A stretch of 64,000 nucleotides of DNA from an uncultured Alphaproteobacteria bacterium (GTDB taxonomy: Bacteria; Pseudomonadota; Alphaproteobacteria; HIMB59): contig CABZCN010000005.1 of assembly GCA_902524245.1 (NCBI GenBank), positions 1,101 to 65,100 on the forward strand, given 5' to 3'. The position numbers and the translations under genes are program-made. Shown one piece after another: positions 1 through 64,000 of this stretch. Under the pieces are notes generated by a model. It saw only the letters and a program-made list of their open reading frames with translations, was not told the origin of the DNA and did not search any database. The first letter of the stretch is position 1. Each line of letters begins with the position of its first letter.

Positions 1-126
1 CATGGGAATTGGTCCAATCACTTTAGCACCAGTTCTTTTAGCTGTCTGAAGAATATCAATTGAACTTCTATCTAAAATATTATGATCAAAAGATTTTAGT
101 CTTATTCTAATATTTTGATTTATCAT
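1..126 (-). CDS. rpsJ: 30S ribosomal protein S10, N-terminal part (runs off window start)
   Basis: Not in the ORF track. Manual translation of the reverse complement from ATG at 126 gives [42 protein letters not shown], the S10 N-terminus. Confidence 0.95.
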
Positions 127-128
127 GA

Positions 129-2192
129 TTATGCCAGTTTAGATTTAATTTCCTCTTCAACATTTGAAGGTACAACATCATAGTGTGAGAATAACATTGT
201 ATAGCTTGCTCTTCCTTGGCTCATTGAGCGTAGATTATTAACATAACCAAACATATTAGCAAGAGGAACTACAGACGATACAACTTTTGCATTACCCCTG
301 TCTTCCATTTTTTCAATTTGACCTCTTCTTGAATTTAAATCACCAATAATATCGCCCATGTAATCCTCTGGTGTAACTACTTCAACTTTCATCATTGGCT
401 CAAGTAATTTTGGTCCAGCTTTTCCAACAGCTTCTCTGAATGCGGCTCTTGAAGCTATCTCAAAAGCTAATACAGAAGAGTCAACATCATGAAATGCACC
501 GTCATGAACTTCTGCTTCAAAATCTATGACGTTATAGCCAGCAATGACTCCATTTTGAGCAGCAAAATTAATACCTTTTTCTACTCCAGGGATATATTCT
601 TTTGGAATATTTCCTCCAACTACTGTGTTAACAAATTTAACACCAGAATTTCTCTCTAACGGTTTGAACTTCATTTTTACTCTTGCAAATTGGCCAGCAC
701 CACCAGATTGTTTTTTATGTGTATAATCTACTTCGACATCTTTAGTAATTGTCTCTCTATATGCAACTTGAGGAGCTCCAACATCTGCTTCAACTTTGAA
801 TTCTCTTTTCATTCTATCAACCAAAATTTCTAAGTGAAGTTCGCCCATACCTTTAATAATAGTTTGTCCAGACTCTTCATCAGAGGTAACTCGGAAACTT
901 GGATCTTCTTGAGCTAATCTTCCCAAAGCTTGTCCCATTTTTTCATAGTCAGCTTTTGTTTTAGGCTCAACTGCAACTTCAATAACAGGATCAGGGAATT
1001 CCATTTTTTCTAAGATAACTTTTTTTGATGGATCACATAAAGTATCACCAGTAGTGACATTCTTCAAACCAACTAAGGCAACTATATCTCCTGCCTTTGC
1101 ATCTTTGATTTCTTCTCTAGTGTTTGAGTGCATTAAAAGCATTCTTCCAATTCTTTCCTTTTGATTTTTCGATGAATTTAATATTGTTGAACCTGAACTT
1201 AGGTTTCCACAATAAAGTCTACAAAAAGTTATTTGACCGACAAATGGATCAGCTGCTACTTTAAACGCTAAGGCAGCAAAAGGTTCTTCAGGCGTATTAG
1301 GAATTTGTAATTTATCATCTGAACCTTCTTTTATTCCTTCAACAAAACCTATATCTTTAGGAGAAGGTAAATAATCTACAACAGCATCAAGTAATGGTTG
1401 GACACCTTTATTTTTAAAAGCAGTTCCACACAGAACAGGAACAAATTTAAAATCAATTGTTCCTTTTCTTATACAAGCTTTTAAAGTATCAACAGATATT
1501 TCTTTTCCCTCTAAATAGTCCTCTAGTGCTTTATCATCTGCTTCAACTGCATTTTCTATTAACTCTTCTCTTTTTTTCTTAGCTTCCTCAATTAAATCAT
1601 CACTAATATCAGTAACATCATATTCTGCACCGAGACTATCGTCTTTCCAAATAATTGATTTAAAATTGACTAGGTCAACAACTCCTTTGAAATCTGCCTC
1701 TTTTCCGATTGCCATTTGCAAAACAAGAGGATTAGCTCCCAATCTATCTTTTATAGATTGAACGTTCATCTCAAAATCTGCACCAAGTCTATCCATTTTA
1801 TTACAAAAACAAATCCTGGGAACTTTATATCTGTCAGCTTGCCTCCAAACTGTTTCCGATTGTGGTTCAACTCCTGCAACACCGTCAAAACATGCAACAG
1901 CACCGTCTAAAACTCTTAAAGATCTCTCAACTTCAATTGTGAAGTCAACGTGACCTGGCGTATCAATAATATTTATTCTATGATCATTCCAAAAACAGGT
2001 TGTGGCAGCTGAAGTAATTGTTATTCCTCTCTCTTGCTCTTGTTCCATCCAATCCATAGTTGCAGCACCATCATGAACTTCACCTATTTTGTGTGACTTT
2101 CCTGTATAGTATAAAATTCTTTCAGTGGTAGTAGTTTTGCCAGCATCAATATGTGCCATGATACCGATATTTCTGTATTTACTTAAATCCAT
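129..2192 (-). CDS. fusA: Elongation factor G
   Basis: [23 protein letters not shown] and NKMD GTPase motifs. Start placed at ATG 2192 (MDLSKYRN), which follows an AGGTGG SD-like sequence; the track starts at 2201. Confidence 0.98.
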
Positions 2193-2194
2193 TT

Positions 2195-2668
2195 TTACCA
2201 CCTATAATGGGCGAATGCCCTGTTAGCTTCTGCCATTTTATGAACTTCATCTTTCTTCTTAACAGAATTACCTTTGTTTTCAAAAGCATCTATTAATTCA
2301 TTTGCCAATCTCTCTCTTTGAGTTTTTTCATTTCGTTTTTTTGAATTAGATAATATCCATTTAAATGCTAATGCCTGAGCTCTACTACTTCTAACTTCCA
2401 TTGGTACTTGATATGTCGCTCCGCCTACTCTTCTTGATTTAACTTCAACGGATGGTTTAACATTATTGATCGATTTTTGGAAATAATCTAGCGGATCATC
2501 ACTTTGATTGTTTGTTTTAATAATATCTAGGGCACCATATACTATTTTTTGGGCTACTGTTTTTTTACCACCTATCATTACTTCATTTATAAACTTGTTC
2601 AAAACAACACTGTTGTAAATAGGATCTGGTAATACTTGTCTTTTCTCTGCTGCTCTTCTTCTTGACAT
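2195..2668 (-). CDS. rpsG: 30S ribosomal protein S7
   Basis: [10 protein letters not shown]...[11 protein letters not shown]...[13 protein letters not shown]; str operon position. Confidence 0.98.
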
Positions 2669-2678
2669 GATTTAATTA

Positions 2679-3053
2679 TTAATTTTTTGGCCTTTTTGCA
2701 CCGTATTTAGATCTACGTTGTCTTCTTTTTTCAAGCCCTTGGGTATCCAAAGTTCCCCTGATTATATGGTATCTTACGCCTGGTAGGTCTTTAACTCTTC
2801 CTCCACGAATTAGCACTACAGAGTGTTCTTGAAGGTTATGTCCTTCTCCCGGAATGTATGCTGTAACCTCTTGACCATTCGTAAGCTTAACCCTGGCTAC
2901 CTTTCTAAGGGCTGAGTTAGGTTTTTTAGGAGTGGTCGTATAAACTCTGAGACATACACCCCTTTTTTGAGGGCATGCCTTAAGAGCAGGAACTTTGTTT
3001 CTCTTAGAGACTTTCTCTCTGGATTTCCTTACTAATTGATTTATGGTCGGCAT
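2679..3053 (-). CDS. rpsL: 30S ribosomal protein S12
   Basis: [33 protein letters not shown]. Confidence 0.99.
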
Positions 3054-3094
3054 AGTTCGCAGAATATATTTATAGTATTAAGTATAGTCAACAT

Positions 3095-6000
3095 CTATTT
3101 AGAGGTTTCTAGCTGTTTTAATAGTGAATTATCGCGGATTTTAGCCTCTTTTCGAAGAGCTCTAATTACATTTCCTGTTCCTGCAGGAATTAGTTTACCA
3201 ACAATTACATTTTCTTTAAGACCAGTTAATTTATCAACTTTTCCATTAATAGCTGCCTCGGTAAGAACTCTTGTTGTTTCTTGGAATGAAGCCGCTGAGA
3301 TAAAGGAATTAGTTTGGAGACTGGCCTTTGTAATTCCAAGGATCATCATTTTATAGTTGATCTCTTTCTTACCTTCTTTTTTAAGAGAATTATTCATTTC
3401 TATGACTTCTATTTTATCTTTTATGTCACCAACTAAATATTCACTATCACCAGCATCAATTACTTCAACTTTTTGAAGCATTTGACGTGTAATACACTCA
3501 ATGTGCTTATCATCAATTAAAACGCCCTGTAAACGATAAACTTTTTGAACTTCTCTAACCATATATTCAGCTAAAGCCTCAATTCCAAGAATATTTAAAA
3601 TATCTGTGGGAGCTGGAGTGCCATCAACAATCATATCACCTTTGTTTACCTTATCACCCTCATTAAAATAAATATAAGTACCTTTGGGAATTAAAAATTC
3701 AACAGGTTCACCTTCTTCAGGATTGATAATAATTCTTCTTTTACTCTTAATATCTTTTCCAAATTCAATTGTTCCAGAAATTTCTGCCAGAACCGCTGGA
3801 TTCTTAGGTTTTCTTGACTCAAAAATATCAGCAACTCTGGGTAGTCCACCAGTAATATCTTTTGTTTTAGAAGAGGCTCTTGGTATTCTAGCTATTACAT
3901 CACCAGCAGTGACTTCTTTTCCTTTTTCAATATTTAGAACAATACCAACACTTAAGTCGTAGGTAGATGAATTTTTTGATTTAATAGGATTGCCATCTTT
4001 ATCTGTAATTAACAACTGTGGTTTTAAATCTTGCTTTCCCTGAAAACTTTTCCAGTCAATTATAACTTTCGATGAGATACCGGTGGTCTCATCAAACTTC
4101 TCAATAAAAGATACACCCTCAACTAGATCACTAAAATCTAATTTTCCAGTTTCTTCAGCGACAATAGGAACAGTGTATGGATCCCATTCAAGTAATAAGC
4201 TATTAAGTTTAACATCTGCGCCATTTTTTAACAATAAAGTCGAACCATATGGAGCTCTGAATGAAGATACTAAAGTTTTATTATTATCAAATATTTCAAG
4301 CTCAGTTGTTCTATTAATAATTATTTCATTTCCAGATCCATTAACAACAGATTTAAGATTTTTAATTTTAAGCTTACCATCGCTAGGAGATTCAAAGTTT
4401 GATTTCTCGGCAGAGGAACTTGCGACGCCTCCAACATGGAATGTTCTCATTGTTAACTGAGTACCAGGTTCACCAATAGATTGAGCAGCAATAATACCAA
4501 CTGCTTCTCCAGTATTTACAGGAACTCCTTTTGCTAAGTCTCTTCCATAAGATTTAGCACAAATACCATGTGTTGTTCCGCAAGTGATTGGTGATTTAAT
4601 TCTAACAGATGAAATATTTTCTTTTTGTAATAATTCAATTTCTTCATGTGAAATGTATGAGTCATTTTTTATTATTACCTCACCTTTTTTGTTTTTGACA
4701 TCATCAGCAAGGTATCTTCCAAAAACTCTTTCTGTTAAAGGTATTGAAACTTCTCCAGACTCATAAATAGTGTCAACAGTTAATCCATTTTTACATGTGC
4801 AATCTTTACATGTAATTGTTAAATCTTGAGCAACATCGACGAGTCTTCTCGTTAAATAACCTGAACTTGCTGTTTTAAGGGCTGTATCTGCTAATCCTTT
4901 TCTTGCACCATGAGTAGAGTTAAAATACTCTAAAACTGTTAAACCATCTTTAAAGTTAGATGTAATTGGATTTTCAATGATTTCACCAGATGGTCTTGCC
5001 ATCAAACCTCTCATACCAGCTAACTGCTTAAGCTGTGCCTCAGAGCCACGAGCACCAGAGTCTGCCATTATATAAACAGAATTAATTTGGCTATCTTTAT
5101 TTGATGAAACAGTTTTCATCATTGCTTTTGCTACTTTGTCTGTACAAGTAGACCATAAGCCTACAACTTTGTTGTATTTTTCTCTTTCAGTTATAAGACC
5201 TTCTTGGTATTGATTTTCAAGACTATTTACAAGTTTTTGTGTATCTTGAATTAAAACATTCTTTTCTTCAGGTATAACTAAATCATCTTTTCCAAATGAA
5301 ATACCTGCTTTTGCAGCATGCTTAAAACCTACGTTCATGATTTGGTCAACAAATATGCAAGTCGCCTTTTGGCCTGTGAATCTGTAAACATTGTCTAAAA
5401 GATTACTAATATCTTTTTTTGTAAGAACTTTATTAATTACATCAAAAGGTAAGTTTTTGTTGTCAGGTACTGTTTTAAAAAGCATAACTCTACCAGCAGA
5501 GGTGGTGAATTTTTTGTATTCAAAGCTATCTGTTTCAGAGTTGTATATTTTAGTCCTGTATAAAATAGGCGTGTGTAGCTCTATAGTTTTGTTTTCTAAT
5601 GCAAACTCTACCTCTCCAACATGTGAATAATACTTCTTAGGCTCTTCATTTTCATTAATTAATGACAAATAGTAAATGCCCAAAACTATATCTTGACTTG
5701 GAACGATTATAGGTTTTCCACTTGAAGGCGAAAGAATGTTATTAGTGCTCATCATTAAAACCCTTGCTTCTAATTGGGCTTCAAGACTTAAAGGTATGTG
5801 AACTGCCATCTGATCACCATCAAAATCTGCATTAAATGCAGTACATACTAATGGGTGCAGTTGGATGGCCTTACCTTCAATTAAAATTGGTTCAAACGCC
5901 TGAATTCCTAATCTATGTAATGTAGGTGCTCTATTTAAAAGAATTGGGTGTTCTCTTATTACTTCATCAAGTATATCCCAAACTTCTGGTCTCTCAGACT

Positions 6001-7207
6001 CAACCATTTTTCTAGCAGATTTGAGTGTAGAAGCGAAGCCGTAAGACTCAAGTTTATTATAAATAAATGGTTTAAATAACTCTAAAGCCATTTTTTTCGG
6101 CAGGCCACATTGATGTAGTTTTAATTCTGGTCCTACAACAATTACTGATCGACCTGAGTAATCAACTCTTTTACCCAATAAATTTTGTCTAAATCTTCCC
6201 TGCTTACCTTTTAGCATTTCAGACAGAGATTTAAGAGGTCTTTTATTAGTGCTTGTAATAACTCTTCCCCTTCTTCCATTATCAAATAGAGCATCAACAG
6301 ACTCCTGAAGCATTCTTTTTTCATTTCTAACAATAATGTCTGGTGCTCTTAAATCTAAAAGTCTTTTTAATCTATTGTTTCTATTAATAACTCTTCGATA
6401 AAGGTCATTTAAATCTGATGTTGCAAAACGACCACCTTCTAAAGGTACAAGTGGTCTTAATTCTGGTGGAATAACTGGTAGAACTTTTAAAACCATCCAT
6501 TCAGGTTTTATATTAGAGTTTCTAAACCCTTCCATAACCTTCATTCGTTTGAGAATTTTTTTCTTTTTCGTTTCAGAAGAGGTAGCCTCACTTTCATCAA
6601 CTAATTTTTTTATTTCAGCCTCTAAATCGATTTTAGATAAAATCTCTTGAACAGCTTCTGCACCAATTCCATGTTTGAATGAATCTTCACCAAATTGATC
6701 AATAGCCTCTTCTAATTCTTCATCGGATAATAGTTGATTAGGACTTAAGCCAGACATTAAAGGGTCAATAACAATATGGCTCTCAAAATATAGAACTTTT
6801 TCAAGATTTTTTAGAGTTATATCAAGGGCTAGACCAATTCTACTTGGTAAAGATTTTAAAAACCAAATATGAGCAACTGGTGCTGCTAATTCAATATGAG
6901 CCATTCTCTCTCTTCTCACTTTAGAAAGTGTAACTTCGACTCCACATTTTTCACATGTAATGCCTTTAAATTTCATTCTTTTATATTTACCACACAAACA
7001 TTCATAATCTTTAGTAGGTCCAAAAATTCTCGCACAAAACAAACCCTCTCTCTCAGGTTTAAATGTTCTGTAGTTAATAGTTTCTGGTTTTTTGATTTCA
7101 CCAAAGGACCATGATCTTATCTGCTCAGGACTTGAAACAGAAATTTTAATCTGATCAAAATTTAATGTTTGAGTGTTAGTTTTAAATAAATTAGTTAAAT
7201 CTTTCAT
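3095..7207 (-). CDS. rpoC: RNA polymerase beta' subunit
   Basis: [11 protein letters not shown] catalytic motif, N-terminal Zn finger CLCGKYKR, 1370 aa. Confidence 0.99.
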
Positions 7208-10200
7208 TATCCGTTCTCCCTGTTAACAGTTGGATCTGTTTCGATTAACTCTACATTCAATCCAAGAGATTTTAATTCTTTGACTAAGACGTGGAATGAC
7301 TCAGGTATTCCACTTTCAAAGTTATAGTCACCTCTTATTAAGGCTTCATAAACTTTTGTTCTTCCAGCTACGTCATCAGATTTAATAGTTAATATTTCTT
7401 GAAGAGTATTTGATGCACCATATGCTTCTAATGCCCATACTTCCATCTCTCCAAATCTTTGACCACCAAACTGAGCTTTACCACCTAAAGGTTGTTGAGT
7501 TACAAGACTATAAGGTCCAATGGATCTAGCATGAATTTTATCGTCAATTAAGTGATGAAGTTTTAAGATATATTTATACCCAACAGTAACTTTTCTCTCA
7601 AACCTTTCCCCTGACCTTCCATCATATAAATGTACTTGGCCACTATTATCAAAACCAGCTTTATCTAAAAGATTTGTAATTTCTTGGGTATTTGTTCCAT
7701 CAAAAACAGGTGTTGCAAACGTAACACCTTTTTCTAAGTTACCAGCCAATTCAATCAATTGATCGTCATTCATATTAGTAATTTCAGTATTAGAGTCTTT
7801 GTTATGCTCATAAAAACTCGATAGAGACTCTTTTAATTGAATTATATTTCCTTCTTTTCTTGCCATATCTAAACTTTGAGAAATTTGTTTACCTATACCG
7901 TAAGCAGCCCACCCTAAGTGAGTTTCTAATATTTGACCAATATTCATTCTACTTGGAACACCTAATGGATTTAACAATACATCAACAGGAGTTCCGTCTT
8001 CCAAGAAAGGCATGTCTTCAATTGGTACAATCTTTGAAATAACACCTTTATTACCGTGTCTGCCAGCCATTTTATCTCCTGCTTGAAGTTTTCTTTTCAC
8101 AGCAACAAAAACTTTAACAACTTTTAAAACACCAGGTAACAGGTCATCACCACTTTGTATTTTTTCAATTTTATTTTGAAACTTTTTATCTAATAAAATG
8201 ACAGCATCACTAAAGATTTTCTTTTGTGAAGTAAAGGTTTCCATCGATGAAGCATCATCAACTTGAATTTGTTCCAAAATCTCAATAGGTGTTGATATCA
8301 ACGAACTCTCTTCAATCTTATTTCCTTTTGAGAAAACGTCTATGTTTGAACTTGCATTTTTATTTTTAAAAATACTAATAAGATTTTGTTTGTAGTTATT
8401 TTCTAAAATATTTTTCTCGTCATCTCTGTCTTTTGCTAATCTATCTATTTCAACTCTTTCAATAGCAATAGTTCTTTCATCCTTTTCGACACCTCTTCGA
8501 ACTAATACCTGAACATCAACTACGACACCGGAGTAACCAGTGGGTAGTCTTAAAGATGTATCTTTTACATCAGCTGCTTTTTCAGAGAAGATTGCTCTTA
8601 ATAACTTTTCTTCAGGGGTAATTGGTGAGTCTCCTTTAGGAGATACCTTTCCAACTAAAATATCACCTGGTTTAACTTCAGAACCTATATAAACAATTCC
8701 TGCTTCATCGAGGTTTGTTATACTTTCGTCTCCTACATTAGGCATGTCTCTTGTAATTTCCTCTGGGCCTAACTTAGTATCTCTACACAGAACTTCAAAC
8801 TCTTCAATATGAATTGAAGTGTATCTATCTTCATGAACGACTCTTTCGGACATTATAATAGAGTCTTCAAAATTGTATCCATTCCAAGGCATAAAACCTA
8901 CAAGAAGGTTTCTTCCTAAAGCTAATTCTCCTAAATCTGTTGAAGGTCCATCAGCAATGATATCGCCCCTTTGAACATAATCTCCAATTTTAACGATTGG
9001 TTTTTGATTGATAGCAGTGCTTTGATTAGATCTTTGAAACTTTTTCAAATTGTAAATGTCGACACCACTTTTATCCTTACTAATATTTTTAGAGTCAGAT
9101 CTTATAACTATTCTTGATGAGTCTACTTGGTGAACATATCCGCTATTTTTCGCAATAACAACAGCGCCACTGTCTCTTGCCACTTTCGATTCAAATCCAG
9201 TGCCGACAAGAGGGGCTTCACTTTTAACAAGAGGAACGGCCTGTCTCATCATGTTTGATCCCATTAATGCTCTATTGGCATCATCATTTTCCAAGAATGG
9301 AATTAAAGAGGCGGCCACAGAAACTAATTGTTGAGGATTGACATCCATAAAGTCTATTTCAGATGGATCACAGAAAATAAAGTCACCTCTTCTTCTACAG
9401 CTTACTTGTTCTTCAGCAAATTTTCCATTTTCATTAATAGGGCTATTTGCTTGAGCTATAGTATAGTTCTCTTCTTCGTCAGCGTTTAAATATAAAACTT
9501 CATCCGTTACAGAGCCTTTAACTATTTTTCTATATGGTGTTTCGATGAAACCATATTGATTAATTCTTGCAAAAGATGAAAGACTGTTGATTAGACCAAT
9601 ATTTGAACCCTCAGGAGTTTCAATTGGGCATATTCTACCGTAGTGAGTAGTATGAACATCTCGAACCTCAAATCCCGCTCTTTCTCTTGTCAAACCACCA
9701 GGGCCTAATGCAGAAATTCTTCTTTTATGAGTTATCTCACTTAGTGGGTTAGTTTGATCCATAAACTGACTTAATTGGCTTGTACCGGTAAATTCTTTCA
9801 AAACAGTTTGAATGGGTTTTGAATTTACAAGATCTTGGGGCATTATTGACTCAATATCAACTGTTCCCATTTTTTCTCTAATTGCTCGTTCCATCCTGAC
9901 TAAACCAATTCTGTATTGGTTTTCAATTAGTTCTCCTACTGAACGAACACGTCTGTTTCCAAGGTGATCAATATCATCTTTACCAGCACTTTCTGTTTTC
10001 ATATCAAAAAGTTTTTTTGCTACTGCAAGGATATCGGATTTACTTAAAATTCTTATTTTATTATCTTTATCTAAAGATAAGTATGTATTTAATTTAACTC
10101 TACCTACTTCGGATAAATCATATCTATCTTCGCTAAAGAACATATTTTGAAATAAGTAGTTACTTGCCTCTAAAGTTGGCGGCTCACCTGGTCTTAAAAT

Positions 10201-11403
10201 TTTAAAAATATCAAATAGAGCTTCTTCTCGTGAATTATTTTTATCAGCTACAAGAGAATTAATAACACCTAAATTACCAGTGGCTTGATTAGCATTAATA
10301 ACAGAAAATTGATTGATTGATAATTCTTCTAATCTTTTAAAGAACTCTTCACTTAATAACGTACCAGCTTCGGCATAAACTAATCCGTTATCATAATTAA
10401 CGATGTCATTTGATAAATAAAAACCATAGAGATCCTCTTCTTTAAAGAAAAATTTATTGATTTTTTTATCTTTAATTTCTTTGAGTAATTTAAGAGATAA
10501 TTTTACGTCTTTGTAAGCTACTACCTCATTAGTATTAGGATCTACTAAATTAAAGGGTAAGTTTTTATACTTAAATTTATTTAAATCTAAATTGACTATC
10601 CAACCTTCTTTACTTTTCTTAAAATTAAAAGTTTCATAGAAGTAAGTTAATATTTCCTCGGATGTCATTCCTGATACTTTATAAATATCTGGCTCAACCT
10701 TATTTTGAATACACTCCTGTAAATATTTTTCTGAGGCCTTTGACGGCAAGGCCTGTAGAATAGTGGTGGATATCATTTTCTTTTTTCGATCAATTCTAAA
10801 GAATAAGTTGTCTTTATGATCAAATTCGAAATCTAACCAAGAACCTCTGTATGGAATTATTCTTGCGTTATATAAGACCTTACCACTTGCATGAGTTTTA
10901 CCCTCATCATGATCAAAAAATACACCAGGTGATCTATGTAACTGACTGACTACAACTCTTTCAGTTCCATTAACTACAAATGTACCGTTATTTGTCATTA
11001 AAGGTAAATCACCTAAATAAACGACTTGTTCTTTAATATCCCTTAATGATTTTTCTTCTGTTTCTTCATTGATATCCCAAATTATCAATCGAAAAGTGAC
11101 CATAAGAGAGGCTGAGAAGGTTAATCCTTTCCTTCTACACTCATCAACATCATATTTTGGATTATCAAGATAATAATCAATATAGTGAAGTTCAGATTTA
11201 CCTGCATAGTCTTTTATGGGAAAGACAGAATTAAAGACTTCTTGCAGGCCTGTATTTGAACGGTTCTCTACTGATTTTCCTAATTGAAGGAACTTATCGT
11301 AGGAAATTTTTTGAATATCAACTAAATTTGGAACATCGATCGTTTTACCGATCTTTCCAAATGAATAGCGAATTCGTTTTTTTTCTGTAAAGCTAAGTGG
11401 CAT
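7207..11403 (-). CDS. rpoB: RNA polymerase beta subunit
   Basis: [42 protein letters not shown]; 1-nt TAATG overlap with rpoC. Confidence 0.99.
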
Positions 11404-11428
11404 AATATGTAGAACCTATAATAACTAA

Positions 11429-11803
11429 TTATTTAAGTTCTACTTTTGCGCCTGCGGCTTCTAGCTGTGTCTTCATAGCTTCCGCCTCTTCTTTCTTAGC
11501 TCCTTCTTTTAAAGTTTTAGGAGCACCTTCAACCATATCTTTAGCTTCTTTTAAACCAAGTCCCGTAATCGCTCTTACTTCTTTAATAACATTAATTTTT
11601 TGATCTCCGGCTGCTGTAAGCACAACATCAAAAGCATCTTTTTCCTCAGCTGCTTCAGCTGCAGGAGCTGCTCCACCTGCTGCTACTGCCACCGGTGCTG
11701 CTGCTGTAACACCCCATTTTTCCTCTAAAAGTTTCGAAAGTTCTGCTGCTTCCATTACTGTTAGTGTTGATAGTTCATCAACAATTTTATTTAAATCTGC
11801 CAT
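11429..11803 (-). CDS. rplL: 50S ribosomal protein L7/L12
   Basis: Ala-rich hinge, [20 protein letters not shown]; GGGAG SD upstream. Confidence 0.98.
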
Positions 11804-11821
11804 TTTTCTGTCTCTCCCTAA

Positions 11822-12328
11822 TTAGTCTTTTTTGTTTTGTAGTATTGAAATAATATCCTGGTCTGGTCTTTGTAATAATCTTACAAGCTTCGAAGCAGGA
11901 GCATTAATCAATCCAACTATTTTTCCTCTTATTTCGTCAAGAGAAGGTAAAGTTGCAACCTTAGCTATATCCTCTTTTGAATATAGCTGATTATCAAAAA
12001 AAGCTGCCTCTGCAGATAGCTTTTTTAAATTTTTTTCAAATTTTTTACAAACTTTTGCAGTTCCAACTGGATTATTTGTAAAAATTAATAATTTTTGATT
12101 AGATAAAAAGTCAGTTAGAACTTTTTTTTCGTCATTTTTATTAACAAAAATTTTCACGATATTATTCTTTGAAACTTTAGTTACACCATCATTATTTCTA
12201 ATTTCAGTTCTAAATTCGATCATCTCCTTAACCGACATCTCTGAGAAAGATGCAACAAATATAGCGGAGTAATCCTTGGACATTTGATCAAGATTTTCAA
12301 TATATTGTTGTTTTTCAGCTTTATTCAT
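11822..12328 (-). CDS. rplJ: 50S ribosomal protein L10
   Basis: Lies between rplA and rplL; VSKNNIVK and ATLPSLDEIRGKIVGLINAPASKLVRLL. Confidence 0.93.
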   Translation of the reverse strand: MNKAEKQQYIENLDQMSKDYSAIFVASFSEMSVKEMIEFRTEIRNNDGVTKVSKNNIVKIFVNKNDEKKVLTDFLSNQKLLIFTNNPVGTAKVCKKFEKNLKKLSAEAAFFDNQLYSKEDIAKVATLPSLDEIRGKIVGLINAPASKLVRLLQRPDQDIISILQNKKD

Positions 12329-13002
12329 TAAACTTCAACCCTTAAACCAAAACCCATAGATGATGATAGATAAACAGAATTCACAAAGTTACCCTTCAAA
12401 CCTGATGGTTTTATTTTTTTTATTTCATCAATAAATGAAGTTACGTTTTCAGTTAGTTTACTTTCATCGAAACTAACTTTACCAAGGGCAGCATGAATAG
12501 TTCCCGCTTTGTCATTTTTGTATGCTACTAGTCCTTTATTAATATTTTCAATTGTGCTTTTGATATCGTTTGTAACAGTACCTGTCTTAGGATTAGGCAT
12601 TAAACCTTTTGGGCCTAAAATTTTAGCAATTTTACTTACGACTGACATCATATCTGGAGTAGCTACAATTACGTCTACATCAATCTTTTTTTCAAGAGAG
12701 GAAATTAAATCATCTCCTCCAACATATTTAGCTCCAGCTGCTTTAGCCTCTTCTGCAGCTTTTCCTTGAGCAAAAACTGCTATTTGAACTTTTTTTCCTA
12801 AACCATGAGGTGGTATAAAACTACCTCTAACATTTTGATCAGACTGCTTAGAGTCAATACCTGTATTGATCGATACTTCTAAAGACTCATCAAATTTAAC
12901 GAATTTTTTTTCTTTAATAATTTTAACTGCATCAGATATTTTATATAACTTTTTAAAGTCTATACCTTCGATTTGATTTTTTTTGTTTTTAGTTAAATTC
13001 AT
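12328..13002 (-). CDS. rplA: 50S ribosomal protein L1
   Basis: KFDESLEV, DQNVRG, PHGLGK, LGPKGLMPNPKTGTVT. Confidence 0.98.
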   Translation of the reverse strand: MNLTKNKKNQIEGIDFKKLYKISDAVKIIKEKKFVKFDESLEVSINTGIDSKQSDQNVRGSFIPPHGLGKKVQIAVFAQGKAAEEAKAAGAKYVGGDDLISSLEKKIDVDVIVATPDMMSVVSKIAKILGPKGLMPNPKTGTVTNDIKSTIENINKGLVAYKNDKAGTIHAALGKVSFDESKLTENVTSFIDEIKKIKPSGLKGNFVNSVYLSSSMGFGLRVEV

Positions 13003-13427
13003 TATACGACTTCCATTCCCATTGATCTTGCTGATCCAAGAATTATTTTTGATGCTTGATCAACATCATAGGCGTTGAGATCCTCTAATTTCTCTTTTGC
13101 TATCTCTTCCACCTGCTTCATTGTAACCTTACCTAATTTTGATCGACCAGGTGTTTGACAGCCTTTTTTAATTTTTGCAGCTTTCTTAAGATAAAAAGTA
13201 ACAGGTGGTTTCTTTGTAACAAAATCAAAAGATCTATCTTTGTATGCGGTAATTATTGTTGGGATAGGCGCGCCCTTTTCCAAATCTTTTGTCTTATCAT
13301 TAAACTGTTTACAAAAATCTTGAATGTTTAAACCTTTTTGACCTAAAGCAGGACCGACGGGGGGTGCTGGGTTAGCTGAACCAGCTGGAATTTGTAATTT
13401 TATATATCCTAATATTTCTTTAGCCAT
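13002..13427 (-). CDS. rplK: 50S ribosomal protein L11
   Basis: [28 protein letters not shown]. Confidence 0.98.
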
Positions 13428-13431
13428 TATA

Positions 13432-13977
13432 TTAGCCCTTTACCACTTGTGAATAGTCTAGTTCTAAAGGTGTCGGTCTCCCAAAAATTGAAACGGACAC
13501 TTTAAGCTTTTGTCTTGAACTGTCAACCTCTTCTATAATACCGCTAAATGAAGCAAATGGACCATCAGATACCTTGATCTGCTCACCAACTTCATACTCA
13601 AACTTTGGTTTAGGATTGTCGACACCCTCAGTAATGTCTTGTAATAATTTGGAAACTTCTCGTTCAGATATTGCAATCGGCTTATCTTTTGTACCAAGAA
13701 AATTTGAAACTTTTGGTATATCTCTCACTAAATGCCAGGTGTCATCGTTCATGATCATCTTGATTAAAACATACCCAGGGAAAAATTTTTTTTCTGAATT
13801 AACCCTTACACCCCTTCTCACTTCGACAACTGCTTGAGTTGGAACAGATACTTCAGATATGGAGTCTTCTAAACTGACTTTTTTTGCCTCATCTAAAATT
13901 GAGTCTGCAACTTTTTTCTCAAAGCCAGAGTGACAGTGTACGACGTACCACTTTAATGTATCAGTATTTTCAACCAT
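13432..13977 (-). CDS. nusG: Transcription termination/antitermination factor NusG
   Basis: [22 protein letters not shown] motif [19 protein letters not shown]. Confidence 0.98.
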
Positions 13978-13981
13978 TAAA

Positions 13982-14167
13982 TTATCCTAGAACTATTCTC
14001 ACGATAAAAGAAAAAAATTGGTCTAAGAGCATTAAAATAATTGCAGCAATACTAATTACAACCAAAACGATACCTGCTGAAGTAAAAGTTTCTCTCTTGG
14101 AGGGCCAGGTAACTTTAGATACCTCCTGTCGAACTTCTCTTAAATATTTAGCAGGATTAAATTTCAT
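13982..14167 (-). CDS. secE: Preprotein translocase subunit SecE
   Basis: EVRQEVSKVTWPS plus one TM helix. Start moved to ATG 14167 because the track's longer start lies inside tRNA-Trp. Confidence 0.95.
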   Translation of the reverse strand: MKFNPAKYLREVRQEVSKVTWPSKRETFTSAGIVLVVISIAAIILMLLDQFFSFIVRIVLG

Positions 14168-14184
14168 ATTTTTTTTATATTTTT

Positions 14185-14260
14185 TGGCAGGAGTGGCAGG
14201 CATCGAACCCGCAACCTCCGGTTTTGGAGACCGGCGCTCTACCAGTTGAGCTACACTCCT
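14185..14260 (-). tRNA. trnW: tRNA-Trp (CCA)
   Basis: AGGAGTGTAGCTCAACTGGTAGAGCGCCGGTCT-CCA-AAACCGGAGGTTGCGGGTTCGATGCCTGCCACTCCTGCCA; 76 nt cloverleaf with encoded CCA end; conserved tuf-trnW-secE context. Confidence 0.97.
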
Positions 14261-14289
14261 TCATATTAGTATTACTGCAGAGAATATTT

Positions 14290-15480
14290 TTATTCGATAA
14301 TCTCTGAAACAACTCCTGAGCCAACAGTTCTACCGCCTTCACGAATAGCAAAACGTAAGTTGTTATTCATTGCGATAGGAGCAAGTAACTCAACTTCAAG
14401 TGTTATATTATCTCCAGGCATAACCATTTCAGTACCTTCAGGCAATTTAATTGAACCAGTAACATCAGTGGTTCTAAAATAAAATTGAGGTCTGTAATTT
14501 GCAAAGAAAGGAGTGTGTCTTCCACCCTCCTCTTTGCTTAAAGCGTAAATCTCTGCTTTAAATTTTTTGTGAGGTTTAATACTACCAGGAGCTGCCAAAA
14601 CTTGGCCTCTTTCAACCTCTTCCTTTTTAGTTCCACGAAGAAGAGCACCAATATTATCTCCAGCTTCACCAGAGTCTAATAGTTTTCTGAACATCTCAAC
14701 ACCGGTACAAACTGTTTTGGTTGTATCTTTTAAACCAATAATTTCAATTTCTTCACCTGGTTTAATAACACCTTGTTCGACTCTTCCAGTAACAACAGTA
14801 CCTCTTCCAGAAATCGAAAATACGTCTTCAACTGGCATCAAGAAAGGTTTATCTAATTCTCTTGTAGGAGCAGGGATATACTCATCAATTTTTGACATTA
14901 ATTCAATGATTGAATTTTTACCAATATTTTCGTCTCTGTCTTCTACTGCAGCTAGTGCTGATCCTTTAACGATTGGAATATCATCGCCAGGGAAATCATA
15001 TTTTGATAATAGCTCTCTTATTTCAACTTCTACAAGCTCTAATAATTCTTGATCATCTACTTGATCAACTTTATTAAGGTAAACAACTAGTGCCGGTACA
15101 CCAACTTGTCTAGCTAAAAGTATATGTTCACGTGTTTGAGGCATTGGGCCGTCCGCTGCATTAACAACTAAGATACCTCCATCCATCTGAGCAGCACCTG
15201 TAATCATGTTTTTTACGTAGTCTGCGTGACCTGGACAGTCGACGTGAGCATAGTGTCTTTTGTCAGTTGAATACTCGACGTGCGCTGTTGAAATTGTTAT
15301 ACCTCTCTCTTTTTCTTCAGGTGCTTTATCAATTTCATCATAGGCTGTAAACTCTGCACCACCTTTTTCTGCCAAAACTTTTGTTATTGCTGCAGTAAGT
15401 GTAGTTTTACCATGGTCGACGTGACCGATAGTTCCGATGTTGACGTGTTCTTTCGATCTGTCAAATTTTTCTTTAGTCAT
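14290..15480 (-). CDS. tuf: Elongation factor Tu
   Basis: [27 protein letters not shown], 396 aa. Confidence 0.99.
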
Positions 15481-15532
15481 TTTAAGTTGTTACCTCTTTT
15501 TAATATCTAATACTTAATTTTTTCAATGTACT

Positions 15533-15606
15533 TGGAGCGGGTGAAGGGAATCGAACCCTCGTAGCCAGCTTGGAAGGCTGGAGCTTTACCATTAAGCTAC
15601 ACCCGC
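15533..15606 (-). tRNA. trnG: tRNA-Gly (TCC)
   Basis: GCGGGTGTAGCTTAATGGTAAAGCTCCAGCCT-TCC-AAGCTGGCTACGAGGGTTCGATTCCCTTCACCCGCTCCA; 74 nt. Confidence 0.97.
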
Positions 15607-15712
15607 GATTTAGCGGGTAACCACTTCAAAACATTCACAAAATCAAATCCTTGTGAGTTCCGATAAACTACTAATTTTTCTTTAAAATTCAATAAGAAAA
15701 GTGAAAAAAAAG

Positions 15713-15798
15713 TGGTGGAGGGAGTAGGATTCGAACCTACGTACACTTGCGTGAACAGATTTACAGTCTGCCGCCTTTAACCACTCGGCCATCCCTCC
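15713..15798 (-). tRNA. trnY: tRNA-Tyr (GTA)
   Basis: GGAGGGATGGCCGAGTGGTTAAAGGCGGCAGACT-GTA-AATCTG with long variable arm, GGTTCGAATCC and CCA end; 86 nt. Confidence 0.97.
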
Positions 15799-15821
15799 AA
15801 ATTGTTTAAAATTAGGAGTTG

Positions 15822-15850
15822 ATTAATAGATAATTGTCTTTGAAAGTCAA
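15822..15850 (-). promoter_or_regulatory. Candidate sigma70 promoter for the tRNA-Tyr/Gly-tuf transcript
   Basis: Minus strand TTGACT-N16-TATTAA about 25 nt upstream of tRNA-Tyr. Confidence 0.5.
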
Positions 15851-15884
15851 TAGACTTCCTTAATTTTTACTGTTATTTAAAACA

Positions 15885-16607
15885 ATGCTTATTTCAGGGG
15901 TTAATTCTTGCACGAGCTGTATTTTACACAATCCTGATAAAATTATTGAAATTTTCATTAATATTGAAAAACAATCAGTTTTTAGAAAATTAATTGAGCA
16001 AAATAAACTGAATAATAAGACAAAGCTATTTAAGAAAAACGATTTCAATAGGCTAGGTATTAAAAATGATAGGTTTATCAGTGATATAGTTATACGAAGA
16101 GAAAAGTATAAGCCATTTAGCTTAGAGGAGATCATCAAAAATAGTGAAAAATCACTTATAATAATAGCTGATCAAATTACTGACCAAAATAATCTTGGAA
16201 ATATTATTAGAACAGCTCTACTAATGGGGGCTGACGGATTATTATTGTCAGAGTATTCTTCTGCGGATATTAATGAGATAACTTCATTAACATCATCCGG
16301 TGCCGTTGAAGTGTTGAAATATCATATCTCAAAAAATATTAGTAGGTCAGTTGAGGTTTTAAAAAAAAGTGGATATTGGACTTATTCACTTGATATGAGT
16401 GGCGAGGAAATCAACAGAGAATTTAAGTTTGATAAAAGATCTGTAATTATTGTTGGAAATGAGGGAAAAGGTATTAGAAAAAATGTTTTAACAAATAGTG
16501 ACTTTAAAATAAGTATCCCTCAAGAAAATTTAGATGGTATTGATAGTTATAATGCAGCAAATTCTCTAGCAATTGCTGCTTATCATTTCAAAATTAGTAA
16601 TTTTTAA
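15885..16607 (+). CDS. rlmB: 23S rRNA (G2251) 2'-O-methyltransferase, TrmH/SpoU family
   Basis: DQITDQNNLGNIIRT, IIVGNEGKGIR, DSYNAANS SPOUT motifs; divergent from tRNA-Tyr as is common in alphaproteobacteria. Confidence 0.85.
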   Translation: MLISGVNSCTSCILHNPDKIIEIFINIEKQSVFRKLIEQNKLNNKTKLFKKNDFNRLGIKNDRFISDIVIRREKYKPFSLEEIIKNSEKSLIIIADQITDQNNLGNIIRTALLMGADGLLLSEYSSADINEITSLTSSGAVEVLKYHISKNISRSVEVLKKSGYWTYSLDMSGEEINREFKFDKRSVIIVGNEGKGIRKNVLTNSDFKISIPQENLDGIDSYNAANSLAIAAYHFKISNF

Positions 16608-16648
16608 ATATTGTTTATTCTAAATTTTAATATAAATAGTAACACAAT

Positions 16649-16724
<76 letters not shown>

Positions 16725-16796
16725 TTATATTATGTTTTTGTGTTTTAAACATTAATAACGATTTGATAGTTAATTTTTATTCTAGATCTTTCGATA

Positions 16797-17498
16797 ATGA
16801 TTAACTTTATATTTAAATTAATCATTTTAATTTTTTTTTTAACTATTAGCTCTGTAAATAGTAATGAAGATATCTCTCAGGTTAACAAACTGTATCAAAA
16901 TCAAATTTTAGATCATGAGGCATATATAGATACGCTAAATAGTTTTAATGTAAATACAGAATCTAAAGATTTTAAAAACTTATTTGATTTATTTCTAAAC
17001 AATTCTATTTCGTTTGAAACTTTTGACCAAGGAATAATTAATATCTATAAAAAGAGTAAAACCACTGATAATAAATATTTTATTAAAAAATTTAGTCTTG
17101 ACGATTGTAAGGGTAATTCGCTGATATGTAGTGAATTTAAAAAAGTAAGAAACAGTGAAAGTTTCTTGGAGGAAGAAATTAAAATACCAATTAGTGAGCT
17201 AAGTTGTAAAACTCTAAAAAATTATCTAATAGATGACGTAAGCAATTCAAATTATGAAAATGATTTCAGTACAAGATTTGTTGGGGACTATATAAAGTTT
17301 GATGGCAGTAATGGATTTATTTACGAGGCAAAGTTTCAAATCTATTTAGAACAGCATGGCAGGCATGTATTATTATCATTATTTGTAAATGGCAACTTAG
17401 GAGATGAGTCAGAGAACTGTAAAAATTTTAAATTTAATAAAGCTATATTTATGTTTGGAGGTATGGTTTTAGCAGAAATGAAAATAAAACAAATTTAA
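16797..17498 (+). CDS. Hypothetical exported protein
   Basis: 233 aa ORF with a hydrophobic N-terminal signal-like stretch; no family recognised. Confidence 0.6.
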   Translation: MINFIFKLIILIFFLTISSVNSNEDISQVNKLYQNQILDHEAYIDTLNSFNVNTESKDFKNLFDLFLNNSISFETFDQGIINIYKKSKTTDNKYFIKKFSLDDCKGNSLICSEFKKVRNSESFLEEEIKIPISELSCKTLKNYLIDDVSNSNYENDFSTRFVGDYIKFDGSNGFIYEAKFQIYLEQHGRHVLLSLFVNGNLGDESENCKNFKFNKAIFMFGGMVLAEMKIKQI

Positions 17499-17579
17499 TC
17501 ATAATCTTCAGTTATTTATCAGATAAATTTTAAATATCAGAATAATTACTTTCAAACAAAATTATCAAAAATATATATT

Positions 17580-18287
17580 TTATTTAAAATTTTTTAAATC
17601 TCTTAAGGTATCAAATTCATACCATTTTCCAGAATAAATTGATGTTTCAACGATTATTTTTTTACTCAATAAAAAATTTATGTATGTGGTCATATCTATT
17701 TTATTATCCATTTCTTCATAATATTTGATCAATATTTTTATAAATTTTTTTGGTACATAAACTATTCCCATATATTGATATTTAGTATGATTAATATTTG
17801 TGATCTTTTGACCTATCTGAACTAGTCTGTTATTTTTCGTAATTAAACTTTCTGCATCATCTAATATATTCTGTTTTCTTTTATTCCATACTTTAGACCA
17901 GTTCTTTAAAATAGGTAAGGTCAAATTTTTAAAATTTTTTTTTAAAATTTTTTTTATAAGTTTTTTATTAAATAAGATATCGGAGTAGACGACGATTGTA
18001 TCTTCATGATTCATTTCTTTTAAACTTGTAATCATTGAATGAGTTATACCAGTATTGTTATAATCAATATTATTAATAAAATTAATTTTTTTGTTTTCTA
18101 AGCTACTAATTATATTTTCTTTTTTATATCCAACTGAAACATTAATTTTATTGACTCCATAATATTCAAAATCCTCTATCAATTTTAAAATTAATGTCTT
18201 GTTATTTATCTCTATTAAACATTTATTTTTTTTAATATCTCTAAATATTCGAGAACTCTTTCCTGCAGCTAACACTAATGCTTGCAT
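17580..18287 (-). CDS. CTP:phosphoglutamine cytidylyltransferase-like nucleotidyltransferase (Cj1416-like; LicC/NTP-transferase fold)
   Basis: ALVLAAGKSSR, KCLIEI, YSDILF, WSKVWNKRKQNILDDAESL, QYMG, WYEFDTLRDL. The W..W..R...L.DAE.L segment matches what I recall of Cj1416. ATG 18287 overlaps the upstream TGA by 1 nt. Confidence 0.8.
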   Translation of the reverse strand: MQALVLAAGKSSRIFRDIKKNKCLIEINNKTLILKLIEDFEYYGVNKINVSVGYKKENIISSLENKKINFINNIDYNNTGITHSMITSLKEMNHEDTIVVYSDILFNKKLIKKILKKNFKNLTLPILKNWSKVWNKRKQNILDDAESLITKNNRLVQIGQKITNINHTKYQYMGIVYVPKKFIKILIKYYEEMDNKIDMTTYINFLLSKKIIVETSIYSGKWYEFDTLRDLKNFK

Positions 18288-18889
18288 CAATTAAATAAAA
18301 TATTATTGAAGATAATATCAATGTTTTTTTGACTTTTATTTTTTCTTTCAGGATGAAACATCATTAAATATATTTTGCAATTTTTAATTTTAGTAAATTC
18401 CAATGATCCATCTTTTGAAACCATTAGTTGCTCCAGATTATTATTTTTGAAATTTTTAAAACCATAATTATGAAAGCTATTTACTCTTAAAATACTGTTA
18501 TTTTCATCATAAATTTCATGATTGATATTGACATGATTTAATATTTTTCTTGTTTTAATACCATTTAATTCGCCTAAAAGTTGAGCGCCTCTACATACCC
18601 CGAGAATGGGTTTGCCAGTTTTTTTAAATTTTTTAATTATATTTTTTTCAAAAATTTCTCTTTCTTTATCAATATTTAATTTTGAATGCTTATATAGAGA
18701 ATTACCTCCTGATAATATTAGTGCATCATATTTGTTAGATAATTGATTTATATTAGTAACAACCTGAAGGTTAAAATTCATTTTTTTTGCATATTCTATC
18801 CAATTGTACTCAATTGAGTAATTTAGTTGTTTGTGTTTATCAAGGTAATATTTTGGTGTTATTAAAATGTTTTTGCTAAATGATCTCAT
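18287..18889 (-). CDS. Class I glutamine amidotransferase / peptidase C26 (Cj1417-like gamma-glutamyl-CDP-amidate hydrolase)
   Basis: LILSGGN, PILGVCRGAQ (Cys nucleophile), VNSFHNY, MFHPER (His-x-Glu); lies between Cj1418- and Cj1416-like genes. ATG 18889 preferred over TTG 18916. Confidence 0.8.
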   Translation of the reverse strand: MRSFSKNILITPKYYLDKHKQLNYSIEYNWIEYAKKMNFNLQVVTNINQLSNKYDALILSGGNSLYKHSKLNIDKEREIFEKNIIKKFKKTGKPILGVCRGAQLLGELNGIKTRKILNHVNINHEIYDENNSILRVNSFHNYGFKNFKNNNLEQLMVSKDGSLEFTKIKNCKIYLMMFHPERKNKSQKNIDIIFNNILFN

Positions 18890-21173
18890 AAATAGACTCT
18901 TCTGGATTAATAACAATTCTTTTTTTTTGTGAAATAAAATTATAGTTTTCTTCTCCTATTCCTATAATTGAAGTGATGTTAAGTTCTGAACATCTGATAG
19001 CCATATGAGAATTTGGTCCACCATTTTTTGTAATTAATCCCATTATATTATTTGTAAATATAAAATCATATCCAGGATCAGCGTTTTCAATCATCACTAT
19101 TTTATTAGAAAAATTTTGTTTCAAATCTGGATTATAAACAATTAAACCCCCCACTATGTTATTAAATCCATAGAAATTACCAGCTTGATTTTTTCTATAA
19201 AAATAATCAATAGCGGTAGAGTCTTTAATAAAATCAGGATAAATAATCTTTGAAGCTTCTTTTTGTTCCAAAATACTTTCATCAATTGTTTTATTTATTG
19301 TGTTTCTTAACCTTACAGGGCTTAATTTAGAAAATGCATTTAGAATTAAGTTATAATCAACATGCTTAATGAGATCTTGTCTAATATTCATTTCTTGAAA
19401 TAAAAGCTTTAATTCTTTAAATATTAAGTCAATTCCTTTTGTAAAATGAAACTTAGACTCTTCTCTCATTTCTGTAGATAGCTTACAAAATTTTAAAAAT
19501 TTTTTTGAATTAAATTTTAATTTATGTCTTTTAAAATATAAGTCTATTTTGTAGTAATCATTTTTCTTAAAACTAAATGATTTTTTTTTATAATTATAAA
19601 TTTCTTTGTTATTAAAATACTTTTGAAAATTTTCTTCATAAGAATTACAAGATATATCGTAAGTTGAAGGTCTGAGATGTCCGTATTTTTTAAGAAAATT
19701 ATTTTTTGTAATTTTTTTATTTAAATAATTATTATAATCATTATTTATCTTAGATGTAATAGTACTGAAGGATCCATAAAAGTTGTCAATTACTTTTTTA
19801 TCGACAATTTTTTCATCGATTAACTTGTTACAAATATATTTTGAAATAAATGCGGATCTTGCCAAACCCGCAAAAGGTAAAGTACCATATTCTTTTAAGT
19901 AATAATTATAATAAAATATTTTATTAATAGGATGTTGATTACTATCTTTAATATCATTTATTTTTTTCAGAAAAAAATCAATTTTATCGTTTTCCTTTTT
20001 TATATAATTATCATTTATAATTTTATTAACGATTGAATTTACTTTTAATTTTAGATCAATAAATTCATTTTTGCTAATTATTCCTTTAAGCTCTTTATCA
20101 AAATCACCAACAAATGACGGAAATAATTTAAATTCAACTTGGTCATGTATCTCTGGTTGAGCATCAAGTTTACTCAGATAAAAATTTATTAATTTTTTTG
20201 AAATATTTTTGTTTAAGTTTTTTGGAATAAATGAATTTATATCAACTTTGATATCAATATATGGAATTCCATAAATATCGTACATAAGCACGTTTGGCCT
20301 AACATCAAAATACCCATATTCGTGTCTTTGCTTTGACCATATATCATTTGTAATTAATTCCTTGTATAATGATAATGCTAATTTAGATGGACTTGATCCA
20401 AGTATTTCAACAGGATTCCAGTCTGCCATATTACTTAAATAATTTTTATTACCTATCAATGTGTCTTTTATTTTCAAAATATTATCTATTTTCTTTTTAA
20501 TATTAGTAATAGTTGAAGGTTGAGCGACTTGCGAAATTATTTTACTTATGGGAAGATTTCTAATTTGAAGAATGTATACTTCATTTTTTTTCACACAAAA
20601 TTCTAAATCTAAATTTTCATTTTTTAATTTCTTTTCTAAAAATTTACAAATTTCTATTAATTTAATAAAATTTTTAGGAATATTTTTACTATTTTTTCTT
20701 AAATAAAATGTTTTTATAGTAGGATTTTTAATACCTGATGTAATTAGATTAGTTTTTTTTGAGCTATCATAATTAATTACATAATAATATTTTCTCTTAT
20801 TTAAATCTTTAGTAAATATTACACCACTTAAGCTGACATTATTAATAAATTCTTGTACAATAAAAATATCCTCCAGATTTTTAAACTCAGAAGTAACTAA
20901 GTCTACAAAATAATTTATTTTGGAAAATTTATTTTTTTTAATGACATAAGATGAATATTTTCCTGCATTAACTAACAAGGCATCTTCATCAAATGATGCA
21001 GACCTAATAATAATATTTTGATTAAATTTATTATTTATGATTTGAGTAATTTTTGATTTTTTCAGTTGCCAGTCTTTTTTTGAAAAAAATATAAATTTTG
21101 GAACCGTATATCTATTTTTTGATAAACTTAATAGTAATTCTAAATTGTATGCTTTGTTATCTAGGATCTTCAT
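18876..21173 (-). CDS. L-glutamine kinase (Cj1418-like; PEP-utiliser / ATP-grasp family)
   Basis: About 765 aa. N-terminal ATP-grasp (IIRSASFDED, AGKYSS, FIVQEFI, SGVIFT, DLEF, LQIR), central MADWNPVEILG and YGHLRPSTYDI, C-terminal phospho-His domain NADPGYDFIF...GGPNSHMAIRCSE. Confidence 0.85.
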   Translation of the reverse strand: MKILDNKAYNLELLLSLSKNRYTVPKFIFFSKKDWQLKKSKITQIINNKFNQNIIIRSASFDEDALLVNAGKYSSYVIKKNKFSKINYFVDLVTSEFKNLEDIFIVQEFINNVSLSGVIFTKDLNKRKYYYVINYDSSKKTNLITSGIKNPTIKTFYLRKNSKNIPKNFIKLIEICKFLEKKLKNENLDLEFCVKKNEVYILQIRNLPISKIISQVAQPSTITNIKKKIDNILKIKDTLIGNKNYLSNMADWNPVEILGSSPSKLALSLYKELITNDIWSKQRHEYGYFDVRPNVLMYDIYGIPYIDIKVDINSFIPKNLNKNISKKLINFYLSKLDAQPEIHDQVEFKLFPSFVGDFDKELKGIISKNEFIDLKLKVNSIVNKIINDNYIKKENDKIDFFLKKINDIKDSNQHPINKIFYYNYYLKEYGTLPFAGLARSAFISKYICNKLIDEKIVDKKVIDNFYGSFSTITSKINNDYNNYLNKKITKNNFLKKYGHLRPSTYDISCNSYEENFQKYFNNKEIYNYKKKSFSFKKNDYYKIDLYFKRHKLKFNSKKFLKFCKLSTEMREESKFHFTKGIDLIFKELKLLFQEMNIRQDLIKHVDYNLILNAFSKLSPVRLRNTINKTIDESILEQKEASKIIYPDFIKDSTAIDYFYRKNQAGNFYGFNNIVGGLIVYNPDLKQNFSNKIVMIENADPGYDFIFTNNIMGLITKNGGPNSHMAIRCSELNITSIIGIGEENYNFISQKKRIVINPEESIYEII

Positions 21174-21487
21174 ATGCAAAATTGTATATATTAATTAACA
21201 TTGAGTATATTTTATAAGCTTTAATTTTGAAGATATTAAAATAACACTATAATATAATGTTTATTGAAAATTATTTTTCAATAAATAACTTTACTTTAAA
21301 GCAGAAGAGAATAATCGCTTTTTATTATAAATTACATTGATAATAAGGTTTTTTTAAGAATATAAGTTATTCAATTTAAAATAGCTTAATGAAATATGAA
21401 TAAAGTATTTATTTAATATATTTAATATCCAGAAGTTGAAATAGTAATAAAATTATTTATATTTATAACTAAATATCATTTATCTAA

Positions 21488-22981
21488 ATGTTATTATTTA
21501 ATCAGCTAATCATTATTTTTATTTTCTTGAATCCGTCTTGGTTATTTAATTTTTATATTGATAAATATGAAATTTATTTAATATATATCTTAATCTTATT
21601 TGTTTTTCTTTTTTTTGTATATTTAATATTAGTTAAAATAAAAAGAGAGAATATACCAATTTTAGATAAATTCTTTTTTTCTTTAATAATTTTTATTTTT
21701 TTAGATTTAAACTTTGGATTTTTAAAAATATCAAAAATTTTTAATATAACATCTACAGTTGTTGAGTTTGCCTACCCTTTAATTTTACTTTTAATAATTT
21801 TTCTAATTAATTTTAAATTATTAAAAAAAAACTATAGTAAATTAAAAAAAATACTCGTTGCAATAGTTGTTTCTGTATCAATTATAAACTTATTTAATTT
21901 TATTAGCTTAGAAAATAATAATCTTCAAAACGATAATAAAGATGATACTAATTATGAAATATATGGAAAAAATATTATCATTATCCTTGACTCTTTTTCC
22001 AATTATTTAGGTGATAGTAAAGATCTAAATCAAAAATTTTCAGAAGAAAAAAATAAATTAAAAGATTTTAATTTTGTTATTTTTGAGAATGTTTTTACTA
22101 AATTTTATTATACTAACAATAGCCTATCCTCTCTTTTAAATTTTACTACTGATTTAAATGATTTAAATAAATTACAAAAAGTAGTTTATAGGAATGGTAG
22201 ACCAAGTAATATAATGATAAAAAATAAATTTTTACGCGATCATGTTAGTAGCAATAACTTTGTTATGAACCATTTTTTATTTGATATGTGTCAAGCTGAA
22301 CTTAAAAAAATTGTTAACTGTGAAATTACTGGTAATCAGTTAAATCCAGCGCATGTGCAGTTTATGGGTTACTCAGACTCATTTATTTTAAGATCAAGTT
22401 ATTTTATGCTATTAAAGTTATTTAATAAAAACATTTTCCATCCATTTTTTAGTGAGAAGAAAAATATTAATAAGCATTTAAATATAATAAAAAATGCTTT
22501 TTTAAATAAATATGATAATTATATTATTCTTCTTCAAAGTTCACATCCTCCTAATATATTAGATAGTGAATGCAATATATCTATAAATTATTCATCTTCG
22601 TACCTAGATGAATTTAGTTGTCATATAAATATATTAGAGGATCTTTTTTTATTCATGAAAAAAAATGAAATTTTTGATATGTATAATATTCACATCTTAG
22701 GAGATCATGGTCAAAGAAGATATGACTCAATTAATGGTTTAGATAATAATGAGTTATTATCGATTTTTCAGACATTTTATGCTTACAAGGGAGATAACAT
22801 TTCAAAAAAAATCGATCAAAAATCAATAATTTCAAATCAAGATTTATTTAAAAATTTAGTTTTGGAGGATGATTATGATTTTAACACCAAAGCTTTTATT
22901 CTTAGATCAGATGATATACCAGGATTTTTAGATGAAATTACAGAAATAGAATTAAAAAATGTTTTAAACATTGATAATTAA
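21488..22981 (+). CDS. Membrane-anchored alkaline-phosphatase-superfamily enzyme (LtaS/EptA/sulfatase-like)
   Basis: About five N-terminal TM helices, then IIILDS (metal Asp), YTNNSLSSL (candidate Thr nucleophile), SHPP and ILGDHG. Confidence 0.7.
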   Translation: MLLFNQLIIIFIFLNPSWLFNFYIDKYEIYLIYILILFVFLFFVYLILVKIKRENIPILDKFFFSLIIFIFLDLNFGFLKISKIFNITSTVVEFAYPLILLLIIFLINFKLLKKNYSKLKKILVAIVVSVSIINLFNFISLENNNLQNDNKDDTNYEIYGKNIIIILDSFSNYLGDSKDLNQKFSEEKNKLKDFNFVIFENVFTKFYYTNNSLSSLLNFTTDLNDLNKLQKVVYRNGRPSNIMIKNKFLRDHVSSNNFVMNHFLFDMCQAELKKIVNCEITGNQLNPAHVQFMGYSDSFILRSSYFMLLKLFNKNIFHPFFSEKKNINKHLNIIKNAFLNKYDNYIILLQSSHPPNILDSECNISINYSSSYLDEFSCHINILEDLFLFMKKNEIFDMYNIHILGDHGQRRYDSINGLDNNELLSIFQTFYAYKGDNISKKIDQKSIISNQDLFKNLVLEDDYDFNTKAFILRSDDIPGFLDEITEIELKNVLNIDN

Positions 22982-23040
22982 TAATTTTGTTGTTACGATT
23001 GAAAATTGATATTTATCCTAAAATATTTATTTAATATATT

Positions 23041-23232
23041 ATGACTCGTATTTTATTAATTATTTTATCAATTTTCCCAATAAATCTTTATGCATATTTC
23101 GATCCAGGTTCAGCAAGCGTAGTTATACAGGCTATAATAGCCTTTATAGTCGCTATAGGTGCTAGTATTTCAATATATTTTAGAAAATTTAAGGAGTTCA
23201 TTAGTAAAATTTTTAAAAGAAAAAAAAAATAA
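23041..23232 (+). CDS. Small membrane protein with AYFDPGS motif
   Basis: 63 aa: signal-like N-terminus, AYFDPGSAS, one TM helix, basic tail; its stop directly abuts the next gene's TTG. Confidence 0.7.
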   Translation: MTRILLIILSIFPINLYAYFDPGSASVVIQAIIAFIVAIGASISIYFRKFKEFISKIFKRKKK

Positions 23233-24333
23233 TTGAATAAAATATTCAATTTAATAAAAATTTTTTCTATAAATCAAAAAGACCATATTTTTATTTATTC
23301 CGAAGATAGTAATTATTGGGTACATTTAGAACCTTTAATTACATCAATACTAAATTATGAATCCTTAAGTATAATTTATATTTCTTCAAATAGAGAAGAC
23401 CTTGGATTAAAATTTAAACATATAAATTTCAAATCATTTTATTTAGGATTTGGGGCTATTTTAACTTGGTTTTTTAAGAATATTGACTGTAAAATAATGA
23501 TTACAAGTTCACCCGATCTTGATAATTTTCACTTTAAAAAATCTAAAAATAATGTTCATTACATATATACTCAACATTCTTTATGCAGCTTACATTCAAT
23601 TTATAATCATAATGCATTTAAAGCTTATGATACAATTTTTTGTTCTACAGAAAATCATATAATTGAGGGTGAAAAATTATTTCTTGAATTCAAAAAAAAA
23701 CCAATTTTATTTAAACACGGTTATGATAGGCTTTTAACATTACCTGCAAAAATAAATAATTTAAATTTAAAAAATAAGGTTATTCTTATATCTCCTAGTT
23801 GGGGATCATCGTCTTTACTTATGGATAAAGATAAATTAACTGGTTTAATTGAAGCGTTATTAAAAAATGAGCATAAAGTTATTTTGAGACCCCACCATAT
23901 GACATTTCGAAATGAGGAAAATTACATTATTAGTATTGAGAAAAAATTTTCAGAATTTAAAAATTTTTCACTTGAAAAAGGAAATTTTGACTCAAAATCG
24001 TTGGCTAAAGCTGATGTGCTAGTAACTGACTACTCTGGGGTAGGTTTTGAGTATTACTATAAATATAGAGGTTTAGTGATTTTCATTGATACCGGAAAAT
24101 TAAAAATAAATAACCCTAATTTTGAAAAATTTTGTTTACCTGCGTTTGAAATAATTAATAGATCAAAGATTGGTTATGTAATTAAGTATGATAATTTAAG
24201 TGAAATTTTATCTACTATAATAAATAGACCTCCTAAATTGATGGAAACTAATCCTATTTTTAACACAAAAAATAGTAACGAAATTGGAGCCAAATACGTA
24301 AAGGAACTCTTTGATAAGTTATCTATTAGTTGA
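23233..24333 (+). CDS. CDP-glycerol:glycerophosphotransferase family protein (TagF/TagB-like)
   Basis: YTQHS, GYDR, LISPSWG, LRPHH and ADVLVTDYSGVGFEY match the TagF-family motifs (YAPTW, xHP, lItDYSSvxfd); TTG start. Confidence 0.7.
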   Translation: MNKIFNLIKIFSINQKDHIFIYSEDSNYWVHLEPLITSILNYESLSIIYISSNREDLGLKFKHINFKSFYLGFGAILTWFFKNIDCKIMITSSPDLDNFHFKKSKNNVHYIYTQHSLCSLHSIYNHNAFKAYDTIFCSTENHIIEGEKLFLEFKKKPILFKHGYDRLLTLPAKINNLNLKNKVILISPSWGSSSLLMDKDKLTGLIEALLKNEHKVILRPHHMTFRNEENYIISIEKKFSEFKNFSLEKGNFDSKSLAKADVLVTDYSGVGFEYYYKYRGLVIFIDTGKLKINNPNFEKFCLPAFEIINRSKIGYVIKYDNLSEILSTIINRPPKLMETNPIFNTKNSNEIGAKYVKELFDKLSIS

Positions 24334-24550
24334 TACATAAGATAGTTATAATTTCATTAAAGAAATAAGAACTAAATTACCAACAAAATTTTTTTTTGTA
24401 TTTATAAGATTGATTACTTATTAATATACAATTTTAAAGAACAAAATTAGAAATTTGAGCAAGATCTAATCTAAAATATTGTCTTTAAAATAAATATTCA
24501 TTACTACATATAATTGATTATTTTCAATACTTGCATTAAGTTAATAATTA

Positions 24551-25078
24551 ATGACTCAGGATATAGATCAATTTGGAAGAGACACTACAAATGATAACAC
24601 TAAAAATTTAGACGAAGAAAAGTCAAAACAAATATTAGACTCATTAGCTGAAATTAAAGATCAACTAGAAAATAAAGAATATAAACCAAATACTGAAGAC
24701 TCTAAACCAAAAATAAAAGTCGTTAATTCAAATAGCAACTCAGATTTTGATGAAATAAGAATAAAAATTGAATACTTAGAAAAAAAACTTAATTCTATTG
24801 ATATATATCTAAAAGATGAATCAAATAAAATAGGATTTGATAAGCCGATGTCTCAGCAGCTTGATGGGAATTTAAGTGTTTTTCATCAATTTGATAACCA
24901 ATCATCAATACAACAGAATAAATCAGTACTTGTTCTTGAAAATGAGAGTGATTTTCATAAATCAAATTTTAATTTATTTCGTTTTATAATGACAATAAAC
25001 ACTCTCTTTTTAGTGCTGATTGGACTAATTGTTTACATAAAAAATATTCCATTAAAAGATATTCTAAAAATATTTTAA
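24551..25078 (+). CDS. Hypothetical protein, charged/coiled-coil N-terminus and C-terminal TM anchor
   Basis: 175 aa ORF; C-terminal hydrophobic helix FIMTINTLFLVLIGLIVYI. Confidence 0.6.
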   Translation: MTQDIDQFGRDTTNDNTKNLDEEKSKQILDSLAEIKDQLENKEYKPNTEDSKPKIKVVNSNSNSDFDEIRIKIEYLEKKLNSIDIYLKDESNKIGFDKPMSQQLDGNLSVFHQFDNQSSIQQNKSVLVLENESDFHKSNFNLFRFIMTINTLFLVLIGLIVYIKNIPLKDILKIF

Positions 25079-25082
25079 GACT

Positions 25083-27845
25083 TTAATTAACTGTAGCTTG
25101 TATTTTCTCAACATTCGCTGCACTGAATTTAAATTCAGGAATTTTACCAATCGGATCTAATTGTGGGTTAGTAAGAACATTTGCAGCTGCTTCAGCAAAA
25201 CAAAAAGGAATGAAAACCATTCCCTCTGGAATTTCTTTATCACTCCTTACTTTAATTGCAAGTGAGCCTCTTTTAGTTTTAACCAAAACTTGATCTCCAG
25301 GGTTGATTGTCATTCTTTTCATGTCCCATCTATTCATACTAATAATTGCCTCTGGTTCGATATGGTCTAATACGGAAGCTCTTCTTGTCATTGAACCTGT
25401 GTGCCAATGTTCTAAAAGTCTACCTGTTGTTAAGATCATTGGGAAGTCATCATCAGGTAACTCAGCAGGTGGTATTAGCTTAGCTGGAACTATTTTACCT
25501 CTTCCATTCGCTGTTGGAAAATTCTCATTAAAAATAATTTCGTTTCCAGGTTTATTAGGATCATCACAAGGGTATGTTACAGAGTTTTCATTTTCTAGTC
25601 TTTCGTAGGTAATATTTTTTAAAGAAGGCATTACTTGGGCCATTTCATTGAAAATATCTCTTGGATGTAGATAGCTCCAATCTAAACCCATACCTTGAGC
25701 TATAGCTTGAGTAATCCACCAATCCTGTCTCGCTGAACCAGGAGGTGGCACTGCTTGGCGACCCAATTGAACTTGTCTGTTAGTGTTTGTGTAGGTTCCA
25801 GTTTTTTCAGCATGGGCTGATGATGGTAAGATTACATCTGCATGCCAGGCAGTTTCAGTCATAAAGATATCTTGAACAACTAAATGATCTAATTTAGCTA
25901 ATGCAGCTCTTGCATGATTTTGATCAGGATCAGACATTGCAGGGTTTTCGCCCATAATATACATACCTTTGATCTCATCTTCTAAAATTTTGTTAATAAC
26001 TTCAACAACGGTTAAACCTTTTTTATCATCAAGGCCTGTCTTCCAAAAATTTTCATATTTTTGATGAATACTTCCATCTTCAACTGACTGGTAATCAGGA
26101 AAGACCATTGGAATTAATCCAGCGTCAGATGCACCTTGAACATTGTTTTGACCTCTTAAAGGGTGTAGACCTGTGCCTTCTCTTCCAATCTGTCCTGTAG
26201 TTAAAGCTAAAGCAATTAAACATCTAGCATTATCTGTTCCATGAACATGCTGAGATACACCCATACCCCAAAAGATAATGGACCTTTCTGATTTAGCATA
26301 AAGTCTAGCAACTTCTCTTAACTCTTGGGCTTTGATGCCACAAATGGCTTCCATTTTTTCAGGTGAAAAATCTTTTATTTCTTCTTGTAATTTTTCAAAA
26401 CCCTCAGTTTGTCCTTGAATATATTGTTCGTCATAAAGCCTCTCTTCAACAATGGTGTACAAAAGTGCATTGAGCATTGCAACATCAGTGCCTGCTTTAA
26501 ATTGTAAGTTGAAGGTAGCATGTTTTGTTAAACCTTGTTTTCTTGGATCCATAACAACTAACTTTGAACCTCTTTTTGCTGCACGTTTTAGATAAGTTGC
26601 TGCAACAGGATGGTTTTCTGTAGGCCTTGCACCAATAACAATGATACAGTCAGCATCAGATGCGGACATAAAAGGAGCTGATACAGCCCCAGAGTTTACA
26701 CATTCCATCAGTGCTGCAACAGAAGATGCGTGACAAAGTCTAGTACAGTGATCTACGTTATTTGATCCAAAACCAACTCTAACCAATTTTTGAAATAAGT
26801 AAGCCTCCTCGTTAGAACACTTTGCTGAACCAAAACCAGCTAAACTTTTTGGTCCATGATCTTCTTTTAAATTTAAAAGACCAGATGAAGCTCTTTCTAT
26901 TGCATCTTCCCAAGTTGTCTCTTCAAAATAATCATAGATATCAGCATCTTTAATTTCAAGATTTGGGTCTTTTTTAACACCAGCTTTTCTAATTAATGGT
27001 TTAGTGAGTCTTCCATCATGATTGATATAGTCAAAACCAAATCTACCTTTAACGCATAGCCTATTTTCATTAGCAGGTCCATTTTTACCATCCACGTACA
27101 AAATTTTATCGTCTTTTACGTGTACTTCAGTTTGACATCCTACACCACAATAAGGACAAACACTCTCTACGACTTTATCTGAATAAGACTCTCTTTTTCC
27201 CTGATCATCAACTAATGAAGACTCCATTAATGCTCCTGTTGGACAAGCTTGGACACACTCTCCACAAGCTACACAAGTGCTATTGCCCATTGGGTCATCC
27301 AAATCAAATATTACCTTCGCAGTTGACCCTCTATAGGCCATTCCGATAACGTCGTTTACTTGTACCTCACGGCAAGCGCGAACACATAGATTACAATTTA
27401 TACAAGCATCTAAATTAACACTCATCGCTTTATGAGATCTATCTAATTCTATTTTTTCTTTACCAGGAAAACGACTATCGCTAACGCCTAATTTCTCAGA
27501 CCAGTTCCAAAATTTTGACTCAGGGTCAGGAGAATTATTTTTTTCTGGTTGGTCAGACACAAGAAGTTCAAAAACCATAGATCTTGATTTTTCTGCTCTT
27601 GGAGAATTTACTGTGACTTCCATGCCTTCGGTAGGTTTACGAATACATGATGCTGCAAGGGTTCTTTCACCTTTAATTTCAACCATACAGGCTCTACAAT
27701 TTCCGTCTGCTCGATAACCCGGCTCAGGTGAGTAACATAGGTGAGGAATATCAATATTATTTTTTTTTGCGACATCCCAAATAGACTCTTCTTTATTTGC
27801 TAAATATTCGTTGCCGTCAATTTTAAATTTAATATTATCAGTCAT
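25083..27845 (-). CDS. fdhF: NAD-dependent formate dehydrogenase alpha subunit (Mo/W-bis-MGD, Fe-S)
   Basis: N-terminal 2Fe-2S (HLC...CRACMV...C), 4Fe-4S motifs CINCNLCVRAC and CVACGECVQACP, CPYCGVGC, active-site RLCH (Cys, codon TGT), LRGQNNVQG. Confidence 0.95.
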   Translation of the reverse strand: MTDNIKFKIDGNEYLANKEESIWDVAKKNNIDIPHLCYSPEPGYRADGNCRACMVEIKGERTLAASCIRKPTEGMEVTVNSPRAEKSRSMVFELLVSDQPEKNNSPDPESKFWNWSEKLGVSDSRFPGKEKIELDRSHKAMSVNLDACINCNLCVRACREVQVNDVIGMAYRGSTAKVIFDLDDPMGNSTCVACGECVQACPTGALMESSLVDDQGKRESYSDKVVESVCPYCGVGCQTEVHVKDDKILYVDGKNGPANENRLCVKGRFGFDYINHDGRLTKPLIRKAGVKKDPNLEIKDADIYDYFEETTWEDAIERASSGLLNLKEDHGPKSLAGFGSAKCSNEEAYLFQKLVRVGFGSNNVDHCTRLCHASSVAALMECVNSGAVSAPFMSASDADCIIVIGARPTENHPVAATYLKRAAKRGSKLVVMDPRKQGLTKHATFNLQFKAGTDVAMLNALLYTIVEERLYDEQYIQGQTEGFEKLQEEIKDFSPEKMEAICGIKAQELREVARLYAKSERSIIFWGMGVSQHVHGTDNARCLIALALTTGQIGREGTGLHPLRGQNNVQGASDAGLIPMVFPDYQSVEDGSIHQKYENFWKTGLDDKKGLTVVEVINKILEDEIKGMYIMGENPAMSDPDQNHARAALAKLDHLVVQDIFMTETAWHADVILPSSAHAEKTGTYTNTNRQVQLGRQAVPPPGSARQDWWITQAIAQGMGLDWSYLHPRDIFNEMAQVMPSLKNITYERLENENSVTYPCDDPNKPGNEIIFNENFPTANGRGKIVPAKLIPPAELPDDDFPMILTTGRLLEHWHTGSMTRRASVLDHIEPEAIISMNRWDMKRMTINPGDQVLVKTKRGSLAIKVRSDKEIPEGMVFIPFCFAEAAANVLTNPQLDPIGKIPEFKFSAANVEKIQATVN

Positions 27846-29542
27846 TAGTTGGTTACCTCCTCTGGGAAGTGTTTAATAACAGAGAGCATTGGGTTTGGAG
27901 CTGCTTGTCCTAAACCACATATAGAGGAGTCCATCATTGCTGATGATAATTCTTTTAAAAGGCCTACATCCCAAGATGATTGGTTCATGAGTTTAAGAGC
28001 TTTTTCAGTTCCATTTCTACATGGAGTACATTGACCACAACTTTCATCATGAAAAAAGAACATTAAATTTTTTGCAATATCCTTCATGTTATCTCTATCA
28101 GATAAAACAACTACAGCAGCAGAACCAATAAAACAGCCATGCTCTTGTAATGTGTCAAAATCAAGCGGAATATTATCTAATTTTGCAGGAAGTATTCCTC
28201 CAGAGGCCCCTCCAGGTAAGTATGCTTTAAATTTATGCCCATCTTGAATACCACCACAGTATTCATCAATTAGTTGCTTTATTGTGATCCCTGCTGGAGC
28301 TAGCTTTACACCAGGGTTTTTTACCCTTCCCGATACAGAGAACGTTCTTAAACCTTTTCTACCATTGAGACCATGACTACTGAACCAGACAGCACCTTTT
28401 TCCAAAATCTCTCTTACCCAAAAAACTGTTTCAACATTATGTATTAATGTTGGTCTACCAAACAGTCCCACTTGAGATGGAAAGGGAGGTTTATGTCTAG
28501 GTAGTCCTCTTTTACCTTCTAAACTTTCTAACATTGATGACTCTTCACCACAAATGTAAGCACCAGCACCCCTTCTAAAATGTATTCTGGTTTTAACATT
28601 TAAATTGTTTTCTTCTAAAATTTTAATTTCTTTCTTTAAAAACTTTATCACATCAGGGTACTCATCTCGCATGTATATATATACATCTGTTGCCTCAACT
28701 ACCCATGCTGCAATTAGCATTCCCTCAAGAAATCTATGTGGATCTCTTGTAAGATAATGATGATCTTTAAATGTTCCTGGTTCACCCTCATCACCATTAA
28801 TTGCCATTAACCTGGGTTTATCTTCTGCTCTTACAAATCTCCATTTTCTTCCAGTTGGAAATCCTGCTCCACCAAGACCTCTCAAACCTGATTGCTCCAT
28901 TTCTTCTATGAGCTTCATCGGGTCTTTTTTATTTTCAATACAATCCTTTAGAATTTTATATCCACCTTTTTTTACATAATCGTCGTAGCTAATATAATTT
29001 GGTATAACTGGTTTTGTATCTTGCTCCTTTAAGGCTTTTTGAACTAAACTTACATCTGCGTTTACGAAATGTTTTTTTCCTACCTCAACTACTGGTGCTT
29101 GGTGACACCTTCCCATACAAGGTGCTCTAACTACTCTCACATTAGAAGATACACTATCATTCAAATTTTTTTCTAAAGTTTTGCATCCGTTCATCTCACA
29201 TGTAATACCATCACAGACTCTAATTGTTGTTTCAGGAGGGCTAATATCATCCTCTTTATAAATATCAAAGTGAGCATAAAATGATGCTGTTTCGTAAATT
29301 TCAGTTAAAGGTAAATTTGTTAATTCGGACAGTGCTGTTAAATGTTTCGGTTTGAGACATTTATAATGGTCTTGAATTAAGTGAAGGCTTTCAATAAGCA
29401 TATCTCTTTGTCTAAAATAATCATTAGGTATAAGGTTTTTAAGATCATCAATTGACTGGTCGTCACTTTGGCGACCCTTGTTGAATTCTAGAGCTTTTCT
29501 TCTACCAGAACCTGGATGTATTTTACTTTGTGAGTCTTTCAT
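27845..29542 (-). CDS. Formate dehydrogenase beta (diaphorase) subunit, NuoE-NuoF fusion
   Basis: N-terminal CDGITC...CMGRC 2Fe-2S, GLRGLGGAGFPTG, DEGEPGTFKD, GAYICGEES, ESCGQCTPCR...CGLG. Confidence 0.92.
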   Translation of the reverse strand: MKDSQSKIHPGSGRRKALEFNKGRQSDDQSIDDLKNLIPNDYFRQRDMLIESLHLIQDHYKCLKPKHLTALSELTNLPLTEIYETASFYAHFDIYKEDDISPPETTIRVCDGITCEMNGCKTLEKNLNDSVSSNVRVVRAPCMGRCHQAPVVEVGKKHFVNADVSLVQKALKEQDTKPVIPNYISYDDYVKKGGYKILKDCIENKKDPMKLIEEMEQSGLRGLGGAGFPTGRKWRFVRAEDKPRLMAINGDEGEPGTFKDHHYLTRDPHRFLEGMLIAAWVVEATDVYIYMRDEYPDVIKFLKKEIKILEENNLNVKTRIHFRRGAGAYICGEESSMLESLEGKRGLPRHKPPFPSQVGLFGRPTLIHNVETVFWVREILEKGAVWFSSHGLNGRKGLRTFSVSGRVKNPGVKLAPAGITIKQLIDEYCGGIQDGHKFKAYLPGGASGGILPAKLDNIPLDFDTLQEHGCFIGSAAVVVLSDRDNMKDIAKNLMFFFHDESCGQCTPCRNGTEKALKLMNQSSWDVGLLKELSSAMMDSSICGLGQAAPNPMLSVIKHFPEEVTN

Positions 29543-29549
29543 TTGTTAT

Positions 29550-29602
29550 AATGTAATAATTTTTTATTAAGTTTCAATTATCAATAAGTAATTAATTGAT
29601 AA
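29550..29602 (-). promoter_or_regulatory. Candidate fdh promoter with upstream inverted repeat (putative LysR operator)
   Basis: Minus strand TTGAAA (29577-29572)-N16-TACATT (29555-29550); inverted repeat TTATCAAT-N9-ATTGATAA at 29578-29602. Confidence 0.4.
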
Positions 29603-29605
29603 GTA

Positions 29606-30487
29606 TTACTTATTAAAGCTTTTTAAGAATTTTAAAAAGTTATTTTTAATAGGTGATGGGCGATTATCATCAATATGTACTATGCCTACCTTATGAGATA
29701 TTTCTGGAGAAATTAATTGAATAAAATTTGTATTCTCATCGTAGTTAAATGACTGAGTAAATATATATGGCATAATTGTTGAAAATTCTGAGCTATTTAC
29801 GTGAGAGTAAATGTGAGTCATAGAGTTTGACTCAATTAAAACTCGTGGATTTATATTATTCTCTTTAAAAACAGCATCTAATATTCTTCTAAATTGATTT
29901 TCTTTAGAGATTAAACATAAATCTAAATTGCCAATTTCTTGCCATTTTAATTTCTTTTTATTTTTTAAATTCTTTTTTTTAGATATGAGAAAATATGTTT
30001 CTTTATATAAAGGTATCTTCTCAACTCCTAATATTGGTTCATTTTCTAAATAACTTATCCCTAAGTCTAATTTGAAATCATGAAGATTTTTATCAATTTC
30101 ATTAGAGGACATAGAAATTACTTGCAATTTGACGTTCGTAAATTTTTTAACAAAACTATTTAATAAAAAAGAAACTTCTAATAAAGCAGTGGGGATAACA
30201 CCTATTCTTAAATTTCCAGTTAAATTATTTTTTAACTCAGAGCTTAATTGTTTGATATTAGTATATTCTTTGACAATATTTTTAAATCTTTCCTTTAAAA
30301 TTTCTCCCTCAGAAGTTAATCCAATATAGTTCTTTCCTCTTTTTACTAGTCTTACCCCTATTTCATTTTCTAAAGCCTTTAGCTTCATAGACAAAGCAGG
30401 TTGTGATATTTTTAATTTTTCAGCCGCTCTATTAAAATGTTTTTCACTATCTAAAGCTAAAATAATTTCTAAATTCTTTATTTCCAT
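29606..30487 (-). CDS. LysR-family transcriptional regulator (likely the fdh regulator)
   Basis: N-terminal HTH HFNRAAEKLKISQPALSMKLKALENEIG; 293 aa; directly upstream of the fdh genes. Confidence 0.93.
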   Translation of the reverse strand: MEIKNLEIILALDSEKHFNRAAEKLKISQPALSMKLKALENEIGVRLVKRGKNYIGLTSEGEILKERFKNIVKEYTNIKQLSSELKNNLTGNLRIGVIPTALLEVSFLLNSFVKKFTNVKLQVISMSSNEIDKNLHDFKLDLGISYLENEPILGVEKIPLYKETYFLISKKKNLKNKKKLKWQEIGNLDLCLISKENQFRRILDAVFKENNINPRVLIESNSMTHIYSHVNSSEFSTIMPYIFTQSFNYDENTNFIQLISPEISHKVGIVHIDDNRPSPIKNNFLKFLKSFNK

Positions 30488-30514
30488 GTATTTTTAAAAT
30501 AAATATATATGTAA

Positions 30515-30736
30515 ATGGATTATTATCTAGATACTAAAGGCTTTGAATGCCCTATACCTGTCTTAAAAGCTGAAAAATTTATAAAAAAGTTAAAAAAAAA
30601 TGATGTTCTTACAATAGAAAGTGATGACCCATTATCACAATTTGACTTTAAAAATTTTTGTGAAGAAAAAAAATATGAGATCATTTCACTAAAAAAAAAG
30701 GGTAATTTAGTAAATATCAAATTTAAAATTCAATAA
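30515..30736 (+). CDS. tusA: TusA/SirA-family sulfurtransferase
   Basis: LDTKGFECPIPVLKA (CPxP motif), SDDPLSQFDF; 73 aa. Confidence 0.9.
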   Translation: MDYYLDTKGFECPIPVLKAEKFIKKLKKNDVLTIESDDPLSQFDFKNFCEEKKYEIISLKKKGNLVNIKFKIQ

Positions 30737-31901
30737 AACTTATCTTTTCGCCTTTTTTAATTTTATCATTTCCTTCTGGGACAAGCGCTAACCCATCTGC
30801 TTCAGAGAGAGAAATTAGTTTAGCAGAACCTTTTGAGTTATGAGTATAAAGTCTATTTTTAGATAATTTCACTCGATAAAATTTTGTTATATTAGATTTT
30901 TTATTTTCTGAAAATCCAGATTGGTAAGATTTGATAATGCTAGAGTTATCTTTGCGAGAAGGATCTATAAATAAACTTACTAAAAAAAATAAATTAGTGA
31001 AAACAGCTAATGGGTTTCCAGGTAGTGAAAAATAATAATTGAATTTTAATTTTGAAAAAATTATAGGTCGACCTGGTTGAATTCTTACATATTTAAAAAG
31101 AAGTTCAGTATTTTGACTTAGAAAAGAAGATATATAATCTTTAGAGCTAAATGAGGAGCCGCCTGAGCTAATTATAATATCAAATTTATTTTGATTTTTT
31201 TTATAAAATTTATCAACTTTTATTTTATCATCTTTTAAAACACCTAAGTCATGAACTCTTATATTAAATTTCTTTAAAAAATGAATTATTTGATATTTAT
31301 TTGAGTCATATGCTTGATGATCTCTTATTTTTTGGCCAGATTTTATTAATTCATTTCCTGTTGATACAACAGCAACTCTCAAAGTTTTATATACCCATAA
31401 ATTTGTAATTCCTACTGATGAAAGTAATGCAATTTTTATAAAATCAATTTTTTCATTTTTTTTTATTAATATTTTATTTTTTTTTAAATCCTCACCTTTT
31501 TTTTTTATATCTTTATTAGATATTTTTGAATACTGGACTAATAGATTTTTCCCCTCAACTTTTGCATTTTCTAATGAAATAAAATTTTTAAAGTTTTGTG
31601 GAATAATACCCCCTGTATTTATTTTATAGGCTAAATTGGGATTTAATTTTTTATATGAATGTCCAGCATTTAGAAGCTTATTTGATATAGATACTTTATT
31701 TAGTTTTTTATTAGAAATAATAAAACCATCTAATCCTGCAGTATTTTGTAAGGGTAGATTTATTGGTGAAGTAATTGTTCTTGATACTACTGCATTATGT
31801 GCTTCCTTTAATTTAATCTTAGACTCTTGAAATAAATTCTTTTTTTCCCGAATAATTATTTTTTGCGCAAGTTTGAAAGATATTAGCCTAGGAGTTTTCA
31901 T
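30723..31901 (-). CDS. moeA: Molybdopterin molybdotransferase
   Basis: AGLDGF, INTGGIIP, VSTGNEL, DSNKY, SSGGSS, QPGRP, LPGNP; ATG 31901 preferred over TTG 31919. Confidence 0.9.
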   Translation of the reverse strand: MKTPRLISFKLAQKIIIREKKNLFQESKIKLKEAHNAVVSRTITSPINLPLQNTAGLDGFIISNKKLNKVSISNKLLNAGHSYKKLNPNLAYKINTGGIIPQNFKNFISLENAKVEGKNLLVQYSKISNKDIKKKGEDLKKNKILIKKNEKIDFIKIALLSSVGITNLWVYKTLRVAVVSTGNELIKSGQKIRDHQAYDSNKYQIIHFLKKFNIRVHDLGVLKDDKIKVDKFYKKNQNKFDIIISSGGSSFSSKDYISSFLSQNTELLFKYVRIQPGRPIIFSKLKFNYYFSLPGNPLAVFTNLFFLVSLFIDPSRKDNSSIIKSYQSGFSENKKSNITKFYRVKLSKNRLYTHNSKGSAKLISLSEADGLALVPEGNDKIKKGEKISFIEF

Positions 31902-32376
31902 AATATATTTTAGAGGCAATTTTTTCTATTTGACTGTGATTAAAGGTCTGAATTGGATGATCGATATTATCGTCTGTAACGATATATTTAACATTATTTA
32001 TAGATTTGTAGAGGTAGTCTTTGTTATTTTTTTGTAAGCTTACTTCTAACTTTATCAAATCATCAAATCTCTTAAACCCTTCAAATATTAACAAATCACA
32101 GTCTTTGTTAATTTCTAAAAGACGTTCTAAATTGATATGTGACTCAGCTTTTTCTTCTATGAATGCAAGTCTTTTATCTGATACTAGTGTAGTTTTATAT
32201 GCTCCGGATTTTCTAATTTTATAACTATCTGTATTAGGATGATCAATGTCAAAAGAGTGGTGAGCATGTTTTACCACACCAACTTTTATTTTCTTTTCTT
32301 TAAAAAATTTTACTAAATTACTCACTAAGGTAGTTTTGCCACTATTTTTCCAACCAATAACAGCTATTGTTTTCAC
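31888..32376 (-). CDS. mobB: Molybdopterin-guanine dinucleotide biosynthesis protein B
   Basis: IGWKNSGKTTL P-loop, KHAHHSFDID, FEGFK; GTG start at 32376. Confidence 0.93.
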   Translation of the reverse strand: MKTIAVIGWKNSGKTTLVSNLVKFFKEKKIKVGVVKHAHHSFDIDHPNTDSYKIRKSGAYKTTLVSDKRLAFIEEKAESHINLERLLEINKDCDLLIFEGFKRFDDLIKLEVSLQKNNKDYLYKSINNVKYIVTDDNIDHPIQTFNHSQIEKIASKIYYENS

Positions 32377-32405
32377 CTTGTCACCATAATACAATCAAGA
32401 AAAAA

Positions 32406-33218
32406 ATGACAGATTTTTTAATCAAACCTAGTGTAAATAACAGATCTTTATTTAAATTAAAAAAATCAATTAATGAAAAAGGCGAAATAACAAAAATACC
32501 AATCATTGAAGAAAAACCACTCACGCTATACTTAAACAACCAAGAAATAGTGACAATAATGACTATAGGAGATTATCCAAAATATTTAGCTATAGGTTAT
32601 TTATTCAATCAGGGAATGCTTAATAGTATAGACGATGTAAAAAAAATTGAGTTTCATAAAGACCTAAAGACAGTTGTTGTAAGAACAAAGAGTAAAACTA
32701 GTTATGAAGAAAAATTAAAGAAGAAAGTAAATACCTCTGGTTGTGCACAAGGGACTGTATTTGGAGACCTATTTGAAGAAATAAACACTATTTCCTTGAA
32801 TAAAAAAATAAGAATAGATCATCAACAGCTTATGAATTTATCCAAAAAAATTAATACTGAGCCAAGTTTATATTTATCTGTAGGTGCAATACACGGTTGC
32901 GTCTTATGCCAGGGAGATAAACCTTTGTATTATTTTGAAGATGTGGGAAGACATAATGCTGTTGATAAAATTGCTGGTTTGATACTTGATAAGAAAATAG
33001 ACGCAAAAGAAATGTCTTTTTACACTACTGGCAGACTGACAAGTGAAATGGTGTTGAAGTGTATCAAAATGGAAATACCAATACTATTATCTCGTTCAGG
33101 TTTCACTGCTTGGGCAGTTGAAATAGCTAGAAAGAAAAATTTAACAATGATTGGAAGAATTAGAGGTAAAAGGCTAAATATTTTATCAGGAGAATTTAGA
33201 TATACCAAAGATGACTAA
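32406..33218 (+). CDS. fdhD: Formate dehydrogenase accessory sulfurtransferase
   Basis: EKPLTLYLN, TSGCAQG, GAIHGC, EDVGRHNAVDK, TTGRLTSEM; ATG 32406 preferred. Confidence 0.95.
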   Translation: MTDFLIKPSVNNRSLFKLKKSINEKGEITKIPIIEEKPLTLYLNNQEIVTIMTIGDYPKYLAIGYLFNQGMLNSIDDVKKIEFHKDLKTVVVRTKSKTSYEEKLKKKVNTSGCAQGTVFGDLFEEINTISLNKKIRIDHQQLMNLSKKINTEPSLYLSVGAIHGCVLCQGDKPLYYFEDVGRHNAVDKIAGLILDKKIDAKEMSFYTTGRLTSEMVLKCIKMEIPILLSRSGFTAWAVEIARKKNLTMIGRIRGKRLNILSGEFRYTKDD

Positions 33219-33804
33219 ACTTATATCTGTAATACTAACAGGTGGTAAATCCTCCAGAATGGGTCATGAAAATAAAAGCTTTTTAAAAATTAAAGATAAG
33301 TGTTTTATTGAAATTTTAATAGAAAGTCTTCAAGAAAAGTCTCATGAGATTATTATTAATGCTAATAGAGATATCAGTAAGTACAAAATTTTTGGTTATA
33401 AAGTTGTAAGTGATAAAATTGGCGGTTACAAAGGTCCACTAGCTGGGTTACATAGTGCACTTGATCTATATAAAAACTCAAAAGAGGATTTATGGTTTGC
33501 ACTTTTTCCTACTGATGCCCCAATAATAAACACAGGCATAATAGATAATTTTATCTCAATTACAGAAAAAAAGAATAAAGTCTATATTTGTAAGATTGAT
33601 AATATTATCGAACCAATGTTCTCTTTTTGGTCATCAAAATTGTTTACGGAATTAAATGAAGTTCTTTTAAAAAATAATGGTTATAAAATTATGAAATTTG
33701 CTGAAGAAATTGGATTTGATTATATAAATTTTAAAAAAAATAAAAAAATAGAATTTTTTAATGTAAACGACAAAAATGATTACAAGGAATTTCTAAGTTT
33801 TTGA
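33211..33804 (+). CDS. mobA: Molybdenum cofactor guanylyltransferase
   Basis: ILTGGKSSRMG, GPLAGL, PTDAP, EPMFS, FFNVN. Confidence 0.92.
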   Translation: MTKLISVILTGGKSSRMGHENKSFLKIKDKCFIEILIESLQEKSHEIIINANRDISKYKIFGYKVVSDKIGGYKGPLAGLHSALDLYKNSKEDLWFALFPTDAPIINTGIIDNFISITEKKNKVYICKIDNIIEPMFSFWSSKLFTELNEVLLKNNGYKIMKFAEEIGFDYINFKKNKKIEFFNVNDKNDYKEFLSF

Positions 33805-34326
33805 GAAATTAATTAACAAAGAACCATTATCATTAATTTTTTGTTCAGAATGACGATATCCTCTCTCATTTAAGTAAGGAACTAAATCCCTAAAATTTAT
33901 GTATGTAAAAGCTGGTAAGCCTTTACCAAATTTTAAAGGCTCTATAGTAATAAAAATTTCATCAATTAAATCAGCATATAAGAAATAATCATGAACACTT
34001 GTTCCCCCTAAAATTAAAACACTTTCTTTGCAAAGATTTTCAAATTCATCCCACTGATTGATATCTGGATTAAAATAAAATTGATTTATTGAATTTTTAA
34101 TTTGTTTGATTTTTTGGTATTTTCTAGAAAAAATAATTCTTGATCTAGACTCGTTTGGATTTAATTCATGAGTCTTTCTGCCCATAACTTGCCATTTATG
34201 ATTCTTTATTAAAATGTCTAAGTGTTTTTTGTCTTCCAAGCTAGTCCATTCAAATGGATTATCTCCAGAATATTTTGCAATAAAACCATCGCTTGAACAA
34301 GCAAATGCTAAAGTGTATTTAATCAT
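33793..34326 (-). CDS. Dihydrofolate reductase / RibD C-terminal family protein
   Basis: ACSSDGFIA, VMGRKT, LILGG, IDEIFITIEP..FGKG. Confidence 0.75.
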   Translation of the reverse strand: MIKYTLAFACSSDGFIAKYSGDNPFEWTSLEDKKHLDILIKNHKWQVMGRKTHELNPNESRSRIIFSRKYQKIKQIKNSINQFYFNPDINQWDEFENLCKESVLILGGTSVHDYFLYADLIDEIFITIEPLKFGKGLPAFTYINFRDLVPYLNERGYRHSEQKINDNGSLLINFSKT

Positions 34327-34370
34327 TAATTTATTTTATTAATTTTAAGTATAATATTTTATTTCAATAT

Positions 34371-35273
34371 ATGAATTTTTACCTACCTATTGCTGAAATA
34401 TCCATAAATATTTATATATTAATTTCCCTTGGAGTTGGAATCGGTTTTATATCTGGACTCTTTGGCATAGGTGGAGGTTTTATATCTTCTCCTCTTTTGA
34501 TACTGGTTGGCATTCCTCCAGCTGTTGCAGTTGGAACCACAACTGTTCAAGTATTCGCCTCGACATCAACTGGTGTTGTAAGTCATTTTCAAAGAAAAAA
34601 CATAGACTATCAGATGGGCTTAACAATGGTTATTGGTGGATTAGTGGGGACATTTTTTGGTGTATTAATTCTAAATAATTTAAAAAATATTGGTTTAATT
34701 GATAACTATTTAAATAGTATCTATATAATTCTTTTAATTATAACTGCTGTATTTATTCTTTATGAAACAGCTAAAGTTAATATCGTACATAAAAATAAAA
34801 AATTTAAATTACACCAGCATTCTTGGATACATGGACTTCCTTTTAAAATTAAGTATAGAAAATCTAAACTGTATATAAGTGTACTAGCACCACTTTTAAT
34901 TGGTTTTTTTATAGGTGTATTGACAGGTCTAACTGGTATTGGTGGTGGCTTTATACTTATTCCATGTATGATTTATTTTTTAGGTATGAAAACTATTTCA
35001 GTAATAGGGACATCTCTATTTAACATCACGATAGTATCCTTTGTATCTTTATTTTTGCAAATATACATAAATCAAAATATAGATTTTGTATTAGCTTTAG
35101 GATTAATAGTAAGTAGCTCTGTCGGAGCTGCACTAGCTGCAAGGATAGTTGACATACTTGATCAAGAAAATTTAAAAGTTACATTTGGTATGTTGCTATT
35201 AATTATTTCATCATTTTTAGCTTATGATTTATTTAAAACACCTGAGAACTTATTCATTATAAATTATGTATAA
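34371..35273 (+). CDS. TSUP (TauE/SafE) family permease
   Basis: Duplicated GFISGLFGIGGGF / GVLTGLTGIGGGF motifs; about 8-9 TM helices. Confidence 0.9.
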   Translation: MNFYLPIAEISINIYILISLGVGIGFISGLFGIGGGFISSPLLILVGIPPAVAVGTTTVQVFASTSTGVVSHFQRKNIDYQMGLTMVIGGLVGTFFGVLILNNLKNIGLIDNYLNSIYIILLIITAVFILYETAKVNIVHKNKKFKLHQHSWIHGLPFKIKYRKSKLYISVLAPLLIGFFIGVLTGLTGIGGGFILIPCMIYFLGMKTISVIGTSLFNITIVSFVSLFLQIYINQNIDFVLALGLIVSSSVGAALAARIVDILDQENLKVTFGMLLLIISSFLAYDLFKTPENLFIINYV

Positions 35274-35943
35274 ATATATTTTAATAATCATATTTTTTTT
35301 TAAAATTGGTTTTGCATCTAATTTTTCCTTAGATCAATTTGAAATTGAAATAAACTCAAATTTTTTAGGAAAAGAAGTAGTTTTATTTGGAAATAAAGAT
35401 AAAGATAGTGATGTAATCTTTATTTTCGAAGGAGAAAATAAAAAAGCTAAATTGACGACAAAAGTTAAAGAGGGTTTTTTATGGATTAACGAAACAAAAG
35501 AGTTGAATAATCAACCTAGTTTTTTTGCGATCTTCACGTCTCCTAAAAAGACTTTGAATGAAATATTTTTATATTCTAGTTTAAAGAATAGGCACTTATT
35601 AATAAGTAATCACTCTCTTGAACTCCATAAAATAAGAAAAGCTATGAATATGAAAAATTTGTATATAGAAGAGGAGCTTGAAAGTTTAAGTGGAAATCTA
35701 TTTTTAAAAAAATTTTTAATACCAGATAATATCTCACCTGGAAATATAAAAGTTTATATGTACGAGATAAAAAATAATGAAATTATTAAAATGGTATCTA
35801 AAAACTTGCAAATAAAAAAAGGAGGAATTTCATTTAAATTGGAAAAGTTGTTAAAAACTGAGTCTTTTATTTATATTATAATTTTGATTGCTATATCATT
35901 ATTACTTAGCTTAGTTACGAATTTAATATTTAGAAAAAAATGA
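35266..35943 (+). CDS. Conserved membrane protein (TIGR02186-like)
   Basis: Signal peptide, IEINSNFLG.EVVLFG, LWIN, C-terminal TM; usual partner of the TSUP gene in alphaproteobacteria. Confidence 0.7.
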   Translation: MYKYILIIIFFFKIGFASNFSLDQFEIEINSNFLGKEVVLFGNKDKDSDVIFIFEGENKKAKLTTKVKEGFLWINETKELNNQPSFFAIFTSPKKTLNEIFLYSSLKNRHLLISNHSLELHKIRKAMNMKNLYIEEELESLSGNLFLKKFLIPDNISPGNIKVYMYEIKNNEIIKMVSKNLQIKKGGISFKLEKLLKTESFIYIIILIAISLLLSLVTNLIFRKK

Positions 35944-36419
35944 GAAAAATCAATAATAGAAATTATTTTGTAGTTATTGATCAAAGTGCTGAAATGTGGA
36001 CTGCAGTTAAATTTGCTATAAGGAGAGCAAAAATAACTAAATCTAATATTACTACTGTTAGCTTTATTCAAAGCGCAAGCGAAGGTATGATGCTTACATC
36101 AGGGGCTGAAAAAATTTTGGATATAGATCAAATAACAACTGAAAAGTTAAAACATAAAGAAGTGCATAAATACATCTCAGATAAATCTAGAATTAAAGCA
36201 AAATCTGAAATATTTAAATATAATGAGATTGATGAGTTTATAAGTTTCTTAAATAAATATTCATCTAACTCAACTATTATTCTTGCTACAAGTAAAGATA
36301 TAGGCAAGCCTGGGCCTTTAATTGACAAACTTATATATGAAAAATCTAACTCGTTACATTGCCCTCTTGTTATAATTAATGGTAATCTTGAAGATGAAGA
36401 GATTGGGAAGATTATTTAG
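35940..36419 (+). CDS. Universal stress protein family
   Basis: YFVVIDQSAEMWTAVKFAIRRA...GKPGPLI...CPLVIINGNL; usual third gene after TSUP and TIGR02186. Confidence 0.75.
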   Translation: MRKINNRNYFVVIDQSAEMWTAVKFAIRRAKITKSNITTVSFIQSASEGMMLTSGAEKILDIDQITTEKLKHKEVHKYISDKSRIKAKSEIFKYNEIDEFISFLNKYSSNSTIILATSKDIGKPGPLIDKLIYEKSNSLHCPLVIINGNLEDEEIGKII

Positions 36420-36563
36420 CTGAATAAAAAAGATTTCAAAATTTGTGTGGTATGCCAAAGACCATTTAGTTGGAGAAAAAAATGGGAAAAAGTATGGAAT
36501 GATGTTAAATATTGTTCAGAAAAATGTCGAAGGTCAAAATCAAAAATAATAAAGAAAAGATAG
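36420..36563 (+). CDS. DUF2256-family small Cys-rich protein
   Basis: Not in the ORF track. Manual translation (CTG)[46 protein letters not shown]; Cxx[10 protein letters not shown]...YCS.xCR is the family signature. Confidence 0.85.
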
Positions 36564-37168
36564 CAAACTTACTGTTAAGTATTGGATGCGTTAATATAGA
36601 CTTCAAAAAACAATTTACTCTTACATCTGGCAAAAAAAGTCCTGTTTATGTTGATTGTAGAAAATTAATTTCATTTCCAAAAGAAAGAGAATTAATTATT
36701 AATGAAATGAGCAAACAGATTAAATCGAAGTATAAAGATAATTCGACTATTATTGCAGGAGGCGAAACAGCTGGTATTCCCTACTCTTCCTTTCTGTGTC
36801 AAAAGATGAAATATCCAATGGTATATTTAAGAAAGAGCCCTAAAGGGTTTGGAAAAGGTAAGCTAATAGAGGGAGAGTTTAAAAAGAATAATCAGTCAAT
36901 ATTAGTAGAGGACATGGCAACTGATGGAGGAAGTAAATTACATTTCATAAAGGCTTTAAGACAAAATAAACTAAAAGTTAAAGATATATATGTAGTTTTT
37001 TACTATGGCATTTACCCTAAAGCTAAAAAAAATATATCTAAAATGAATGTGAATTTAAATTATCTCACTTCATGGAGAGATATATTAACTATTTCTCCAA
37101 ATTATATTTCAGATAAAGATTACAAGAATTTAAAAAATTATTTAGAGTCAATTTCGAGTGGAAAATAA
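36524..37168 (+). CDS. pyrE: Orotate phosphoribosyltransferase
   Basis: [36 protein letters not shown]; ATG 36524 preferred. Confidence 0.92.
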
Positions 37169-37613
37169 AATTATTAGTGTTGTTTCAGGGGGATTTGACC
37201 CCATCCATCCTGGACATATTATGATGATGAAAGAATGTTTAGAGTTTTCTAATTTTTTAATCGTAGGTGTAAATTCTAATAAATGGTTAATTGATAAAAA
37301 AGGAAATTTTTTTATGGATATTCAACATAGAATGTATGTTGTTGATAGCTTAAAAGTAGTAAATGAATCTATGGAATTTGAAGATGATGAAATGGGAAGT
37401 GCAAATAATTTGTTAATTCAAATAAGAAATAAATATCCAAATGAAAAAATTATTTTTGCTAATGGAGGTGATAGATCAGACACTTCTAAAATTTTAGAAT
37501 ATGAAACAGCAAAGAAATATAATATTGAATTAAAATTTGGTGTAGGTGGAAATCACAAAGAGTCTTCAAGTTCTGATTTGCTAAAAAGATGGAGTGAATA
37601 CTCTAAAAACTAA
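37158..37613 (+). CDS. HxGH cytidylyl/adenylyltransferase (TagD/RfaE-domain-II-like)
   Basis: SGGFDPIHPGHI, IVGVNSNKWL..KKG, FANGGDR, SSS; GTG start. Confidence 0.8.
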   Translation: MENKIISVVSGGFDPIHPGHIMMMKECLEFSNFLIVGVNSNKWLIDKKGNFFMDIQHRMYVVDSLKVVNESMEFEDDEMGSANNLLIQIRNKYPNEKIIFANGGDRSDTSKILEYETAKKYNIELKFGVGGNHKESSSSDLLKRWSEYSKN

Positions 37614-38197
37614 GGGCTAAGGGTATAAGATACCCAATCATTATCTTTAAACTCAAAGACTTCTCTTTTGTGAATTCTATGAGGCATATCCTCCCAAAAC
37701 TCGATTTTTGAATATTTTACTATAAACCCTCCCCAGTAATCAGGACGAGGGAAATTTTCTTTTTCAGGATATTTATTTTTATAAAATTCGATTTTATTCT
37801 CTAAATCATCTCTTGATTTTAGGACTTTTGATTGATTAGAAGCCCACGCCCCTATTCGACTTAAATAATGTCTTGAATTAAAATATTTATCAGATGTTTC
37901 TTTTGAGACTTTTTCGACTTTACCCTCTATTCTTATTTGCCTTAACAATGACTTCCAATGAAAATTTAGGCAAACATTAGCATTTTTTAAAATGTCATTT
38001 CCTTTATTGCTGTCATAATTTGTGTAAAAAATAAAACCTTCATCATTATAATCTTTTAATAGGACCATCCTTGAATGGGGGGTATTTTTATCGTCAACTG
38101 TTGATAGACACATCGCATTAGGATCGTTAATCTCTTTTTCAGTGGCTAAATCAAACCATTCTTTAAACTTAATAATTGGATTTAATTTATCTGACAT
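37610..38197 (-). CDS. pdxH: Pyridoxamine 5'-phosphate oxidase
   Basis: DPNAMCLST, RMVLLK, FYTNYDS.KG, RQIRIEG, SRIGAWASNQS, IEFW. Confidence 0.97.
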   Translation of the reverse strand: MSDKLNPIIKFKEWFDLATEKEINDPNAMCLSTVDDKNTPHSRMVLLKDYNDEGFIFYTNYDSNKGNDILKNANVCLNFHWKSLLRQIRIEGKVEKVSKETSDKYFNSRHYLSRIGAWASNQSKVLKSRDDLENKIEFYKNKYPEKENFPRPDYWGGFIVKYSKIEFWEDMPHRIHKREVFEFKDNDWVSYTLSP

Positions 38198-38228
38198 GGT
38201 ATGAGTATTATATTAATTTTAGCAAAAA

Positions 38229-39050
38229 ATGGATTTAAAAAATAAAAAGGGGCTTATAATGGGAGTGGCTAATGATAAGTCCATTGCCTGGGGCATAGCT
38301 CAACAATGCGCAAATTTTGGTGCTGAATTAGCTTTTACTTACCAAAATGATCTTCTATTAAAGAGAATAGATCCTTTAGCTAAATCTGTAGGTTCTAATT
38401 TATTGATACAATGTGATGTTAGTAATGAAGGTTCAGTAAAAAATACTTTCGAAAAAATTAAAGATAAATGGGGAAAATTGGATTTTTTCGTTCACGCTGT
38501 AGCGTTTGCAGATAAAAATGAGCTAAGAGGTAAGTATGTTGATACATCAAAAGAGAATTTCTTAAATAGTTTAAATATTTCTTGTTATTCCTTCACTGAG
38601 TCTTGTAAATATTGCTATGATTTAATGGATAATGGTGGGAGTATTTTAACGTTAACTTACTATGGAGCAGAGCAGGTTATGCCACATTATAATGTAATGG
38701 GAGTCGCAAAATCAGCACTTGAGGCTTCAGTTAAATATCTTGCTGTAGATATGGGAGATAAAAATATAAGAGTTAACGCCATATCTGCAGGCCCAATTAA
38801 AACTCTTGCGGCTTCTGGTATTGGTGATTTTAGATTTATTTTAAAATGGAATGAACTTAACTCTCCTTTAAAGAGAAATGTTACACTAGAAGATGTTGGA
38901 AACACTGGAGCCTATCTTTTAAGTGACCTTTCATCTGGTGTGACCGGAGAAATCCACCATGTTGATTGTGGTTATCATACAGTTGGAATGGTAGCAGTTG
39001 ATGAAGCTGAGGGTGTAGCAGGATTACTTAATGAGTTTAGTAAAAAATAA
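38229..39050 (+). CDS. fabI: Enoyl-ACP reductase
   Basis: GLIMGVANDKSIAWGIA, YNVMGVAK, NAISAGPIKTLAASGI. Confidence 0.98.
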   Translation: MDLKNKKGLIMGVANDKSIAWGIAQQCANFGAELAFTYQNDLLLKRIDPLAKSVGSNLLIQCDVSNEGSVKNTFEKIKDKWGKLDFFVHAVAFADKNELRGKYVDTSKENFLNSLNISCYSFTESCKYCYDLMDNGGSILTLTYYGAEQVMPHYNVMGVAKSALEASVKYLAVDMGDKNIRVNAISAGPIKTLAASGIGDFRFILKWNELNSPLKRNVTLEDVGNTGAYLLSDLSSGVTGEIHHVDCGYHTVGMVAVDEAEGVAGLLNEFSKK

Positions 39051-39057
39051 TTAGTTA

Positions 39058-40140
39058 ATGTCACACAATTCTTTTGGAAATTTATTAAAGTTTACTACTT
39101 GGGGAGAAAGTCATGGAGAGGCTATAGGTTGTGTTGTTGATGGTTTCCCAGCAGGAATACCTATCAACACAAAATATATTCAAACAAGATTAGATTTAAG
39201 AAAACCAGGTCAGTCAAAATTTACAACACAAAGAAAAGAGAAAGATGAAGTTAATTTACTCTCAGGGGTTTTTAACGGTAAAAGCACTGGTGCTCCAATA
39301 TCAATGATAATTTATAACTCTGATCAAAGAAGCAAGGATTATTCAGAAATCAAAAATAAATTTAGACCTGGTCATGCTGATTACACTTATTTTATGAAAT
39401 ATAAAAATTATGATTATAGAGGTGGAGGAAGGTCCAGTGCAAGAGAAACCGCGATGAGAGTTGCTGCAGGTGCTCTTTCAGAATTACTTCTTAAAAAAAT
39501 TTCAAAAAATAAAATAAATGTTACAAGTGCTGTTATTCAAATAGGTAATGAGAAGATAGAAAACTCAACTTGGAATAATAATTTTATTAACAAAAATCCT
39601 TTTTTCTCACCAAATAAGTCCATTCTTAAAAAATGGGAAAATCTGATCCTTACTCATAGAAAAAAAGGTTCGTCTCTTGGTGCTGTAATTGAAGTTAGAG
39701 TCTCAAATTGTCCTGTAGGCATAGGAGAGCCAATATATCAAAAACTTGACTCAGAATTATCAAAAGCAATTATGAGCATTAATGCCGTTAAAGGTATAGA
39801 GTTTGGTACAGGTTTTGATTTAGTAAATTATGACGGTACTAATGGATCTGATCAAATTAATTTCAAAAATAAGAAAATTAAATTTCATACTAATCATGCA
39901 GGAGGAATATTAGGTGGTATTTCTTCAGGACAAGATATTATTTTTAGATATATTGTAAAACCAACTAGTTCAGTATTAAGCGAAAAAAATACTATTACAA
40001 AGAATTTTAAAAATACAAAAATTAAAACTAAAGGACGTCATGACCCTTGTGTAGGTATAAGGGCAGTGCCTGTGGGAATTGCTATGACTAATTTTGTGAT
40101 TGCTGATTTATTATTAATTCATAAATCCAAATCACTTTAA
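39058..40140 (+). CDS. aroC: Chorismate synthase
   Basis: GESHG, RPGHAD, GGGRSSARET, NHAGGILGGIS, RHDPC. Confidence 0.98.
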   Translation: MSHNSFGNLLKFTTWGESHGEAIGCVVDGFPAGIPINTKYIQTRLDLRKPGQSKFTTQRKEKDEVNLLSGVFNGKSTGAPISMIIYNSDQRSKDYSEIKNKFRPGHADYTYFMKYKNYDYRGGGRSSARETAMRVAAGALSELLLKKISKNKINVTSAVIQIGNEKIENSTWNNNFINKNPFFSPNKSILKKWENLILTHRKKGSSLGAVIEVRVSNCPVGIGEPIYQKLDSELSKAIMSINAVKGIEFGTGFDLVNYDGTNGSDQINFKNKKIKFHTNHAGGILGGISSGQDIIFRYIVKPTSSVLSEKNTITKNFKNTKIKTKGRHDPCVGIRAVPVGIAMTNFVIADLLLIHKSKSL

Positions 40141-41997
40141 AAACTTTATTAGCTTTTCATAAATAATTTTTGGAGAAATACCTGACTTAGAATATTGATC
40201 ATCAATGTCAGATTGATCAATAAACTCATCTTTCATAAAAAAATTTAATATTTTTGGGGTATCGTTTAGTTTATTTATTAAAAAGTCATTAACCTGACTA
40301 GAGAATCCCCCAATTGCATTCTCCTCAATAGTAACAAAAATGTTATGATTTTTCTTAAGTTTTTGTATTAATTTAACATCAATTGGCTTTGCAAATCTCA
40401 TATCTATTATAGAGCAATCCAATTTATAATTTTTTTTAATTAGTTCGCTAATCTCTAATACTTTTTTTAACCTCGTTCCTAGATTTAGGAAGGCAATTTT
40501 TTTTCCATTTTTTATAACCTTACCTTTTCCTATTGTTATTTTTTGAAATTTATCATTGTTTTTATATTCATGTGCTAAATCTCTTGGATATCTAATTGCA
40601 CACGGTTTGTTATTTATAGATAATGCTAAATTGATCATATTTTTTAATTCCTCACCACTAGATGGTGCCATAACAATAAAATTTGGGAGGCAACAGAGGT
40701 AACTGAGATCAAAAGATCCAGCATGTGTAGCACCATCAGCGCCTACAAAACCAGATCTATCAATCAAAAATCTAACAGGTAATGACTGTATAGCAATATC
40801 ATGTACAACTTGATCATAAGCTCTCTGCAGAAAAGTTGAATAAATTGCAACAAAAGGCTTAATAGACTCTGTTGACATACCTCCAGCAAAAGTAACAGCA
40901 TGCTGTTCAGCTATTCCTACATCATAAAATCTAGAGGGATATTTTTCTTTAAACTGATCTAAGCCTGTTCCTGCGGGCATTGCTGCAGTTATTGCTACAA
41001 TTTTTTTATCTTTTTTTGCTAATTTTAAAATAGTATCACTTACTACATTAGTATACGTAACAAGTTTTGATTTATTTTGTAAACCTGTTTTAACATCAAA
41101 TGATGATACACCATGAAATTTATCTTTTGATAGTTCAGCAGGTTTATAACCTCTACCTTTATGAGTAATTAAATGCAGGAAAACTGGGCCATGTAATTCT
41201 TTTTTTTTGTATTTCTTAAATAATTGAACTAATAGCTTTAAATTATGTCCATCAACAGGTCCCAAATAATTTAAACCTAATTCTTCAAATAGAGTATTGC
41301 CAGTTAGATAACCTTTAAAATAACCCTCTGTTTTTTTTGCAAATTCTCCAACTTCACTTGGAAGCCTTTTAGTAAAATTTTTAATAATATCTCTAAAACC
41401 TTCATATGATTTTGAACTCAATAAATTCACAAGATATTTACTCATAGCACCAACAGGTTCAGCTATAGACATCTCGTTATCATTTAAAATTATTAGAGAA
41501 TTTTTATTTAGGTGTCCTAGATTGTTTAGCCCTTCGAAAGCCATTCCTGCGCTAATTGCTCCATCACCTATAATACTAATCACATCAAAATCTTTATTTA
41601 AAATATCCCTTGCTGCAGTGATTCCAAGGCTAGCAGAGATTGAAGTTGAACTATGTGCTGCACCAAAAGGGTCATATACACTCTCTGATCTTTTAGTAAA
41701 ACCAGATATTCCATTTTTTTTTCTCAAAGAATGTATTTTATTCTTTCTACCCGTAAGAATTTTATGAGGGTAAGTTTGATGTCCCACATCCCATATTATT
41801 TTATCTGATGGAGCATTAAATACATAATGTAAGGCAACTGTAAGTTCTACAACACCAAGACTAGCACCTAAATGTCCACCGGTTCTTGATACTATTTCAA
41901 TTGTATAATCTCTTAATTCATCATTAAGTTTTTGTAATTCACTAAATGATAATTTTTTTAAATCTTTAGGTAATTTGACTCTACTTAAAACTGACAT
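40132..41997 (-). CDS. dxs: 1-deoxy-D-xylulose-5-phosphate synthase
   Basis: GGHLGASLGVVEL, WDVGHQ, GDGA...LNDNEMSI, IAEQHAV, YSTFLQRAYDQ. Confidence 0.98.
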   Translation of the reverse strand: MSVLSRVKLPKDLKKLSFSELQKLNDELRDYTIEIVSRTGGHLGASLGVVELTVALHYVFNAPSDKIIWDVGHQTYPHKILTGRKNKIHSLRKKNGISGFTKRSESVYDPFGAAHSSTSISASLGITAARDILNKDFDVISIIGDGAISAGMAFEGLNNLGHLNKNSLIILNDNEMSIAEPVGAMSKYLVNLLSSKSYEGFRDIIKNFTKRLPSEVGEFAKKTEGYFKGYLTGNTLFEELGLNYLGPVDGHNLKLLVQLFKKYKKKELHGPVFLHLITHKGRGYKPAELSKDKFHGVSSFDVKTGLQNKSKLVTYTNVVSDTILKLAKKDKKIVAITAAMPAGTGLDQFKEKYPSRFYDVGIAEQHAVTFAGGMSTESIKPFVAIYSTFLQRAYDQVVHDIAIQSLPVRFLIDRSGFVGADGATHAGSFDLSYLCCLPNFIVMAPSSGEELKNMINLALSINNKPCAIRYPRDLAHEYKNNDKFQKITIGKGKVIKNGKKIAFLNLGTRLKKVLEISELIKKNYKLDCSIIDMRFAKPIDVKLIQKLKKNHNIFVTIEENAIGGFSSQVNDFLINKLNDTPKILNFFMKDEFIDQSDIDDQYSKSGISPKIIYEKLIKFLK

Positions 41998-42006
41998 AAA
42001 TTTTAA

Positions 42007-42231
42007 TTACTGAAACTCAGTTGATGCAAGTGATTTATTCTTTTTAACAATTTTATCAATTTTAACTTTTGCAGATTTTAATTTTTCCTCACAGTATTCT
42101 TTTAACTCTATGCCCTCTTCAAATAACTTGATACTTTCTTCAAGAGGTGTTTTTTCATTTTCTAATAAGTCGGATATTTGCTCTAATCTTTTGAGAGCAC
42201 TTTCAAAATTTTTTTCATTTTTTTTATTCAT
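42007..42231 (-). CDS. xseB: Exodeoxyribonuclease VII small subunit
   Basis: FESALKRLEQI...LEESIKLFEEG...C...L. Confidence 0.93.
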   Translation of the reverse strand: MNKKNEKNFESALKRLEQISDLLENEKTPLEESIKLFEEGIELKEYCEEKLKSAKVKIDKIVKKNKSLASTEFQ

Positions 42232-43147
42232 TAGAGTACTCTATTAATGCTTTTAGGTGGTTATTTAATCCATGAAGTAAGCCTTTCATATCATATCCTC
42301 CCTCTAAGACTGAAATTATTGGAACATTATTTGCTAAATTTTCCAATACAATTTTTGTCACCCAATAAAAATCTTCATTTTCTAAATTGATTGAAGCGAG
42401 AGGGTCTAACTTATGGGCATCAAAACCTGCTGAAAAATATATTAAATCGAAATTATTATTTATTTTGTTAATTATCTTATTTTCAAATAATGACCTGAAT
42501 GTTTTAGAATCACAACCAGCTGTTAAAGGGCAATTAAATATATTGCCAGTTCCAGTCTCAATCTCAGAACCCGTACCTGGGTAAAATGGATATTGATGAG
42601 ATGATGCATAGAATATATTTTTGCTGTTTTCAAAAATATGTTGTGTTCCATTACCATGATGAACATCAAAGTCTACAATTAAAATTTTTTCAAATTTGCC
42701 TGACCTGATAGCATATTCTGCTGATATAGCTACATTATTAAAAACGCCAAATCCCATTGCTTTGTTTTTTTCTACATGATGTCCTGGAGGTCTATGTGCG
42801 CAAAAATAAACATTTTTTTTATTATTATCTTCTATTATTTTTTTTACAGCATCTACACTCCCACCAACAGCTAAAAGATAACTATTTAAACTATTTGGAC
42901 TTGCGATTGTATCAGGATCAAAATAATTAAAACCAGAAGTAGGTATAGAGTCAAAAATGTAATTTACATACTCTATGTCATGCACTAAAGAAATCAATTT
43001 TTTATCAGCTGTAGATGGTTCGATAAGATTATGGTTAGAATAATCTTCTTTAATTAAATTATTAACAACTTCTATTCTTTTTATAGACTCTGGATGGTTA
43101 CCAGTATCATGATTTTTATATTCTTCTGAAAAAATGATATTAATCAT
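42224..43147 (-). CDS. Histone deacetylase / AcuC family amidohydrolase
   Basis: HPE, RPPGHH, GFGVFNN, DFDVHHGNGT, SAGFDAH, LEGGY. Confidence 0.93.
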   Translation of the reverse strand: MINIIFSEEYKNHDTGNHPESIKRIEVVNNLIKEDYSNHNLIEPSTADKKLISLVHDIEYVNYIFDSIPTSGFNYFDPDTIASPNSLNSYLLAVGGSVDAVKKIIEDNNKKNVYFCAHRPPGHHVEKNKAMGFGVFNNVAISAEYAIRSGKFEKILIVDFDVHHGNGTQHIFENSKNIFYASSHQYPFYPGTGSEIETGTGNIFNCPLTAGCDSKTFRSLFENKIINKINNNFDLIYFSAGFDAHKLDPLASINLENEDFYWVTKIVLENLANNVPIISVLEGGYDMKGLLHGLNNHLKALIEYSNE

Positions 43148-43815
43148 TATATGAGCTGTAATAAAAAACTTTTAAACCAATCATAATTTTTGTATTGATA
43201 TTTTTTAAAATCTTTCATTATTTTATTTAATTTATCTATATAAGGATATTTTATTTTGACTATATCGTGCCATCGTTTAATTGTATTAGAAGTAACCTCA
43301 GGGTGAAATTGAAAACCATAAATATCTTTCTTTTTAATCTTGAAGGAGTCAACTTCATATAAAATACCTTTAGCTAAAAGTTCCATATTTTTATTATAAG
43401 AAATACCCTCAGTATGGAATTGTAAAAAAGTTAGATTTTTTTTGAAAAATTTATTGTTTTTTTTTAAATTTTTCTTGTAACCACACTCAAATAATTTGTC
43501 TTTTGATTTAGATATTTTTGATCCATAAATTTTTGCAATTAATTGAGCGCCCAAACATATACCTACAATAGGTTTATTTTTTTTAATTATGTAATTAAGA
43601 AATTTATATTCATACAAAATAGCCTTTGATTTACTATTTGCACTCTGTTTTCCTCCATGAATTATAAATAAATCAAATTCATCGATATCTTTTTTTTTTA
43701 AAAAATGAAGATTTTTATAAAAAATTGTTGAAGATTGATGTTTTTTTTGAAAAAATTTTGAAATAACGCTCACATCTGCTACTTCACTATGAATTATTTG
43801 CAGTACTCTCTTCAT
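43147..43815 (-). CDS. Class I glutamine amidotransferase-like protein
   Basis: PIVGICLGAQL and FQFHPE catalytic triad; ATG 43815 (MKRVLQIIH) preferred. Confidence 0.85.
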   Translation of the reverse strand: MKRVLQIIHSEVADVSVISKFFQKKHQSSTIFYKNLHFLKKKDIDEFDLFIIHGGKQSANSKSKAILYEYKFLNYIIKKNKPIVGICLGAQLIAKIYGSKISKSKDKLFECGYKKNLKKNNKFFKKNLTFLQFHTEGISYNKNMELLAKGILYEVDSFKIKKKDIYGFQFHPEVTSNTIKRWHDIVKIKYPYIDKLNKIMKDFKKYQYKNYDWFKSFLLQLI

Positions 43816-44887
43816 TCTTACTAAAGTTGATGACTGTACCAAATATTATAGCATAGGAAAGCATTGATGAGCCCCCATAACTAATAAATGGCAAAGTCAT
43901 ACCTGTTGGGGGTATAAGTTTTATGGAGGAACCTATATTTACAAATGCTTGCAAACAGATAAGAAAACAAAGACTAAAAATTGTATTAGAAATAAACAAA
44001 TTTGATGGACTCAAAACAGATCTTCTTGCAAGTATGAAGAATACTGGATACAAAAAAGCAACAAATAGTCCAAATAAAACACCAAATTCTTCTATTAAAA
44101 TTGCAAAAATAAAATCATTATGAGACTCAGGTATTGAGTACTTAAGTTGACCTTCACCTAGCCCTACACCAAATATTCCACCTATTTTTATTGCTGATAA
44201 ACTACTCGAAACCTGAGAATTATCACCATCTAAGAAATTATCTATTCTGTAAGCAACATGATCAAAAGAAAAATATGCAATTAATAGGAAAAATAACCCT
44301 ATAAAACATAATAAAATAAAAAGTTTAAGATTTCTAAAATACAATATTAAAATTAAAGAAAAAATTGAAATATAAACTAATAATGTACCAATATCTGGTT
44401 GAAGCAATAAGAATATTATAACTACGCTTATGATTAGGAAACTCAATAACAAATAAAATTTGTTATTAGTCTTAATGTATAAATAACAAAACCAAGAACA
44501 TATACATACAAGAGGTCCTTTTAATAATTCAGAAGGTTGGATAGAAAAAAATTTAAAGTTTAACCATCTTGTTGCACCTTTGATTTCATATCCAAAAATT
44601 GGCACTATTAATAAAAGTAAAATAAAAAAAATACTAATAATATTTAAAAATTTTCTTAAATCATTCTTTGGTAATAATGATAAAAAAATTAAGATAGTAA
44701 GAGAAAATAATAAAAAAATAATATGTTTTATTATTAATAGTGTTGAATATTCAGTACCTATTAATGAATAAATAGAGAGTACGCCAATGAATGATAGGAT
44801 AAATGGTATAATAAAAAGTTTTTTTGATAATATGTACCAATTAGAGCCTAGTAAACTTTTGTCATCTCTAAAAAGTATATTTTTCAA
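43787..44887 (-). CDS. ftsW: Peptidoglycan polymerase FtsW (SEDS)
   Basis: GATRW, IQPSELLK, LLQPDIGT, PESHNDFIFA..EEFG, LPFISYGGSS. Confidence 0.95.
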   Translation of the reverse strand: MKNILFRDDKSLLGSNWYILSKKLFIIPFILSFIGVLSIYSLIGTEYSTLLIIKHIIFLLFSLTILIFLSLLPKNDLRKFLNIISIFFILLLLIVPIFGYEIKGATRWLNFKFFSIQPSELLKGPLVCICSWFCYLYIKTNNKFYLLLSFLIISVVIIFLLLQPDIGTLLVYISIFSLILILYFRNLKLFILLCFIGLFFLLIAYFSFDHVAYRIDNFLDGDNSQVSSSLSAIKIGGIFGVGLGEGQLKYSIPESHNDFIFAILIEEFGVLFGLFVAFLYPVFFILARRSVLSPSNLFISNTIFSLCFLICLQAFVNIGSSIKLIPPTGMTLPFISYGGSSMLSYAIIFGTVINFSKNEESTANNS

Positions 44888-46128
44888 TATAATATTTTTC
44901 TAATCAGTTGATTGAAATGATTTCCTCGATCTGAATAATTTTTATAGGAGTCAAAAGACTCTCCACCAGGAGAGAATAGTACGTATTTAAATTTGTGAGG
45001 TTTTATTATTAATTTGAGAAAGTTTATTAAGTCAACTAGATTATTAAATTTGAAATAATTAGATTTAATAAAATTTAATTGATTAATAAATAAATCAGAT
45101 TGGTAACCAAATATTAAAACTAAAGTATTTTTTATATTAAATCTTAAGTTTAAATCTTGTTTTTTTAATTTGCCACCAAGAATAAGAACTTTTTTTGAGC
45201 TATTTATTAAATTATTTTTATAAACAGCATTATTCAAATTAGTACACTTACTATCATTATAAACTTTTAAAATATCTGTATTATAAATTAGTTGTGTTCT
45301 ATGGTTTAAATCATCTGAAATATTATTATTTTTAATCTTAATACTTGAATCAATATAATAAATCAAATTTTTTGCTGAATTGATATTTATTTCTTTTATA
45401 CAATTTGATAAATCTTTTTTATAAGTTATCTTATCGTGATTAAAAATTAATCTATTTTGATTTATTTTTATATAATTTCGATATTTATAAAATAATTTTT
45501 TTGATAAAAACAAATAAGAATCTTTATGTAAAAAATTTTGTATACGAAACTTAGAACTAATGTAATTATTAATATTTTTATGATAATCTAAATGATCACT
45601 AAATATATTTGTAATTAAAGCATAATGTAATTTCAAAAAATTTAATTTATCTAATTGATATGAACTTAATTCAATAATTAATATATCTATATTTGATAAA
45701 TATTTAATTAAATTTTTTTTTTCCAAAATAGTATCTCCAAAATTACCAATAATTTTAGTTTTATATTTTTTTGAAAGTATTTGATTAAGATAATTACATG
45801 TTGAAGATTTTCCTTCTGTTCCTGTAACTCCTAATATTTTCTGTGATGATATTTCTAAACTCAAAAAATCTAAATCGATAAGAATTTTATTTTTATGATT
45901 GTATAATACATGATTTTTTTCAATTTTAATTGAGGGGGATAATATAAAATAACTATATTGATTAATATTATTTTCTAAATACTTTTTACTTATTGTTTTT
46001 TTATTTCTAATTTTTTTAAAATCATCGTATATATTATAATTACAATTTTTATTTTTAAGGTATTTTTCTACTGATTTCCCACTTATGCCATATCCGTAAA
46101 CTAAAAATTTTTTTTTTAAATCTATCAA
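44884..46128 (-). CDS. murD: UDP-MurNAc-L-Ala:D-Glu ligase
   Basis: GYGISG, VTGTEGKSST, ELSSYQL, NIFSDHLDYH, YNDSKCTN, SPGGESFD. Confidence 0.93.
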   Translation of the reverse strand: MIDLKKKFLVYGYGISGKSVEKYLKNKNCNYNIYDDFKKIRNKKTISKKYLENNINQYSYFILSPSIKIEKNHVLYNHKNKILIDLDFLSLEISSQKILGVTGTEGKSSTCNYLNQILSKKYKTKIIGNFGDTILEKKNLIKYLSNIDILIIELSSYQLDKLNFLKLHYALITNIFSDHLDYHKNINNYISSKFRIQNFLHKDSYLFLSKKLFYKYRNYIKINQNRLIFNHDKITYKKDLSNCIKEININSAKNLIYYIDSSIKIKNNNISDDLNHRTQLIYNTDILKVYNDSKCTNLNNAVYKNNLINSSKKVLILGGKLKKQDLNLRFNIKNTLVLIFGYQSDLFINQLNFIKSNYFKFNNLVDLINFLKLIIKPHKFKYVLFSPGGESFDSYKNYSDRGNHFNQLIRKILY

Positions 46129-47205
46129 TTATCTTATTTTTAAGAGTGATAAAGCTAATAAACAAAAAAGGAAGCTTAATATCCAAAATCTAATAACTAT
46201 TTTTTGCTCTGAAAGTCCTTTCTTTTCATAATGATGATGAAGAGGAGCCATCAAAAATACTCTTTTTCCTTTTGAAAATTTAAAAAATGCAACTTGTATC
46301 ATAACAGATAAGGTCTCTATTACAAAAAGACCTCCAGCTACAGCTAATACAATTTCTTGTTTTAAAAGTATGGAAGTGACGGCTAATGAAGCTCCCAACG
46401 ATTGTGATCCTGTATCTCCCATAAATATAGATGCAGGACTAGAATTGAACCATAAAAAACCAAGTAAAGCTCCAATTGCTGAAGTACAAAAAATCACAAT
46501 TTCACCAGATCCTTTTATATAATTAACAAGAAGATAATCAGAAAAATTTATATTACCCAAAACATAAGCAAATATTGCAAAAGTAAGAAATACGAATACT
46601 AAGGGCATCGATACTAATCCATCTAATCCATCTGTCAAATTAGTTGCATTTGTTGATCCAATCACAATAAGTAAAATTAAAACAAAATAGAAATAACCCA
46701 GTTCGATTGAAACATTTTTTAAAAAAGGGATGCTAAATTGATTGAGATCAAATCCATAAAATTTAATAGTAAAATAAATCACTAATGTAGCAAATAATTG
46801 AATTAAGAATTTAGTTTTAGAAGATATTCCCTTTCCTAACTTAACTTTTTGAAAGTCATCAAAAAAACCTATCAGCCCAAATAAAATTAGTGTCAAGATC
46901 AGTATATAGTTAAAACTTGAAAAATTTGAAGTCCACAAAATAGAACTTAAAATTATTGAAAAGAGTATGAGCACCCCACCTAAAGTTGGGGTTCCTTTTT
47001 TATGATAATGTGAGTCTGGACCATCATTTCTTATAGGCTGTCCGCTTGGAAATATACTTTTTTGAATTCTAATCCAATAAGGCATTAATAATAAGACAAT
47101 AAAAAATGATGTGACTAAAGATAAGCCCGATCTAAAAGAAATATAACCAAATAAATTAAATAAAAATTCAGTCTCTCTTAGAGAATAGAGCGCATCACTT
47201 AACAT
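46129..47205 (-). CDS. mraY: Phospho-MurNAc-pentapeptide transferase
   Basis: KKGTPTLGG, DDFQK, NATNLTDGLDG, FMGDTGS, MAPLHHHYE. Confidence 0.98.
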   Translation of the reverse strand: MLSDALYSLRETEFLFNLFGYISFRSGLSLVTSFFIVLLLMPYWIRIQKSIFPSGQPIRNDGPDSHYHKKGTPTLGGVLILFSIILSSILWTSNFSSFNYILILTLILFGLIGFFDDFQKVKLGKGISSKTKFLIQLFATLVIYFTIKFYGFDLNQFSIPFLKNVSIELGYFYFVLILLIVIGSTNATNLTDGLDGLVSMPLVFVFLTFAIFAYVLGNINFSDYLLVNYIKGSGEIVIFCTSAIGALLGFLWFNSSPASIFMGDTGSQSLGASLAVTSILLKQEIVLAVAGGLFVIETLSVMIQVAFFKFSKGKRVFLMAPLHHHYEKKGLSEQKIVIRFWILSFLFCLLALSLLKIR

Positions 47206-48493
47206 ATTGTTTTATGATCCTATCTAATTTGTTTAATCTTGAACCCATTACAAATATATTTTTTACATTATTAATTTCTTTATTCAAATAATTGATAGCT
47301 GGTTTATAGTTTTTATAAAAAATAAATTTATTAAATGTTTTTTTAAACTTATAGAATTCGTCTCCTATAAAAATTATTTTCTTTAAATTTAATTTAATTA
47401 CCAATTCAATAATTTGTTTATGCAAAAAATCTGACTGAATACCTAATTCCTTCATTGATCCCAAAATATAGGCTTTTTGTTTAATCTTTTTATTATTAAA
47501 GAGTAAAATATTTTTATTTAAAGCATATGGACTTGCATTATAACTATGATCATAAAAACAAATCTTTTTACTCCTTATATAAGTTGAAACTTCTATACCC
47601 CTGGACTCAATAATAGACTCATTATAAAAAAAATTTTTGAATTTTGTTACTTTTTTAAACTTTTTTATAAATAGAAATGATATTATAGCTATGTTTATAT
47701 AAATTTCTCCTCTAAATGACTCTATAGAGTATTTACTTTTTTTATAAATAAAATTAATTGTGTATTTTTTTTTATTTGAAATGATATTTCTTTTAAATTT
47801 TTCGACATTTATTAAATCCACTTTAGAATTAAGTTTATGTTTTATATTGATGGATTCATAGTTGTAGTTGACTAATCCATTAATGAGTCTTTTAGAATTA
47901 AATATTTTCAATTTATTTTCTATTAATTGCTTAAAATTTCTAAAATTACCAATGTGAGAATTTTCAATACATGTCACTAAGCAGTAGTGTGGTTGTAAAA
48001 TATTAACCAATATTGTCATTTCGTTAGGATTATTGATTCCTAATTCGAATACAGAATATTTACTTTTTAAATTCATATTCATTATAGAAAATTGGAGACC
48101 TTGGATGTTGTTATAATTTTTATAAGATCTATATGTCGTGAAATTATTATTATTTAGAATATGAAAAATATTCTCTTTAAATGTTGTTTTACCTACAGAT
48201 CCAGTTACAGCTATAACTTTGCCTTTATAGGAGTCTACTATAAACTTACACAACTTTTTTATAAATAAATTAGTATCTTTTACATAAACTAATTTAGGAT
48301 GAATTATATCAATATTTACAATTACCAATGCTGCTTCTTTTTTTATAGCATCGTTATAATATAAGCTTCCATCGTTATTTTTTGTTTTAAGACCAATAAA
48401 AATGTCATTTTTTTTTATTAATCTTGTGTCAAAAACTATGTTGGAATTATATTTTGATTTTAAGTCATCAATAATTTTATAAATTTTTAGCAT
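47195..48493 (-). CDS. murF: UDP-MurNAc-tripeptide:D-Ala-D-Ala ligase
   Basis: FDTR, VTGSVGKTT, YNNIQG, ELG, DHSYNASP, GSMKELG, MGSR. Confidence 0.9.
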   Translation of the reverse strand: MLKIYKIIDDLKSKYNSNIVFDTRLIKKNDIFIGLKTKNNDGSLYYNDAIKKEAALVIVNIDIIHPKLVYVKDTNLFIKKLCKFIVDSYKGKVIAVTGSVGKTTFKENIFHILNNNNFTTYRSYKNYNNIQGLQFSIMNMNLKSKYSVFELGINNPNEMTILVNILQPHYCLVTCIENSHIGNFRNFKQLIENKLKIFNSKRLINGLVNYNYESINIKHKLNSKVDLINVEKFKRNIISNKKKYTINFIYKKSKYSIESFRGEIYINIAIISFLFIKKFKKVTKFKNFFYNESIIESRGIEVSTYIRSKKICFYDHSYNASPYALNKNILLFNNKKIKQKAYILGSMKELGIQSDFLHKQIIELVIKLNLKKIIFIGDEFYKFKKTFNKFIFYKNYKPAINYLNKEINNVKNIFVMGSRLNKLDRIIKQYVK

Positions 48494-49856
48494 AATTAAA
48501 TGAAATTATTTTATCATTAAATAAATATGATTTATTTTTATAAGTCTGTGTCTCTTCGTGGCCTTTTCCAGATATAATTAAAATACCATTATTTTTTTTT
48601 AAATAATTTATTCCAAATTTTATAGCCTTTCTTCTACTTGGGATTTCTATAGGATTTGAAGAGTGTTTTACAAGAATTTTTCTAATCATAACTGGATCTT
48701 CATTTCTTGGATTGTCATCAGTTATAATCTGAATGTCAGTATATTTTGAAATGACTTTGGCAATTTGTGATCTTTTAGTTTTATCTCTATCCCCACCACA
48801 GCCATAAATTATTATTATTCTTTTCTTTAATAGAGGAAATTTATTTAATAAATTCTCGTAAGCATCTTTTGAATGAGCATAATCAATTATTATTACTCTA
48901 TTTTTTTTGTTATAAATGATCTCTGATCTTCCAGGTGGAAAAAGTGATGTGTTAATTTTTAATGGAAATTTTTTTGTAATTTTATTGTAAACCATTAATA
49001 TTGATATGATATTTTTAACCATAAAATCATTAAATGAGTTTATTTTATAAGACCTGTCTTTAAAAGTTATTTGATATTTATTAAATTTCTTACTAGTTAT
49101 AGATATATTATTTTTAGATATAAAATTATCTTGAGTAATCAAATCTTTACCAAGGCTATTAAATTTATTTTTTAAGTTGTAATCTTGTAGAAATAGAATT
49201 GAGTTCTTCAATCTATGGCCTTTAATTAAGTTTACTTTAGCTAAATGATAGTCATTAATGTTTTTGTGATAATCAAGATGATCAGACTCTAAATTTGTTA
49301 ATATACAATAATCATAACATAAATTCCCAATTCTTCCTTCGCAGTATCCAATACTGGAAACTTCTATAAATACAAATTTTACATTATTATCATTCGATAC
49401 TTGGAGTAAATTTAGCATTTCAAAATATGGGGGTGTAGTATTGTTTAATTGTTTGATTTTTTTTGAATTTATAAAAAAACCCAAAGTTCCTATATAAGAT
49501 GATCTAATTCCATTAATATTAAATAATCTATTTGCACCATATGCAATGGAGGTTTTGCCATTAGTGCCTGTAACAAAAATTAATTTAAGACGATTAAAAC
49601 TAAAAAAAATTTTAACAATATTTTCTAAGTCTTTTTTATCATCATAGAAGAAAAAGTTAATTGATTTTTTTTTTATATCCCTCTTAAATTTAATATTACA
49701 AATAACAAAATTACAATTTTTTTTTATAGCTAAATTTGTATAGTCAATAAATTTTGTATTATTTTTACTATCAAATAAAAAAATAGTTTTTTTATTACAC
49801 TCTTGCCAATTTGTAACTATTTTAAAACCCTTTTTTTTTAAGTAAGTTAAGTTCAT
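48477..49856 (-). CDS. murE: UDP-MurNAc-dipeptide:meso-DAP ligase
   Basis: VTGTNGKTS, NTTP, EVSS, DHLDYH, IDYAH, GCGGDRD and the DAP-specificity motif DNPR. Confidence 0.93.
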   Translation of the reverse strand: MNLTYLKKKGFKIVTNWQECNKKTIFLFDSKNNTKFIDYTNLAIKKNCNFVICNIKFKRDIKKKSINFFFYDDKKDLENIVKIFFSFNRLKLIFVTGTNGKTSIAYGANRLFNINGIRSSYIGTLGFFINSKKIKQLNNTTPPYFEMLNLLQVSNDNNVKFVFIEVSSIGYCEGRIGNLCYDYCILTNLESDHLDYHKNINDYHLAKVNLIKGHRLKNSILFLQDYNLKNKFNSLGKDLITQDNFISKNNISITSKKFNKYQITFKDRSYKINSFNDFMVKNIISILMVYNKITKKFPLKINTSLFPPGRSEIIYNKKNRVIIIDYAHSKDAYENLLNKFPLLKKRIIIIYGCGGDRDKTKRSQIAKVISKYTDIQIITDDNPRNEDPVMIRKILVKHSSNPIEIPSRRKAIKFGINYLKKNNGILIISGKGHEETQTYKNKSYLFNDKIISFNYAKNL

Positions 49857-51322
49857 TAAATATCTGTACTTTTAGTATTAATAATAGATAGGTCCAAATA
49901 TATGTATATTTCTTTCAGAAGATTATAAAATGCTGGTTTAACTGTATTTCCAGCAGTCATATGTTTTCCGTAAGATTCTTTAGGGTTTTGCATAAAAGTT
50001 AAGTTTAAATATTTTGGATTATTGTATGGAAAAAAACTTATATATGTAACATTTTGAAATATTTCATCATTAGAGAGAATTTGATCCGCTGTTCCAGTTT
50101 TACCAGCTACTAAAAAATTTTTATATAAGTCATTATTAGTCTCATTTGCATAAAATAATAATTTATTAATAGTATTAGAAATTTTGTTATATTCATTTTT
50201 TTTTTGTTTTTCTTTTTTTTCAAATGATGCATTAAAATTGTCTCTACCAGTTATTATTTTTCCATACGCGTTAATTAACTGTATAGGAGAAATAGATAAT
50301 CCATAACCAAAGGGTATGTTGTCACAATATCTTCCCTTAAAATTATTTACAGTTGGTTGAACAGATGTCATTTCAAATCCAACTTGAGTAGATTGCAGAA
50401 GACCTATACGGTCTAAATCTGCCTTAAATTCTTTTTGACAGTCTAAATTTCTTCTTATTAAAATTGCACCTCTATTAGATGATTTTTTTAATATATCTCC
50501 AACTTGCATTGGTATTTCACTATTCCTCGGGAAGTCATTAATTAATTTATTGCCTATATATACAGGCTGGTCTACGTCAAAATATTCATTAACGTCGATT
50601 TTCTGATTCTTAAGGGCTGAAAAAACTGTAAATGTTTTGAAAACAGAGCCAAAATCAAATTTAAGATCTTTTAAAGGGAGTAAAGTTTGATCAAATCTAT
50701 TGATAGCACTTCTGTTATCTAAAAATACATTACTAACAATCTCTTCTCTACTTAAGTCAACTAAAACATTTAAAGTGTAATCCGGATTTAAATTTATTGT
50801 ATCCTTATACAAGGAGTCATGTATTTTTTTTTGTATTTGAATATCTAAAGATAAGTTAATATTTTTGTTGTTCTGATCTACAAATTTTTCAATTAGAGAT
50901 ATGCCCTTGTGATCGATATTTGTGTGTCCTATCAAATTATTTGTCAAAGAACTATGTGGATACCTTCTTGTTAAAATTTTTTCAAATTTAATGTAAGGGT
51001 CTCCTTTATAGATTGGTTCTAAAATTTCATTAATAGGTACATTTCTTTTTAAATATTTGATTTTATTTTTAATATTTTTAATTGAATAGTTGTAGTCAGA
51101 ATAAGCTAAAGTATTTTTATTTAAATCATAAATAGTGGGTAAAGCTTTTAAATTTGTATCTGATAGACTAGAAATTAAAATAACCTTATTGTCAAAACCT
51201 AAAAATAAAAGCCTTAATAAAATAGCAGTAAATAGAAATAGAATAGCTAAAATAAAAAAGTTATAATAATTTTTAGTTTGCGTAAGTAATTTATAATCAG
51301 TTTCATTACTAATATTGAACAT
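49856..51322 (-). CDS. ftsI: Septal transpeptidase PBP3, shortened
   Basis: N-terminal TM, SxxK (GSVFK), SxN (SSN), KTG (GKTGTA); dcw position. Confidence 0.85.
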   Translation of the reverse strand: MFNISNETDYKLLTQTKNYYNFFILAILFLFTAILLRLLFLGFDNKVILISSLSDTNLKALPTIYDLNKNTLAYSDYNYSIKNIKNKIKYLKRNVPINEILEPIYKGDPYIKFEKILTRRYPHSSLTNNLIGHTNIDHKGISLIEKFVDQNNKNINLSLDIQIQKKIHDSLYKDTINLNPDYTLNVLVDLSREEIVSNVFLDNRSAINRFDQTLLPLKDLKFDFGSVFKTFTVFSALKNQKIDVNEYFDVDQPVYIGNKLINDFPRNSEIPMQVGDILKKSSNRGAILIRRNLDCQKEFKADLDRIGLLQSTQVGFEMTSVQPTVNNFKGRYCDNIPFGYGLSISPIQLINAYGKIITGRDNFNASFEKKEKQKKNEYNKISNTINKLLFYANETNNDLYKNFLVAGKTGTADQILSNDEIFQNVTYISFFPYNNPKYLNLTFMQNPKESYGKHMTAGNTVKPAFYNLLKEIYIYLDLSIINTKSTDI

Positions 51323-51602
51323 AATTGACCTTTATTATTGTAAAGTCGTTAAATTCATTTCTATCGAATTTAATTATTTTTTTATTGTTAATAAAATCAT
51401 CATTATTTAATGTATTTATCTGTAATTGATTTATTTGCTTTGAAAGAAGTATTTCTTTATTTACATATATTTGATGATCTTTTGTATAATTTATTTTTAA
51501 AGAAGAAAGCTCGTTTTCAAGTATTTTGATTTGGTTTTTGAAACTTAAAAATAAAATTATAAATATGAATATTAAAAAAAACTTAGAAATATGGCTAATC
51601 AA
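51309..51602 (-). CDS. Probable cell division protein FtsL
   Basis: 97 aa with TM helix and coiled coil, between rsmH and ftsI; assignment by position. Confidence 0.6.
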   Translation of the reverse strand: MISHISKFFLIFIFIILFLSFKNQIKILENELSSLKINYTKDHQIYVNKEILLSKQINQLQINTLNNDDFINNKKIIKFDRNEFNDFTIIKVNYVQY

Positions 51603-52501
51603 TTAATAAATCTCCCTACTCTTAATTTTGCTGATCTGGCCCTATTATTTTCAAGTATTTCAAATTTTGATGCTGTTATTGGTTTTTTGGTAAGAATTTC
51701 ATAACCCCAATTTTTATAATTTTGATAGTTTTTATTTTTATTAATTTTATTGTCTCTGAAATAATTCTTAACTATTCGATCCTCTAAGCTATGAAAAGAA
51801 ATTATTGCTAAATGTGCGTTAATTTCTAAAAAAACATGAACTTTTTTTAAAAATGTTATTAGATTTTCTAATTCACTATTTGACTCTATCCTTAAGGCTT
51901 GGAATGCTTGTGTTGCAAAATGTATTTTTTTTGATTTAAAATTGACACCACTTTTACTTAAGATATCTATGAATTCAAAATTTGTATTAATTTTTTGTTT
52001 TGATCTCTGATTAATAATATATTTAGCTAATTTCTCAGCCTGATGTATCTCTCCATATGAGTAGAAGACTCTCTGGAGTTCATCTTTATTATAAAAATTA
52101 ATTATTTTATATGCATTTAAATCTCCACCTAGATAATTCATATTTAAATTTGAATTTAATTGAAATGATAAACCAATATCTTTGTCTTCTAGCTGATTAG
52201 ATGAAAATCCTAAATCTAATAAAATTAGATTAAACTTTTTTATTTTTAAATCTAATAAATCAAAATTTTTAAAATTTGATTTATAAAAAAAAATATTAGA
52301 AAAATTTTTTTTTAATTCTTTAGCTATTATCATAGAATTATCATCTTGATCAATAGCAGTAACATTATGTCCTTTTTCCAAAAATTTCTTGGAATGACCT
52401 CCTCCACCGAATGTACAATCGAGAATAGATAATTTTTTTTCACACTCAATTAAGGATAGTATTTCATTTGACATAATAGGAATATGCTGATTATTAATCA
52501 T
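51599..52501 (-). CDS. rsmH: 16S rRNA m4C1402 methyltransferase
   Basis: HIPIM, DCTFGGGGHS, DLGFSS.Q, FQALRI, ISFHSLEDR, NNRARSAKLR. Confidence 0.96.
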   Translation of the reverse strand: MINNQHIPIMSNEILSLIECEKKLSILDCTFGGGGHSKKFLEKGHNVTAIDQDDNSMIIAKELKKNFSNIFFYKSNFKNFDLLDLKIKKFNLILLDLGFSSNQLEDKDIGLSFQLNSNLNMNYLGGDLNAYKIINFYNKDELQRVFYSYGEIHQAEKLAKYIINQRSKQKINTNFEFIDILSKSGVNFKSKKIHFATQAFQALRIESNSELENLITFLKKVHVFLEINAHLAIISFHSLEDRIVKNYFRDNKINKNKNYQNYKNWGYEILTKKPITASKFEILENNRARSAKLRVGRFIN

Positions 52502-52914
52502 TTAAATTTTGCTCTAGAAATTTTTTTGTGTATTTCACCTAATTTTTTTTCCCAAATCTCAAAATGGTTCCCTTTCCCAATAAATATTATGTTTTTTGAT
52601 ATTTTTGAAAATTTTTGAAGTTGTTCTTTTACTATAAATCTCCCCTCTTTATCTATAGTTATTTCCTCCAAATCTGAGAGTATTGCAGTTTTAAAATGAT
52701 CATTTTTTTTTGAAAAGAAATCTTTTTCATCGAAACTTTTAATAAGTGAATTAATCTTGGAGGATAAGTGCACCTCTAAACATTCATATTTTAAACTTTT
52801 GAATATAAATATTTTTTCCTTTGAGTTTTTTATCATTGATCTAAAAGATGATGGGATTGCTACTCTATTTTTTGAGTCAATAATTCCATAATAAGAGGAT
52901 AAAAACATCAACAT
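52498..52914 (-). CDS. mraZ: Transcriptional regulator MraZ
   Basis: IDSKNRVAIP and IDKEGRF repeats, GKGNHFEIW. Confidence 0.92.
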   Translation of the reverse strand: MLMFLSSYYGIIDSKNRVAIPSSFRSMIKNSKEKIFIFKSLKYECLEVHLSSKINSLIKSFDEKDFFSKKNDHFKTAILSDLEEITIDKEGRFIVKEQLQKFSKISKNIIFIGKGNHFEIWEKKLGEIHKKISRAKFK

Positions 52915-52938
52915 GGTATTTTATGGGATTATATGGGA
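52914..52938 (+). promoter_or_regulatory. MraZ-box-like direct repeats with 10-bp period
   Basis: TGGTA at 52914, TGGGA at 52924 and TGGGA at 52934 on the + strand, immediately upstream of and overlapping the mraZ ATG. Confidence 0.65.
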
Positions 52939-52964
52939 TTTTTATGTATTAGTAAATAAGTATT

Positions 52965-53288
52965 GGGTAGCTATAAGCTGAGTTCTGTGTTCTAAAAACT
53001 GCAGTCATTTATCTAGATTAACTATTGCTAGTTAATTCAAGCGATCAACCCAGGTCAACTGTAGAAAAAGTATTAACCTCTATTTGATCTTACTCGTGAT
53101 AGGGTTTGCATATTGCGATACTATTTACATATCCGGTAAGCTCTTACCTCACCTTTTCACCCTTACCTTGCGGCGGTTTGTTTCTGCTGCACTTTCCCTA
53201 AGGTTACCCTCGACGGATGTTATCCGTTATCACTTTCTACGCGAGCTCAGACTTTCCTCTTTGAAAACAAAGCGACTGCAAGCTACCC
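52965..53288 (-). ncRNA. rnpB: RNase P RNA (type A)
   Basis: P4 halves GAGGAAAGTCTGAGCTC and ACAGAACTCAGCTTA; P1 GGGTAGCT/AGCTACCC, P2 GCAGTC/GACTGC, P8, P9 (GTAA loop), P18 (GCAA loop); conserved location before mraZ. Confidence 0.96.
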
Positions 53289-53307
53289 GAAAATAATATA
53301 CATAATA

Positions 53308-53949
53308 TTAACTAAATAATAAATTACTAAAATCTTTTAAAAATTTTTTTGATTGTGATGAGTTAATATTTCTATAGTTAAGTGATCTTTTAACAGCTTC
53401 AATACATAATATTTTATATTTTTTTACATATGACTTATGGAAACCATATAAATTTAACATCTCATTCAAGCTATATTTAGCTTTTAATTTTTTATTATTA
53501 AATCTATTAATTCCAATTTTATGTAATAAAAACTTTTCTCCAGGATCACATTTTCTATTTGGGGCTATATCTGAATGAAAAACTATATCTTCATTTTTAA
53601 TTTTAAAGTTTATTTTTAAAAAAAAAATTAATTTTTTTAATGAGTTATATTGTTTACTAGTAAAATTTGAATATCCAAAATTGTGACCTTTGTTTTCAAG
53701 TTCAATCCCTATTGAGTAATCATTAATATTGATAAAATTTTTCCATTTAGATTTTCCAGCATGCCAGGCTTTATATTTTGGGCATAATAAATTAAAAATA
53801 ATACCTTGTCGGGATATTAAATAATGAGCACTTACATTTGAATTCTTATTTGATAATTTTTGGAATGCTAATTTGAGATTTTTCATCCCTGTATAGTGTA
53901 TAACTATATATTTAACTATTTTATTTTTTTTTCTGGGGCTATAATTCAT
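53308..53949 (-). CDS. N-acetylmuramoyl-L-alanine amidase (Amidase_2, AmpD/AmiD-like)
   Basis: IVIHYTG, VSAHYLI, AWHAGKS, SIGIELEN, HSDIAP.RK.DPG. Confidence 0.93.
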   Translation of the reverse strand: MNYSPRKKNKIVKYIVIHYTGMKNLKLAFQKLSNKNSNVSAHYLISRQGIIFNLLCPKYKAWHAGKSKWKNFININDYSIGIELENKGHNFGYSNFTSKQYNSLKKLIFFLKINFKIKNEDIVFHSDIAPNRKCDPGEKFLLHKIGINRFNNKKLKAKYSLNEMLNLYGFHKSYVKKYKILCIEAVKRSLNYRNINSSQSKKFLKDFSNLLFS

Positions 53950-53951
53950 AT

Positions 53952-54824
53952 GTGAAAAACTCGATTCTTATCCTGCTTCTATGTTTTTTTATTATCTCTT
54001 GCTCATCTAATGATAAAGATGAAACTAATAATGATCAAAGTTTTTATAAAAATATTTATTTAGAGGATTATGAATTATTTGATAATGCATTTTTATACAT
54101 AAGATCTAATCAGCTAGAACTAGCATTGATTGAATTGGATAAAATTGAAGTTCTTTATCCAAGTAGTTCTTTCGCTAAGAAAAGTATACTTGTAAGAGCT
54201 TATATAAATTTTCTAAATAAAGATTATGAAAAAACAAGAGTTCTTGCAGAGACGTATAAGAAATACTATCCAGGGAGTAAAGATATTGTTTATGCTCACT
54301 ATTTAGATGCAATGACATATTATGTTTTAATGAAAAAATCTGAATATAGCCAAGAAAACACTGATACTGCTTTGAATAAATTTAATTTTATACTTAATGC
54401 CTATCCTAATAGTAAATATGAAATTGATATCCTTACGAAAATTAAGTTAATTAATAATAATTTAGCTGCTGAAAAACTAAATATAGCAAAGTTCTATTTA
54501 GATAAAGGAAATACTAATGGGTCTTTAGTTTATCTAACAGACATTTTTAATAATCATAGCTCAAGTCTATCTATTGAGGAGACATTATTTTTATTGACTA
54601 AAATATATTTCAGTTTGGATGAATATGAATTAGCTAAACATTATGCTTCAATCTTAGCTTTCAATTTTCCAGAGAGTAAGTGGTATCAAAAAACATATAA
54701 TCTAATAAATGGATTAGAGGAAATCACTAAAAAAGAAAATTGGTATGAAAAATTAAATCCAATTAAAATATTTAGAAAAGATGAAAAAAGTTCTAATAGT
54801 ATCTCTATTCAGTCTATAGAATAA
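53952..54824 (+). CDS. bamD: Outer membrane assembly lipoprotein BamD
   Basis: Lipobox IIS-C, TPR-like helices, YP.S.FA, LA..KLNIAKFY; precedes recN; GTG start. Confidence 0.88.
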   Translation: MKNSILILLLCFFIISCSSNDKDETNNDQSFYKNIYLEDYELFDNAFLYIRSNQLELALIELDKIEVLYPSSSFAKKSILVRAYINFLNKDYEKTRVLAETYKKYYPGSKDIVYAHYLDAMTYYVLMKKSEYSQENTDTALNKFNFILNAYPNSKYEIDILTKIKLINNNLAAEKLNIAKFYLDKGNTNGSLVYLTDIFNNHSSSLSIEETLFLLTKIYFSLDEYELAKHYASILAFNFPESKWYQKTYNLINGLEEITKKENWYEKLNPIKIFRKDEKSSNSISIQSIE

Positions 54825-54829
54825 TTAAT

Positions 54830-56479
54830 ATGTTAGTTTCTCTGGAAATTAAAAATTTTCTTCTAATAAAAAAAATATCTATTAATTTTATAAATGGTTT
54901 TAATGCATTTACTGGTGAAACTGGTGCAGGTAAATCAATTATAATAGAAGGACTCAAATTAGCACTTGGTGGAAAAAATCAAAAAAGTCTTAATTTGAAA
55001 GATAAAGAAATTGCATCAATTAAAGCAGTATTTGAAATTAATAATTTAATTAAAAAAAATCTAAATGATTTAAATATTAGTATTGACGATGATTATTTAA
55101 TTTTAGAGAGAGAAATTAATTCAAACCAAAAGTCAAAATTATTAATAAATGGTGAAACAAAACCACTCTCTAATGCAAAAGAAATTTTAAAAAATGTTAT
55201 TGAATTTCAAGAGAATTTTGAACAACAAGAACTATTTGATAATAAATATTTTCTTAGATTTATTGACAATATAGGTAGTATTGAAAAGGAAGATTTAAAT
55301 TCTAAATTTCAAAAGCTTAAAAATTCAAAGAATATATATCAAGACCATTTAAATAATGAAAAAAATATCAATGAAAAGTTAGAAATATTAAAAAACAAAA
55401 ATAAAAAAATAAGAACGTTGAATCCAACTAAAAATGATTATGAAGAACTTATTAGTAAGAGAAATTTAAATAAAAATATAAAAAAATATAGTGAAATTTC
55501 TAATGAAATAAAAAAACTACTATTAAATTTTAGTTCAAATAATAATTTGAATTTAATAGAAAGAAATTTAAACAAATTAGAAGATATAAACCAAGAATAT
55601 TCAGATATTTCAAAAAAATTTTCCTCAGTAATTTTAGATATGAATGAATTGATTAATGAATTAGAAAATAAATTTAATTCTGAGGATTATGATGAAATTA
55701 ATTTTGATGAAATAGATGAAAAGATTTTTCAATATCAACAACTGTCAAAATTTTTTGAAGTAGAACCCAAAGATTTATTTTCAATTAAAGATGAAATATT
55801 AAATCAAATTGATACTCTTGAAAACTTTGATAGAGATAAAAAAATACTTTTTAAAAAATATATAATTGATCTCAATAATTATAAAGAAGAGGCCTTTAAA
55901 ATTTCGAAATTAAGAAAAATAATGTCAAAAAAAATATCAGAAAAAATTAATAAGCAGCTTCCTATAGTAAATATCGAACAAGGTGAAATTATTTTTAATT
56001 TTTCAGAAAAAGATGAAAAAGATTATAATTCTCAGGGATATGATGAATTAGATGTCTTATTTAGAACTAATAAAAATTCTGAATTTAGCTCAATAAAAAA
56101 AGTAGCCTCTGGAGGAGAGTTGTCCCGTCTACTATTGATAATAAAGTCATTATCAGCCCAGAGTGAGAGTGATCTTACACTTATTTTTGATGAGGTAGAT
56201 AGTGGTTTAAGTGGAAAAATTGCCTCAAATGTTTCAGAAAAAATAAATAGTATATCAAAAACAAATCAAGTTATTGCTATAACACATTCCCCTCAAGTTG
56301 CTTCAAAAGCTAATAAACATTGGAAAATTGAGAAAATTATTAAAAATGACAAAATGACTAGTCAAATTATTGAGTTAAATGATCAGTCACGAATAAATGA
56401 AATAGCTAGTTTAATAAGTGGAAATAAAATTACTGAAACGGCTAAAAAAGTAGCTTCAGACTTACTCAAAACTAATTAA
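54830..56479 (+). CDS. recN: DNA repair protein RecN
   Basis: TGETGAGKS, coiled coil, ASGGELSR, IFDEVDSG, ITHSPQVA. Confidence 0.96.
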   Translation: MLVSLEIKNFLLIKKISINFINGFNAFTGETGAGKSIIIEGLKLALGGKNQKSLNLKDKEIASIKAVFEINNLIKKNLNDLNISIDDDYLILEREINSNQKSKLLINGETKPLSNAKEILKNVIEFQENFEQQELFDNKYFLRFIDNIGSIEKEDLNSKFQKLKNSKNIYQDHLNNEKNINEKLEILKNKNKKIRTLNPTKNDYEELISKRNLNKNIKKYSEISNEIKKLLLNFSSNNNLNLIERNLNKLEDINQEYSDISKKFSSVILDMNELINELENKFNSEDYDEINFDEIDEKIFQYQQLSKFFEVEPKDLFSIKDEILNQIDTLENFDRDKKILFKKYIIDLNNYKEEAFKISKLRKIMSKKISEKINKQLPIVNIEQGEIIFNFSEKDEKDYNSQGYDELDVLFRTNKNSEFSSIKKVASGGELSRLLLIIKSLSAQSESDLTLIFDEVDSGLSGKIASNVSEKINSISKTNQVIAITHSPQVASKANKHWKIEKIIKNDKMTSQIIELNDQSRINEIASLISGNKITETAKKVASDLLKTN

Positions 56480-60171
<3,692 letters not shown>

Positions 60172-60175
<4 letters not shown>

Positions 60176-62190
60176 TTGTTATTTTTTTTTAAAAATTCTA
60201 GCATTCTTTTTTTCCCAGGACTTAATTGTTCATTATCAGATGTAGTCTTTTTATTGAAGTTAGATGAATAATATTCTTCAATTGTGTTTGTTTTATTTTT
60301 ATCAATATTTGAAATTTCATTTAAAAATCTTGATGGTAATGAATAATTATTCATACCATATGTATATCTAGAAGTTGCGTAGCTTAGATTTAAATCGAAC
60401 CTCGCTCTAGTAATTCCAACATAAGCAAGTCGTCTCTCTTCCTCAAGTGATTTTAATGAGTTTTGCTCTAATGCTCGAGAGCTTGGAAATATGCCCTCTT
60501 CCCAACCTGGTAAGTAAACATGATCAAATTCTAATCCTTTGGCAGCATGAAGTGTCATTAGTTTTACAGAATTAGATTTTATTTTTTTTTGATTTTCATT
60601 AACCAAGCCTACATGTTCTAAAAAATTATCTAAATTTTCAAATTCAGAGAGAGCATTGACAAATTCTTTTAAATTATCAATCCTTGACTCATTCTCTACT
60701 TGTTTTAATTTATTTTTTTCACTTTCTAACATTTTTAAATACCCCGACTCTTCAATGATAAAAATACCTATATCCTCTAAAGATGTTTTATTTATGAGAT
60801 CAGATGTTTTTTTAATAATATCAATAAATGGTTTAGTTTTTGCCATAAGAGATCCAGGCAATTTGTTTTCAAAAGATAACGAATCTAAAGACTCAAAAAA
60901 TGATATTTTTTTCTCTCTTGCATTATCAATAATCAATTTTACTGATTGCTCACCTACTCCTCTTTTAGGTAAATTAATCACTCTTTCAAAAGATAGATCA
61001 TCTTGGAAACCGTTTGCAAGTTTTAGGTATGCAAGAATATCTTTGATTTCTTTTCTTTCAAAAAATCTAGGTCCTCCTATAATTTCATAAGGTAAAGCAT
61101 ATTTAATTAATTTGTCCTCAATACTTCTCATTTGAGCAGTAAGTCTAACTAAAATACCAATACTATTATTTTCCTGAAACTTATTTGATATGTTATCAGA
61201 TATCCATAATGACTCCTCCTCTTGAGAATAAAATGAAATTAAATTTATTTTTTGTTCGGGTATTTTTTTGTTAAAACTTACTAGGTCTTTACCTAACCTA
61301 TTCTTATTGTTACTAATTATAGACGCTGCCGCCTTTAAAATAGAACTATTTGATCGATAATTTTTTGTTAATCTTACAACAGGAGAATTAAATTCTTTAG
61401 GAAAATTTATAATATTTTCTATATTAGCACCACGCCAAGCATAAATAGATTGATCGTCATCTCCAACACAAAATAAGTTTTTATTATTATTTAAAATTAA
61501 TTTAATTAAATCATACTGAATCAAATTTGTATCCTGAAACTCATCGATAAGAATATGTTTTATGAAACTTTGATAAGATTTCTGTATTTCTGGGTTGTTT
61601 AATAATATTTGGTAACTATGTAAAAGTATATCACCAAAGTCTACTGCGTTTATTTCAATTAATCTTTGTTGATAATAAGAATATATATCGTCTAGTCTCT
61701 CTAAAGATGAGAATTTAGATATTTTTTTATTTTCATTAAAAAGGATTTTATTATCTTTTAAATTTTGAATCTCGTTGTGATAAATACTTTCACTTATGTC
61801 TTTATCAATCTTGCAGTAATCTAATACTTGTTTTATTAGTTTTTTTTGGTCCTCAATATCAAGTATTGTATAATTAGATTTTAAATTAACTGCACCTGAA
61901 TGCTTCCTCAAAAATTTTGCAAAAATTGAATGGAAAGTGCCTATCCATGGAGTCTCAATACTACTTTGTAGTTCTTTATTAACTCTATCCTTAATTTCGT
62001 TAGCAGCCTTATTTGTAAAAGTAACAGCTATTATTTCATTAAATTCAACATTAAGTTTTTTAACAATATAAACAAATCTAGACGTTAAAACTCTAGTTTT
62101 ACCTGTTCCTGCTCCAGAAAGTACTAAAAGGGGGCCTTTTTTGTGCTCAACTGCAATTTTTTGTTCTTTATTTAATGTATTTAGATCCAT
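60172..62190 (-). CDS. uvrD: UvrD/PcrA helicase
   Basis: SGAGTGKT, TFTNKAA, DEFQD, VGDDDQSIYAWRGA, NYRS, TLHAAKGLEF, EERRLAYVGITRA. Confidence 0.95.
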
Positions 62191-62209
62191 AAATTGAATG
62201 TAATATAAT
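62181..62209 (+). promoter_or_regulatory. Candidate promoter for mlaA-mlaC
   Basis: TTAGAT-N17-TATAAT ending 18 nt before the mlaA ATG. Confidence 0.4.
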
Positions 62210-62227
62210 GATTCAAGATTTTACGTA

Positions 62228-62968
62228 ATGAAAAAACATTTGAAAGTAATTCTTTTAATAATTTCTATAAGTTTTTTTCAAATAAGCTCAACGTTTTCCG
62301 ATGATGAAGTTTCAGTATCAAGTATTTCATATGATGAAATATATGATCCTATTGAACCAATAAATAGAGCTGTATTAAATTTTAATTTTTTTATAGATGA
62401 TATTGCTATTAGACCTATAGTAAAAACATATAAATTTATAGCTCCAGAACCAGTTGAAAAAGGCGTATCTAATTTTTTTAGTAATTTAAAAGAGCCAATT
62501 AGAACTATTTCATTTATATTTCAGGGAGAGTTTTATAAATCTTTCAATTCACTTGGACGATTTACAATTAACACATTTACTAGTCTAGGTACATTTGATC
62601 TAGCTTCAAGAGTAGGAATGGAAAAAAATGAAACTGACTTTGGAATAACTCTCGCTAAAGGAGGTGTGTCAAGTGGGCCTTACATAGTAATACCAATTAT
62701 CGGTCCAAGTAATTTAAGAGATTTCAGTGGTGATATAGTTGAATATTTTGTTGATCCAATATCAAATAATGTTCCAAATAGAGAATATATAGCAATTGGC
62801 AACGGTTTAAATGAAAGAGTAGAAATTGATGAACAGCTGGATAAGGTCAGAGATGCTTCCTCTGATAGATACGAGATGATAAAATCAATATATTATCAAA
62901 ATAGAAATGCTCAACTAGAGGAAGAATACATACAAAATCTACCTGTGCCAAAAATTTATATTGAATAG
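62228..62968 (+). CDS. mlaA: MlaA/VacJ family protein
   Basis: DPIEPINR, NFFSNL.EP, RFTINT, DFGITL, GPYIVIPIIGPSNLRD. Confidence 0.93.
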   Translation: MKKHLKVILLIISISFFQISSTFSDDEVSVSSISYDEIYDPIEPINRAVLNFNFFIDDIAIRPIVKTYKFIAPEPVEKGVSNFFSNLKEPIRTISFIFQGEFYKSFNSLGRFTINTFTSLGTFDLASRVGMEKNETDFGITLAKGGVSSGPYIVIPIIGPSNLRDFSGDIVEYFVDPISNNVPNREYIAIGNGLNERVEIDEQLDKVRDASSDRYEMIKSIYYQNRNAQLEEEYIQNLPVPKIYIE

Positions 62969-62995
62969 TTGGCCAAACCATATTTACTTAACACA

Positions 62996-63562
62996 ATGAA
63001 AAACTTATTAATTATAATTATTGTTTTATTTTCTTTTTCAACTGTTAAAGCCTCAGAAGTTTCGGAGTGGTTTGAAAAAGAGTCAAACCAATTTTTAGAA
63101 ATAATTAATAATAACGAGGGAACTGAGAGTGATAGTTATGAGAAGTATAAATACTTTATCAGTAAAAATTTTGCAGTAAAGTCAATTGCATATGGCCTTA
63201 TTGGAGAAAAAATAATTAATAACAGCTCAGAAAAAGAACTTTCAATATATTTAGATGTTTTTTCAGACTATCTTATAAAAACTATCTATAAACTAGCTAA
63301 CTCGAGTACCTCTGGTTCAATTGTTCTGAAAGATGTTGATGTAAAAGACAATATTTATATTATTAAATCTATAATTTCAGATAAAAAATCTTCAGCAAAT
63401 ATATATTGGAAAGTAATAGATACAGGCACATCTTTTAAAATTATTGATGTAATAGTTGAGAATACATCTTATTTTGTAACCAAAAAATCTGAATTCAATA
63501 AAATATTGAGAAAAAATAAAGGAAGTTTAGAGGCTTTAATAATCGAAATACAAAAGATATAA
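62996..63562 (+). CDS. mlaC: MlaC/Ttg2D phospholipid-binding periplasmic protein
   Basis: Signal peptide from ATG 62996; C-terminal FKIIDVIVENTS....KSEF; follows mlaA. Confidence 0.8.
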   Translation: MKNLLIIIIVLFSFSTVKASEVSEWFEKESNQFLEIINNNEGTESDSYEKYKYFISKNFAVKSIAYGLIGEKIINNSSEKELSIYLDVFSDYLIKTIYKLANSSTSGSIVLKDVDVKDNIYIIKSIISDKKSSANIYWKVIDTGTSFKIIDVIVENTSYFVTKKSEFNKILRKNKGSLEALIIEIQKI

Positions 63563-63579
63563 GATTTATTTTTTTAATA

Positions 63580-63656
63580 TGGTGGGCCCGGCAGGACTCG
63601 AACCTGCGACAACGGCGTTATGAGCACCGCGTTCTAACCAACTGAACTACAGGCCC
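63580..63656 (-). tRNA. tRNA-Ile2 (CAT, lysidine-modified)
   Basis: GGGCCTGTAGTTCAGTTGGTTAGAACGCGGTGCT-CAT-AACGCCG...GGTTCGAGTCCTGCCGGGCCCACCA. G1-C72 pair (so not initiator), GGGCC acceptor start and position after rpoD favour Ile2 over elongator Met. Confidence 0.85.
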
Positions 63657-63674
63657 CTGATTAGAATTGTTACT

Positions 63675-63703
63675 ATTATAATCTTATGAAAAAAAAACAA
63701 GAA
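63675..63703 (-). promoter_or_regulatory. Candidate promoter for tRNA-Ile2
   Basis: Perfect TATAAT on the minus strand (63680-63675), 18 nt upstream of the tRNA; weak -35 TTCTTG at 17-nt spacing. Confidence 0.45.
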
Positions 63704-63721
63704 TTTTAATTATTGAGTCTT

Positions 63722-64000
63722 TTAAGAGTCCATAAAAGACTTGAGTTTTTTGGATCTAATTGGATGTTTAAGTTTCCTTAAAGCTTTAGCCTCAATTTGT
63801 CTTATTCTTTCTCTGGTTACACTAAACTGTTGTCCTACTTCTTCTAAAGTATGGTCTGATGACATGCCAATTCCAAATCTCATTCTCAAAACTCTCTCCT
63901 CTCTGGGTGTTAATGTTGAGAGAATTTTTGTAGTAGTCTCTCTGAGATTTAGCTGCATAACTGCATCTTCAGGTATGACTGCGTTCTTATCTTCAATAAA
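63722..64000 (-). CDS. rpoD: Primary sigma factor, C-terminal region 4 (partial; runs off window end)
   Basis: [14 protein letters not shown]...[48 protein letters not shown]. Confidence 0.96.

Follow-up and report, generated by a model that had tools for sequence, protein, structure and literature searches.

A TagF-like protein beside a glutamine-kinase cassette suggests a phosphoramidate pathway lacking the APS-kinase step

The window, a 64,000-nucleotide stretch of contig CABZCN010000005.1 (positions 1,101 to 65,100; assembly GCA_902524245.1) from an uncultured marine alphaproteobacterium of the HIMB59 lineage, contains a low-GC island of about 8 kb, with a GC content of 19-25% over about 16-24.5 kb against 30-37% in the flanks. 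On the minus strand of the island lies a trio resembling Cj1418, Cj1417 and Cj1416 of Campylobacter jejuni. The L-glutamine kinase gene at 18876-21179 (-) encodes 767 aa, and the product matches NF004508 (PRK05849) at 639.6 bits against a cut-off of 501 and also contains the PEP-utilizers mobile domain. The next gene, 18287-18916 (-), encodes a 209-aa Cj1417-like hydrolase of the class-I glutamine amidotransferase fold (Pfam GATase and Peptidase_C26). Its best NCBIfam hit is NF045546, gamma-glutamyl-CDP-amidate hydrolase, though at 109 bits the score is below the cut-off of 250. The trio ends with a 236-aa Cj1416-like cytidylyltransferase at 17580-18290 (-), which matches only the general family NTP_transf_3 (48.4 bits), but is always the third gene of the kinase-hydrolase-cytidylyltransferase trio in related loci. 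The cassette ends here. The following gene, 16797-17498 (+), is convergent and unrelated. It encodes a 233-aa protein with an N-terminal signal-like segment and no Pfam or NCBIfam match, and lies inside the island as a possible member of unknown role.

On the opposite strand, and diverging from the kinase gene, 21488-22981 (+) encodes a 497-aa membrane protein with an N-terminal helical domain and a predicted alkaline-phosphatase-superfamily (LtaS/EptA/sulfatase-like) domain. No direct Pfam hit was obtained, and only 18 relatives were found among 1.8 billion representatives, the remote ones matching PF00884 Sulfatase. The AF2 model is of only moderate confidence (pLDDT 71), and Foldseek hits were to sulfatases, LtaS, LtaP, EptA and MCR-1, sulfatases being the top matches. 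Sulfatase-family genes accompany the same gene set in two other loci (L092 and L094), and the protein is a likely partner enzyme. Next is a small ORF of 63 aa at 23042-23232 (+), with a signal-like N-terminus, an AY-F-DPGSAS motif, one TM helix and a Lys-rich tail; its TAA stop abuts the start of the gene that follows. Although no Pfam family matches this peptide, the same peptide (consensus A-Y-I-D-P-G-S-G-S + TM + KTYWYK) is found in more than 50 loci carrying the TagF-like subfamily described below, in all contexts, and it is fused to the N-terminus of the TagF-like protein in Treponema, Bacteroides and Sutterella. It is likely a membrane anchor or partner.

The gene at 23233-24333 (+) starts with TTG and encodes a 366-aa protein of the TagF/TarL family. 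Pfam PF04464 (Glyphos_transf) scores 32.1 bits against a cut-off of 22.1, but only over profile positions 186-292 of 367, so that only the C-terminal half is matched. The motifs PSWG (residues 188-191), RPHH (219-222) and TDYSGVGFEY (265-274) are present, and P188, R219, H221, S268 and H115 are invariant in 34 homologues. A profile of the subfamily hits TarL (PDB 8va1) at E 1.8e-5; in that alignment H221 falls on the His of TarL's M-H-P, and D-Y-S-G...E-Y aligns with TarL's D-Y-S-S...E-Y. The AF2 model (pLDDT 94, pTM 0.92) has as its best Foldseek matches 8a0m and 8a0c, the Hib capsule multienzyme Bcs3, one of them solved with CMP, at E 8e-11, followed by generic GT-B folds, although TM-scores are only 0.55-0.63. 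The protein is thus predicted to be a GT-B-fold phosphotransferase. No other PF04464 gene was found in the genome.

The original prediction held that, because the window has no APS-kinase-like Cj1415, no Cj1419/Cj1420-type SAM methyltransferase and no Cj1421/Cj1422-type transferase, the TagF-like protein may use cytidine diphosphoramidate directly to place an unmethylated phosphoramidate on a glycan. To ask if the absences extend beyond the window, the whole genome (94.6% complete) was searched. The only APS_kinase domain found is in a 621-aa CysNC fusion on another contig. The only SAM methyltransferases found in the window are the RNA methylases SpoU (15885-16607) and RsmH/MraW (51599-52501). 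No paper that we read gave the fold or family of Cj1421/Cj1422, and metagenomic cassettes carrying an APS-kinase were used as proxies for the Campylobacter proteins; profiles built from these cassettes found no sulfotransferase-like gene in the genome and, for the methyltransferase, only a generic hit of 32.6 bits at best. The possibility remained that the Campylobacter route is kept, with the APS-kinase domain of CysNC phosphorylating the donor at the 3' position and an unrecognised transferase installing the group. This is very unlikely, given that CysNC is a housekeeping PAPS enzyme encoded on another contig, that no sulfotransferase-like partner was found by the proxy search, and that TagF-type cassettes lack a dedicated kinase nearly everywhere.

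We then asked if the TagF-like subfamily and the trio occur together in other genomes. In 16 genome loci from at least four phyla, including Pseudomonadota, Bacteroidota, Chlamydiota and Dadabacteria, the kinase, hydrolase, cytidylyltransferase and TagF-like genes lie in one co-directional block, with no APS-kinase within 10 kb. All 3 Pelagibacter-type cassettes sampled from the kinase side have the TagF-like gene. Of 80 metagenomic loci chosen by glutamine kinase alone, 20 have the TagF-like gene only, 22 have an APS-kinase only, and 1 (L169) has both (Fisher p 0.004). The APS-kinase type mostly carries a SAM methyltransferase (13 loci) and sometimes a sulfotransferase-like gene (6 loci). The window's glutamine kinase falls in the TagF-linked clade of the kinase tree, which has 100 support; however, the split between TagF-linked and APS-kinase-linked cassettes requires only about 2 changes on that tree, so the exclusivity reflects few events. 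More canonical PF04464 genes, not detected by the subfamily profile, sit by the trio in two further loci (L102 and L201). Chance adjacency in a hypervariable island was rejected, because the pairing recurs across phyla and with independent TagF lineages. The hydrolase is retained in essentially every TagF-type cassette seen, which, together with its best family match, counts against a further reading, that the enzyme transfers N-phospho-L-glutamine from CDP-L-glutamine and that the hydrolase acts afterwards or on a different substrate. CDP-L-glutamine is also a plain CDP donor made by the cassette, and the hydrolase scores below its equivalog cut-off, but we regard this reading as improbable.

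The subfamily is not specific to phosphoramidate cassettes. In the same order, 6 of 8 genomes with it lack the glutamine kinase. It also sits beside CMP-phosphonate cassettes (PntC-PepM, MPnS-like), in a methyltransferase-only context, and in others. The 25 genomes of the methyltransferase-only context have no glutamine kinase, and a PEP_mutase search of them was uninformative, since the family also hits methylisocitrate-lyase-type proteins in control genomes. Proteins 63-65% identical pair with different donor cassettes, which fits an enzyme that recognises CMP-P(X) with small X. A phosphonate donor for the protein studied here was rejected, because no PEP mutase (PF13714) match was found in the genome.

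The closest relatives of this very protein (75% and 68% identity) sit beside other nucleotidyl-activating genes: the closest lies next to a TagD/RfaE-II-like cytidylyltransferase and the other next to an ATP-sulfurylase-like gene. We considered whether the enzyme uses an ordinary CDP-alcohol made elsewhere in the genome, as the known members of the family use CDP-glycerol or CDP-ribitol, and merely shares a hypervariable island with the trio. In the window the gene is in the divergent operon and not fused to the trio. No TagD or TarI equivalog was found, however. The best candidate, a 151-aa CTP_transf_like protein encoded at 37158-37613, scores 33 bits against a cut-off of 165 and sits among housekeeping genes. 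The other nucleotidyltransferases of the genome look RmlA-, RfbF-, KdsB- or NeuA-like, by sequence inspection only, and not all of their products were assigned. Given the recurrent adjacency to the trio, this explanation is unlikely, though not as remote as the two above.

In sum, the original prediction is supported by genomic context, with no biochemical evidence at all: neither the genome search, within the limits of the proxy profiles, nor the co-occurrence survey refuted it. Our best explanation, held with moderate confidence, is that the TagF-like protein is a CMP-releasing head-group transferase that works with the adjacent cassette. In this proposal the glutamine kinase phosphorylates the amide N of L-glutamine, the cytidylyltransferase makes CDP-L-glutamine, and the hydrolase releases glutamate and leaves cytidine 5'-diphosphoramidate, steps that are known for the Campylobacter homologues and are inferred here from homology. 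The TagF-like enzyme, held at the inner face of the membrane by the 63-aa peptide, would then attack the beta-phosphorus with an acceptor hydroxyl, transfer -P(O)(O-)NH2 and release CMP, as TagF/TarL do with CDP-glycerol or CDP-ribitol. No 3'-phosphorylation would be needed, because TagF-family enzymes bind plain CDP donors. The island has no methyltransferase, so the product is probably an unmethylated phosphoramidate, although the lack of methylation and transfer to a glycan, both part of the original prediction, remain inferences. The acceptor is unknown; it could be a lipid-linked glycan or LPS precursor, or a lipid carrier from which the LtaS/EptA-like neighbour moves the group to an acceptor outside the membrane.

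In a relay of the latter kind the donor chemistry would be the same, but the TagF-like enzyme would load the phosphoramidate onto a membrane lipid such as diacylglycerol or a polyprenol and would not be the final transferase. The 497-aa enzyme would complete transfer through a Thr-phospho intermediate, as EptA does with phosphatidylethanolamine. Alkaline-phosphatase-superfamily membrane enzymes do recur with the TagF-like gene in Pelagibacter-type loci (the window, L092, L094, L133, L138 and L142) and in a methylphosphonate-type cluster of a same-genus genome (L126, a weak Metalloenzyme hit), though no BLAST similarity was found between the window's 497-aa protein and the 506-aa protein of the same-genus phosphonate cluster. 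In most other phyla, however, the membrane partner is a YidC-like protein, and no such lipid is known, so the relay is a possible but less likely variant. More speculatively, the TagF-like protein may be the core of a widespread modular envelope machine comprising a procoat-like small peptide (mature N-terminus Y-I-D-P-G-S-G-S), the CMP-P(X) transferase, and a YidC-like paralogue or, in Pelagibacter-type genomes, an LtaS/EptA-like enzyme. Interchangeable cassettes would supply P-NH2 from the glutamine-kinase trio, P-CH3 or P-C2 from phosphonate genes, and others. In this tentative reading abundant marine bacteria put unmethylated phosphoramidate on their surface and feed an unrecognised, acid-labile P-N pool into marine dissolved organic phosphorus, alongside the known phosphonate pool.

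In the papers we could read, the transfer step of the phosphoramidate pathway has no in vitro characterisation, with only knockout evidence cited for Cj1421 and Cj1422 (PMC11800397), and we found no description of the variant proposed here. A transferase from a well-understood family that takes plain cytidine diphosphoramidate would offer a simple assay, CMP release, and would explain why many cassettes lack the 3'-kinase. Unmethylated phosphoramide groups have been found chemically on Xanthomonas campestris and Shewanella LPS cores (PMC8042644, PMC3210612); the reviews cited give no biosynthetic genes for them, so this variant is a candidate route. Because the transferase is shared with methylphosphonate clusters, it bears on the sources of unusual phosphorus compounds in the ocean and on surface variation in Pelagibacter-like bacteria, for example as phage receptors.

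The C. jejuni O-methyl phosphoramidate pathway (Cj1415-Cj1422) appears to share its first three enzymes, whose functions are summarised in PMC11800397, with the trio found here by homology, though the matches of the hydrolase and the cytidylyltransferase are not decisive. No stand-alone Cj1415-type 3'-kinase and no cassette methyltransferase was found here, and a TagF-family enzyme, a small membrane peptide and an LtaS/EptA-like enzyme are proposed to stand in place of the Cj1421/Cj1422 transferases. The 497-aa neighbour resembles the EptA/MCR-1 phosphoethanolamine transferases and LtaS in having an N-terminal membrane domain followed by a predicted alkaline-phosphatase-superfamily domain, with sequence similarity at the limit of detection. 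In phosphonate tailoring (Pnt) pathways with PntC cytidylyltransferases (PMC6697681) and in marine methylphosphonate clusters, a small P(X) head group is likewise activated on CMP and then passed to cell-surface glycans, and homologues of the TagF-like protein lie inside PntC-PepM/Ppd/Fe-ADH/MPnS-like clusters, including one in a same-genus genome; the activated group proposed here is P-N, not P-C, and the cited paper names LicD-like transferases, not TagF-like ones. With the TagF, TarL and TarF wall-teichoic-acid phosphotransferases and the TagF-like domain of Bcs3 (PDB 8va1, 8a0c), the protein shares PF04464, a predicted GT-B-like fold and the expected chemistry, in which an acceptor hydroxyl attacks the beta-phosphate of a CDP donor and CMP leaves. 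It differs in being a short single-domain protein with a separate, elsewhere fused, membrane peptide, in occurring in a diderm in which no TagD or TarI equivalog was found, and in having neighbours that are predicted to make CDP-amidate or CMP-phosphonates instead of CDP-polyols.

The window is low in GC, and an island of roughly 8 kb at about 16.5-24.5 kb is lower still, at 19-25% GC against 30-37% in the flanks. The left flank is the EF-Tu/ribosomal cluster and the right flank is a formate dehydrogenase gene. On the minus strand the island holds a glutamine kinase gene at 18876-21179 (NF004508, 639.6 bits against a cut-off of 501), a class-I amidotransferase-fold hydrolase gene at 18287-18916, and an NTP_transf_3 cytidylyltransferase gene at 17580-18290. 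The best NCBIfam hit of the hydrolase is gamma-glutamyl-CDP-amidate hydrolase, although the score of 109 bits is below the 250-bit cut-off. Diverging from the kinase gene on the plus strand are genes for a 497-aa membrane protein at 21488-22981, a small ORF of 63 aa at 23042-23232, and the 366-aa TagF-like protein at 23233-24333, the last starting directly after the TAA stop of the small ORF. Two plus-strand ORFs without any family match flank the island, one at 16797-17498 encoding a 233-aa protein with a signal-like N-terminus, and the other at 24551-25078 encoding a 175-aa protein with a C-terminal hydrophobic segment. Further away, at 42224-43842 on the minus strand, a histone-deacetylase-family gene and a class-I amidotransferase gene sit at the end of the dcw (mraW-ftsI-mur-ftsW) cluster.

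To ask if the 366-aa protein is a true TagF-family member, as originally predicted, it was compared with Pfam, with its homologues and with solved structures. The protein passes the Pfam cut-off for PF04464 (32.1 against 22.1 bits), although only over the C-terminal half of the profile. The motifs PSWG, RPHH and TDYSGVGFEY are present and belong to conserved columns, with H115, P188, R219, H221, S268 and E306 invariant in 34 homologues. A profile of the subfamily finds the teichoic-acid polymerase TarL in the PDB, where the R-P-H and D-Y-S-G...E-Y motifs align with TarL's M-H-P and D-Y-S-S...E-Y. The AF2 model is confident (pLDDT 94, pTM 0.92), and its best structural match is the Haemophilus Bcs3 capsule multienzyme, one of whose matched entries was solved with CMP, followed by generic GT-B enzymes. 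So the gene is a real TagF-family member. The original prediction also held that the window lacks the later enzymes of the Campylobacter pathway. These absences hold, and do so for the whole 94.6%-complete genome, although Cj1421/Cj1422 themselves could not be searched for. The only APS-kinase domain is in a 621-aa CysNC fusion on another contig, there is no PEP mutase and no second PF04464 gene, and the methyltransferases found in the window are the RNA methylases SpoU and RsmH. A 151-aa CTP_transf_like protein is encoded between pyrE and fabI at 37158-37613 (+), but it scores far below the cut-offs for TagD and RfaE domain II.

The TagF-like protein has few close relatives. To study the company kept by the subfamily, one genome per species was scanned with a subfamily alignment, which gave 77 loci from many phyla, and clustering of the neighbours showed three recurrent contexts. 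In 16 loci the order is small peptide, glutamine kinase, hydrolase, cytidylyltransferase, TagF-like protein and usually a YidC-like membrane protein, all co-directional and contiguous. The carriers are Alpha- and Gammaproteobacteria (including a Vibrio isolate and a Pelagibacteraceae cell), Flavobacteriales, Chlamydiales and Dadabacteria, and no APS-kinase gene lies within 10 kb of any of them. Four metagenomic contigs (L004-L007) show the same block, with the cytidylyltransferase and TagF-like genes overlapping by a few bases. In about 25 loci a TehB-like SAM methyltransferase alone stands between the small peptide and the TagF-like protein, with a YidC-like protein following; those genomes have no glutamine kinase, and their donor is unexplained. 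About 20 loci carry phosphonate genes next to the TagF-like gene, namely those for the cytidylyltransferase-PEP mutase fusion, phosphonopyruvate decarboxylase, Fe-ADH or an NTase-aminotransferase fusion, and a 470-aa cupin protein of the MPnS/HEPD kind. On the tree of TagF-like proteins these contexts are interleaved, and proteins 63-65% identical sit with different cassettes.

Sampling from the kinase side is the less biased test. Three Pelagibacter-type cassettes sampled in this way all have a homologue of the window's protein adjacent (phmmer E 1e-37, 3e-34 and 3e-18); two of the three also have a Sulfatase-family membrane protein, and none has an APS-kinase. A metagenome scan with a kinase alignment gave 80 loci, of which 20 have the TagF-like gene only, 22 an APS-kinase only, 1 both and 37 neither, many of the last group being short contigs. 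Among the 24 loci with a complete trio and at least 2 kb on both sides, the corresponding counts are 7, 10, 1 and 6. The single exception to the otherwise exclusive pattern is a metagenomic locus (L169, 121-1843) in which both a TagF-like gene and an APS-kinase plus methyltransferase lie beside the trio. In 15 of the 21 TagF-type loci the gene follows the cytidylyltransferase directly. The kinase-type loci, in turn, have a stereotyped layout of APS-kinase (about 178 aa), Methyltransf_11 (about 250 aa, in 13 loci), then glutamine kinase, hydrolase and NTase, and in six loci a Sulfotransfer_3-like protein is present as well, which could be the transferase that uses the 3'-phosphorylated donor. 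Two of the loci scored as having neither turned out to carry partners missed by our first screen: L201 has a more canonical PF04464 gene, and L167 has a sulfotransferase-like gene. Likewise, a same-genus genome (locus L102) pairs the trio with a more canonical TagF that the subfamily profile does not detect. A variant cassette (L100, 5260-11612) has a 986-aa kinase, with NeuB-like and radical-SAM/SPASM genes inserted between the kinase and the hydrolase; its neighbours are Capsule_synth (PF05159), a methyltransferase, a sulfotransferase and WbqC, and no TagF-like gene is present.

On the kinase tree the TagF-linked loci fall in two well-supported clades, one of them containing the window, and only about two TagF/kinase changes are needed. 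The near-exclusivity is therefore a clade-level pattern, not 40 independent events; what counts is that the pairing is kept over deep divergence (27-45% kinase identity) and recurs with more than one TagF lineage. Nor is the subfamily specific to phosphoramidate. In the window's own order the kinase is in 5 of 187 genomes and the TagF-like subfamily in 8, with only 2 in common. In one same-genus genome (locus L126, about 7089-15293) a homologue 29% identical to the window's protein lies in a methylphosphonate-type cluster of NTase, a 506-aa membrane protein, Fe-ADH, phosphonopyruvate decarboxylase, the cytidylyltransferase-PEP mutase fusion and an MPnS/HEPD-like cupin, and is a candidate transferase for methylphosphonate or hydroxyethylphosphonate. 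Other genomes have the TagF-like gene beside a small TagD-like cytidylyltransferase or, with the small peptide and a YidC-like protein, beside a 521-aa fusion of a weak NTase domain and an APH-type kinase (LicC/LicA-like; L123, 6739-8304), another kind of donor cassette. The nearest relatives of the window protein (75% and 68% identity; L208/L209 and L210/L211) keep the small peptide, and L208 also keeps the 495-aa membrane protein, but instead of the glutamine-kinase trio they sit next to a TagD/RfaE-II-like cytidylyltransferase, or next to a 145-aa unknown gene and an ATP-sulfurylase-like gene.

The unannotated-looking 63-aa ORF encodes a signal-like segment, the motif A-Y-F-D-P-G-S-A-S, one TM helix and a Lys-rich tail, and an A10 run lies just before its stop. 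The same peptide (consensus A-Y-I-D-P-G-S-G-S...K-T-Y-W-Y-K) was found in more than 50 of the loci, in every context, and is fused to the N-terminus of the TagF-like protein in Treponema, Bacteroides and Sutterella. It has no Pfam family, and we read it as the membrane anchor or partner subunit. The 497-aa protein has almost no relatives (18 in 1.8 billion representatives), the remote ones of which match Sulfatase PF00884. A moderate-confidence model (pLDDT 71) matches sulfatases, LtaS, LtaP, EptA and MCR-1. The protein may move the group to an acceptor outside the membrane, or it may do something else.

Taken together, the TagF-like protein, its small peptide and a membrane partner form a portable module. 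Leaving aside the methyltransferase-only context, whose donor is unexplained, the variable neighbour is always an enzyme set that puts a small phosphorus head group on a nucleotide. That is what one expects of a transferase that recognises CMP-P(X) and releases CMP, with little demand on X. In this genome the only such donor source next to the transferase is the glutamine-kinase trio, whose product, by homology, is cytidine diphosphoramidate. The original prediction, that the TagF-like enzyme may use cytidine diphosphoramidate directly, is supported by comparative genomics, with moderate confidence and in the absence of any biochemical test. Full-text searches found the Campylobacter pathway papers and the phosphonate cytidylylation work, and none of these links a TagF-family enzyme to phosphoramidate or to CMP-phosphonates. 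The island has no methyltransferase, so an unmethylated phosphoramidate is the likely product; such groups are chemically known on the LPS cores of Xanthomonas campestris and Shewanella MR-4. The kinase-type cassettes, by contrast, have the Campylobacter-like complement and add a 3'-kinase and, in some loci, a sulfotransferase-like protein, which fits the idea, still an inference, that a PAPS-like handle is needed only for that other kind of transferase.
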